From: Takakia lepidozioides
Lineage: Eukaryota > Plantae > Bryophyta
Reading direction: 5' to 3'
NCBI GenBank assembly: GCA_030704615.1
Contig: CM060732.1
Location: 71,114,001-71,178,000, forward strand
DNA: 64,000 nt
A program made the translations under genes and the position numbers. Below, piece by piece: positions 1 through 64,000 of this stretch; positions within the stretch are counted from its first letter, which is position 1, and each line of letters opens with the position of its first letter. The notes under the pieces are model-generated. The model had not been told where the DNA came from. It saw nothing but the letters and a program-made list of their open reading frames with translations, and searched no databases.

Positions 1-293
1 TTTTCCTTGTGATAGATTTTGCTCTCAATGTAACCTAAATCTGTGAGGACCACCCAACTCGTAACTGGAGGTGGTAACTGCTGCCTACTACTTCACATCA
101 GGATTCCAAGTTTTGCTTATGCTTTAATTCTCACCTTTGTAGTGTGTATGTATTTGCAAATCAATTATTCAGACCTGCTGCATGCTGAAGGTTACATCAG
201 AACCAGTCCAAAGTATTTAAAAATACCTTAAAAATCACGCTCTCGGGAAACTTAGAAGTATGGTACCAGCCTAGACCACTATGCTCTGCTCAC

Positions 294-3200
294 CTCATGT
301 GTCTTCCCTGCCGCAATGATTGTCTCCTTGAAGTCATTGGCTGTGACACTGCATCGCCCCCATATTATCTAGCAATGTCAGCTACTCCCCTTAATTTCCC
401 AGTATAATAGCTGTGCATTGGTACTGCTGAATAGCCAAAGAATGAATCATTTTGTCCCCTTGACTCAGGGGGGCAAAACAGCAACCTTGCATATTTTAGG
501 TTGCTGAAACCAGCAAGGGACAAGATGTGACATATACTTGCAGAGAAGAAATGGTCAAGAATAAATGCACGATGGAAGGTCTCAAGAGTGCACCCTCCAT
601 CTGCAACTCCAGCTTCCTCAGGAGAAATCAGAAATGGAGAGTTCTCGAACACACCCCTGCAACCAACCCATGGCTCCACATAGTTTTCAAATAACAACAC
701 AGAAAAAGTAACAAGACTTTGAATAATGCACACTGAACACCACTCTTTAGATCCAATAGCATGAGTCTAAAGTGATTACAATTAGCAACATCTGTTCATA
801 ATGTTCTCAAGTCTTTCACATTCCCAACATGTTCCCATGTAAACCACAAAATAAGCTACTGAAGTGTATGTGTATACATGCCATGGGCTTTCAAAAATTG
901 ACTGAAGATGGCCTAAAACAGTCACAAGGATGCCAAGACTCATATATACACAAGCAACTACTGACAGCTACATTCACATAGCTCCCCAGCTGAAGAGAAA
1001 AAAGGAGGGGAACTGCAAAATAAGAGGGCTGGGATGAGTAAAAGGCCTTTCGTTGAAGACTTGGAAGGCCTCTTGGGCGGACTCATTTGTGTGGGTACCT
1101 ACTGCTCTATGAACTTTTCTAGCTCCATTGAGGTGTTGGTTGGATGGAGGGCCCAAGGATAGTCTCCTGAAAGACTTGAAGAGATAAGCTAGCAGGCTAA
1201 CACTTTCTGTGATTGCAAACAACAATCCATTCCAAAGCAGAGGATTTTTCACCATAAGTTGAAATCAAAGAGCTATACCCTATGAAGCTGAGATAACGAC
1301 TAAACTCAGATGTATACGCCTTCACTGACTGCTCCAGCAACCCTAATAGCTCATGTGTCGGCCTGTTCTCACACATACAGAACACTCACATTATAACAAA
1401 TCACAGAGTGCGCACTAAGATCACAGCCCAACAATCCACAATTGGGTGAGAATGCAGATGGAAAAATCACACTGCACGAAATCGGGTCGGAATCACAGGG
1501 AACTGCAAAACATGTAACTAAAAGTGAGAGAGCCGTACGAAAGGGGGTGGTTGAACGAGGACCACCAAACGGCAACAAAGGCACGGAGGGCAAAAGCAAG
1601 TCTCGTCAGATCATAGAGGGGAGGTCCGTAGCGCTCGCGCTGTTCTTCCATAGGCCTGCCACATCTTCTCATGTTAGCCAGTGGCATTAGATCATAGCTC
1701 ACTTATGTTGCATCCACTAGATTCTAAAATAAACTGCCCCAACCAGGCAGAGTTCCTCTGGAAGCAGAAAATTGAGTGATTAAATGCAATTTGCAACCTG
1801 ATGCTGCTTTGACAGGTCATGTATTACCTCGATGTCCATGGACAATTTCACCTTTCATTAGAGCTATTATAGATTCTGCAAAATGACTCCTGATATTAAA
1901 AAGATAAATCAAAATCAAAGGTTCTCTACACCTGCGATACAACAACTTGTTTGCTGTAGAGATAGAAATAGTGATAAGTGTCACATACCCATGGTCATCA
2001 TTTATCTGACAAACAAAGTCCAGCAGTACCTGCACCCCAATAAGGTGCCCACTATTAGCATCCGAACAAAATGTTGAGTGATACAGGCAAATAAAATAGA
2101 ATATTATCGTGTATATTAGGTTCTTGGCAATACCATTCACAGTAAAGAGAGAGCTGGGATACAATGTTGGGCCGTCTCTGCATGACATTGAAGCTTACTG
2201 CAACAGTCTTTGACAAACCAGGACACAAGAAAGTTATGTCCTGTTCATGTTATCTATAGGACAAATCTGTTTGGATTAGCCATAAAGACTGCATCATATA
2301 GCTACAGAGGGTACCTGTGGCACGCCCACAAGCAACTTGACAAGAGTTCTAAAGACTCCAGTCGTTGAGCCTAGCTGTGCTAATTGTCTCCGTCTGCCAT
2401 ATGACCACATCCAAAATCGCTTACTCAAATCTGAAAGATTCAATTCACTTCTATGTACAAACATTATGACAATGTGAAGCACTGCAGGTCATGTCCACAT
2501 GATCAGAGACCACTTTGACACCTATTCCCAAAATTCTACTACCTTCAGATGTGTCCCTCTACCGCTTCATGTCTAAAATTTTGATGACAGTTCAGACGAG
2601 CTGGTTCACATCTCCCTTTGCTCTAAAGCAAAGACCTCACCTTTCCATCTGTTGTTTCCAAAGAAGAGAGTACTTGTCACGAATGCTGCCTCCCATCAGC
2701 ATAAGGTTCTCCACCTCAGCTTGGCGTCTCCTTTCGGAGCGTTCACGCTGCTGCTTCACAAGTACCCCCCGAAAATCCTGAGGCATATACGAGAGAACTG
2801 TTCCAGAGCCATGTAAGTGACTTTTCTCTTCATAGACCATGACCACTCCTAACAAACCCTCCTCTCCAAACCTTCCCCCTCCTCTTCTCTCCAGGAGCAC
2901 AAAAATCTCTCTCAAAAGACACAGTACTCTAGCAACCTAAAATTACACATGCTTTTTTGCTGCATAGCCTGAAAGATTTCCCAAATGGGCAACTTGCACC
3001 AAAGGAAAGCACTGAATCTATATGACCTGCTACACAAGTGCACCTGGCAGAGTACAAACACAAACTAAGAAAAGCCATCACCATTCTGATTGTATTACCG
3101 TTGCGGAACATCCAATTCTGGATTTTTAATTTAATAATGTGGTACAATCGTTAACCACAAGAGCAGGGCATGCCAGGCTCACCCATGCTGAATATCCCTT

Positions 3201-4809
3201 CACTGTTTGAAGTCTGGAAAGCTTCAATTGTGGTCAAAAAACTTTGCATCTCCTCGCCCAATCTCACCAGGCTGGCCGCAACTTCCTCCAGCGAGGGTGT
3301 GTCCTGGGTTTTGAGCTGGCCAATCCCAAACAACGAGGATGCAGCAGTTTGACCAGAGGCCTCACACAGCAGAACCCCCGCCAGGTGTGTTTCCAGCATA
3401 CTACTTGATCTGGTTTCACCAAATCATTGCTGCAGATCTAGTGGATACTCAAACGACTATCTACTCAACCTGTCTAGTTCTGAAGAAGTCGCTGTCTGAC
3501 AGCCAGTTATTTTGTGTGCAGTGTGGGAGGACTCACAGAATCAGGCCAATTATCCTTGTTCAGTAAGAAAATAATTTCTTCGACTGATTCTCGGTTTCTC
3601 CAAAGATTCTCATCGATCTTCTGAGGTGGACAGAATTCCAACCCTGCATCTAACTCTTCGTTGCCTGTATACCCACATGGACACCCTGGTCGGCAATTCA
3701 GATAGACATGAGAGACTTGGGAAGTTGTAATCACCTAGATCCTTGCCAATCAGAACAAGGTGGCAACAACCTATAGCCGTGATACTTCATAGATAGAGAT
3801 AGGAAGGGGTGGCTCCTTCCTCTAAGACCTTGCAAACGCCTGGTAGCCCGCACAAGAGCCTAGGCAAAGACAAGCAGCACCTCCCTACATAAGTGGTAAC
3901 TGCAGTGGCTGAGATCTGCAGAATGTACAACCTACCCACCAAATGAAAATTCTTCTTGGCTTGCAAAATGGGAGCCTCAGCTCGCAGAAGTCCCCACAAA
4001 ATATATAAGCAATTACGTGAAGGCAAACTGACAACTAATAATTGCAAGTCTAGGTCGGGATCCAATGCTTGCAACTCCTCATCACAACATACTCAAGTGG
4101 GTCTGGGGTCACAATACCCTAATTGCAAAGCACGTTACTTTCCGATTATACACAACTTTTAGGCCATGTACTTCGATCCTACTTTCTTCCAACATCAAAT
4201 CTTCATAAACGCAAACCTGTAGCACCCTTAAACTCAATTCCTCTTTCAGTCATTTTACAAGACTTAAGACACGCCAGACAGATCCAAATCGAAGGCCCTC
4301 CTATTTATCATATAATAGGACTCCTGTATTGATCTAGTATTATGAGAGATATTCAGTCCAAGGAAAGTTTTGAACAGGCTCATTTTGCCGCTGCAGTGAC
4401 ATCCCGAGAAGCTTACAGCTACGTTGCGAAGCACCGAATCCACTTCCCCTCCCCAATCCAATAAAACGAATACACCACACAGGACAACCCAAAATCCGGT
4501 AAATACAACAATCTGAATGCTCACAGTACCCGAGGTTTAAAATCATCGTTCCCGAATAACTATAAGCAGATCACCGCGCTGCCCTACCTGAACGAGGATT
4601 TGAAATTGAATGACGCACTAGAAGTGTCGGAATGCAAAGCTACCTGAAACATCATCCAGCCTCTCTGCAAGAATGCGAGAAGCCTGTTCCTTGAGCGAGC
4701 TGGTGAGGGACGTGACATCAGATGCCAGGGGGGGAAACGGATACTTGTCATAGAATTTGGATAGAAACGCCTTGGTGATCGGCACCAATCCCACTGCCGA
4801 CGATGCCAT
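294..4809 (-). CDS. AT5G01010-like protein (family has a C-terminal GOLD domain); 3' end lies beyond the left edge of the window
   Basis: Ten GT-AG exons join in frame: 4809-4644, 3664-3537, 3315-3183, 2797-2641, 2393-2315, 2029-1989, 1655-1539, 1362-1279, 656-594, 348-294. Peptides MASSAVGLVPITKAFLSKFYDKYPFPPL, PPQKIDENLWRNRE, YMPQDFRGVLVKQQRERSE, RRRQLAQLGSTTGV, GPMEEQRERYGPPLY and FKETIIAAGKTHE match the recalled Arabidopsis AT5G01010 family. Confidence 0.88.
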
Positions 4810-6505
4810 CGCCCTCACCCTCCCAAGATCTCTTCTTTCTCACAAATGCCGCAAATCCTCCCCAGCCTACTGAATCCAACATCGATCCATCACCAGATCG
4901 CCTCCAAAATCCTTCCAGACCCGCAAAGCAGAAATTTTAATCTGAATCTGAATCTGAATCGATTCAACTGCATGGATCTGCGAGACAAGCTTCCACACCG
5001 AGCAATCTCGTCTGGAAGCAACAAGCAACCACCCCCATTTTTACCGCCGTCACCATTCACCCCACCAGTTAAAACAAATCGTTTGATATTATTATTTCTG
5101 GGAATATGGACCATTTAGCGCACTCATTGCGAGTAACTGGCGATATTACGAGATCCCACGCAGGGGCGTGAGTAGGGGGATTTGAACACGGTACTTCTGG
5201 AAAAAGTCACATAAAGTGCAATGGGATATACCGGCTGCTTCCGGTATCTACGGGGCTATGTCCCAGAAAGATGCCACGTGGCGGGTCGCAGGGGTATCTT
5301 CCTCCGCATTTTTGGCCCTGGCCCGGGCCACCGGCCAGAGCCGGCGGGCCCGCAATGTTGACGGCTTCCAGCCGGTGATGGATGAGATGGATGATTATCC
5401 GTCCGGGTGGGCCATCAATAAGCGCGCATCATCCATCGGGGAGACCTCGTCGGCCCGATGAAGGGGCGGGCATAGGACCGGGAGGGCCGTTACGGGTGGG
5501 GGTCGGCCGAGGCCGGGCTTCAGCTGGCGTTGCTTGCCCTAACCGTTATTTACCCGCCACGCGCGCTCTCGTCTTGCCCTCCCTCTCTCTGCATTGTCTT
5601 CTTGAAGTTCTGAACTGTTCAAAGCAGTGCATGGGTGTCTAAGAGCTTCAGCTTTTTCTCTCTCTTGTCTCCGATGTACAGGTCGATGACAGAGGTTATT
5701 TTGGAAGTTGTGTCGTAGATGTCTGACTACAACTCGCTTTCTCTCATTCTTCTAGAGGCTAGCAGAATGTTTGGAATGCTGTAGATTCAAGAAATGACAT
5801 GGGTCTTCTATAGTTAGGCAATACGCCTTCATTGCTCCTTGCTGATTATAAGGGCTTCGTTGAAACGTGGGTGGGTGTGGCTTTGTTGTCTTGATCCAAG
5901 ATATAGGGTAGAGTCTTGGAGGGGCTTTGCCCCACAAAATCCCTCATTGCAGGGAGAGAGGACCTGCTAGTTTTCAAACTGAAGAAAAATAATGGAATGA
6001 GGGTGCGATGTAAGAAAATTAGAGTCTAGCCAAACTAAACCCACAAGACAATGACCAGTGCAACCACCAGCCGAGCTCTGTTGCTTAATTCTTGCCTGTG
6101 CAGGAAAGGCAACCATCAATTTAAAGAGCAGATTATTCCTGTTTTGAAGCATTAAAGCTTTGGAAAGAGTTTCACATGCAGCAATAACAAACCTGCATGG
6201 AAAATTGTTGAGCACTCCTGGAGAACTTATCTGCTCGTTCATGGAATTTCGGCCGCCAAATCAGGCCTTGTAGTATTCAAAGTTCTACTTTGCATTCCTC
6301 TGAAGACCCAATCCATAGCACTTGCGCTCGTGCTCCACACATGAAGCAGTGTTACATGACTAAAATAAGTGAAATTTGTCATAAACCCCATGGCACTTTG
6401 GTAGACAATGTAATGAGATGATCCAAAACACAGATTGAACCTGGAGACAACAAAGAGAAGCCACATGTAGACTGACAGTGGTACTAGACAAGTGACTGTC
6501 CAACC

Positions 6506-9500
6506 ATGGTAGGGGTCATGAGCAAGCCACCCAAGCCTTCGTCAGTGCATAGCAGCTGTAAAAGTGACTATATCAGTGAAAAGAGCAGTCATGGGAGCGC
6601 TCGCAGCAAGTATTCAGTGGTCTACCTCTCTCTCTCTCTCTCTCAGACGTTGTTTGTTTGTTTGTTCCTTTCATTAACTCCTGAAGCTTCTTGTCTCACA
6701 TAACTGTACGTCAAAAGTGTACCGCTTCAAACTAAACAAAAGCATCTGAAAGAAGTTACAGCACAATTTGCGATCGGCATGGATGCAGCTCTCTAAGACA
6801 AGTGATGTTGACGCTGAACTCTTTGGCAAGGAGATGTGGTGGTCCAAAGTTGCCCAGGTACCCTCAAAACTCGTGTCAGTGAGAAAAACAGGAAAGAGAG
6901 AGGGGAAAGAGAGAGGGGTTCCTCGTTCTTGTTATAAAGCACCATTTCATTTCATTTCATTTCTCTCCTGTCCCACAAGCTCTTTGAGAAAGAATAGATG
7001 TTCTTCACTTTTGATTTCCCCTGTTGTTCCTAACGCAAGTGGGGTTATAGTCAGTCTTGAAATTGAAGGTGAAGGGAGAGATAGAGAGAGATAGAGAGAG
7101 GACCAATAATGCTCAGAGAACTGATTCCAGGGTTCTGGATTCAAGAGCTTGTGTCCAGTAACGTAAGACTCCAAGATGAAGGCACCAACCTTTGATCGTG
7201 GTCGCGGCCTAAGTATCTTGTTTTTCTTAGCCAAAGTTTCATTTGATGAGTCCTTCCTGCTCTTACATCAAGAGCACACTAATAGAAGACTGAGAAAAGA
7301 AACATGGAATCATCAACCTTTTCAATTTGCAGCAGTGAGTTTGTAAGGGAGCAGGCAAGCAAATGTGAGGGGTGGGTGTTTTGAGTAAGCAACTGGCCAC
7401 TTGGCTCACAGATCTTGCATTGTTTAGTCGTTCCAAAGGGTGCCACATGCTTTTCTGTTTGAGTCAGGATCTAGCATATCTAGAATTAGGTCACCGAAAT
7501 GAGTGATTTCAACTCGTGCATTGGTGGAATCTCCCAAACAGAACAAGAAGGAAAAGAAGGGTGAGAAGCCTAAGAAGAAGGTGGATCCGAAATCCTCTAA
7601 AGCCAGCACCCCAGAGGATTCCGACACAGTCATCATCAGCAAGAGTGACATCAATCGAATTAAGGCCAGTATCATGACCGTACCATGCATATAAATTTGA
7701 AGGCCAGAAGAATGAGAGAGGAGAGTTCCAGAGTGTATTGGGAAGGAGTCTGATGACACCGTCTTGTGGACCACAATTTATAGGCTAGAATAGTGAGTCA
7801 GGCTTAACATCTAAGTTAATACTACACACATTTTGTGTTTGAGACAAGCAGGAAAAATCCATCATATTGACTCCAGCAATCATAGAAGCAATGAACGCGG
7901 AGAAAGAGGCAGAGAGGGAACGCAAAAATGCTATCTCTAACCAACGGAAGGCCCTTATGTTGAAGGTACGCATTTCAAGGTGGTGTAAATCCAGTGATTG
8001 TCCCAAACTAGACATTTTTCAGCAAGCAAACTCTAACCTGAAAGCTTAAGCATCTAATTAAGCAAGGATGATTGGAAGCATATTACAGGAGAACTGATGA
8101 CTAAAGGGGTTGATAAGTTACAGTGATTCTTCCTACAAAATCTGGCCTTCAATTGAAAAAAGGCCATTAACCCTGCCATAGGTGGAGTAGGACTTTGATT
8201 TTCTGTATGTGTGACCTAGTTTTCTTCGTTTCTCGCTTCAACATGAACTTCAAAATGAAATATGGAAGACCAATTTGAAGCCTTTGTGGAACACTGCCTG
8301 TCACCTGTCCCTCCATCCTTCTCCCTTTCAACTCGCTCCAACTGTCAGTGGGATCTGTGGCCAAGGCCAGATTATGTCTCCCTGTGAAACTGGAGAGTAA
8401 TACAGGTGGATAAGGCTCCTCAGCAGATGCCCTCTTTGTGGGGCGTTGAGTCAACAGTCAATGTCGTGTGCACTCCATCCCTCTGCTACTCTGTACCTCT
8501 CAACCAAGCCACCACTTAAGGGTTTTATCTGTTGGACTGAGGACTGCAATCAAGTAAGAAATCTCTTAGGTGGTAGCGCCCCTGTGGCTTCTGTGGAGCT
8601 TTGTGCATCCGTCACAATTTCCTGGTATCATTATCGAGGCCATAAATGTGTATCTGAATTTACATACCGCACCTCAAAGAGCACATGATGATAGAATGGC
8701 AGGCTGACTGTGGGGTTGGTACAGTTGGAAGCTGAGCGAAAGAAGAAGAGCGGACCCATGTCTGATACAGAAGTGCTGAAACGCCAAAATGATGCCATGT
8801 AAACCATTGTCATCCTCAATAGTAAAATCCTGTAGGGGTGATTTCCACTAGCGACAGATGAGAAACCTATGCACGTGGGTGACCTCCCAGCAACTGCCTG
8901 TGCCTCTAGATGCTTGGGTACATAAGCCCTTGTAATAGGTGATTGAATAACGTGGGCGGCAGATGACCTGTCAGATGCTGTATGAGGATTTTGGTGGGCC
9001 TTGACAGGTAGGATTTTTCAGTCTAAAGGGTTGATCTGATCCTTCTTCCATTAAAATCCAAATGGTAGCTTTGTTGCGACTAATTACCTGGAGAATCACA
9101 ATGGGTGGGCATGGGAATGGGCAGGATTTTGGAGGAGGCCGTGAAATCCTTCGAGGAGAGATTGGATGATGTCAAAGAAATGAATCAACTTTGTACTTAC
9201 GCCAGATGTGTTACACTTCGCGATGGACAGAAGGGAGATAAGGTATGGGTGTCCTTGTGTTTGTGTATCTATACCAAAGGAGACAGAAGAGGTGGAAAGA
9301 TGAGTGGGATCAACTTACTAACCTGGTCTCGTTGGCACAGCAAAAAAGATATGATGACGAGAAAGAGGAAAAGATGAAGACCCACCTCATGATGGAGGAG
9401 GCCCGGAAGAAGCTGATAGAGTTTTACGACAGGAAAGAAGCCATCAAGAAGGAGCAGCGCTATGCTGGGGCAGCTGTCATCCGCCAACAAATTGCGGTAC

Positions 9501-12482
9501 TGACTTTCAAAGTCCAGTCTCTAGCCTGTGCTGTTTGCGCTTCTGTTTGACAAACTGCCACTTTCTCTCCTACTACTGCCAAATTTTGGAGGTCATTGGA
9601 ATTAAAAAAAACTCTCGCATCTGTCTTACCAGTTTGAAATGCTGTATGGCAGGACTTCCAACACTTCCTGTGAATGCCTATGGTGTACCCTTAGAGGCAT
9701 TGTTCCCTGGGGTCAAAAACCCTGGTGGAGCCAGTCGTTGGGTCTTACCTGCCAGGGTATGTCTCACACCAAAAGAGAGGGAAAGAGGAGTGGGAAGGTG
9801 TTCAAGAATGCACCTTTTCTACACTGTAAACAGGAGACCATAACCATACAGACATTTGCTAAGTTACAGCTGCTTAGGTGACTGAAATATCCCATCAGAA
9901 AAAGCATCCTGAATTTACCTGAACATCCTTGAGGTACTATTATGCATTTTCAACCATGATAATCAATTTTCTCTTCTGGAATGAAAAGTTCAGCCCCTGG
10001 AGCTCTGAAGCTCAAAGTAAGGATCCTGTATAATAGGGCTCTACTTACTTGTAGAGGCAGTTGCCAACAATCATTCTAAGGAACTTTGTTTTGACCCGAA
10101 ACAAATGCTTTGTTTGAAAAGGCTCTAAGGGAACTTTTCAATCGAGGTGCAACACTAGTATGAAGCTCAGTATAAAAGCTTTAGATTCTGTTGCAACCTT
10201 TGTGAAGCTTAAAGGCTTTAGGCATTTAGCTTTGTCTCTCCTTGTTTGTTATCTGTGTCATTTGATGTAAAACCCTGTGAGGACATGGATACCAGTTATG
10301 CATTCATGTAGAGAGCATAAACACTGGCTGTTTCATGAGCAAATCCTACCGTGTTCACACTGGACAGTATAATGAAACCCAACGGATGATTGCGGACGAG
10401 GCCAAAGTGCAAGAAGGGAAGAAAATAAAGAGAGAGATTCAACGGAATATTGATGAGGACAATAGAAAGGCTGAGGCCAAGAGGTTGGCAGGTGTTGCCT
10501 TCATGAAGGATATGATCAAGGAGAACGAAGAGGCAGAGGTGGCAAAAAAAGAGGTCAGATCCTAACCAAAGAAGGTCATCTTCTTAAATAAAATTGTTAT
10601 TGCAATCCAGGTCGTGATTAAAATACTGCTGTAGCTGGGAACGTCCAATGGTCAGGCAGTCTTCTGACCCGTCTTTTCTGTTCAGATGTTCCAGTCAACC
10701 CCCAACAAGGTTTCATGGCCTGAAAGCACCAGCAAAACTGACTAGAAGCACCATACAATAAGCTGTTTCAGTGTAGGTCTTAATGATGAATACCGATGTG
10801 AAATGTTGCTGATTGATCATTGATATTCTAGATATGTAGAAGTAACTCCAATCTTGGTTGAGTTGTTTGCAGGCAAAACTTTTTGAGTTACTTGAAGATG
10901 AAAAGCGGAAGGCATACAGTCATGAAAAGGTTATGCGAGAGCAGGCCTACCATGAGGAGGTTGAAAACATAAAGAAAGAGAGGGAACTGGAGACGGCAAG
11001 GCTCCGGGCACTGCAAGAGAAGGCATCTGACAAAATGGGTGTACTTGACGAGCTTCGTTCACAGCGCATTCAGGCATGCTCATTCAACTAGTATCCTTCT
11101 TTTTGCCCTATCCCTAATACCTGTCGTAGGATGAGATTAATTTGTGAATGATCGCGTGAACTAAGGAATTCCATGCACAAGCTGAGTGGATGAGCTGTCA
11201 TGTAACCATCTGCAAAATGTGGCCATTTGACTCTTTTGCCAAATTTGTAGAATGCAGAAAAACCAGAAGATCTGAGCATTTGCCAAATAGCAGACACATC
11301 CTACTTCATTCCAGTGACTTCAATATGAAGCATCAGCTCAAAACTAACAATAAGAACATGGGAAGCAATATCTGTGATTGAATGCCTAAATCTCATGAAT
11401 TGTGAGAGCTCATCCAATTTAGTAATGTAGGAACTATGCAGCTCCTGACAAACTAGAATTGGCTTTGGCCTGCAAACTGTAGTCAAGAAAATTGACAATC
11501 TTTGGCAGTCATTGTATCAATTGGATGTTTGGCAGGGGAAGAGTGCTCGATTTGCACTCTCAACTGGAAATATGCTTATGTCTATCATGTTGGAAAAAAG
11601 ATGCCACCCACTGACATTTAACATGGTCTGTGAACTGCATGCAGGAGGCTCATGAGAGGGAGTGGCGGGAGAAGGAGCATGCAGAGGCTGAAAAGATTCG
11701 GCTGATGAATGAGGACCTTGCCATGGCACGTGAGCAACAGAAGATCATGAAAATGAAGGAGCTCGCTGATATGGTACTTTTCCATTGACATTATTTGGGG
11801 TATACTTTGGGACTCAAAAGACATTCATTCAAAAGCCACCAAAGATGTTGCTTTATTGAGTCATAAATGGAAAAAATTGAGTATGCTGAAAAGATGAAAG
11901 CCAACCAAGTCAGGTAATGTCCTGTGATGATGACTACCCACAACCAGCACCCATCCAGAGTTGATCTCAGTTCCCAAAAATGGGCAGGAGATTAAAAGAC
12001 TATATCAAAACCTCGTTCATTTGAAAACAGGGCCACGTAAAGTTTCTTAGTTGTTGACTTTAAAATAGTTGCATCACCTGGGAAGAAAACTCTATGGTGA
12101 CCTCCTGAATGTTTTCAGTCTGTCCGTACCTTACTCTTATGCTGGGATATGGCAGGCGTTGAGGGAGCAAATTGAGTTCTACAAGATAATTGCATTGCAA
12201 AAGGAACAGATGGCGAAGGCCACAGCTGAGGCTGAGATCCTGCACAAATCAAACATGAAGCACCGCACTGAAATTTTGGGGCAAATAAGAAAGAAGGAGG
12301 AACTGCGGGCTCTTGCCGTTAAGGAGAAATTTGCTGAGGGTGAGAGGCTGAAGCAGCAGATGAGAGTTGAAAAATTGCGGTTAGAGCAAATCAAGCAGCG
12401 GAAAGTCAAGGAGTTGGAGAAGGATGGGGTCCCTCCCAAGTACATGGTTGATCTTCTCAAGAAAAAGCTTGGTGTCCATTGA
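6506..12482 (+). CDS. CFAP45: Cilia- and flagella-associated protein 45 (coiled-coil axonemal protein)
   Basis: Exons ~6506-6619, 6789-6857, 7542-7664 (or 7679), 7852-7965, 8725-8798, 9125-9242, 9341-9496, 10368-10553, 10873-11073, 11645-11773, 12156-12482 keep frame. Motifs SDVDAELFG, LDDVKEMNQLCTYARCVTLRDGQ, ELRSQRIQ-EAHEREWREKE and C-terminal KVKELEKDGVPPKY resemble CFAP45/FAP45. The start ATG could be 6506 or 6518. Confidence 0.82.
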
Positions 12483-13601
12483 CCAAAGGTGCATTTCAAC
12501 ATTATTCTGGGGCAGCAGTCATGCCCTTGCATGTAAAATTCTTGGCGAGATCAAATTTAGCATTGAGATCCATCGGTCATTTCTAGCTCTGAAAGGGTTG
12601 TTGTATAGATGTGGACTCATGTTCCATTCAGTTTATATTCAAGCTTCATGTAATTTCAGTGATTCAGCCTTTGGACCATACACATCAGTGATGGCTAGTA
12701 GTGTGTTTGTTTGATACTATTAGTATTCACAGAAAAATGAAGTTACTTGGAATATAAAATCCACAACTTTTTTCTAGTCCTTACTCCTCCACCAAGCGCT
12801 GAAATAACCGTTTACATTTTTCATTACTGGCAAGGCTCAGTAACTATGGTGGGTCTCCAGGGAAATGTTCTCCAACAGTGAAACTATTTATCCGAAAACA
12901 TCACTTTATGTTTGCTGGCTGTATGGCAACTTCCAATGGACAGTGTGATTCAATTCACTTGCTTTGGAATGAACACAACTCATCAACCCATCTAAGAAGC
13001 AGGGGCTCAAAAATGTAATTCCAACAGCAATTGAGCAGTACAAACCAATCCCATTTTCCACTTACAATTTAGACATTGAGAACGTAATAAGGTCTACCCT
13101 GCAAAGAGAGTACAGGAGATGTACAGAAGTGGGGTCCAATACAACATGTATGCCTTCCTCCAGTAGTCAAGGAAAAAAGAGTACTTTACTTGCAGAAAGT
13201 ATTGGGCAAGTATAAAGGCAATAAGTGCTTGCCTCCAAGCCCCAACATCCAAGGTTGATCCAGACAAACAACCTAATTACTGCTTCTGAACTGTGGCTAT
13301 TTCTCTTGCTATGGCTACTTGGGCCAGAGCCCTTCCTCCCCTCTACATCATCTCTTCCTCCTTCCCTCCATCACACCCCTTGTAGCACAATGACAGTAGC
13401 CAACCAAAACTGGATTGATATACAGACCTGTAATTATGACTCAATTATCGACTTTCATAAGAGTCTCTGCAGGTCCTGGCGCTCGCCTTTAGAGTATCAT
13501 GTTTGGTTAGGGCTTCAGAAGATTGTCCAAAATTGGGGTTAACATCACAGAGGCAAACATTAGTTTACCATGGGGTGGAGTCAACTTCTCAGTCACGCTG
13601 G

Positions 13602-15461
13602 CTATGCGGATTTTATGCTCTTGGCAATGGGAATCACAATGATCATGAGCAAAATCAAGAGCAAGATAATGCCAATACAAATCCATTTGCGTCTGTTTCT
13701 CTGGTGGCTCTTTGCAGCCTTCAATTGGGTTGTGCCTCTCTCCACGTATGAGGCTGCACTATTTACCTGCCAAGAGATCAACATATTCAGTGACCCTGGA
13801 CAGTGGAAAGAGAATGAAATGAAATGAAATGGTGCTTTATAACGTCTGCGGAAAGCTCATAGAGCTTATGGGACAAAATGGAAGAAAACATGAGAAAGGA
13901 AACAAAACCAGAGCCGAAGATAAAAACTATTGCTCAAGTGATTGTCTAAGGGTGAGTGCCTCCTGCAGGTAAGCTGCCAAGCATTTCTGATCTTCATAGT
14001 GGAAGACTTCAGTTAGAGATTGGGTTCCACGGAATAGAGATCCAGGTCTCCCAGCTGCAGAAACTGGCGTAAGATTTCACCTATGTTGGGAAGAATATCA
14101 TTGATTTTGAATTACCTGCGACTCAATGTCATTTAGCTGCTCACCCTGAGCCTCAACCAGCACTGCCATGTCCAGAAAAACCTGGTGCAATTCCAGCAAA
14201 CTCTTCTCAATTTCCTTCACAGCATCATGCCTTTCCTGAATCTCACGGATGGTTTCAAGAATCTGTCCACGCCCCTGCTCATGGATGGCTTTCTGCAGAA
14301 AGTTCTCACTCTCTCCAGTCTCAATAATCTGTTCAATCGTCTCTTCATCTGCCTTCTGCCCTGTGATGGTGTAGTATCTACACCAAAAAACAGAAATGGA
14401 AACAATGATTGCATAACTTCCAGCATGCTTAAGTAAAATGAACGTGATCACTTAAAACACATGAGCCGAACCACACATACTAGTCCATGAATGCTTGAGC
14501 AAAAAATGGAATGTAGTGACATGCTTTAGGGACTGGACACCTCAAGACGATGCAACAATGCAAGTCACCTGCGTTCGATGGTCTCTCTGTATTCCCCCAT
14601 GATCCTTTGCCTGAGTATCTGGAAATCCCCCATTAAGTCTTTCAACTTCTTTCTGAGAGTGTTAGTGATCGAGCTCCGAGTGCGGTCTGTTGGGGTCCCC
14701 TCCCCACATCCAGGAACTCTTCTGCTGGCCATGTTGGCTCTGTCAAGATCTTCCAGCTTGCCTCTGATGGTTCTGGCAACTTTATTGACCTGCTCAGAAG
14801 TTAATCAAATTGATGTTAATGTACTTTAGAACTGCAGGAGTACATGCTGCTGTCATGAGTGGGCTTCCAACTACAATATTCGAGGCACGAAAACGTGGTA
14901 GAATGAGGTATGAACTTACACCAGATCGCTGTTCTGAGCCGATTTCAATCAAAGGAAATTCACTTTGTCCAGGGGAGCCCCCAGGACGCAACAGACACAA
15001 CCAGAACACCTCCCTAGAGAAAGCAAAGAAAATTCATACCACTCCGTTTGGACATCAGGTGGATGACTCTAAATGCCAGGCTTCTCAAAACGAAACCAAT
15101 ATCAGCAACCTTGCTCCTCTCACAAGCCTCTAGAAAGCAGAAATGTCGATAAGATGTGTCGAGGTAAAAAGGTGGTGCTAACCAGTTCAACGTCTTTATC
15201 CATGCGATCTCTCAGGGCCTTCATAGTCTGTGCCTTGTGAACTGTCTTGCTCTCCTCGTTCGCATCTTGAAGCTTCTGAAGGAGTTCCTTGATCCTTTCC
15301 ATCTCACTTTTAATCTGCCCTACATCCTCAAAGAATCGACCAAGGTTCTTCTCCGCATCCACATCTATGTGTTGGCCCATCTCCACGTCACGTAAAGCAT
15401 CCCGCTTAAGATCCACATAGTTCATCCCTTGAGAGAAAGATTTTGAAAGAAGATCGTTCAT
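13602..15461 (-). CDS. Qa-SNARE syntaxin of the SYP1 group (SYP11/KNOLLE- or SYP12-like), 308 aa
   Basis: Four exons 15461-15183, 14789-14569, 14377-14116 and 13766-13602 total 927 nt. N-terminus MNDLLSKSF...[20 protein letters not shown] motif [42 protein letters not shown]-terminal [24 protein letters not shown]. Confidence 0.93.
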
Positions 15462-16579
15462 GGTAGCGACCTTCTGCCCCAATGCAGTCTCACTGTGCTG
15501 ATCGCAAACACACTGTGACAGGGAGTGGAGAAACGATCCTCCTTAATATCTGCGCACAAGCGAATGAGACGGTGGTTAGTAAAAACACGGGAAGTTATGT
15601 GCAACCCACAGGATGCAAATAAACCACGAGACTCCGTACCTGCGGAAAAGGCGAAACGGACAAGAGAGGGAGAGACCATCGAAACAGAGAGATAAGTCAC
15701 AGGGCTACAAGAGCGTAGCACAGAGGATCAGACAATACGTGGGTGAATCTCAATGTAAGCGTGTTAAGACATGGAGGGCATCAATGGGGGTGATACACGA
15801 CTTCGTGGACCACAACGATGTCTCTGGAATTTTCACAGAAAAAAACCCAAGAGAAAACGTCCAAATGCAGATTGTACCTGAGCTCTCGCGGAAAATTTCT
15901 CCAGTCTTGTTGAATTCCACCTGCGAATGCAAACCCTAGGGGATACTCTAAGTAAGATGCAAAGGCCCGCAGCGACAGAGCGCAGGAAGAAAGAAGGTCA
16001 GACATGCACGAGCAGCTAGCAGCGAGCAGCGGGGTTTTGAACTACCCGCGCCCAACGGCTTCCCTGACCGGCTGGCCCGGTCGCTCCCATTTCAAATTGC
16101 GGCCAGAGGATTGGCGGCGCATGAAATAATGCCGGTCATTCCGTTATGCGCAAATTATAGTTATAATTATAATTATAATTATTCTTCAGCGTTTTTTTTA
16201 TTGGCGAATTTTCGCCAGATTTCGAAAGTAAAATGGAATATTCTGTCGCAAATCCCCTGTTTTTTCATGGATGAAATCTCCAAGTTTCTCCATATAAGAA
16301 TAAATGATGGATGATTTCGCCAAATATGGATGATATAAATGGATTATGATATACCTGTGGATGAATTTAAGTGGATGAACAGAATGTACCGCTATTTTCT
16401 GCAAAACTCTGTAGCCACTCGTGCTGTCTCCCAAACTATTTGTTTTTTCAAATTTCGGACTCCCCTGTTACTAAAAAACAAAACAAAAAACAAAACAAAT
16501 TATATATATATTTTAATAATGTTCATCTCCCTCCTCTCGACTCTCGACTCTGTTTCCAGGAGGAGTGAAGGGGAGCTCC

Positions 16580-16593
16580 AAACCCTAAACCCT
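16580..16593 (+). promoter_or_regulatory. Telo-box (AAACCCTA) just upstream of the ISE2 start codon
   Basis: Sequence aaaccctaaaccct 5 nt before ATG 16598; another AAACCCTA lies at ~15932 in the same divergent intergenic region. Confidence 0.45.
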
Positions 16594-16597
16594 GGCT

Positions 16598-19500
16598 ATG
16601 GCGCCGGCGTCGTGCTGGGGGCAGCCAGCGTCGTGCCAGGGCATCCCATTAGTGGTCCATTCACCTCCTGTTTCTGCGAAGGGTGTTAAATTTTCACATC
16701 GCGTTCAGTACCTGGGAAGCCAGCGAAGTTGCAGAATTAGAAGGTATCGGTTGTATCAATGCCCTAGGAAAATAGAGAGGGCTTTCTCTGGTAGTATTTC
16801 AATATGGAAAGGATTGCATTGCACCTTTGGAAGCCAAGGGGGCGGGAACGGGCGAGGGTTAGTGTTTTTGAATGAGATTCATGTGTCTCACGCACGGAGA
16901 GTTAAGTGGATTTTGAATCCGGAGCCTTACGGAAGCAGCGATGGAAGCAGAAGGATTGAAACGGACGATGTTGCTTTTACTTCTCCCGATGTGAGGGAGC
17001 CGCTAGACGAAGTTAATGAGATTTCAACTAGCATCCACTCAGTGCCCATAGATGACGATGCAGCCAGCAAACAGGATGTCGAAGTTCTGTACATTGATGA
17101 AGCTGAACCAGGTGTTGTAGATGGTAATTACAGCGAGGAGGTAGCTCAATCTTGTCACCAAGGGGCAGGTTCTGGACTTGAGGATGGAAGGAATGGAGAT
17201 GAAAGCAACAAACCATTGTCTTTGGGAGACGGTCTCCTGAATGAAACCAAAATAAGCCGACTGACGGAGCTTTGTGCTCGAGTGCAAGCAAGTGACAAGT
17301 TCACAGTGACTTCGCGAGACATTGCGGCCCTGTACGACTTTCCGTTTGACAAGTTCCAAGTAAGAAAGTACTGGATACTAACCCCTATTCCTCTCTAAGT
17401 TTTACCCTGCAGCTATCTGCAGGTCGCTCTCATATGTTTTCCAGGTTCCCCTATGAGACAATCGCTAAACACCTTAAACCCTTCAGTCATGCTGTCCAAT
17501 TAACCTCAAACTCTAAGCCGACGAGAAAGTTATTAGCTTTCTTCTTGCCAACGAGCAATATAGCTCCCTACAGACTAGCACTGTAAGGCACAACGCCCAT
17601 AGACAGGGCTATAGGTGGTTGCGCTACCAAAATTTGTACCAAGTCTTGAGAGGAAGTTATTAGATGGTAGTTTCAGAAATTATCAAAATGGAAGGAGTTC
17701 ATGTTTTGGGCCTCTTGCAACTATAAAATGTTGGATCTCGAAATGACTTGGAAGGTGTAATGAATTGATTATGCTTCCTTGCAGAGAATGGCCATAGATG
17801 GCTTTCTGAAAGGGTCATCATTAGTGGTATGTGCACCAACTAGTAGTGGCAAGACACTCATAGCAGAAGCTGCAGCTGCAGCAACTCTAGCCAGGGGGAA
17901 GCGACTATTGTATACGACTCCACTCAAGGCATTGTCCAATCAAAAACTGCGTGATTTCCGGTAATTGACACATTGTGTTTTTAATAGACAATTTGCAGCA
18001 TTTTCACCTGGAACCTACAGCAATGCTGACCTCATGAACACTGCAGTATACTTTAAAGCCTAGTGGTTCACATGGGCACAAGGTGGGAGTTGGACAGTCC
18101 TTGATCCTCTTCATCGGCTTCAGTTTCCATTTGTTTTGCTGTAGTTTTGACATGAGATGTTTTTGAAGTGGTTTGATGTATGTTGTGGGCAATCACTAAG
18201 ATTTGCATGGCTTGTGGTGCAGGGAATTGTTTGGAGAGACAAGTGTAGGGCTTCTTACAGGTGATGCTGCCGTGAATAGGGAAGCGCCCATTTTGATCAT
18301 GACCACAGAGATATTGCGAAACATGTTTTACGAAAGGTGTTGCATTCTGGTCCTTTTGTGTAGCTTGACATGGGGGTGTGTTTTTGGTAATTTAGTTTGG
18401 CTCACTTGGTGCTACTTTCTATTGGTGGCCTTGTTAGGTTATATAGTTTATAGGAAGGTTTAGTGGAGTTAGGGTGTGTAATGCAAAGGGGTGGCAATAA
18501 AGGCTTGGTCCACATGAATTTCATAACATATGCTGTGAAGCAGTGCATCTATTTAGGAGCACAAGAAAAGCTGCTGGAACATGTAAGCAAGCTTCCTATT
18601 ATGCACTCACAGCATCACAGACAAATTCTTGCAGTATGTGGAGGCATGAGCCATTGGTTTTCTTTGTAGCCAGACTGCACTCTCTGATGAGTCCTAGTGA
18701 CAGTTATGCCCTCCTCTGCCCTTGTTGTGGAGGTCATTTTGTCCAATACTACTGAGGCATGCAGATATGTGACCACTGAAGTGACCACATTGGTTAGAAT
18801 GCTTGTGGTGGTGACTTGAGATATTGGACTTTGACATGCTGTTGGCAGTGGGGGGAGAATAGACAGTGGGGGCCGGCTCATGGATGTGGATGTTGTGGTG
18901 CTGGATGAAGTGCATTACCTCAGCGACATTTCACGTGGTACAGTTTGGGAGGAGACGGTATGCTTCCAGTCTGTTCCTCTCCCCTCTCAGATATCTTGTA
19001 CCTAGGTGGTTGGTCCTGTTTTGGACCCTATATTCAAGACTCCCCCATGGAGCTGTGAAAGAAGCCATGGGGTACGTAGCTATAAAAGTCTTCACAGATT
19101 AGAGTCCCCCTCCACGCAGCCCCCCCCCCCACCCAACAATTTATTTGATTATATCCTCCTAAAGCTTTCATGATGAAATATGTTCCCTCTGGCATGGTAC
19201 ATTGAGGGGTGGTATAGGTCCCTTTATGCAGTTATTTAGCTCTATTTGATCAAATTCACTTTATCTGAGTTGGTTGTGAACATGGTGTGCAGAGGAAACT
19301 TCACTGTTCTGCTTTGCAAGTCTAGTGCACGGATGGCCCAAGCCAGAGAGATGCCATATTATTGTATTTGACCTTCTGACGGGCTCCTGTGCTTCACATT
19401 GATGTGGCCATGATATGCAGGTAATTTACTGTCCCAAGAAAGTGCAGCTTATCTGCCTCTCTGCCACTGTTGCCAACCCAGACGAATTAGCTGGATGGAT

Positions 19501-22500
19501 TGCCCAGGTTGTTATGATGTTTCTCTGTTTCTTTTTCTCCTCGTTCTTCTGACCTTTAGTTATAAGCAAAGTGTGTGGTGTCTTTCACACCACACTGTCT
19601 GGCAGCAGGGACTATCGTCTCAAGGGTTAGAGCCAATGTTGGTAACTGTCAAAGGGTACATCTCTTCAGATTTGGATGCATGGAACAATCGCTGCAAGTA
19701 AGTTATGTGTAGAAGAATGGGGGTGATCTGATTTTGTGTGGTGAAACCTGGGAATAGGTGCATGGACCTACAGAACTTGTGACATCATCAAGACGTCCTG
19801 TGCCGCTTATCTGGCATTTTTCAACACGACACTCTCTTCTTCCCCTTCTGAATGAGGAAGCTACTGAAATGAACTGGTAGGTCTGTACAGATTTTCTTAC
19901 CTCCAGGACAGTCATGAAGTAAGGACATGGTTGACGGTTTGAGACAGTTGAAAACGCGTAGTTTCACATATCAGGACCAGTTCCTGCGGCAGTTGCTCAA
20001 TATGGACATCGACCTGGCACAGAGCATGATTTCAAGTCACAGGTCTTTGTTATTTGTTTGCTTGGTTGTTAATAGCGAGACATCTTATTTGGATGTTTCT
20101 TGACGGCTTTCTAGTAAATCATGGTATGGGTGTTGCCCTTTTTCTAACGAGAGAAGAGTGACACATGTTTTGTAAGATACTCACTTTTTGTGTTCCTTTC
20201 ATATTCTAGGAAGTGACGGACAGGATGGGAAAGCTTCAATTGGATTGCTTTAGACAACACTGGATATTTAAATATTTTCAGCTATTGTGATAACGTAGTT
20301 TTCCATAGTTGTGATTAACTTCTCTTGTTTTCTCAATGCTGAACTTGATGTCTGCTGTAGGAAATTATCACTTAAACAACGTCAACAAGAAAGAGCACCT
20401 GACCCATTTTGGGATTATTTTGGAAAAGATATATCAAAGAAAAGAAAAGGTGCTCCTCTCCGCACAAAGGTGGGATTCAAAGGTAGTGACAATCGCAGAG
20501 CACGAAGTCAGAGGAAGGGGTTGGGGGAGGCAGAAGAATACATGTCTGAAGAAGAGGCTCAGTTTCTCCGGCGCAAACAGGTGAATAGCACTCATTGTAA
20601 CCTAATTGAACAGTAGAAGAGGATTGTGTTTGACTTTGAAGTCCATCTGGAGCTCACCTGTTGTTGACCTTTGTTATTACTATCTAAAATTGCAATTTAT
20701 TCCTTCACTCCACTGGCAGATTGTATGATTCTGGTACACATCTGATGAAAACTGGTGGGTAAAATGTGGATGCTTGAGCATCCCTTTTCCACATATGCAT
20801 ATCTAGTACTCTTTGGACACACATCTCCAGGTAGATGCTGGTCAGCACCATGTCACATCTATATATAATATTAGATAATTTTTCAACTTCTCCATCTGGT
20901 CTCTTGTATCATCCGGTGTTCCTTGACTTGTGATGAGTGCTGATGCAGTACAGGAAGAAATTGAAAAACATTCTGGGCGTAGTAGTGTTTTCGGTGACTG
21001 GATCTTTTTTACAATGTGTTCATGCTATGCAGGTGCCCAAAGTAAGAGACACTCTGGTGCAGTTGAAGGAGCGGGACATGTTACCTGCAATTTGGTTCAT
21101 TTTTAGTCGCAAAGGCTGTGATACAGCTGCTCGTTACCTTGAGGTACATGGCTTCTTTTTTGGCGAAATTGCCTCTCAAAGTTCAGAGTTTAGAGTTCAG
21201 AGTTTACTAGGCTCTCCTATGTATATTCTTCTTTTGGTGAAGTGATGAGTGAATGTGCAAATAGTGTAGCATGCTTCACACCAAATAGACTGCATCCTTG
21301 ACACAGCAGACGACAAACAGATGGTTGGATTGATGGATGTATGGACAGAGGACTCTCCTCAGGTTGACTCGGAAATGGAGTTATTGTCAGACAAAGAGGT
21401 GGACCAAGTTCAGGAAGCAATCCAGATCTTTGCAGAGCAGAATCCAGAAGCTGTGAGGGAGGTGGGTGTGAAGTCCCTCCTTCGTGGGATTGCTGCGCAT
21501 CACGCTGGTTGCTTACCAACTTGGAAGTCTTTCATTGAAGAGCTGTTCCAAAGAGGTTTGGTCAAAGTGGTGTTTTCTACAGAAACTCTTGCAGCTGGGA
21601 TAAACATGCCTGCAAGGTACGCTTTGTTTTACTCTAGGATGGATGGTTGTCAGATTTCCCTCAAAGTGGATTTTTGTATATAAGTCCTTCACTTTCTTAT
21701 CCTCTCTCAGTGCTCCATTTTAACCAGAAATCTGTTGTCTTCACCACACTCAGGGGAGCTATCATACTTGGAATGAGAATCTTGCTCCACTTTTCCTATT
21801 GGCAGCAAACCCACCTGTCTTGCTCCACTTTTCTTAAAGAATGTATGCGTGCCCAACAAAAGACCAGATATTGCAGCATTTAAATCTGAATGAGAGGTGA
21901 CTAATGCTATGCCAGTGAGCTACAGGACTGCAGTGCTCTCTTCACTAAGCAAACGAGGGGATGGTGGACATGCACCAGTGAGCGCGAATGCAATGCTGCA
22001 GATGGCAGGACGGGCTGGGCGGCGTGGGATTGATGATCAAGGCCATGTTGTAGTGGTACAAACACCATTTGAGGGTGCAGAGGACTTCTGCAAGCTACTC
22101 TTTGCAGGGCCTGACCCCCTAGTCTCCCAGTTCACAGCCACCTATGGAATGGTCCTCAACCTGTTGGCGGTAAGCGTACTAGCAGCACATGATACACTCT
22201 TACAGATACAGAATGTACCTCCTTTCTCTTGGACCAATGCTGGTTGGTTATGTAATTGCAGGGAGCAAGGGTAGTGAGATCCGGGGAGGATGGAGATGCC
22301 AAGGTGGGTCACAGAGGGAGGACCTTGGAAGAGGCCCGTGCTTTGATTGAGCAGAGCTTCGGCAATTATGTGGGTAGTGATGTCCTGGTAACTGCCAAGC
22401 AGCAGCTAGCCATACTACAGCAGAATGTGGAGCAGTTGCAACAGGAAAGCACTGAAGATGGCATGTCAAACAGTCTAGAAAACCGACTCACTATAAAGGA

Positions 22501-25500
22501 GTTCCGAGATTTCACCTCCTTAAAGGAATGGTTGAAGGTGGGCTTTCTAATCGAAGAAATCTGGCCAATCATCAGTGGATTCTTAATAGAGTTAGTCTTG
22601 TTGACGAATAATCTGTGGAGGTTTCGTATGTGCTTGCCAATCGTTCTTATGTTTCAACTTGTTGCAGAAGATGTATGGTAATCTCCGAAGTGGTTACACT
22701 GCAAGACTGTTGTGTCTTGGTTTCCCTCAAGGACTCCAGATGTATGTGCTTGATAAATGTAACTGTTTTCTGCCACAGGATGGCAGTTGTCATGGATATT
22801 TGTTGTTGGTAAACCTTCACATGAACATCACCTTAGTGACAAACCAGGATGGGGTTTTCCACTGCAAAGTCCACTCATCCAGGACACGGCTAGGAAATGA
22901 CCATGTGATCCATGGACAACAATAGAAAATTCTTAATGGAAGTGGCTGACAGGAAGGAAAACGGGTCCTTATAGAGCTGCGGGAACAAGTTGAGACGTTG
23001 CGGGTGGCCATGGTGGAGCCTTTGCTTCAAGGATGTACAGATAGTCAATTCCCCTTTCTTGGTCTCTGCTTTTTGGACCAATGCAGTGGGGAGGAGCGTC
23101 TGGTGCCTGCTCTCTATGTTGGTAGTGTTCCCTGCCCAACATTTATATCGGATGCAATTATGGTAAGTCACGTTCATTCTCTATTGCAGTCTGATTGTGA
23201 GAATATTTGCAAGCTTTTCTGTAATCACTCTTTGCATGTGGGTTGGAAGCTTACAAGGTGCTGTGATGATAGTGACAGTGCTCAGTAGCAGTACACATTG
23301 AGGCTGGCAATTCGCTGTATATCAGCGATATTTTCCTACATGACATAAGACTGTTACAATACTTCAAAATTTGTTAATGAACTGATCTCATTCTGCACCC
23401 ATATTTATTCATTGCTATCACTACAGGAATCAGAGATTGGAGCACCAGCTAGTGAAGACTTCAACAGTGAGGAGAGGGACAGCAACACTTTGGCTCCTTC
23501 AGGGTACGAGGAATGTCGCCCAAGCACTGGGGTCCAGCTCTATGTGGCATTGGGGTCCGACAACTGCTGGTACTTATTCACCGGGAAGTCAGTAAACAGG
23601 ATACACCAGAATAGCTTACAGCTTCAGGCAACCTTATCTCCAGGAGAAAAGGCTGTGGGCGAAATTTTGAAGGAGAAATTACGGGTTGGTTCTCAATCAT
23701 GGCAAAATCTCGGACAATCAGGGTCTGGGCCCCTCGATAGTGTTTGGTGTGCAGTGAGTTCCATGGACACATGGGATTGGGCCTGCCAAGTGCCAGAGCT
23801 TAGTGAGCTTCCTGGGGCACATGAGGTATCAACATCCTCTTCTCATAAGATGCTCTAAACTGGTGGTTGAGCATAACTGTGGTAACATGAAAGTACATGG
23901 AAATTCGAAAATGAGGTGTATGTTTTTGTGTGAATTTGGATGGTATAGTCCCTTGAACATGTATCTCCCTTCTTTGTCCCTTTCCCTCACCAAATGTAGT
24001 TGCACGCGTCTGATTGTGATTCACCCTCCTTATTCTAGTTTGATCTATCCTCTTCAGTCATTAGGTATTTAAACATTTCCTCCTCTTGAAGGACTGGAGC
24101 AAGAGATCAGATGCTGATGCTGTCAACCAGGATTCACCTCTCCTCCTCTGTTCACATATGTGCAGATGTCTCCAGAGCTGGCAAAGGTAGAGCAGATGCT
24201 GACTGAGCAACACAAGGAAGTGTCGAAGCTTAGAAAGAAGTTCAGATTGACTCATGGCTACCACGAGTATAAGCGCCTAGTTGGACTACAAAAAATGCGA
24301 GATGACAAAATATCGCGCTTGCAATTGAAGGCATCCCGTATTGCCAGCCGGATCAACAAGATGCAGCCATCAGGGTGGACGGAGTTCTTACAGGTGTGTA
24401 ACTGAGTCCTCAACTTTTTCCGTAGTACTTCACATACTAGAATTATCCGTGAAGAGGCTGTGCCCCCCCATCAAACACTGACAGCTGGTACTGTTCACAT
24501 GCCGTGAGGACGCTCTCATATGGTGAAGGGGTGAAATGCAGAAAACTTGCAATATCGTTTGTATGCTTTTTGGTGTAGTAGAATGTCAGGGTAATTGATA
24601 CGGTGAAGTGTCATATTTTTATTACAAATCTTTTGTTCCATAAGAATATCAGTTACTGTTGTGCATACCTTCTTCCTGTTTGCACCCTGGAACAAAGTGA
24701 TCTCCAGTTTCTGAACGAATGACTACGATTTGCAAGATCAGGTTGTGGAGGTGTTGCATGCTGCGGGGGCAATCCACACAGAGACGCACAAAGTACTGGC
24801 ATTGGGTGAGGTAGCAGCGGCTGTAAGGGGTGTCAATGAGCTCTGGTTGGCCCTGGTCTTTACCAGCAGCTCCCTTCTCTCTCTCATGCCTGCACAGTTG
24901 GCAGCGGTTTGTGGCACACTCGTTTCTGAGGGCATGAAGGCTCGTGCCAAGGACAGCCCAAGGTAATTCCGATAGCATCCTCTTCTAGTTCTGAGTACAT
25001 GTGAGTGCATTCTTTTGTGGGGGACGGGAAACTTCTACCCTTATTGAAGCTATGATATTGAACTCTTTTACAATGTTCTTGTTGACTGCAGTGATATGTA
25101 TGAGGTGTCGTCGGATGTCAGCCAGTGGGTGGAGGGGATGGAAGGCTGCCGTACATGGTTGCTGCATCTGCAAGCCAAACATGGAGTAGTGGTGAGTGAA
25201 ATGTTGATTGCGTTATCATGAAGGCTCTTAATTTGCATTTGATTCAGCTAATTGATGATGGATGGTAACTGAAGAAGGTCCACATCTCGGAGGAATATAA
25301 TACTTAAAACATATAATACTAAGAATACTAAGAATACTATCTTAAAACTAAAGACATTTGGACACATGCCATTTTCTAGAAAAAGAACCCCTCGTTGTCC
25401 CTCTTTTCTGACCGTGCTTTGAGAGTCTTGCAGATGCCTGCCGAGATGGGAACACACTTTGCTGGCTTGGTTGAAGCATGGGCATCAGGTTTGACATGGA

Positions 25501-26434
25501 AGGATCTCACGACTGACAGCGGCATAGACGAAGGGGATGTTGCACGCCTCTTGCGCCGCTCCATTGATCTCCTTTCACAGGTTCAATCTTCCACCAGAGC
25601 TTGGTCTGAAATATCTGGTTCTTTCTTCAAAACCCAGTGTTACAAGTAAGGGCCAATTTAGACTACTGTCCAAGACCAAGACCAACTCAAAATGCAATGA
25701 TTCTATTGGTCGAGGGCATTTTCTTGGTCATATTGGCTTTACACTATGTACCAAGACCAAGACCAAGAAACTTAAAATGAGGTGTATCACCTTCCCAATC
25801 AATATTCCAGATTGATTCTAACAGATGGTCACGACCATTTGAGAAAATTATACTTAATGTTCCTATACTTGGTCCAGGGTCCATGGGTTAATTTCTTGGT
25901 CCCTAGACCAACAATCTCCTGCCACAATCAATGACTTAGATGCCATGTCATTCCTAACTTTCCAAAGCCCTTACACAGACCCATTTTGGTCCCTAGGATA
26001 TTGACCAATATCTGGACCAATTTGAAGAGGTTTCTTGGTCTTGGTCTGTAGTCTAAAGTGGCCCTAAGAAGCAGAATAAGGTTGCAGTCAATTTGTGCTG
26101 AGGATAGAAAAGCCAACAGGTGTTGCATACTTGGCTGCTGGTGGTTGGGGGACCATGTAACCAAACTGATTTGGACGAGGCATTCACAATCTTTGGTTGT
26201 AGAACCTGCTGTTAGCAGTGTGAAAGGTACAGGGCCTGTGGAGGGATTATGCTTTACACACCAGTAGGTCTGCACTGGCAGGTCTGGCACTGTCTGTAAA
26301 GGATTTACTCATTTGTTCTGTTTGTTTATTCACAGATTCCACATCTACCAGGCGTTGATCTGCGGCTGGCAAAGACAGCCAGACTCGCTGCCCAAGTCAT
26401 GGACCGGCCACCCATCAGCGAGCTCCTCGGATAA
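16598..26434 (+). CDS. ISE2: Ski2-like DExH-box RNA helicase, chloroplastic (ISE2/DExH15), about 18 exons
   Basis: Long transit-peptide-like exon 1 (16598-17359, ending YDFPFDKFQ). Motifs APTSSGKT (~17833), [14 protein letters not shown] (~18904), [34 protein letters not shown] and [10 protein letters not shown], with the ISE2-type C-terminus [11 protein letters not shown] (stop 26432-26434). Confidence 0.93.
25650..26064. mobile_element. Tourist-like (PIF/Harbinger) MITE in the last ISE2 intron
   Basis: TIRs gggccaatttagactac / gtagtctaaagtggccc (16/17 match), flanked on both sides by TAA (25647-25649 and 26065-26067); internal (ccaaga)n and (tcttgg)n subterminal repeats. Confidence 0.8.
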
Positions 26435-27849
26435 TTTGTGCCTCTTGTCTCATTGCAATCATTTGAAGAACCTTATCACCATTGAAGCCAATTGGTGGTG
26501 AGTTTTGCTGACAGTCCCCTCAAACCCAAGAGGTGCTGTGTTGAACACTGTGACTGGATCTTGTTACCTGGTGATCATGGGTGTTATTATCAGCAACAGA
26601 CTGAGCTGTGAGATGAACAAAAACAAGCATTTCAAATAGCTCTCTGCCTCTCTAAGGATGCTGATATCGGGCACTAGGAGGTGTGATTTGAAGTAGGAAT
26701 AGTGGTAAGTGGACATTTTCCGGATTCTCTCTTTCCTGAACACATCAAAATAATAACTGTGACTGTCAGTGTTTCAGGCAAAGAGGCGGCTGCATCAGCG
26801 TAACTAGATGGAAAGTCGACAATTTGGAAGCAGAGGCCTCATTTCTCAACACAGTCCGAGCTTTTTCAATCTCTGACATTGATACAGTAACTGGCCCCAT
26901 AGCAATGCCATAGCAATTCCTGCAGGGAAATCTGGCTGCTTAGTCCAGATTCCAGGACAAACCAATAGCATCAATGATTCATTCCAATGCATGGCATCAC
27001 TTTATTCATGTATTGCCATACTACATTCACATCAATACAGCGCCTGTGAGGTGAAGCAGAGAGGCCTCGGAGCTCACTCTGGTAACAAACCATGAACAAA
27101 GAATAAATGGGTAGTTACCAGTGGACACGTGGCACTATCCCTTTCGTCACAGTCCTGCGACCTTAAAGTGTGCACACAACAATAATGCACTGAACGACGA
27201 ATGTCGTCCATCCAATGACCGGATCCAGTGAACGTGGACGGCACCGGCTACAGCCAGTGCGGGTCGCTCAACTACCCACACGATCCGGTTGCCAGGTGCA
27301 GGCCCTGCAACGGTGCCGCCAGTTTCGCCGGCACCTCGCCACCCTCGCCACTGTCGCCATGACTTGCCGTCGCCACTGGACCTCCGCACGTGCAAACGCG
27401 CTAAATTTTCGTGGCTGAGTATAGCCACATTTGGCGAAACAGAGTCAGGCGCGGCCGACACGTGTGAGTTACTAGTTACTGGCTAGAAAAACGTGTCATA
27501 GGAGGGTACGGGGATTTTCTGGTACGATTTCCGCGGCGTGACATCCTCGTCACCGTCCATTGCCGGTCGATCCCGTCGGGATTTTAAATATAGTCCAGTT
27601 TAATTTTTTGGCTTTATTATTGTCTGGCCCGGGACACACTGCTAGAAACTAGAAACACTTTACTGGAAATAAATGAAAATAATGGGATATTAGTTTCTGT
27701 CGGTAATTTGTCATCTGTTCGGTCGGGCTAGTTCGTTTGGATTCTCGCAGCATAATTCATCCAGGGGATGGATGCTGGAAACTGGTAACCGGCTGGGTGT
27801 GACGGTAGAGCAGGTGTGAGGCCCTTATATCAAGCGCATTTCTCATTGG

Positions 27850-27870
27850 TCTCTCGCACTCTCTCTCTCA

Positions 27871-27911
<41 letters not shown>

Positions 27912-27920
27912 CTCTCTCGC
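27850..27920 (+). repeat. (CT)n microsatellite, probably in the 5' leader of the MIR transcript
   Basis: Long CT run directly downstream of a TATA-like cttatatcaag (~27823). Confidence 0.8.
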
Positions 27921-28286
27921 TCGGTCGCTCGTTCTATCTTCCTCATTTTCTGTGTACCTTCGTGTGCTTTATAGTCCTGCTGATTCCAACGGTCACTTTA
28001 ATGGGACTTTGTTTTATTCTTCCTGAAGTGTGGGTACATTACTTGTGTCGCTGGTCTCAGTCCTTGTCTCATCAATGCGCTCTACATTGTAGTACTGTGT
28101 TTTAATGCCTCTGTTCGTACAGTCATGGCTGTTCTCTTTGTTGGGAGGAGGATGTTTTTGAGTGTACACACAGTGTTGGTTTTCTCTAGGCTCTGCGTGC
28201 ATCCCGCACGGTTCAGTGCTGGGGGTCTCACGAGAGAACAGGATACAGAGTGAAGTTGTCTGTGATGGAGAAAGTGATGGGGAAGG

Positions 28287-28400
28287 TGGACGGAGTAGCA
28301 GCAGGGATGTATGGCGCTTCAGCCCTCACCGGGGCAGTTCGCACCTCTCAGTTCCGGAAATGGGTTGTAGAGTCATACACCTCTGTTGCGCCTTCGTCCA
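28287..28400 (+). ncRNA. miRNA precursor hairpin 1, miR1223-like; predicted mature UUGUAGAGUCAUACACCUCUG at 28365-28385
   Basis: 5' arm tggacggag-tagcagcagggatgtatggcgcttcagccc pairs, with G:U wobbles and a few mismatches, with 3' arm gggttgtagagtcatacacctctgttgc-gccttcgtcca. The 21-mer resembles Physcomitrium miR1223 as recalled; this needs a miRBase check. Confidence 0.78.
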
Positions 28401-28637
28401 GCTGCGGTGGTGGCAGGCCTGCCATCTGACGACTCCGGAGATGTTGGCGATAGCCAAAAGTCCATGCAGCATCCAGATCATCGCATGCATTGCCCAATGT
28501 CTCTTTTACAGACACGCAATCACACTCTCTCTCTGTGTCTCTCTCTATCCAAATTACTCCCCCGATGGGAAGTGGTTGGCTCTTCGTGTCTGGGCGCTAT
28601 CGTCGACTTGGCTACCACTTGGCATGGTTGTGTGAGA

Positions 28638-28758
28638 AGGGGGAGCTGCATCAAGGGTGTATGCCGCTACAATCCCCACCCTGGGACCATGGTGAGCCTG
28701 AGTAATTGTTCTTGCGGGAAGGATTGTAGAGTCATACACCTCTGCTGCGCCTCCTCCT
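28638..28758 (+). ncRNA. miRNA precursor hairpin 2, miR1223-like; identical 21-mer at 28724-28744
   Basis: 5' arm gggtgtatgccgctacaatcc pairs with ggattgtagagtcatacacct. The mature 21-mer is identical to hairpin 1, while the star arm and loop differ. Confidence 0.78.
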
Positions 28759-29744
28759 GTGAAATCTGTGCGGGTACGGGAGCAGCTCATTTCATAGAGC
28801 CTACTTGCAGGCGTTTGGTAATGCTTTTATACCGACCTCTGCTCTACTTCCTCCCTGACCTGCATTTTTCTTGCTACGTCACATTTTCAGTGTGCACATC
28901 TGTTCCCAAAACCTTGTTGGATTCTAGCTCTGGGCACCTCTCTATAGCGCAGCAGGCAGCTAGTTCCTAAGGGTTTTCCCCAGTTGCAGATGGGTGCTAC
29001 AGGATTCTATGGTCGGACTTTCCTGGAAAGCTGAAGTAAAACGACTGTAATCTGATCGATCAGATCTTCTCCGTATCTTTTCTTAGTTTTTTCACTTTAT
29101 AAACTGTATGGAGATATCTCGATAAGTATTGAGGCTATGTAATGACCTGCTAACCGTGTGCAGATTACCATCACTCTAGAGATTGTGTTTTAATGTAGTC
29201 TGGATCAGTTTGGAGTGGTTCTTTATACTAGCTGGGTTTCTTCGAAAGGTGGCTGACGTGAAGTACTTCATTCTCTTGAAGAAGATAAGTCTCTGTACCA
29301 TGGTATTCTAAACCAGCTAAGTATCTTCGTTGCAAGGGTGGATCTCTCGCCATCTGATTCGCTCAGGTAGAGCTTCAAATGTTCGCAGTGTAGCTGTGAT
29401 GGTGGTCTCGGTGCTTGTGTGGATCAGATCCCACCACATGGTGCAGCCCATGATTTGAGTTGAAAGCTTTGAATCTTCTAGACGGAGAGTTTCGCAACTA
29501 TCTAGACTGCACTGCAAAGTTGTTTTGATCGGCAAGAAGCCAAAACTATTTCTGGTTTTCAAACACCCCATGAAGCACGATGTGTGCTTAAGGACGTTGC
29601 ACAAGTCAAAGGAGAAGATTTCAGTAAGCAACAGCTTTCACTTTTGTGTGTACTGCTGCCGACGAAAAGTTGGTTGACACACGTTAATATAACCAACGTA
29701 ACTCATAAGATTGTCGCTCTCAAATATAGTGAGCAGGACGAGAA

Positions 29745-29895
29745 GATAGCCGGTTAGGCACTTGCCTGCCTAACAAATACTTTTGGGGCCATTTGGCAGT
29801 TAGGCACTTTTGAGAAAAAAATTAAATTTGGCATCTTGGATGTGTAATTTTTTCAAATTAGGCAACTAAAAATAATGATCACAAAATGAAAACAC
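29745..29895 (+). repeat. ~150-bp dispersed repeat, copy 1 (copy 2 at 61677-61827)
   Basis: gatagccggttaggcacttgcctgcctaa...aaattaggcaactaaaaataatgatcacaaaatgaaa recurs in direct orientation, with substitutions, 32 kb away. Confidence 0.8.
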
Positions 29896-30014
29896 AAAAA
29901 TATAGAAATACAGCCGCTATCAGAGGGTGGCTGAGTTTTCATTTGGAACGTCATCCATAAACTCACTTTTCAATTTTCATCCATGACAGCGGCTATATTT
30001 TTTTACTTTTGTGT

Positions 30015-31315
30015 TTTTTTTTTTTTTTTTTTAAGAAAGGGAATGAAACTCCAATATTTTTAATGATGGGAAAAAAAAAAAAAACCCAGAGGGTCATGAA
30101 GCATACACACCTTGCGGTGAGGGACAAACCCAAGATACCATATGAGAGAGAGAACCATCCGAGTGGATGAAAGAAGTTGGTGAGGCCCTACAGCTATCTT
30201 AGGGACTAGACTATGGCAGAGCTCAAGAGCTGCGAGCTCCAGCCAAGGAAGAAGCTCTGAGAAGGAGGAAGAATGGCGAAGGGTTTGATCCAGAATAAGA
30301 GACCAGCAACTGCAACTGTGAGGAGGAAGGAGCAACCAAGACATTTCATCCTGGAGAGAGAGAGCTCGAACTGACTGAAACGAGAAAGGAAAAAAAAAAA
30401 AAAAAAAAAGGACAATGAAGACTATGGGGTGCAAGGCAAATTACAGAGAGATGGAAAGGATGGAGGGGGGATTACACTACAAGGGGAGCAGGTTTAGATG
30501 CCAGGGAGAGCAAGAGCGTAAGATAAGAAACATCTAGCTAAGTAAATGTAGCGCGTAGAGCAATCAAGAGGACCGCTGGTGACTTTTGGAGGCCTACTAT
30601 AGGAGTTATTTGCCAAAGCTAAGTCTGGTGGAGCGCCTTCCACCAACGTGCTTCCAGTTGACCTCTCTGTCGTACTCAGGAGAGCCAGGAGAGTCAAGGC
30701 AATGGAGTTGTTGCCCTCTGCCAGTCGAAGGGCGGGCTTCTGGTCCATTCGCAGCTTGACGACGAAGAGCAGCAGCATAGGATGTCATGTCTTCCCCATG
30801 AGGTTTGGAATTTTCGGAGGAGCCCAAACTCAGCCTCTGGATCCCTTTTGATGTCTGCAAGCAATTTAGCCCATGCCTTCCCAGCCTCAATTTGAACCTC
30901 ATAGAAGATTGTAGCTAAAAGCACAGATAGGCAACCTCTCTCTCCACTAAGAGACCAATTGCACCTTACCTTCCAGATATTCCACAAGGCTATAGATCTG
31001 AAGGCTTCATAGACAGGGTATTGACAGTATATATGATGAGATTTAGCATCGTAGTTCAACAGTTGGTGAATTGCAGAGGGAGATCCAGGTTTCCAGATCT
31101 GCATCATTGATAGCAGGAGAGGCCAAGTTTTCGAGGCGATAGAGCACTGGAGGAGGCAATGTTCTATCGATTCTGCTAGGCCAAGGGTACAACATTTGCA
31201 AAGAAGTGCCTCCGAGAAGGATAACCAAGCCCCGACCTTGATCACTCTGTTCGCCAGTACTTGCCACAAGAATGTTGCGACCTTCGCAGGTCTAACTTTC
31301 TTCCATATTAAACTC
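30015..31315 (-). mobile_element. 5'-truncated L1-type LINE: ORF2 C-terminal zf-RVT region, 3' UTR and poly(A)
   Basis: ORF 30694-31269 reads LWQVLANR...CKCC...ESIEHCLLQC...W...ALWNIWKVRC, typical of plant L1 ORF2 ends; T-run at ~30015-30032 is poly(A) on the minus strand. Confidence 0.75.
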
Positions 31316-31897
31316 TATTTTAACTAATTCTGGACTTTTGTTTGGTCCAGAAATAATACAAGATATATGAATAATTATAATCTATAATAGAAATAAAGAG
31401 ATATATCTATAATTATTTGACTATTTGTGAATTATATAACAACGAATTATATAATCCTCCACACATTCTACGCAAAAATACAAGTATGTATTGTGGTCTT
31501 AGATGAACATCCACTGCCAAGTTGACGTTCATTAAAAGGAATGGGAGGATGCAATGAATCAAACAATGATGAGAGCTCCGATATCCAAAATGACATACAC
31601 AAACAAACATGGAACAATGGCAGAACCAAATATGAAACAATGATGGCATGTGATGAAGAGGACAACATGGAAAACGAGTCTCTCGGGACCTGATTGATGA
31701 TATGAAACATTCATATTTTATTTGAGATTATATCATTCAAGGCGATGGACCAACAGAAAAATGAACATCAACTGTCCATCCGTTCATGGACTTAATGCCA
31801 TACAAGCCATAGATTCTGAAGCCATAGAACCGTTACGGCTTATACTAACTCATTAATAATACTGAGCCTCCTCCCAAACGGCTCGCAGTCAAGGCAT

Positions 31898-32524
31898 GTG
31901 TCCGAAGACGCCTCCTCTGTGGCTGACAAGATCATTGGGAGGAAACTAATTGTCTGTGGTAGAGCTGTTAATTGGTGGACCAATGAGATTAAACTCAAGA
32001 TAGCTGAGAGACGAGTCCTCTGTAAAGAGTGCTGCAATTTGAAAACCAACAAAGAACTATGGGCTAGGTACTACCAGGTCCGCAAAGATATCAATCAGTT
32101 TGTAAGGTCTCAGAAGAAATTATACTGGGACAAGCTATACAGTGAAATAAACTCAAACCACCATAGTGGTAATGACAAGAGATTTTGGTTGGCCCTTCAA
32201 CGTTTGTACAAGCCGAAAAGTTGTCAGCAAGTACAAGCGCTGAAGACTACTAAGGGTGCAGTGGTGATTTCAACGGTTGACATTGTCAAAACCTTTGAAA
32301 CCCACTATAGTATCTTTGGCAGAATTTCTAAGTCTAACAGAGAGGGGTCCTCTGAAGAACGGAAGGACACAGTTGGAAAAACTGTTCCTATGATTCAAGA
32401 CAGCCCTGATGAACTGGAGTATATTTCGAAGGCTTACAACGCTCCCATTAGTTCTTCTGGGATTGTGGAAGCAATTGAGCATTTAAACGGATATAAAGCT
32501 GGATGTGGCGTTACATATCCATAA
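31898..32524 (+). mobile_element. LINE ORF2 fragment (endonuclease-RT linker)
   Basis: WWTNEIKLKIAERR...KKLYWDKL...KRFWLAL...EAIEHLNGYKAG resembles the non-LTR ORF2 segment that precedes RT; it stops before the RT core. Confidence 0.65.
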
Positions 32525-33042
32525 CTGGTTCCCCTGATGTTGAACATGACTGTTTGACAACGTTCTTGCTTTAGAATATGAGGGATTGATGGACGTGCTC
32601 ACTTTGAGGTCCGTAGCTGGAGACTCAGCTGTCACAAATATGTGAATAGAGTGGGGTCCACAACCATGTGGTGGCTCCCTCCAGTAGTGGGTTCACAACT
32701 TTGGGCATTGTTTTCAAAGAGGTTTTCTAAATAGAAAGACTAGCTTTTACAAATGCAGACAAAAATGTTTGGCTATCCTTGTGTCGTGGACATAGAACAT
32801 GTGGGTTCCCTTTTCCCCAGCTTGGGTGTATGGACAAAGGCAACCTGTTCCTTCTTTGAACTTTTGTTGGCCCTCTAGCCATTCTTTGGCTTCATCAGCA
32901 GCTGTGAAGATGTCCGTCATGAAAAGGGTCCAATTTACTGATTGATCGTTTTTGAATTTTATAGCATAGAAGTACTTTCATGCAATTATATGCAAGTGTG
33001 TTTTTGCTCATCAAATCATGTGTTATGCATGCTTCTGGGCAG

Positions 33043-33118
33043 GTGTCCATACTTTCTCTCGCGTGAGCTACACAACACTGCTGACATTCTATTTGTGCCA
33101 TACAACTATTTGATTGAG
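33043..33118 (+). pseudogene. Orphan exon of an RTEL1/FANCJ-type (Rad3/XPD, DEAD_2) helicase
   Basis: After an intron-like stretch ending gcag: CPYFLSRELHNTADILFVPYNYLIE, matching the CPY..R...D....PYNYL signature. No other exons of such a gene were found nearby. Confidence 0.7.
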
Positions 33119-33637
33119 GAGTTGGCTGGAGCTTCAACAGTCGTTGATTACATTAGCGAGAACCGGGCAAAGTGTTCTCATAAGCCTATTGGTCGAGACC
33201 ATGCCTGCTAGGCCTGGTATGCAAGATATCTTGATCCTCGTGTTTGGATCCCACAACAAAAAGAAGCTGATTACCTTGGTAGGCACGTGGATCCCACTGT
33301 TCTGTTGTTTGTTCATAATTTGATTTTCCAATTCTTTTGCATTTGCATTTGCACTCTTACCTCAACAAATCCATATGCAAAACTTCCACTTTGGGCCTAA
33401 CTTTTGTCATTTCAATCGATTGTCCCCAGTTACATTCAAGGAACGAATTCTAAAAGAGGAACAAGAGCTGCGTGATTGGGAAGAATGGTGGGCGTGCCAG
33501 GAGGCTTCAAGGGCATCAAGTAGAGTTGGCAGTAACATTTCAGATGATAATGTCAGCCGGTTTCACCTTCCTGAAAGTATCTCCATGTCCTCTGGTGCGG
33601 AGTTGCAAGTGGCTGTGGTAACTCTCCCAAGAATCCA

Positions 33638-33950
33638 CTACTCTTTCGACTTCATTTCTTGCATTGTCAGAGCGAGACTGAAGGTCTTGGAGCGAGTGGA
33701 CAAAATGAGGGATGCTTGCAAGGCCTGGACATACTCAACCTTGACCTCTTCATTATGGAGTTTTTCTATGCGCCACTTCCGAATCGAACGTTTCACAGAT
33801 CTGTTGGTGTTGGGAAAACACCTTTTGATCTCAGTACAAACCAGGAAGGGGTCAGAGGTACCAGTATCAGTTCTGTCGATCAACACACTGGCATTCTGGG
33901 GAAACGAATTTTTGTCCATTATGACATAATCCACAATGAACGTTCGACGA
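33638..33950 (-). mobile_element. LINE endonuclease C-terminal fragment, inverted relative to its neighbours
   Basis: IVDYVIMDK...GTSDPFLV (degenerate SDH motif)...KWRIEKLHNEEVKVEYVQAL. Confidence 0.6.
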
Positions 33951-34121
33951 CGTGTCCTTTAAAACTACATGCTCCAGCTTAGGCTTGGATTATATGGCTA
34001 ATGGTTCCATCTCGAGACTTGATAACATAGGAACTTTGATGGTTGCAATGCCCAAAAATGCTACTAATAGAGTCCACATCAATTCAATCTCAAAGAAGTT
34101 TGTCCCTTAACTGGGTGGAGA

Positions 34122-35060
34122 GTGGTCTTAGACATTGGTGATTCAATGAGGCGCTTTAGGAAGACAACCAAGGGCAGGGACTTCAACTTGAGAGTTTCTA
34201 ACCGGTTTGATGCTCTGGATGAGGTTGAATCCAAGCAGCCAGATGGACAATCTGTCCCTAAGTGTGCGGAGCCTGAACGTCGGGGAACTGAAGGATTTGG
34301 TACTCTGAATGGTTTACCAATCCTGAAAGTTTACACAAGACAAGCAAAATCTACACACGGGGTAATTGTCCCCCCTTTGCAGAACGGTTGGCCGTCCAGG
34401 AGCAACCATAGCTACCTAGACAACAAACAGTTCATATGCAAAGGGCTGGCTTGTGGCTGGGCTCTTTCAACTTCTCAGGTTGACTAACCATAGGAAACAA
34501 CTCGAAATGGGACAAGTTCTTCGGGCAAATTACATTCATATCTGTGTTGGGCAAGAGACATGGGAAACACAGGACAAACTGGTTGGAGATGTCAATGGTT
34601 ATAAATGGATAGGTAAGATGTGCGCTCTTAAGGCAGCCTCTGTCAAACGTGGTCAAAACGGGGTTGGATTCTTTGTCCGTGATTTCTTGTATGACAATTG
34701 TGAAATTATCAACAAGGGTTTGCGGTATGAGCACAGTATTTGGCTAAAACTGAAACTGAAGGGCGGTGTGAATACAAAGGACCTCTTTGTGGTTGTGTTT
34801 ACATGCCCACAGAGGGGAACCTTAGTGCTGACGCAGACAAAGCCTTCAAAGACGTAAAGCTAGACTGTGCTAAGTTCATTGCCAAAGGTCGGGTAGTTTT
34901 ATTGGGTGACTTCAATGCCCGGGTGGGCAAAGGTCTCCATCAGGATGATACCATTAGGCCTTTTGGTGAGGACGAGCTAATTAACTGTCTAGAAGATCTT
35001 CAACTTTTGACCTTGAATAATAGGTCAAAAGGAGATCAAGTGCAGTGGACGCGTGAAAAA
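34122..35060 (+). mobile_element. LINE 5' fragment: NRFDAL-containing leader plus APE endonuclease N-terminal part, frameshifted
   Basis: LRVSNRFDALDEVE; ICVGQETW...GYKWIG...GVGFFV; CVYMP; VLLGDFNARVG; LTLNNR...QWTR. Confidence 0.75.
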
Positions 35061-35761
35061 GCCCAAACTGGGGTCCATCCTGGGGTTCACCCCAAAAACT
35101 ACACATGAAGCACTAGATTTGGCATAAGTAACCAATTCCCAGGAATTACCCTGGGGAGTGTTATTATTGATAAGAGGTCGTAATGTATTGGTTGATTTCG
35201 CAGGCTACAAGTTGAAGCACAAGGACCAACGCTAGACAGAGGCAGAGGGGCTGCCCCCAAACGGTAGGAGTCCGCTTGTTACCATTCAGAGATCACCACT
35301 CCAAAGGAGCTGCAGGGAATGGCCCGCGTAAGCATATTCTAAAGAGGGAAAGGCCCCAAACTCTCCAACTAAATCCAATGCACTACCTTACATGAAGCAC
35401 AGCGCTTCAGGTCAAAACAAACAAAAACACAAGGTCACAAGGCCGACATTTAGTCACAGAGACATTTATGTACTCCCGTATCAAGTCCACCCAATGGCAA
35501 TAGGCTTCCTAGAGGACAGGGAGAAATAAAGATCATCAGAGAGATTGTACTCATAAGACGTTGTTTGCCGTAGCCTTGTGGCCATTGACCCCGCGCCCAG
35601 TTTGAGCGGGAACAAAAGGGAGATCATCAGAGAGACAAATCCTTGAACAAAAGGGCAGAGATCTTAGGTGATCAGTCAGCTACTAACCTGTGATAAGAGG
35701 AATTATGTAGCCCACGGCCAAGCATCCCAAGCGAGATGTAGGGCGTCGACTCCGGATGGTG

Positions 35762-38500
35762 CTTGACATGAATACACATTCCAGGGGGCATGGTGAGGAG
35801 CCTGGAAACAAAGGCTATCTTTTCAGAAGAGAGGATTCATTCCTCTTCCATATGCAATAGAAGGTGTGTGTCAGGCAAGTACCCAACCTCTATCATCTGC
35901 CCAGACAACTTCTTCAGCCTCCAGAAATTCAGTCAATTTGTGGATGCACTTCAATTTATACAACTTATGCACCTGGTCATTTACCTCAATCCAGCTGTGC
36001 CATGGCACCTCTTTTAACCTCTGTCCTAAATCACCTCTCACCTTTGCTTTATCCTGCCACCTGCCAGCCCAGCATGAATGCAATGAGGTGCTATGATCAC
36101 AGATGAGAAGGAATTTTGCAGCATGTTCTGCTCGCTCCACGTTGCTGTAAGTTCTGCAGGCACCAGGCAAGGCCCCCCACACTGAAGCACCTTGTTCAAT
36201 TGGCATATTGTTAACAACGTTCTCCGCCTCATCCAGTAGACCTGCATGGCCAAAAAGGTCCACCATGCAGCCATAATGTTCCACAGTAGCATTGAGCCCA
36301 TGATCTCGAATCATGGAATCAAAATAGTGTTGCCTTCATCCAGTAGGCCCCCGTGATTACATGCCAATAGAAGACATACAAAGGTGATATCATTTGGACT
36401 GAACCCTTCATGTTGCATTTGTTCAAATACATGGAGGGCCTCCCTACCATATCCATGCTGGGCATATCCTATGATCATCGCATCCCATGACACCACATCC
36501 CGTACAGCCATATTGTAGAATATTTGACATGCATCCTTCATGCTTCCACATTTGGCATACATGACCACAAGGGCAGTCTCCAGAAAGATATTGTGTCAAT
36601 ATCCCAGCTTTGATGATGGCAGCATGGTTCTCTATGCCCTTTTCCAGGGCGGCAAGACTGGCGCACATATTGAGAATGCAAATGAACACAACTTTGTTGG
36701 GCTTGACACCTTCCCTTATCATTTGCTCATAGATGTCTATAGCCTCTTTATTATGCCCATGCTGAGCACATCCTGTTAACATTGCACTCCACGAGACAGC
36801 ATCTTGTTGAGCCATATTGTCAAACACTTGACTCACATCCTTGAGGCTGCCACACTTTGCATACATGTCCACAAGGGCAGTCTCGAGAATGAAATCTGGT
36901 ATAATCCCAGCTTTGATGATGACAGCATGTACCTTTTTGCCCTTTTCCAGGGTTCCTAGGCTGGCACATGCATTGACAAGGCCATTGAACGTGACCATGT
37001 CAGGCATCACCCCTTCCGCTTGCATTTGCTCATATAGTTGGAGGGCCTCCCACCCACACCCATGTTGAGCATAGCCTGCAATCATCAAGTCCATGAGACC
37101 ACATTTTGTTGAGCCATATTGTCAAACACTTGATGTGCAACCTTCATGCTCCCGCATTTGGCATACATGTCAGAAATGGCACCCCCCAGAATAATATCTG
37201 GAGCAATTCCACTTTTGCTAATGTCAGCATGGACAGCTTTGCCCTCTTCCAGGGCTCCTAGACCAACATAGAAGGGAGACAAATGAGAAGGGAGACAAAT
37301 GTGGCCCTATTTGGCACCACCCCTTCCTGTTGCATTTTCCGATACATCTTGAAAGCCTTTGTACCACACCCATGCTCAGTATATCCTCCAATCATGGCGT
37401 TCCATGAGACCACATCTCGTTGAGCTATATTGTGAAACACTTGACATGCATCCTTCATGCTACTGCATTTGGCATAAATATCAACAAGGGTGTTCTCCAA
37501 GTTAACATATGACACAACTCCAGCTTTGATGATGTCAGCATGTAACACTTTGGCCTTTTCTAGGGCTCCTAAACTGGCACATGCATTTAGATCACATATG
37601 AATGTGGGCTTCATCCCTTCTGATATCATTTGCTCATAGAGCTCAAAAGCCTCCTACCACACCCTTGCTGAGCATATCATGCACTCCATGAGACCACATC
37701 TCGGTGAAACATATTGTCAAACACTTGATGTGCTCCCTTCATGCTTCGGCATTTGGAATACATGTCAACAAGTGTATTCTCCAGAATGATATCTGGCACA
37801 ATTCCACTTTTGCTGATGTCAGCGTGGACCTCTATGCCTTTTTTCACATCTCCTAGGCTAGCACACCCCTTGAGAATGCAAATGAATGTGACCCTGTTGA
37901 GTCTCACCCCTTCCCGTTGCATTTGCTGATACATCTCTAAAGCCTCCTTCCCACAACCATACTGAGCATAATATCCTACAATTACCGCGCTCCATGAGAC
38001 CACATTTCTTTTTAGCCATTTTGTCAAAAGCATGTCGTGCATCCTTAAGGCTCCCACATTTTGCATACATAATAGCAAGGGCAGTCTCCATGATAATATT
38101 TGGTGCAATGTGAGCTTTAACAATGTCAGAATGGACTTCTTTGCCCTTGTCCAGGCTCCCTATGCTGGCACATGCATTGAGGATGCAAATGAATGTGACC
38201 CCGTTGGGAGTTATTCCTTCCTGTTGCACTAGCTCATACCTCTTGAAAGCCTCCCTACCATACCCATGCTTGGCATATCCTGCTATCATTATATTCCATG
38301 TAGATATATCTCGGTCAAGCATTCTTTCAAACTCTTGGCCTGCATCCATGATGCTCCTGCACTTGGAATACATGTTGATGAAGGAGTTAAGTAGAAAGAT
38401 GTTTGGCTTTCGCTGAGAATAGGGTACAGCCAAGCATAGACAGCGTGTACTTCTATAGACACGCCCTCCAAGTCGATGCTCACTTGCGAGAAACCAGGGG
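35762..38500 (-). pseudogene. PLS-class PPR-E-DYW RNA-editing factor pseudogene, multiply frameshifted, DYW domain truncated
   Basis: Repeated LVDMYAKCGS..DA..VFD.M...DVVSW.AMI.GYAQHG...EA...M..EGV.P..VTF...L.ACA motifs are split across ORFs 37858-38433, 37677-38123, 37258-37629, 37085-37282, 36444-37094, 36311-36568 and 35871-36314. E domain EHYGCMVDLFGHAG, SWIEVNDQVH; DYW start GYLPDTHLLLHMEEE*ILSSEKIAF at ~35885-35800. Confidence 0.9.
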
Positions 38501-40341
38501 TCATCTCAAAGCGGGGGTGAATGCCCGTTCCAAAGCAGATGCTTCTCTGGGATGTAATTGCCAGCTGAAGTACACCTGAGACATTAAAACTGTTCTTCAA
38601 ACCTCCTGCATTCTTATTCAACTGCACATCTGTAAGCGACAATGGCTAGTTCCGGTGTCGCTGCATCCAATTCATTCGAAGTGAGGTATCTAGGAATTGA
38701 ATCCCTCCTTGACGAATTTGGTTCTGGAATCCTCAGATTGGAGCGAGTCCCCATTTGGAAACCAAAAAAGGTTGTGCAACATCCACCGTGTAGATCTCCC
38801 TCTGAGATCCGTGTGTGAAGACACTTCTTCCGGTTATTTTCGGGCATTTCGGGCAGGTTCCAAAAATTTGATGACGACGACGTGATTACAAAACATGACG
38901 ACGGTAACATGGCACAAGGTAAGAGGGGGTGGGGAGGATTTGACAGGACCCCCGCCGGAGGAGCCCAGGCTGCCGGAATCCGGCAAAAGGACAGTCACAT
39001 CGCACGCGTCCATTCACTTCTTACATTCCCCTATGGTCTTCATTTTTACATTGTTGTGGGACCCAACAGGATAAGGAACGTCCATCATAACATGGACCAT
39101 CTCTCTCTACATACATCATCCACGCATACATATACATAAGATGATCTATATACATCATCCACACATACATATACATAACAACATCATCTTATCATGTAGT
39201 GCAATAATAATAATAATATTTAATTTTTGAGGCCCCCCCAAGGAAGCGTAAATTATGGTACATTTAATAGCATTCAGATCTTAGGGGCGGAGGATGCGCG
39301 ATGTAAAGAGGCTCTGCAGTTTGCGGTGAGAGAGCTTGAGGACTTAGTATTTTTTCAAGCTCTCCTCAGCGCATCCAGCACAAGTCCCATCAATAGCTCG
39401 ACAATGCACTGAAACTAAGCTCAGTATTCAGTAACTCATGCAGTCTGTGAGTCGGCGCTATGGCTTTGCCCTAATTCTTCAATTCTCTGTTGAACTAACA
39501 TAACTCTTCCTCGTCATCCCCCCTTTCTTCTTATTCTCTTCCCTCTTTTCTTTCCCTCAGGCTCACTGCCTTCCCTCTATCATCCACGAACTCCCTTTCT
39601 CGTTTCTTTCTCTTTCCCTAGCTGGTGGCGCGATTCCCCACGATCACATTAAGAGCATATTCTCCCCCGACAAAAACAGCCATCCCCTGACTGTTTAGCG
39701 AGCGATATTAAGTTCCTTTGCACTCCTCCAGCTCAAGTTGGCATTATGCCCCCATAATGTAGAGCGAAAGTCTGCTGCATTCATGAATACAACGCGGGCA
39801 GTGTTACTCCCGAAGCATTTGGGCGGCTCCATCTATGGTGGCTAATTATCGCAGGGGAGTGATCCTTCCCCCTCCCCTTCTTTCATGACATGCTTTTACC
39901 CCCCCCAAAAAAGGCTTGTCTGCTTTCAATCCTTGTTTGGCTTGCAGCTCTCGATCGAAGGAAGACTGTCAGTTATTGAATGAGTGCTTCTTCATACATC
40001 TCATTTATGTAGGATACAGGCTGCTCCATACGTTCTTCGCTATAATTGCCCGTTACACCCTTCTATAAGCTGGGTGTGGCCTAGTGCTCCCAGGTCTTTC
40101 TAGCCGAACTCCTTCATTAACACATTTCTATAGTGCTCCCTCTCTTCTTGTCTGGTGCGTGACATCGCTTGCTAAGAATTGGTGGGAAGACAAAGGGGGG
40201 TTTTCCGACACCGCGGCCACGTCGCGGCGTCGTAAAACAACCCTTTTCGGATAGGGGGGAAGAACCAAATTTGCGACGCCCGGGCAACGTAAGCCCGTCG
40301 CAATGGCGTCACCAAAAAAATGTCGCAAATTTGCGACCAAT

Positions 40342-40775
40342 GGGGTGGATCCACGAGGGGTGGTGGTAGCTTAGTGGGTCTTAGTGGGGGTGGCATAGGT
40401 CTCACCATGGGGCGGAGACCTTGTGGTGGGAGTCGTGGGGAGTCTTGGACTCATCACGGTCCAATAGGGCCGTGGTAGGTGGGCCAAGACTCACCGCGAC
40501 TCATCACCGGGAATTGAGGGTCTTCGTGGTGGTTCGCCATAAAATGACTGGGTTGTTTGTGAAACCCCCGCGGACAGTCACAGAAGTATATATAGGGAGT
40601 AGTAACCCCGAGAATGGTGCAAGCCCGTTGGTGACCCAAAATTAGTGAGTAAGCTTGCGAGCCGGAAAGCGACCAAGGTGTGGGGAGCTGTTCCGGACTG
40701 TCAACAACCAAAGGGAATTTCCACTAGGCCTAAAGTGAGCGAGGGTCTTGTGGAGGAGCAAAAGGGGGACCGTTA
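40342..40775 (+). repeat. Internal part of an LTR from the same family as 55317-56061, in opposite orientation
   Basis: Near-identical to the reverse complement of ~55453-55890 (e.g. ggtggatccacgagg..., ...gagcaaaagggggaccgtta). Confidence 0.85.
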
Positions 40776-40789
40776 TAATTGAATGTGGG

Positions 40790-41314
40790 TAAAGATGATT
40801 TTGTCTTGTCAAAATGTGGGAGATTACCGTTGGTCGCGTCCAAGATAGAGTTCCTGCCCAGTTTTGGACAGCAAGAGCAAACGTGACCCTCACCACCACA
40901 TTGGAAGCATATTGTGGAGATGAACTCCTCCCTGATTGCAACGACAATGAACAAGTTGACCAATGTGGGGAGTTTGATGGAGGTACCTATTGGCTTAGAT
41001 TCCGGCATTAGCACTACCAGCTTTGGAACTCCGTTATCCCTGTTGAAATCGAAGTGCACAGTTTCCGTATCAACGCTTCTTGCACTAGTATCCTGAATTG
41101 GCTCAAAAACGTTGAGGGAACCGATGAACGTGCCGAAGCTTGCACCGATTTCTAGGAGAGAAGTTAAGTATGTCGCAGGTAGAAAGGGAATTGCGATGAC
41201 CCTTGGTTTCCACATTACTCCTTGTTTGTGGCCGCAGTCATAGGTCCAAGGAAAAAGAAAAACCTTCGCAGCAGACGTCTGGGTATTGAACTGTAGCGCC
41301 ATCTCTGCTTCCAC
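40790..41314 (-). mobile_element. L1-type LINE ORF1 fragment with CCHC zinc knuckle
   Basis: ...LLEIGASFGTFIG...ICFQCGGEGHVCSCCP (CX2CX4HX4C), the arrangement typical of plant LINE ORF1. Confidence 0.6.
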
Positions 41315-41338
41315 TGGACAACAAAAAAGAACCAGGTA

Positions 41339-41346
41339 TAATAATA

Positions 41347-41391
<45 letters not shown>

Positions 41392-41413
41392 TAAAAAAAA
41401 AAAAAAAAAAAAA
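41339..41413 (+). repeat. (ATT)n microsatellite followed by a poly(A) run
   Basis: Seen directly in the sequence. Confidence 0.9.
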
Positions 41414-41614
41414 CTACTCTGCATTGCAGAATTAGCACCGTCCGGGGTCGCAAAGTGCGATGCCCGGACGTCGCAATTTAAGGGGGTACATTTGAATTTC
41501 AAAACTTGTTGACCATTGACTCCGGTTCTGTCTAATGGCGATATGTTCATTGTTCTACATATATCATGAATGCATACTTGAACCTAGGACCTCCACGTTA
41601 TAAAATTTCTAAGA

Positions 41615-42203
41615 TACTACAGACTAACCAACACACCGATGCTACATCTATGTATCACAAAAACAATATATATATATAACCCCAACCCCAACCCAGCGTC
41701 GTCGCGTTGTTGCACCCCCCACCACCAGGCGCCCCAAGCGACGTCTTTGTGATGACCTAAGCTAACTACAATACCATTGCGACCCCATGTGGCGACGCCG
41801 TTGCGACCTGACGTCGCAGCGTTGGCCGTCCCAGCGCGGGACGCCCCCAACGACGTTTTTGTGAAGTTGAGGGCCGCAAAGCCGAAAAAAAAAAAAAAAA
41901 AAAACTCTCATTGTGGTGATGCTGTTGCGACGCCTTGGCGTCGCAAAGGTGCTAGGGCACCCTTAGTGACGCTTTTGCGACGCCGAGGCATCGCAACGTC
42001 CAAAAAAAAAAAACTGGCGTTGCAAGCAAAAAATCCGTCACAACAAGGGCTCTTTTTCCCCCTTCATGCCACCTTGCGACGGCTGGGCGTCACAATGGTG
42101 TCGGCAGCGAGGGATTGCGACGCCGAGGCGTCGCAAAAAAAGCGCCGCGCGGGGCGTGGGGGCGCCGCTAGCATCGCAAACCCCCCCCCCCTTTGCTGTA
42201 GTG
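41615..42203. mobile_element. Non-autonomous CACTA element
   Basis: Left end tactacag (one mismatch to CACTACAG), right end ctgtagtg, 3-bp TSD AGA on both sides (41612-41614 and 42204-42206), and many internal TGCGACG/CGTCGCA repeats in both orientations. Similar repeats occur at ~40155-40340. Confidence 0.7.
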
Positions 42204-42631
42204 AGAGAAAACAGAGGCGGCTCTGCGCAACGCTCAAGAGCAGCCCAACGCTCTCACTCCGCGTTAGCTGTCCATGGAGGGAAATCAAAGTGGATTATCA
42301 AAAACATCTCCATCTCCAATGGATCTGGAGACTCCATCTTGGGCAAAGGTCTAGGCCCATCGCTCGATATACAATCCCCGTTTGTCAGACGAAGGAATGT
42401 GGGAAGACTCCATCCCCCAGGAGGTCGCCGGACAGCCTGTGTTGGCCCTGGATAAGGAGAAGCTTAAATGTCAGGCGCAAAAACTCTCTCAAAGGGGGAT
42501 TCTACTCTATTTCCCGGGCAAACTCAGATCTAGGAAATGGGTTCGCGGATGGATAGCCGGGCACCTTGGCGCTGAAGGAGGACTTGCTCATCACTTTTGC
42601 TTGCCCATGGGCAGAGGTTTACCGCAACTCG

Positions 42632-42790
42632 GTGTGCGGGGCTCCACCTAGTGCGCGCCTCCGCCTCCTTGAATGTATTGGGCACTCAAGGGTGCTTCAG
42701 CCCCCGTACCTATTGTTGCCACTGCCCCCACCACAGGGGCAGCCCCTCTTGTGTCCCGACCCCCTGCCCTCAAGGCAAGGGGCCGCGACA
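42632..42790 (-). repeat. 5' terminal piece of an LTR from the 55317-56061 family
   Basis: Matches 55901-56061 in the same orientation and ends at the same terminus (..gcgaca, i.e. TGTCGC on the minus strand). Confidence 0.85.
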
Positions 42791-44147
42791 CACACCCCTA
42801 CCAATAGGGAGTCGATGTCCTCATCGACTTGTCCATTTTGTAGAAACTGACATCCAAGTTGTGGCGTCCCACATCAAGGAGTTTGTTTCCGTACCATGGC
42901 GTTACATGGCAAAGAACCAAACCCCCACTTGACTCTACTCTCCACTAGCTAGTTTGGCCGACTTCCTCCAAGTCGTGGCCAAGGGTGGAGCCTATCAAGC
43001 TCCACCCAGTGCACTCTTCTTGGCCCACTTCAAGGCCAAGGAACGATCCTCTCCGAGGATCGAATCGCCTTACTGCAACAACATTGCTTGCGACCGCTCA
43101 TGATGCCACTTTTGGCATCACCTTGAGCAAGAGTTCACCTTGAACCCTTTTTTACTAGGACGATAACCTTGAACCAACCGCGTGCCCCAATCACTGCAAT
43201 TGGGTCCGCCTTGGAATGTTGGCATGAGGTACAGGAACACGCCGAAGCCGCACTATGACTTCGTCCCGAGGTTATACGATTATAGTACGTGAATGGAAGC
43301 ACGTAGCTTCTGCGTTAGTCCGCACTACAAGACAACCCCCTCGGTAGCACAGTTATAGTTAGCGCACGCGCCAGGTGCGCACTAGCACGTGAACTCCCAA
43401 AGAAGACGCAAGTTTCCTTGTCCCTTGGATGGGAGTCACCTGATTTTGACACTGCGCAAACACACGATTAATCCAATTTACCTCTCCCACTTTTGTAAGC
43501 TAGCATGTATTCTACACACTAGCCAACCATACCATGCATCACCATTCCAAACAAAATAGGCAGCACAACATTTGGGAACCATTTCATTTATAAACAAAAT
43601 TTGTGCAACACCAGTTTTGCAATCGGATTCCTAAGCTAGCTAAGCCGGATTAAGCATGCATTTCCTCTCCCATGATCTAAGGTTGATGTCTCCATCAACG
43701 CTTCTCCCGCCTTTGAGGTCGCCCTTTGAAAGCTGCAACCGCCTCAGATGCGTTTATCATTTCTGAGGCACGCACCCAAGTTGCCTCCACTACAAATGAA
43801 ACCGAGTGGTCTCTACACATAGCTGGTTGCACCGGGCTTGTGGTTGTGACTTGACATTGCTGAACGATTGTCTCTTGCGGCTATGGGACATCATACATAC
43901 AAACGGGCCATAGATGGATCACCCTCAGTAAAATCAGCTCCTTTGAAGAGGGAGGTTCGAGGACTAGAAGAAAACAGAATTCAAAGAGACCTGGATCATA
44001 ACCTGTAAATTTCTCCCACTGTACGAAACTAAGGATGTGGTTGTAGGTGTATATACTTGATGCACAACACTTTGAGGAGGCGCCAGTGGCAAGACTGAGG
44101 TTGCCTCAGCGAGTTCCGTATGGATTCCACTCCACCTTCATTCCCGT

Positions 44148-44417
44148 TTGATGAGGGTCCAGACGATTGTATATCTAATGCATGACCGATTGTACGACAT
44201 AACAGTTTCAAATTTCCCCAATTGCACCTGTCCTGATTTTGTTGGCATGCTTATAACAAGTTTGGGAAAGATAGGAAAATTTATACCCTGCAAGAATCTG
44301 TATTTTATCTTCTTGAACAGAATGGTTTGTGATCCCAGACGCGACATCTTCATTCACCAGGCCACCATGAGTTTCAACGAGGTGAATACACTTATGCAGC
44401 GGGATAGGAGCACATAG
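44148..44417 (+). pseudogene. SWIM zinc-finger fragment, possibly transposon-derived
   Basis: YDITVSNFPNCTCPDF...IPCKNLYFIF fits SWIM CxC-x(n)-CxH with H replaced by N. Confidence 0.55.
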
Positions 44418-47400
44418 CATCCTCTTCACTTTGGTCATCTGCAATTTCCACTACTGGATTTCACAAGAATTGAAACTTAAACTTGATGTCCCTTCGTATA
44501 TTTGCCAATGCAGCCTCCAATTATGTTGTGCAATGTGTGCCATTTCTTTCTTGTGTGTAGTCGTTCGAAAATAGATGGAATGGATGCAAATGCTTTCACA
44601 AGTCATTAATTTTTGGTGTTTTGGATGAATGAATGCCACGGCTATAGGCCCCTCGGCTATAGGTGCTAAACGTGGTGCTGCTGAAATGAGTTTGCAGGTG
44701 GTGCCTGATGTGGCCATTGATGAGTCAGGCACAATTGAGGTGTAGCCTAACTCCCCAAGGCAAAGCCACACCAGTTTGCTGCAATAGTGAACATAAACTT
44801 GGCAGTGAGAGGAGACGAAGGATCGAAGCTCGGGAGTCGTGGCTAGAGCAGAGCACGGATCTTGGCTGGAGCAGAGCAATTCATTGGGAGAGCAAGCCTC
44901 TGGTGGTGCGTCTGTAAAACACAAATGAATCCTGGGAATTATAGGCCACATTGCCAGGGAGTATGTGAGGACTACATGAACATGTTCCGAACCCGTAGCT
45001 AACCTGGGAACAACTTTTAATGTCGAGAACGTTTTGGGTGTGAAAAATTAAAGAAATTCGTTCTTTGATCTAATTTAAATTACATAGAGTATGTTTGGCC
45101 ATAAATTTGGCATACCAAGGCCGTTTGACCCAAAACTTGCGCAGGGACCTACAGAAAGGGGAAATCTACCTACCTAGACAAAAAATCTATAGGTTTTTTG
45201 GACCTGACCAAAAATCTATAGAATTTTTCTAATATAAATTAGATCCTCCCCACATCTATTTGAGGTCTATTGAAGAAGCTATTTCAAGTCAGGGATGATC
45301 ACTTAGCTGTCTGTTTGTAACACATCTGTCACTTTTTTACATTAGTGTATGGCTAGAGAGGAAATGAAGAGTGTCGGGATGAGGGCATGCTGGGTTTAGG
45401 AATTGCTTTAGTCTCTCCTTCCCATAGCTTTCCACCCTCTCGGTAGGCCAAAACCTTTCCATAGGTGGAGGCAAGAGTCAGTCCGGGTTTTTGGGCTGGG
45501 GTATTCTGCACGAGCAGCACTACAAATGGATTTTGGTGTGGGGGTGTTGATGTTTTGATTTCTTGTGTTTGGATCCCCGCCAACACATACATGCTTGACT
45601 ATGCGCCATGTTGGTCTTGTGTGGGCACTTGCTTTCACAGGGATTAGGTTGGATTTGATCACCGGTCAATCCTAGAGTATGCTGTCGGTGGTGAGGCTGG
45701 AGTGATGACCAGCAGACCACCAGTGTTTTCTTCTATGGTGAGACTGGTTGATGACCAGCCAACCATAGGAGTTCTTGCGGGGATGCAGGTGCAGGTGCCC
45801 TGAGCCACTGGGATATGAACCTTAACTGCAACAAGTGCCCACCCTTTTCACTATAGAATTAGTATTAGAGCCCTTATAGTGTCACGTGGGGGAGGTGCGG
45901 TTTGTGAGTGTCATCACGAGTTACCCAGGGTTTTGAGGGGAGTACGGCTACAGGCAGTAGCAGTGAGAGTGGGTTCACAAGACGAGGTGTTCGGTTCAGA
46001 CAACCTTTACCTCCACCCTCAACTAGTGTAGAGTCTGACACAGACCCGGAGGCTTCATCAACAGGTGTGCAGTTTCTTTGTGCCATTGTTGTGGGACGAC
46101 ATTGAGGAGATGATGGAGCTACCAAGGGCCTCGTAGGTACTCTGGAGCTGTGGGCACAATCGAGCTAGATGACTTATCCGGAGTTCGACAGCTGGTGTAT
46201 TTGCAGCAGATGCGCAATCCACAGCTGTTCACCCCCATCCGCGTGGAAGGGACTGTTCCAACCTTTTGGAAGGCCCGCCTATGGACGATTACCACGAGTT
46301 CATGCGAGACATGAAGTAGAGATTGAGGAGTGGAGGATGTTTGGTCACCTGACTACGTCTCCATTACTCGAGGCACGACGCGACCAGGCTGCATCATCAC
46401 CATATCTCCCACTAGTAGTGGAACAGTAGTGTTGGTATTTCTTGCAGAATGGCTACTACTTCTCTCCACGACTACACACCATTTGCCTAGATTCAGCCCG
46501 GTGTTGGATTTCTTCCAGGAGTTTCGAGGACTCCAAGGCGTACGCACATAGAAGCTGCCAATTTGCAGACTTCCAGCGCACATCCAGTGACGAGCTTGCG
46601 AGAGGCCCGACACTCGTATGAGGCCTTGAAAGTGTGATCCAATGGGTTACTGAGCTCAGTAGTCCAGTTCGGTATGGAATTTTTTTACAGGAGCTCAGGA
46701 GAAGGTTGCGGGATGCAACCCTGTTACAAAGCGGCCCAACCCACATTAACAGATGTGTTTTTTGCTGGCTGAGCGATTGAGCTCAACATTATGGAGGAGC
46801 GAGTTGTTTACCATTTGGATTGGCAGGACTTGCTTGCACAAGGCCGCAGCTGCCAGCCAAAGGCACAAGGGACTGCCAACCGCTGGTCATAGGGGGCAAG
46901 TTGCCCAACCCACATTCCATGGAGCTTACAGGGGACCTCAGGTGGCATAGACCAGTAGCTTGTTTTGCAGCCAACAGCAACCAGGGGTGGTATTTTGACA
47001 TTGGAGCATCACATGTCAAGAAAGATGTCCCAGAGATGGCAAAGGGCCGGCACAAGCACAGCCTGCACAGTTGCAGTCATTTGGACATTGTGACAATATG
47101 GACATTGAGATGCCCAGTGTTTATGACTTGCACCCTGAGTTTCGGCGAGACTAGTTCCAAGGGAACAATGGTGGCCGAGGGCGAGGTGGAGTCCCTCAGA
47201 GAGGACGAGGTGTCAGGCACGAAGGCAGGACGAGGGTAGCACAGTATGGCCAAGGACGTTGAGGTCAGGGTGCATTGACCAGCCTGGCAACCGGCTTCAG
47301 CAACTAACCAAGGCTTGCTGCCATGGCCTCACCCTCAGGTGGTACCAGCTCCAAGACCTGAGGGACATGGGAGGCATGGGATTTATGTGTGGGGCAGCAC

Positions 47401-48668
47401 TACCATTGTGCAGGTGGACTGCTGCAAGCTCCGTCACTCAGGAGGCCAAGCACGATTTCCTTGAGCCCATGAGGTGGCAGAGGGTGGAGTTGGATCCCAC
47501 AACGTGGGGAAGCAAGCCGTTAGGCTAGGTTGCCTCAATCATTCATCTTGGCGAGATAGTGTCTACTACATCCATGGCACCTAATTCTCGCCCACGGATA
47601 CCGAGGCGGAGGTTATTGTGCACCGCTGGTGTCAGGCCCCAATGTTCTCGGCAACCATGATTGCGACGCCGTTACGCCGGGGGTAAACCATCTGTAGTGT
47701 TCAGACTAGCATCAACACTCTGGTGGAGGAGTGGGGAGGTCACTTCATCTTCGTGAGTTAGTGGAAGGTGTTGCAGAGTGATCCTCGGATTTGAGGGTCA
47801 GACTGCCACGGCTACGCCATGGCAAGCTGCGCTGTCAGGTTGACGGAGCTGCCAGCTAAGCTTAAAGCCTTTGAGCGCGCCATGGTGACAGCTGAAGTTG
47901 TCTTGTTTAGACACCAGGATGACATTTTCTTTTTGAGTGGACCGGCAGGCAAGAGGTACCGGCCACTGCAGGTCTTGTTTGGACTCGGGAGCTCAGCCAC
48001 GGATGTTGGGCAGAGCTGCTATTGCAGGTTTGGGCCTCATGGAGGCGGATATGAGCCTTGTCTTGTCCAGATACAGACTCTCTGGGAGATCAGAGCAGGC
48101 TCGGGGCATGACATACGGCATAGTTGGCCATTAGACTACAATCCGGATCATCTATAGATGGCTCAGTGATGCGAGCCAAGGCCATTGTGACCAACGCAGT
48201 CTCCTATGATGCCATCGTTGGTGGGGTAGTGTTGTACCCATGGGCTTCACCCTGGATTTTTGGGAGAAGTCAGCATCCTACAGGCCTGGATGGTATTTCA
48301 GGGTGGTCGTCGTGTAAACTCCCTGTGATGGGAGTATTGCTGCTGCCCCAGCGGGGCAAGATGCAACCTAAAAGGCAGCCTTCACATCTGCAGTTATTTG
48401 GCCTGGAGAGTTTCTGGAGGCAATGCCCATAGCAGATGATATGCCACCTCCAGCAGAGCAGAATGACATGCATGGTACGGCGGAGTTGTCTCCATGGTTG
48501 CTCACACTCCATGGCGGGTACTAGGAAGAGTTGCAGCAGGCTGCTGATCGACGGGTGTCAACAAGCCTGGGTAGAGGCCTTCGTCCGTCAGGAGAGTGCG
48601 GTGATTGCACCAGACCACCTTAGAGTTGTCGCGCATTGGACACCACACCTCTTAGGTGGCATGGCCCG

Positions 48669-49620
48669 GATGAAGGCATATGCTTTCTGGACTTGTTTGG
48701 TGGGATCAGCACTAGATTGGCTGCAGTGCTGCAGGCAGGTGTACGAGTTTGACGTTACCTGTATGTGGAGAGGGATGAGACTGCACACGCGTCTCACTGC
48801 GCCATTTTCTCAGTTGGTGCAGCAGTATCCTGATTTTGTTGTCATTGTCTGCGTTCGTGGATACCAACAAGCCTTTCCAGCAGACAACTCTTTGTTGGGG
48901 TGGGGCATGATTTGGAGCGGTTGGCCCTATTCACGTGGTAGTGGCAAGTTGGCCCTGCCAAGGGCATTCAACAGCCGAGCATGGCAATGGGTTACAAGAC
49001 TCAAGGTTACGCCTGTTTTGGGAGATGTTGAGGGTCCTACGCTATTACACAAACACAGCTTCAGCAGACAGACTCTCCAGCATATATCTTGGAGAATGTT
49101 CCATTGATGGTTATTCTCGGGCCAAGGTGATGGCCAGTGTGCATCAAGTGTGATCTTGGCTTGGGTTAGCAGTGTTGTTGTGGTCACGGGCTCATCGCCC
49201 ACGACTATGGTGGACCAACTTGATGCCATCTGCACTGCTCAAAGCGTGGCATTTGATGGGGTGCAGCGGCCACCAAACCTGATGGTGGATACATTTTGGA
49301 CATAGGGAGGCAGTCTCAGCGTGTGAGACATGATGACCGATCACCTTTGGTGTGGTCAATAAGGTGGGTCACCACGAGCCGCATTGCCTACACTGCTCAG
49401 CTTTCCAGGATCTCATACTTTCCTCCGGGATGGTGGACCTGGCCTCTTGTGGGATAGCCAGTTGCACCTTATTAGTGGAGCCCAATGCTGACGAGCGCAA
49501 GCGGGCGATGGGTTTTAACACTGTACCATGGCGGTGCCATCTCTTTCCGAGGCTCACGCACGTCGTCAGGTGTTGGGGCAAGTAATGATCTCAATTGCTT
49601 GACCTAGATTATCAGCTTGG
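48669..49620 (+). pseudogene. DNMT3-like C5 cytosine methyltransferase domain inside the gypsy pol, frameshifted
   Basis: Motif I ICFLDLFGGISTRLAAVLQAG...YLYVERD (from 48669); motif IV VVASWPCQGHS (Cys 48956-48958); motif VI YILENVP (ENV 49092-49100); motif VIII SRAHRPRLWWTNL (49184-49222); motif IX EPNADERKRAMGF (~49478-49516); motif X RRQVLGQVM(D)LNCL (from 49561). Confidence 0.88.
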
Positions 49621-52600
49621 CTATGGCTGAGCAGTGCAGAGTACGGAGTACACTTCCCTTGATGTTCTCTCTGCCTACCGATATGGTACAGGCAGGGAGT
49701 GTGGGCGAATAGGTGAGGACCACAAGGTGCAGGCCGCATCCATGGCACACGTGGGAGGTTCTCGAGGTTCAGAGGGAATTGGCAGCCAAGGCTGCGGTGA
49801 TGGATGAGGTTTGGGGATTTTCTCGGGTTTGAGGAGGTCCTCAAGGATGGGATGATGGGGCAGGATGAGACATTGTCACTGACAGAGCAAGCAGTGGTCA
49901 CTGCTCAAGAGGTTGCAGCATAGCACCCTACGGGACGCGTCTTCTACCTCTAAGCCTACTCTGACTCAATGTTACAGTTATGGAGGACCTGGGAGCCTGA
50001 TGTTGGACCTATAGTAACCGGAGGAGAGAGACGACGTATACAGCGGTTCTTGAGGGCTTACATGAACTGCTTTGCCTTCAGTTTGAAGACTTGGGAGCAC
50101 TGAAGGGTCAAGAGATTCGCATTGAATTGGCTACTGACAGCCAATCTGTCGGAGACCCTATAGATACACTGACATGGAGAGGTCTTGATTCAAATAGGAC
50201 TCAGGACCTCTGGGAGGCTGGTTTGGTGGAGCTATCTGGTGGAGATATGCTGCTCAGCCACAGTGATGCCACCCAGAAGGATGTCTATGGCAATTGGACG
50301 GAGAGACGTATGTGCGGTGATTACCGGCCTGTAAATCGTCAGACCAAGTCCAATAGGTATGCCATGCCAACACCAGAGGAGATCTTTGATGCCATTGGGC
50401 ATGCCAAGGTCTTTAGCACTTTGGATTTACGTATCGATATCACCGTTGCCGATCAAGGAGGCGGATAAGCAAAGACGACATTCTGGGGATCAATGAGCAT
50501 GGGAAGGATTGCCATACCAGTGGCGGTTCTTACCATTTGGGCTTAAGAACCTCCTGCAGAGTTTCAGAGAGTCATGGACAGGATTCTAGCAGGGGTGGAT
50601 TTTGCTCGGTGCTATAAGATGACATCATCATCTTTAGTGCTTACGGTGGAGGAGCATGAGAGACCCCTTCAGGTGGTATTTGAGCGCTTGAGGGCGCACG
50701 GATTGAAGTTACATATCCGGGGAAGTGTAAGTTTTTCCATAACCAGATTGAGTATCTGGGTCACATGATATATCCTGGAGGATTTGGGGATAACGCAGAC
50801 TAAGGTAGAGGCCATTGCAACAATCCACGCCCCACGGATGTAGCCAGAGTTCGAGCTTTCATGGGTTGGCAACTATTATAGACGCGGGATTTAGTGCCAT
50901 TGCAAAGCTCTAACCAAGCTGACCAAGTGACACGGAGGGGCAAGTGAAATATGAGCAAGAACGAGCTTTCCAGAGCTCAGGCGAGTTTGACCTCGCGCCC
51001 ATCTTGAGACGACCTATCAGGGGGCGCTTTTCAGCTTCATACCTATTGGAGCATGCTGGGGCTTGGAGCGGTGCTCACACCGGGGATGATGAGGGAAGAT
51101 AGTTCATAGTGGCTTATACTAGCCGCTCGAACAACGCTGCATAGGCTAATATATCTCATATGAGAGAGTGTGCTTACTGCAGTGTGGGCCGTGGCACAAC
51201 TCAGTGCTATCTATACGGCAATCTCTTCACCCTTGTTCACGGATCACCAACCACTCAAGTGGTTGATGAGTCAGACAAGCTTATGGGGAAGCTGTGCACG
51301 GTGGGCACTCATCCTTCAAGAGTATGATTTTTCAGGTTGTGCATACGACCGGTTTTGGTCAATCGGGATGCGGATGGGTTGAGTCCGCAATCTATCACGA
51401 GCCAGCAGGATGACACTGGAGCTCGGTGGCATGGTGAGACGACGAGGAGCATGGTGCCCGGATGGCATGGCATTTACATTTTGTTATCTTTGCAGCGGAA
51501 GGCCAGGTTGGACTACAACAGGGATGACTGTAGACCGAGTTTCCTGAGGACCCTGAGGCCAGCAATGAACAAGGTGGCGCCAAAGATATACATGAGGATT
51601 CAGCTGTGTTGGACTATCTCCGCGGAGACACGACAGCCACTGTGATTGCCAAGGGAGAGATCGGATCCTACAACGAGCCAGAGGTTCAAGTGGGAGGGAA
51701 CACACTTGCTCCAAGTGTGGGAGGATGGTCGAGTGAGGATTGTGCCTCACGCCAACACAGCGGGCACGGTTAGTGCGACATGCCATGAGGGTAGTTGGGG
51801 CATTCTGGGTGCGACGCACTTATAGTCTACTGCACAATGGGCAGTATTGGTGGCGTGGTATGCACACAAGTTGCAACAATTTGTGGCTAGGTGCATGGTG
51901 TGACAGGGTGCGTGTTTCATTCAACGCCCCTACACCACAATTGCACCCTCTTCCGATTATGGGATTGGGCTACAGGTGGAGTCTAGACTTTGGCATGGAA
52001 GGCCGTTGCCACTGACCATACGCCACAAAAAATACGTGTTGGTGATGGTGGAGCACTTCTCCAAGTGAATCGAATTGGTTCCATTGGCCTGATAGGCTAG
52101 TAAGGGGGTTGCGTATGCATTCTTGGATCGTGTACTTAGCCGATCCGGTGCTCCACCTGAGGTACTCACGGACCAAGGAGAGAGTTCTTGGGGGAGTTCA
52201 GGCATTGTGTGACAAAGCCTTGATAGACCACCGCACTACTTCTCGGGATCATCTTGAGGCCGATGGCTTGGCAGAGAGGGTTTGTTCAGACAGTGAAGAG
52301 GGGTTTGCGCAAATATGGCTTGCCGAAGGGACACCTAGGAGATTGGGACGTCAGTTATCCCTGGTTAACCATGGGCTACAGGTTTAGCAAGCCAAGCATC
52401 ACTTGCCTCGTTCTCACCCTTATTTCCTTCTCTTTGGCCGAGAGCCAGACTTGCCTACATCTATTCGCAGGAGGCTGCAATAGTCCTCAATCTTGACGAT
52501 CCGGACGTGTGGGCACGTGCATGTGGTCAGCGCGCGGAGTGTTTAAGAAAGTCATGCCCATGGCTTTTGAGAACCTTTCCATTGCACACCACTTGATTAC

Positions 52601-52889
52601 GTTGAGGTATGCTACCATACGTGGTGGGGGCTATCGTCTTGGGGTTCGAGAGTTCACTTCACCCTGGTGACTATGTTTATGTGCAGCAAACTGCTCCAAC
52701 GACCCTGGATGTGACTGCAGAATATGTTATTTTGAGGGTTCGAGAGGTATTGCCCTCAGGTGTCTTGATCTTGGAGGGTCGGGATGGCATGACTTGGAAG
52801 GACCATGTGCATAATTGCGCGCCATGTCACCTTCCGAATGTCGATGGCAGGATTGATCCAAACCTGGCAGTGATACCGCAAGTTTGAGG

Positions 52890-53033
52890 TGCATGTTGTG
52901 TGGGTCTGCTAGAGGGCAAAACACCATGCTGGTGTGTGATCAATGCTCTAGAGGTTGGCATATGGGATGCTTGACTCCACCTCTTGAGATGGTTCCTAAT
53001 GGGGATTGGTTATGTCCGCATTGCATTGGATAG
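52890..53033 (+). CDS. PHD finger at the C-terminus of the gypsy integrase/polyprotein (domain intact, parent ORF broken)
   Basis: CMLCGSARGQNTMLVCDQCSRGWHMGCLTPPLEMVPNGDWLCPHCIG* has the complete Cys4-His-Cys3 pattern with the conserved W before the last Cys pair. Confidence 0.9.
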   Translation, partial: CMLCGSARGQNTMLVCDQCSRGWHMGCLTPPLEMVPNGDWLCPHCIG

Positions 53034-53290
53034 TGAGAGTGGATACAACCATGGAAGGCTAACAAGAAATGCAAGGCCCAGCTACTAGGAGACCAACACA
53101 CGAGATCCTGGCTCAAGTTCATATATTGCAAGACGACGACTAACGAGGGGGTTGCTCTTGTACCTGGCCTCTTGGTCTATAGAGTTTGAGTACAATAGGG
53201 ACAGTGATAGAGGACTTAGTACGGCTGTGGCTATTACATCTTGTAGCTATCTGGAGTTAGAAGGACCTAACCACCAGCTAGGGGGGCGAT

Positions 53291-53730
53291 TGTGGCAGAT
53301 TACTTTATTGTGCATATATGTGTGGTGTGGTTTGGACAGCGATGTCGTTGTATAGCGATACGTATGCGCACGACAGCTGTCAAATTAAATAAACACAGTG
53401 TGAAACTAACTAGAATAAATCTAGTTATTTGTATTTAACACTTGGAATTAGTTCAAGTGTTAAGTCAGGTGTCAAGTTTAGCTTGACACCTGAACCATCT
53501 CATCTTCACGAGCTCGTCAGTCGTGTGGCTCATCTCTCTCGATTTGAGCCTGCACGACCGAGCTCCCTCGTTGCTTAACATCTGAGTGTACTTATGAGGG
53601 AGAGTAGGATGTTGTGGGGTGGAGTCCCCATAGCTTGGGGTGCCCCTGGCTTGACTCTTATTTTAACGAGTGATCATATTGTATTTCGTGTTTTGTGTCA
53701 ACAGCCAGTGTGAGTTTAGTTTACATATCA
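53291..53730 (+). repeat. Putative 3' LTR of the DNMT-PHD element; its first 85 bp are repeated at 53732-53816
   Basis: Starts TG a few bases after the purine tract and ends CA at 53730; 53732-53816 is a near copy of 53291-53375. Confidence 0.6.
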
Positions 53731-53816
53731 TTGTGGCAGACTACTTTATTGTGCATATATGTGTGGTGTGGTTTGGACAACGATGTAGTTGTGTAGCGAT
53801 ACATATGCGCACGACA

Positions 53817-56061
53817 CAAATCCCGAGCTGAAGAGGAACATCGAACGTCAACCTCGTCGCCAATTGTGGTTCTCCTTTGGCAGAACACACTTCAATAGAG
53901 GCCCCCACATCACTTGTCGGGAGCCCCAGCTTTCGTGCCGTTGCCGGTATCATGACGGAGTGCGACGCTCATGTGTCCACCAACACCGACACGTTAGTTC
54001 TGGAAATTATCCTACTCACAAATATTAACTGATTCCTTTAACGCAAGGCGGCCAGTCTCCTGATAAACTCACAAAAGCATTTGCTACTTGCAAAGTCTTG
54101 GCGACCACCGCTTCCACCAAGCGGCTGATGGAATCTTCGGACAGCTCCGAGTTCGCCCGAGTCATGTTCAATTGTCAGGGTTTCGCGCATTTCTTGGCCA
54201 TGTGCCCGGGCTCCCCACAATTAAAGCACACTCCATCAAAGGTCGCCTTCTGTCCGCCATAAGCCGCCGCACGTGATTTTTCTTTCGTGGCACCGAGTGC
54301 CGCTTTGACGTGCGAAGGCCCTCCCTTCGATTTCCATGTGCCATTGGCGCCACATGCCTATCCCACTTCTTTTCCGGTCGGAAGTGTCACCCCCCCCCCT
54401 CCGCCGGATCTTCTTGTGGTTCAGCTCCGTACGGCCTACTGGCCTTGTCGCGCCCCTAGGGACATCCGAAAAACATTCAGCCCTTTCAATTGCCTCGTTC
54501 AAAGTCTTAGGTGGCTTCTCCTCCAACTTCCGTATAGCCCATGGGGCCAGTCCCGCCACAAAGTTGAAGACCATTTTTGGTTCTGCCATATCCGCGACTT
54601 CGAGCAACAGCACATTGAAAACTGACATATCCCCCGAATGTCATCCGTTTGCTTCAAATACCTCATCTTGTCCCGAGCAAGCCAGGACACGTTCAGGGGC
54701 ACAAACTGTCTTTTCATGAGTTCCTTGAACCCACTCCAGCTCAAGATTTCTGGGTTTGGACCTTGGTCGTGAAGGCGTTTCTGCCACCATTGTTGAGCAT
54801 AGCCCCCCTCAAATAGGTGGGAGCCACTTCCACCCGATCCTCATCACTCAACTTGGCCGCCCGAAAATACTAATCTAGCTCCAAAAGCTAGGTGTTGAGT
54901 GCCTTCTGATTTCGGACGCCCTCGAAAGTGTCGGGTTCCTTAGGCTTCACCTTAAATTTTGCCTTAGTGGAAGTGGCATTAGCCGCCTTCAATACGTCTT
55001 TCAACGTCCCGCCAAACTGCACCAACAACCCTTCCCAAAAGGCTGCTGGCATAAGAGACATCTGTTGGTTTGGCAGAGCCTCTGGGAAGTCCTCGGGCTC
55101 CGACTCCCAAAATTCTTCCCGTTCTTGAGCGGCCTCACTTTTAGAAGCATGAATTGCCTCCTCCAATTGCCCCTTCGGTGACACGTCGCCCCCACCGGGC
55201 TCACAGGATCATCAGCTTTCGGGCCGTTTCCGCTTTCGCTTCCTTTGTCTTGCCCACCCCATGATGAGGCCAATCTCAAGGATGATCGCGTACTGAACTC
55301 TAAGCTCTGATACAAGTGTCGCGCACCTCACTTCGGTAAGCTCCCCCTCAAGTCTTACTCTCTAAGTCATAGTTACTCGCTTTGATGCGCGCGCCTAACT
55401 CCCAAACTGGCCGCCGCGGGCCAACTCGGAGTTTCGGCTGCTCACCGGGACGTAACGGTCCCCCTTTTGCTCCTCCACAAGACCCTCGCTCACTTTGGGC
55501 CTAGTGGAAATTCCCTTTGGTTGTTGGCAGTCCGGAACAGCTCCCCACACTTTGGTCGCTTTCTGGCTCGCATGCTTACTCACTATTTTTTGGTCACCAC
55601 GGGCTTGCACTGTTCCTCGGGGGTTACTACTCCTATATATACTTCTGTGACTGTCCGCGGGGGTTTCCACAAACAACCCAGTCATTTTATGGCGAACCAC
55701 CACGAAGAACCCTCGATTCTCGTGATGAGTCGCGGTGAGTCTTGGCCCACCCACCATGCCCCCATTGGACCGTGATGAGTCCCAAGACTCCCCACGATTC
55801 CCACCACAAGGTCTCCGCCCCATGGTGAGTCCTATGCCACCCCCACTAAGACCCCCTAAGCTAAAACAACCACCCCTCGTGGATCCACCCCCACCGCCCC
55901 CGTGTGCAGGGGCTCCACCTAGTGAGCGCCTCCGCCTCCTTGAGTGCCTTGGGCACTCAAGGGTGCGTCAGCCCCCGTACCTATTGTTGCCACTGCCCCC
56001 CCACAGGGCAGCCCCTCTTTGTCCTCCGACCCCCCCTCCCTCAAGGCAAGGGGCTGCGACA
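53817..56061 (-). mobile_element. Second Ty3/gypsy element, 3'-truncated: 5' LTR (56061-55317), tRNA-iMet-type PBS, degenerate gag with CCHC knuckle, and protease
   Basis: LTR bounded by TGTCGC...GCGACA, followed by cttgtatcagagc (PBS variant of TGGTATCAGAGC). Gag KPKEPDTFEG, SWSGFKELMKRQFVP, FVAGL; knuckle CFNCGEPGHMAKKC (~54234-54185); protease VLVDT*ASHS (~53985). Confidence 0.88.
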
Positions 56062-56341
56062 GTAGGCCTCCCTTGGAAATTGGTTGTTGCTTCCCTGCCT
56101 CCCACCGTCGCAAGTCCAAAGAAGCATTTGCTGCACCCCTTGCTTTCCGTTTGATTTCCTCTGGCGCAAGCCCAAGCCTCTCAGCAGTGTACTCCGACAA
56201 AAGTAGATCAAAACTACAACTTGTATCGAGGAGCACCATTGCATCGCAAGCATGATCTGTGGTGGTCACTTTGATACTAACGTACAAACTGCTCCCCTTA
56301 TTAGTTTGACGGACTTTGAAGTTGTTGTCCTTTGCAAACAC
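56062..56341 (-). pseudogene. Retropepsin-like (clan AA aspartic protease) fragment interrupted by the LTR
   Basis: LYVSIKV...AMVLLDTSCSFDLLLSEYTAERLGL resembles the hhhDTG....hh....A..LGL pattern. Confidence 0.4.
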
Positions 56342-57899
56342 ACCATAGCCATGAATTAAAGAAAACCTTAAGCATCAAGTAAGTGGCTCTCCCTCTGCAT
56401 ACACACCGGTCACTATGTGCTGAAGAGGATGAGAACGAGTAATAAAGTTGGTCATCAACACACCAGTCACTGATAAGAATCCACACAGTACGAAGAAGTG
56501 GAAATCATAAAGGTTCTGGGGCATTTGAACAACACTACCGAAATTACAAAAGAGGATCACGCACGACGGTCCCAAAATTCATTCAAACAGCTAGCAAATG
56601 GAACAAAAAGTAGCTAAGACACTACTGAATCTTCTAAACAAAGATGCGAAACTTCACTAGTTCACAAGGTGAAGAACAAAAACCTTGATTCGCAGGCATG
56701 ACAATGTCACTAGCTTCACAACATCACCCATATTACCACAAAACTTGAGAGATACAAAGATCCAGTCTAAGCAAAATTGTTGATATTAATGAAGAGAAAG
56801 AGTACTGAACTGAAAGAGACTAATGCATAATGAACTTTATTTGTTAAGAATGTTGGTCATCCTCACTAAAGTAATCTCTATAATATCTAGATTAATATAT
56901 GCTAAATAATACACAAATCAATCAACATAGGACATTTTCCACAATAGCTAGCCAAGGTCGTTCACTCTCGGAAAGGAAAATATGCGATTGACTCGAACCT
57001 ATGTGCTCAATAGCTACTTCACTCTTATTCTGCTAAAAACATTTGCCCATTGGTGTTCCAAAAAGTGCCAAAGTCATGTTCTCTTTTAACATACTTGAAG
57101 AGAAATGACCGTACCCAACCAATTAGTAAATTCTAAAAGTTTATCAAAAGGAAAGTGGTGCCCCAAGGAAAAGGAAAAGGAGGATCTACATTCACCGTAA
57201 TCACTTTTGAATTAAGGTTCTAAGACCACATAGTAGGAAACAAAGATTGATTACCCATAAGACCACTCACTTGAAGTTGCATGCTCTAGGTTTTAGTTCT
57301 ACCAAAATTGATTTCAAGCTCAAATTGAGCAATTTAGAAGAATACATTCTTTACATATGTTTTGTCCTCCTCACATTGCATGTTCTAGTTATTTTCTTGT
57401 ACCTTTTTTACTGTGGTTTGCTTCTCAGTCAACAAATCGTCTTGTTGTCTACTCACATGTCTTGTTAAAATTTAATCTTTTTGTTTTGACGGCCGCGGCT
57501 CCACCTTTTAGACCCATAAGTAATACAAAAGGTCCATGGGTTACGGGAGAGTGGGACATACTTACAAAAAGATGAACTAGTGTTAGTGATGATGAGACAA
57601 GATCGGGAGAAGACAAGTTTATCGTTGGAAATAATTGAGGTAGACTGTCTAATGTGGATCCAATTTCATGTGTGTTTCTTTTTTAAAAATGCTTTTAGAT
57701 GTTACATCAAACATATTTTTATCCACGATATACTTTGCGGCCGACAAGATTTTTTTTTTTGTTGTTGTTTATATTTATGTTTTATTTTCAAAAAAACAGT
57801 AGGGGAGACCATAGTCGTAGGGGAATCGGCTTGGTTGGCTCTGTCCTTACTTCAAGGCCTTTTTGGACTCATTCATGTCTTCCTCGACCTTAGCCATCT

Positions 57900-59720
57900 T
57901 TACGACAGAAGGGCGCCCACCTTGGGAATGGCTCGTTTGGATCGTTTTTACCAGTGTTGGTCGGTTATCAAAGACCCACCCGGTTAATCACAGGTTATTT
58001 GCCAGGTAAGGGTAACTATAGCCGGAGGTTATAAGCATAAGAGAGAACTGTGGACACTGAACACCGCCGGTACTATACAGTTCTCAAATACCCGGTGAAA
58101 CACCCTGAACCTGTGAATGAATAGCATCTAAAGACTGGAACCGACCCGGATATTTTTGAAGTGTAGTGGAAAGTTCCCTCCCAAGAGCCTTCCGAAAATT
58201 GAGGGCCATAGACCGAGGGCGTAAATACCGTTTGTGGAAAATTCACAGGTAGGCATTCCTCGGTATTTACGCCGTGGAAAGGGTGCCCACTGCAATGCCA
58301 GCACACAACTTACACGTATCAAAATCTAATTAGTATAAAAAGAACAAGGAAAACCAAAAAAAAAAACCTTACGGGTGCTTACACACGTAAGGGCTCGGGA
58401 ACATCTTACACGCGTAAGGCATCACCTTACAGGTACGCTGGGATGTAAGGCAGGAAATTATGGGAATAAGGGGGTCTTCATTTACACTAAAATTTCTCGG
58501 GCAGGTTTTCATGTTGACGGAAGCGGTTATGGTAGCTATGCAAATAGTAGTTTTCTTTTGGTGTCCAAGGATCTATATTCAACACACTGATTTTAGACCC
58601 TGGGAGGTTCTTTGATTCAGCTACAAACCTCTGGACATAATCAAGAAGGTTATGTGGATATATAACCACGGTTCTAAAAAAACCAAAGAACCAGAAAAAA
58701 CTCATAACCGGGTTACATGGTTTTGAGATAACTAGCCTAAAAACCGTTAAAGACCTGCCGGTCATTTGATGAAAACTGCCAGTTCTTTGAGGTTTTTACA
58801 ATTAATTGGAGCCATTGGTTCTTTCCATAAAATATATGTGAAAAAACCAGAATCAGGGGTTCTTTGATTTTAAGATTTTGTAAAATCTGGAACATGAGGT
58901 TATATTGAAAGAAATCATATAACTGTCCAACATTGGTTTTTGCACCTCGGCCACTGTAGCAAGATGGGTTATGCAATAGCCGTTGGGGCCGATTTTGCCA
59001 AACTTTGATCATGCTTTAGTCAAGCTGTTCATTATCATTCTTGGGTGTAGAGTTAGAGGTAGCTCTTATTTTAAGCTCAATACCTCTCTCCTTAGGGATC
59101 CTGCCTCTTTAGTGAAGCTAAAATATTTGGATCGGCATGGCTGCCAATGTCATCTCGCCTACTTTGGAGTTTATGGAAAAATTGGATATTTGCATAACTC
59201 TATGTCAGACGCTTTCTAGGATGTTGGCCTTGGGATGAAAGCAAAATGAGACAACTTTGACTAAATGCATCTTGGTTTGCCAGAGGCGTCTTGAAGAGGG
59301 TATTCACGAGCCCCTCACTAAACTATCGTTTTTGGAAGCCAAAAACAACCTTAGAATCCTAACCAAGGACGAGATCAATTTCATGAAAATTCATGTGTGG
59401 ATTAATTGGTGTGCTGAAGGAGAAAAAATGTCTAAGTTTTCCTTTGAACATTAAGGTGCGCCAAAGACGTTGGGCAGAGTCCATTACCTCGCTTTTAGGT
59501 GCAGATGAATCTCCAACCCCAAACTAATTTTTACGGAGGCATCAGCTTTTTCAAATCCCAGGCTGGCTGCTGAATCAACCTCACATGAAGCATTGGTATG
59601 CAACCTTCGAGTACTACATAGTATTGCGGCTAGGGTCCTTTCTGCAAACGCACTTGCCCTGCAAGATGAACTCTCATATTTGAAACTTATCTCGGCTATG
59701 CTTGGCAAGGATGAAGCCTA
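57900..59720 (+). mobile_element. Degenerate L1-type ORF2 fragment (endonuclease end and linker) interrupted by a hAT element
   Basis: MARLDRFY before 57952, then FDHA, RGSSYFKLNTSLL and INWCAEGEKMSKFSF after 58943; the same motifs occur in the LINE at 62559-64000. Confidence 0.65.
57952..58935. mobile_element. Non-autonomous hAT-like element
   Basis: Imperfect TIRs cagtgttggtcggttat / ataactgtccaacattg; 8-bp TSD gtttttac (57944-57951) vs gtttttgc (58936-58943); repeated accgg/ccggt subterminal motifs. Confidence 0.78.
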
Positions 59721-61676
59721 TGTTGGATTGTCTCCCAATCGAGTTGAAAACAAGTTTGCGTCAACCCATACTTGTTTTGCAGCAACCCCATATCTCTCCT
59801 ATTATCTTTGCTACCTATTATACTGTTGAGCTCTCTGTCATGTTGCAATATAAACAATAAGAGAGGCTTGGGGTTGGTATTGCTGTTGTTTCTTAAGTTA
59901 CCCTTGATTTTTTTTTCCTTTTGAAAAATGGGGACGGAGGCCCCTTTACTCAAATTAATTAAAAAATAACAGTCACAACAAGGTGGAAAAAATAACCACC
60001 TAGGGCGGCCGTAAAGGCTGACCGAGGGGAAAAATCCCCGGAACCTAAGCAAACAAGCTAAATGAAAGGCACTCCATCTCACCTCCCTTGATTGTATTTG
60101 TCTTATGGCCCTGTTGAGGTTATTTTTTCCTCATGTGTCTATAATTTGAATCACATGGCCACTGCCCCCCTTTCCAAAGTAATAAAAGAAAAATAAATAA
60201 ATAAAATCTTGGACCTTTCTGATTGATTAGCCCTTTGATTATAAGTTATGCTGGCTATGGCCGGCATCTTCTCTTCTACATTGGAATGGGCAGGGCGCTA
60301 GCCTTTCTCTTCTACCCTGGAATGCAAGGCACTCCCCTTTATGAACTACATAAGGAGCTCCCCAGAGCTAATTCTGCCAAGCTGCAAGCGTGCCTTGGGT
60401 GAGTCCTTTATGGGCTGTTATGAGCCGAGGATCCCAGTTCCATTGAGTTCCCTGCAGCCACTGCCAATTCTGTATACAGAATCAGTAGTGGCACTTGGCG
60501 CCCTAATTTGTGCCATACTGTCATGGAAATAATCTGCCACTCCAGCCGGGGGGCAGTCCAACAGATTATTTTCCATACCAGCACTCCCCAATGGCAGTTA
60601 CCTAATACTTAACGTGGAGGGTAAACACCCCTACAAGATGCTTCACCTGTTTGAGCCTTTTGCCTCGCGGGCATTAGCCCGAGTGGCGAATGCTATATTA
60701 ATAGGTGAGGCACCGACTAGGGGTGCTTTACTCAATGTAAAGTATTTCTTAGAAATTTTCAGTTCCCCTTTGCCACATGGCAATATTTTTGATGGCTAGG
60801 TCCTTTCCGGGCCGTCTTTAGGGTACTCTTCGCATTATTGCAGTCGCAATGTGGAGATAAAAAAACTCTTCTAAAAGAAAAGAAAATACATGTGGAGAGT
60901 GGTTACAAAATGTAACCCACTGTCAGGGTGTAACGACACACTCCTGAGAGGATACGGTTCAGGAGGGTTCCTTTACGCGTGGTAAGCACACACAAAATAC
61001 AATAGGGATTTTGTGTGTGTGTGTGTGTGTGTTTTTTTAAAAAAAATTTAAAGAAGGACGGAGGTCTCAGAATTTTATAAATAAGGTGGATGTAAATATC
61101 CGGAGAAGTACATAGAGGAAAAAATAACCTCTAGAGCTGAGTGCCATAGAGGCTGACCAGGAGTATACCACTTCGTGACTGAAAATTCTTTACGCATATA
61201 ATTATAACATGCTGTATTACATTATTGTATTTAATACTCTAGAAAAAGGGCAGAATCGGACTCCACAAATCTGAACATGAATTGAATTGTGGGCTGTCAC
61301 TCCCAGGTTTCCTTTACCAAAAAAAAAAAAAAAACATGAATTAGATATTCTGTTGGGGTAATATGTAGAGCATTTTCATTCGGGCCCTCTTCATTCTAGA
61401 GTGGAGCAGGAATTACTGTGGCCCAGGAATTAGAGTGGGGGGCTTATGTAGTAAGGCCACGTGTATTAAGGAATGAGATGAAGAGGTCCAAAAAAAGAAG
61501 GGAGGAATGCGAGATGTATTAAATTGGCCAAATTTAGATAGGGAGTCTTGTAGGGCTGACATATGTCCAGGACCTTCTATAAGGGTCCGAGGGTCGGCGG
61601 GCTTCCAGAAGGGTCCCACGGGAGCATGTATCAATTGCGAAATAGAGATTCATGGTTATTACCAATACGGTAGTGG

Positions 61677-61827
61677 GATAGCTGGTTAGGCACTTGCTTG
61701 CCTAATAATTGTTTTTTGGGCCATTTGGCAGTTATGAGGCTTTTGAGAATTTTTTAAAATTAGGCACCTTGGATGTGTCAATTTTTCAAATTAGGCAACT
61801 AAAATTAATGATCACAAAATGAAACAC
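61677..61827 (+). repeat. ~150-bp dispersed repeat, copy 2
   Basis: Direct copy of 29745-29895. Confidence 0.8.
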
Positions 61828-61846
61828 GCTATTCAATGGATTCTCT

Positions 61847-64000
61847 ATGATCTACGCCTTACTGGAATCAAATGCAGGGAAGCGTTCGGTTAATGATAAT
61901 TACTCGGTTGGAGCCTCGGAGGATTCCATCGAATCGTGCCAGCAGGTCCAACAGCACCAGGCGGCGGGCAAGGAGGTGGAGATGCCACCAGCTTCTAAAA
62001 GCAAAGCCAATCATGCCCCGTCAACACTCAACCAAGTTCACCCAACCCAGACCCTGCCCCTGGACCCACAGGTAAGCCCCACGCCAGTCATAATCTTTAT
62101 ATTTACCACACATGTTAGAGATCTTCAACGCTGTCTGGTATTGTGCAGGAAAACTCCAAGAAAGATGGGCAAGATAACTAAAGTGCTCCCCACTCTTTGG
62201 TGGAGTACTCAGATCCCCCAAATTGAAACCCTGGGACTGAACCCAGATCAATATCTATCGGACTCTATGACTCAGTCTATAGGAACCAACACTGGCCTTC
62301 AGTTACATGACCAAACAATTCCGCATCCTCCTCAAATACAATGGGTATGTCCGAATCAGTTTCGTCCTTTACCTGCATCATCAAACCAAGCTAAAACCCG
62401 TGTATTATTTATACAGATTCGAACAACCAGCCGCAGGGCCCCACCTAACATGACTTGGGAAAAAACGCTCCTTCCCTCAGACAGAAGAGCAAAATTCTAT
62501 TATTCCTCCTCAAGGCTATCAAATGAGAGTTCCACTCTGAGCCTATCCTCTCCATTTAATGTTACTTAAAATCCATTCATGGAACATCAGAGGGATAGGG
62601 TCAGCACAGACTTCCCTCAAGAAAGCCAAGCTTAAAACCTGGCTTTCGCCGCTGTTACAGTAGGACTCTATTGTTCTTTTACAAGAACACAAGTTGGATA
62701 TAACCAAAATATCGTCCCTGGGAGATCAGCTCTGGCCAGCCACACATAGCTTTTGGAAACCAATGGTGGAAGGCTCAAGAGGCGGTACAGCAATCCTGCC
62801 GGCGCCATCCTTGGCTGCATTGATCCAGAACGAGGAAGTTTGGTTTCAAGGGAGCCCAGTTCTTATCAATTTCAGTTCCAAACTCAACTGGAGTCATTGG
62901 AATTGTCAACCTAAATGCTCCAAACTCGTCCTTGGAACGCGAAGCTTTTTGGGCTTCCCTCCACTAAAAAATGAGTGTGCAGCCTTTGTTCAACAATGGG
63001 TCGTAATGGGTGATTTCAATATGGTGGAAAGCCCGCATGATAGGCTTGGAAATGCCGCCCTTGGTCTAGGGGACAATGAGGCAGCGGCATGGCAAAGGAT
63101 TAGAAACAACTTCTCGTTGTCTGAGGCCTCTAAGGCAAGACAAACCAGAACCCAGCCCTGTTTCACATGGACAAACAATAGAATAGGAGCTGATATCAGC
63201 ATGGCCAGACTAGACAGGTTATACCTATCCCCTGGAATTATTACTGCTCGGGCAGTAATGCAGCCTCAGGAACCCATTTACAATGAGTTTGACCGTGCAA
63301 ACATCTGCTGCCAGATAAACCTTCCAAAGTTGCCCAAACGAGGGAAATGATGGTTCAGATTGAACACCTCCCTTCTCCCCTTTCCAGCGTTCAAGAGCGC
63401 CCTGGAATTGGCATGGAAATTTGTTGGGAATGACCTGCTTTGCCCACTTCAAAGGTTTCAAGCAAAACTATCACAAACGACAATCACAACTCAGTCTCTT
63501 AGCGCTGAAATAGCTTCTCAAAAGCAACGGAAAATAGTGGCACTGAAGAAATGCCTTGGAACCTGCCAACGTCTTCTTGAGCTTGGTAAATCGGATGCGC
63601 AAACCCTTCAAACATACCAGGAAGCCAGACAAAGCCTGGAAGCTTTCGCTTCTATGCAAGAGCACAAGATGAAACTCCAAACCGGTATCTATTGGGCAAC
63701 AAAGGGAGAAAAAATGAACAAATATTTCTTTGAAAAAGTCCAGATAAGGAAGTCATCCCAGGTCATAACTGAGTTGCAAGATTCGCGGGGTCAGGTCTCC
63801 TCTGAACCAAAGGTCATGGTTTCAGCAGCTCACTCACACTTTGAGGCTCTCTTCAAGCAAAGACCACATTCTCCAAGTATTACCTCAGCAAGGGAAGACT
63901 GCCTTTCCAGTCACCAAACTAAGCTCAGCCAAATCAATGCAAACTCTTTGGACGGTGACTTCACTCGAACAGAGTTATCAAAGGCTATAGACCACATGGC
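61847..64000 (+). mobile_element. L1-type LINE: possible ORF1 tail, then ORF2 APE endonuclease from ATG 62559; frameshifted and running off the right edge
   Basis: MLLKIHSWNIRGIG, VLLQEHKL, GGTAIL, WVVMGDFNMV, FTWTNNR, ARLDRLY, FRLNTSLL, WATKGEKMNKYFF. Confidence 0.85.

Follow-up and report, generated by a model that had tools for sequence, protein, structure and literature searches.

The window, the whole stretch of 64,000 nucleotides analysed from Takakia, contains a decayed member of a high-copy Ty3/gypsy family in which a DNMT3-like DNA methyltransferase is a family trait of the element, present in early-diverging land plants. In the land-plant family ORF1 encodes Gag, protease and methyltransferase and is closed by an in-frame stop codon placed before the reverse transcriptase (RT), and the enzyme is thus not simply "inside pol". 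The features of the copy are as follows, all on the + strand.

45150..45930 (edges approximate), +, 5' leader, placed by the step in summed contig depth across 45148-45795
45932..47553, +, gag with zinc-knuckle region, broken (tblastn with the full-length relatives P0142, P0143 and P0153)
47970..48293, +, aspartic protease, broken, with LDSGAQP at 47979
48648..49649, +, DNMT3-like C5 cytosine methyltransferase domain, motifs I-X, broken
48687, +, motif I LDLFGGIST
48947, +, motif IV SWPCQG
49092, +, motif VI ENV
49187, +, motif VIII RAHRPRLWWTNL
49493, +, motif IX ERKRAMGF
49561, +, motif X RRQVLGQ
49921..49929, +, in-frame TAG closing ORF1, with readthrough-type context, at the same aligned place in relatives
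50073..50800, +, reverse transcriptase, broken (161/225 identical to P0001)
50950..51380, +, RNase H, broken (PF17917, E 2.6e-8)
51737..52560, +, integrase (zinc-binding and DDE core), broken (173/250 identical to P0001)
52890..53024, +, PHD finger, end of pol (PF00628, E 1.1e-12)
53280..53289, +, polypurine tract, read from the sequence; relatives have it too, ahead of repeat B
53291..53375, +, terminal repeat B, first copy (TGTGG...CGACA)
53371..53382, +, near-palindromic B/A junction CGACA-GC-TGTCA, internal
53378..53730, +, repeat unit A, sole remaining copy, its position matching relatives
53732..53816, +, terminal repeat B, second copy, the right end of the element

The six C5-methyltransferase motifs reported by the initial annotation between protease and RT (I, IV, VI, VIII, IX and X) were all found there on the + strand, in canonical order from 48687 to 49581 and distributed over three frames. 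The profile search proposed for this region gave a significant match to PF00145 for the unbroken piece 48911-49150 (E 1.7e-5, 24.9 bits; curated cut-off 22); the remaining pieces with motifs, 42 to 82 aa long, had no Pfam match when scanned singly, and a word-index protein search with an 80-aa window piece had no match. A profile built from 32 natural relatives was searched against the six-frame translation of the window, with the reversed window as control. It matched solely at 48648-49649, in four significant pieces lying in three frames and in profile order (51.7, 128.7, 14.7 and 51.2 bits), the best score on the reversed window being -4.1 bits. In a frameshift-aware alignment to the Marchantia relative, 206 of 297 residues of the methyltransferase were identical, with 13 frameshifts and 3 stops, which bears out the earlier statement that frameshifts split the domain; no intron-sized gaps relative to the relatives were seen in the window alignment.

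The window copy has far more frameshifts than stops (13 vs 3 for the methyltransferase and 15 vs 0 for the RT, window 48650-50800), and the frameshifts are mostly single-base losses; eight chosen metagenomic copies had 0-2 frameshifts and 0-10 stops, and a PPR gene in the window (36400-38400) is likewise frameshifted. Given this excess of single-base losses, assembly errors probably account for some of the damage, besides decay. A real age of the copy is indicated by its 3 stops and by the two B repeats, which are identical at 80 of 85 positions.

The element was assigned to Ty3/gypsy by the order protease, RT, RNase H, integrase and by its Ty3-type RT; for the RT-RNase H of a relative the closest solved structure was Ty3 (E 5e-70). 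The window protease shares 55 of 106 residues with the Marchantia relative, PF13650 being weak in relatives P0033 and P0081, and PF03732, a part of the evidence for gag, is also weak in relatives. Relative P0001 carries PF17921 and PF00665 in its integrase. The PHD finger at the C-terminus of pol was absent from the initial description. It stands after the integrase, where a chromovirus has a chromodomain, and chromovirus identity was rejected, as no chromodomain match was obtained in the window pieces or in P0001 and P0135. CG is depleted to 0.44-0.62 of expectation across the element, with no domain singled out. On the left, summed depth of public-run contigs rises from about 4,000 to 82,000-394,000 across 45148-45795. 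Repeat A matches nowhere else in the 64-kb window, so the 5' copy expected upstream of the leader is missing; the left target duplication and the 5' repeat were sought in the window copy and neither was found.

Several further features were recorded in the window. The methyltransferase element ends inside a second retrotransposon family with gag-like frames (53817-56400, minus strand, and 40340-42800), which has a Met-type primer site near 55300 and a 440-bp repeat, of which an inverted copy, 93% alike, lies at 40342-40775. A PPR gene of PLS type lies at 36370-38505 (minus) and has some seven 300-bp repeat triplets; the host is a streptophyte land plant with genes of this type. An open frame at 16589-17398, without Pfam match, resembles exon 1 of a plant gene for a DEVH-box RNA helicase, which we take to be ISE2-like. 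A weak SWIM-finger fragment (44076-44417) and LINE fragments (zf-RVT and endonuclease; 30694-32524 and 62664-63350) were also observed.

Sister copies were viewed as public-run contigs placed on 44500-54200 in 30 bins, all of which were covered; one DNA run alone had 35,768 contigs on the element. Summed depths were 223,000-298,000 in the methyltransferase bins and 160,000-578,000 in the protease and RT bins, vs about 4,000 in the left flank, these sums not being copy numbers and run X1 being possibly the window's own sample. A contig from another study runs from motif X through RNase H (49559-51680). The RT piece of the window, used as query, retrieved Marchantia Mp2g26090, in which PF00145 occurs beside RT and RNase H, as well as a polyprotein of Sphagnum fallax sharing these motifs; the Marchantia domain as query retrieved 28 proteins, whose sources are Marchantia, Calypogeia fissa, two species of Sphagnum and unnamed contigs. 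The protease-methyltransferase(-RT) layout is common to proteins of Marchantia polymorpha, Calypogeia fissa, Sphagnum fallax and S. troendelagicum.

A metagenome scan, in which the query was protease plus methyltransferase and the ranking by score, and which therefore favours copies with both domains, confirmed 128 of 166 candidate stretches. The best 80 of these 128 correspond to 79 loci and, after near-identical ones were merged, to 64 distinct insertions, one further pair being merged later. Among these best 80 of 128, the methyltransferase follows the protease in 43/43 informative insertions, a protease precedes the methyltransferase in 44/48 and the RT comes after it in 35/38. The four insertions without an upstream protease comprise two internal deletions joining gag to the methyltransferase and two with no protease match. 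The IMG/VR search returned one weak, unrelated locus. The order in the family is gag-protease-methyltransferase-STOP-RT-RNase H-integrase-PHD, in one frame. With whole-element depth, occurrence in liverworts and peat mosses and 64 insertions, the sister copies carry the domain, as the initial annotation had expected, and the window copy is not a one-off.

The methyltransferase type was assessed on the nearly intact relative L015. Among 49 solved matches to E 1, DNMT3A was best (E 1.2e-11), followed by DNMT3B/C; M.HaeIII had 1.5e-4, and DRM2 0.02 with its C-terminal part alone. The model of the L015 domain (pLDDT 89.8, pTM 0.90) matched the DNMT3A fold with E 6.5e-20 and TM 0.70/0.83, all listed top ranks being DNMT3. 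The DNMT3-like character claimed at the outset thus holds by sequence and by fold. A MET1 or CMT identity was rejected, as neither DNMT1 nor CMT occurred among the 49 matches, and a DRM identity was rejected on the canonical motif order, which is not the permuted one (VI-X before I-V), as had also been noted. The Atlas does not place the domain, since its Streptophyta PF00145 cluster and its phage clusters scored equally.

In full-length copies PC is kept in 27/29 and ENV in 29/29, and every land-plant lineage seen retains the catalytic cysteine, ENV and the RxR of motif VIII. The dN/dS comparison among copies that had been proposed was computed. Between lineages (L015 vs 14 Sphagnum-type copies) it was about 0.19 for the methyltransferase (dN 0.30, dS 1.62), 0.30 for the protease (dN 0.40, dS 1.35) and 0.05 for the RT (dN 0.20, dS 3.84); among decaying copies of one family the values were 0.59, 0.64 and 0.43, respectively. 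These ratios show purifying selection on the methyltransferase.

In the methyltransferase tree, which is one without host DNMT3 or Klebsormidium rows and with three bacterial-type rows left out (no 150-aa match), the window falls inside a clade supported by 98/99 together with the rows from liverworts and peat mosses and several unnamed ones. Closterium, Mesostigma and the single-frame elements fall outside this land-plant clade. The RT tree, computed in quick mode, assigns the window no firm position. The distant relatives P0081, P0112, P0054, P0086 (Closterium) and P0075 (Mesostigma) have WECQG as motif IV; in P0081, P0112 and P0054 methyltransferase and RT share one frame, and P0081 has no PHD match. 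By these sequences the class reaches the Zygnematophyceae, and possibly Mesostigma.

Among the best 80 of 128 metagenomic stretches, 39 of the 40 loci with a methyltransferase-RT junction have a stop at one aligned place, the junction of the other being deleted; this stop is in frame with both domains wherever no indel lies between. Counted as 33 distinct insertions, 24 have TAG, 8 have TAA and 1 is deleted at the junction, so that the stop is present in 32/33, a DNA evidence that covers four lineages with 30 of the insertions belonging to one Sphagnum-type family. At any other single position stops occur in at most 6/25 copies in the methyltransferase, 5/23 in the RT and 13/42 in the protease. 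A second stop junction, at 3192 in L015, was rejected as private to that locus. In the window the TAG stands at 49921; among the differences listed for the sequencing-run contigs placed on the window, a list short of three differences, none changes this codon, and nearly all sister copies read TAG CAA CCA. Among proteins, 17 of the 20 relatives examined terminate before the RT, and 11 of these 17 end 88-94 aa past motif X or at the matching place. Gag-protease-methyltransferase proteins of 1,278-1,331 aa are found in Marchantia and in unnamed contigs, and a separate 1,033-aa protein from RT to PHD recurs among relatives.

This conserved in-frame stop makes the methyltransferase the end of ORF1. 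The initial annotation was therefore right in setting the enzyme between protease and RT and wrong in counting it as part of pol, and the one continuous protease-methyltransferase-RT ORF for which it proposed a test is interrupted in 32/33 insertions and in the window. The single-frame relatives P0081, P0112 and P0054, without stop or PHD, imply that expression of the enzyme in bulk is not essential to the class.

The RT-RNase H-integrase-PHD part is likely made via readthrough, judging from the context of the stop. UAG followed by CAR YYA is the TMV readthrough signal (PMC2754532, PMC2194720), and exact TAG CAA CCA occurs in two lineages, that of the window and L015; L020 reads TAG TAG CCA, and the commonest relative, the Sphagnum-type family, has CAA CCC after the stop in 30/32. 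As an alternative, pol could be produced by re-initiation, by splicing or from a separate transcript, in which case the methyltransferase would be made at Gag level all the same. This route is judged improbable. It would fit the ATG that the Sphagnum-type family has six bases past the stop and that in L020, where gene callers start the 1,033-aa protein, lies 12 bases past it, and the readthrough hexamer is imperfect in 31/32; the in-frame stop of Candida Tca2 also departs from the TMV rule (PMC2194720). However, L015 has no ATG between stop and RT, intact copies keep the frame across the junction, and the exact signal is present in two lineages. For each of the four lineages a long stem about 15 nt past the stop is predicted (z -0.6, -2.0, -1.5 and +0.6), its consensus over 14 rows having a covariation term of 0.25, which lends no covariation support, and an ambiguous register; such an RNA stem is a possible lead only, and if real would also speak for readthrough.

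The terminal repeats depart from the Ty3/gypsy norm of one whole LTR at each end, which was not found. The 3' end of the window copy reads polypurine tract, B (53291-53375), GC, A (53378-53730), B (53732-53816). In relatives the 5' ends start with A alone (TGTCA...) in 18/18, and of 14 3' ends, eight have B only, five have B-A-B and one is cut; the arrangement A-coding-B-A-B is complete in L041, L052, L028 and L012/L013. An exact 4-bp target duplication flanks six of the seven relatives with both ends, the seventh having one mismatch, and the two element ends in relatives are the two halves of the B/A junction palindrome. Since the B+A unit is bounded by TG...CA like an ordinary LTR, the palindrome within this LTR seems to be what the integrase uses. 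The palindromic integration site contains CG and CHG contexts.

Further observations concern the same repeats. In 12/17 ends, 10 or 11 of the 11 bases past the 5' A complement a site inside A located 31 nt past TATAAA (e.g. L041 6955-7305, L052 1679-2030), an arrangement which looks like Tf1-type self-priming rather than a tRNA primer site. At the second junction from A to B, the sequence CA-(1-2 nt)-TG resembles the junction of a 2-LTR circle (window 53729-53733), and extra junction bases resembling the end of the polypurine tract or a primer site occur at L028 10837-10859 and L007 5690-5707. B was found before the 5' A in 0/18 ends, so the asymmetry goes beyond plain random opening of a circle. 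The first 113 nt of repeat A contain three tandem hairpins (z -6.2; window 53405-53490).

With moderate confidence, it is proposed that the ORF1-borne DNMT3-type enzyme, likely packaged in bulk, methylates new cDNA, and that the element likely belongs to the lineage of KnitGypsy-Dnmt3. Most ribosomes would stop at the TAG and release Gag-protease-methyltransferase, and a minority would read through the UAG CAR YYA-type context into the RT-integrase part; the methyltransferase would then be far more abundant than the RT. Fused to Gag, it would enter the particle, be cut free by the element's protease and methylate the new double-stranded cDNA or the integration complex. New copies marked in advance might escape recognition as foreign unmethylated DNA, or might limit their own harm. 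The DDE integrase would insert them with a 4-bp duplication and with palindrome halves as ends (A-coding-B or A-coding-B-A-B), and the PHD finger might steer integration by reading histone H3 tails. The solved PHD fingers closest to that of the element are those of CHD4, KDM5B, KDM5A and ATXR5. PHD fingers of these proteins read the unmethylated H3K4 tail.

The same enzyme could instead act after integration or in trans, a nuclear ORF1 product methylating insertion sites, other copies or host DNA, either as self-limiting silencing or as interference with host methylation. The conservation data fit this equally, the likeness of the PHD finger to the H3-tail readers CHD4 and KDM5A/B points to chromatin, and host benefit and genome-wide effects were raised by de Mendoza et al. 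(PMC5890265). The PHD finger is, however, on the integrase side of the stop and not on the methyltransferase, and fusion to Gag would favour the particle; an action of this kind is considered unlikely. Slightly less probable again is a domain kept for a non-catalytic or non-DNA role, such as binding of cDNA or RNA, methylation of the RNA genome or protection of the LTR palindrome. The algal domain showed no activity in yeast (PMC5890265), WECQG replaces WPCQG in the single-frame relatives and in the Closterium and Mesostigma proteins, and the CG and CHG contexts of the integration site would suit such a protective role, but the catalytic residues and RxR kept in all land-plant lineages seen, and the DNMT3 fold of the modelled relative, argue for catalysis.

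Methylation of cDNA by such an enzyme was also the hypothesis of de Mendoza et al. for KnitGypsy-Dnmt3 of Klebsormidium nitens, a Gypsy element whose Dnmt3 domain was assigned to the Pol ORF; when expressed in yeast, the K. nitens enzyme produced no methylation, a result which the authors call inconclusive (PMC5890265). The element class is therefore already published and not categorically new. Like KnitGypsy-Dnmt3, the present family has an intronless non-permuted Dnmt3-type domain in a gypsy polyprotein under purifying selection, and a DIRS-like A-coding-B-A-B arrangement despite the integrase (PMC5890265, Fig. 4 legend), of which the window keeps the 3' B-A-B. Unlike it, when compared by its description and not by sequence, the land-plant family has a stop following the domain, the shared methyltransferase-RT frame being found only in P0081, P0112 and P0054. 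It also has a C-terminal PHD finger, a word absent from the main text of PMC5890265, and it is a very abundant family of land plants, not of an alga. The shared DIRS-like layout is the best evidence of common descent, and on these descriptions the land-plant element most likely belongs to the same old lineage and is not a separate capture. The initial annotation's land-plant lineage of methyltransferase-carrying retroelements stands for liverworts and peat mosses, but most likely as part of the older lineage, as the split repeats are shared with the Klebsormidium element.

SymbioDIRS-Dnmt3 of Symbiodinium likewise has a Dnmt3-type domain in a retrotransposon polyprotein with split repeats, and methylates CG de novo in yeast; unlike the window family it is a tyrosine-recombinase DIRS element of dinoflagellates, and an independent acquisition according to its authors (PMC5890265). 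As in TMV, SIRE1, MuLV and Tca2, an in-frame stop, UAG with CAR YYA-type context, separates two coding regions; in SIRE1, MuLV and Tca2 it lies where gag meets pol or where pol meets env, whereas in the land-plant family it lies past protease and methyltransferase and before the RT (PMC2754532, PMC2194720). The host PpDNMT3a/b of Physcomitrium have a similar non-permuted DNMT3-type catalytic domain, but host plant DNMT3s are stand-alone genes with a C-terminal DUF3444 (Yaari et al. 2019, PMC6453930). A one-off capture of a host DNMT3 fragment by the window copy, in whose favour nothing was found beyond the existence of DNMT3 genes in plant hosts (PMC6453930), can practically be dismissed, since the domain is family-wide in Takakia, two liverworts and two peat mosses, the ORF1 proteins scanned have no DUF3444, and there are no intron-sized gaps relative to the relatives.

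The words "methyltransferase" and "homeodomain" do not occur in the main text of PMC6317226, which treats the REXdb clades Phygy, Selgy and Tcn1. The full-text literature, with most subscription journals outside its scope, yielded no report of the element in land plants or of a stop after the methyltransferase, and no mechanism for the split repeats.

Since 2018 it has been a question why transposons should encode the enzyme by which their hosts silence them, and the carriers previously known are algae, which are hard to manipulate. As the family is present in the genetic model Marchantia polymorpha, with gene models having an uninterrupted ORF1, the question becomes directly testable. The stop past the methyltransferase predicts a high dosage of the enzyme inside the particle, which favours methylation of cDNA over accidental genomic activity. 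Annotators should be aware that in Marchantia, Calypogeia and Sphagnum many gene models named "DNA methyltransferase" represent the element and not host genes.

A wider reading is offered tentatively, as a possibility that we hold with less confidence than the proposal of cDNA methylation itself. An ancient streptophyte gypsy lineage may have shifted its recoding stop past a captured DNMT3, so that every Gag would carry the enzyme, with cDNA methylated before integration, histones read by the PHD-integrase, and linear or circular cDNA integrated through the LTR palindrome. The family is still abundant in liverworts, peat mosses and Takakia. If this reading is true, the retroelement would bring along both a writer and a reader of silent chromatin of its own, and it may have contributed to bryophyte methylomes, which could be tested in Marchantia.
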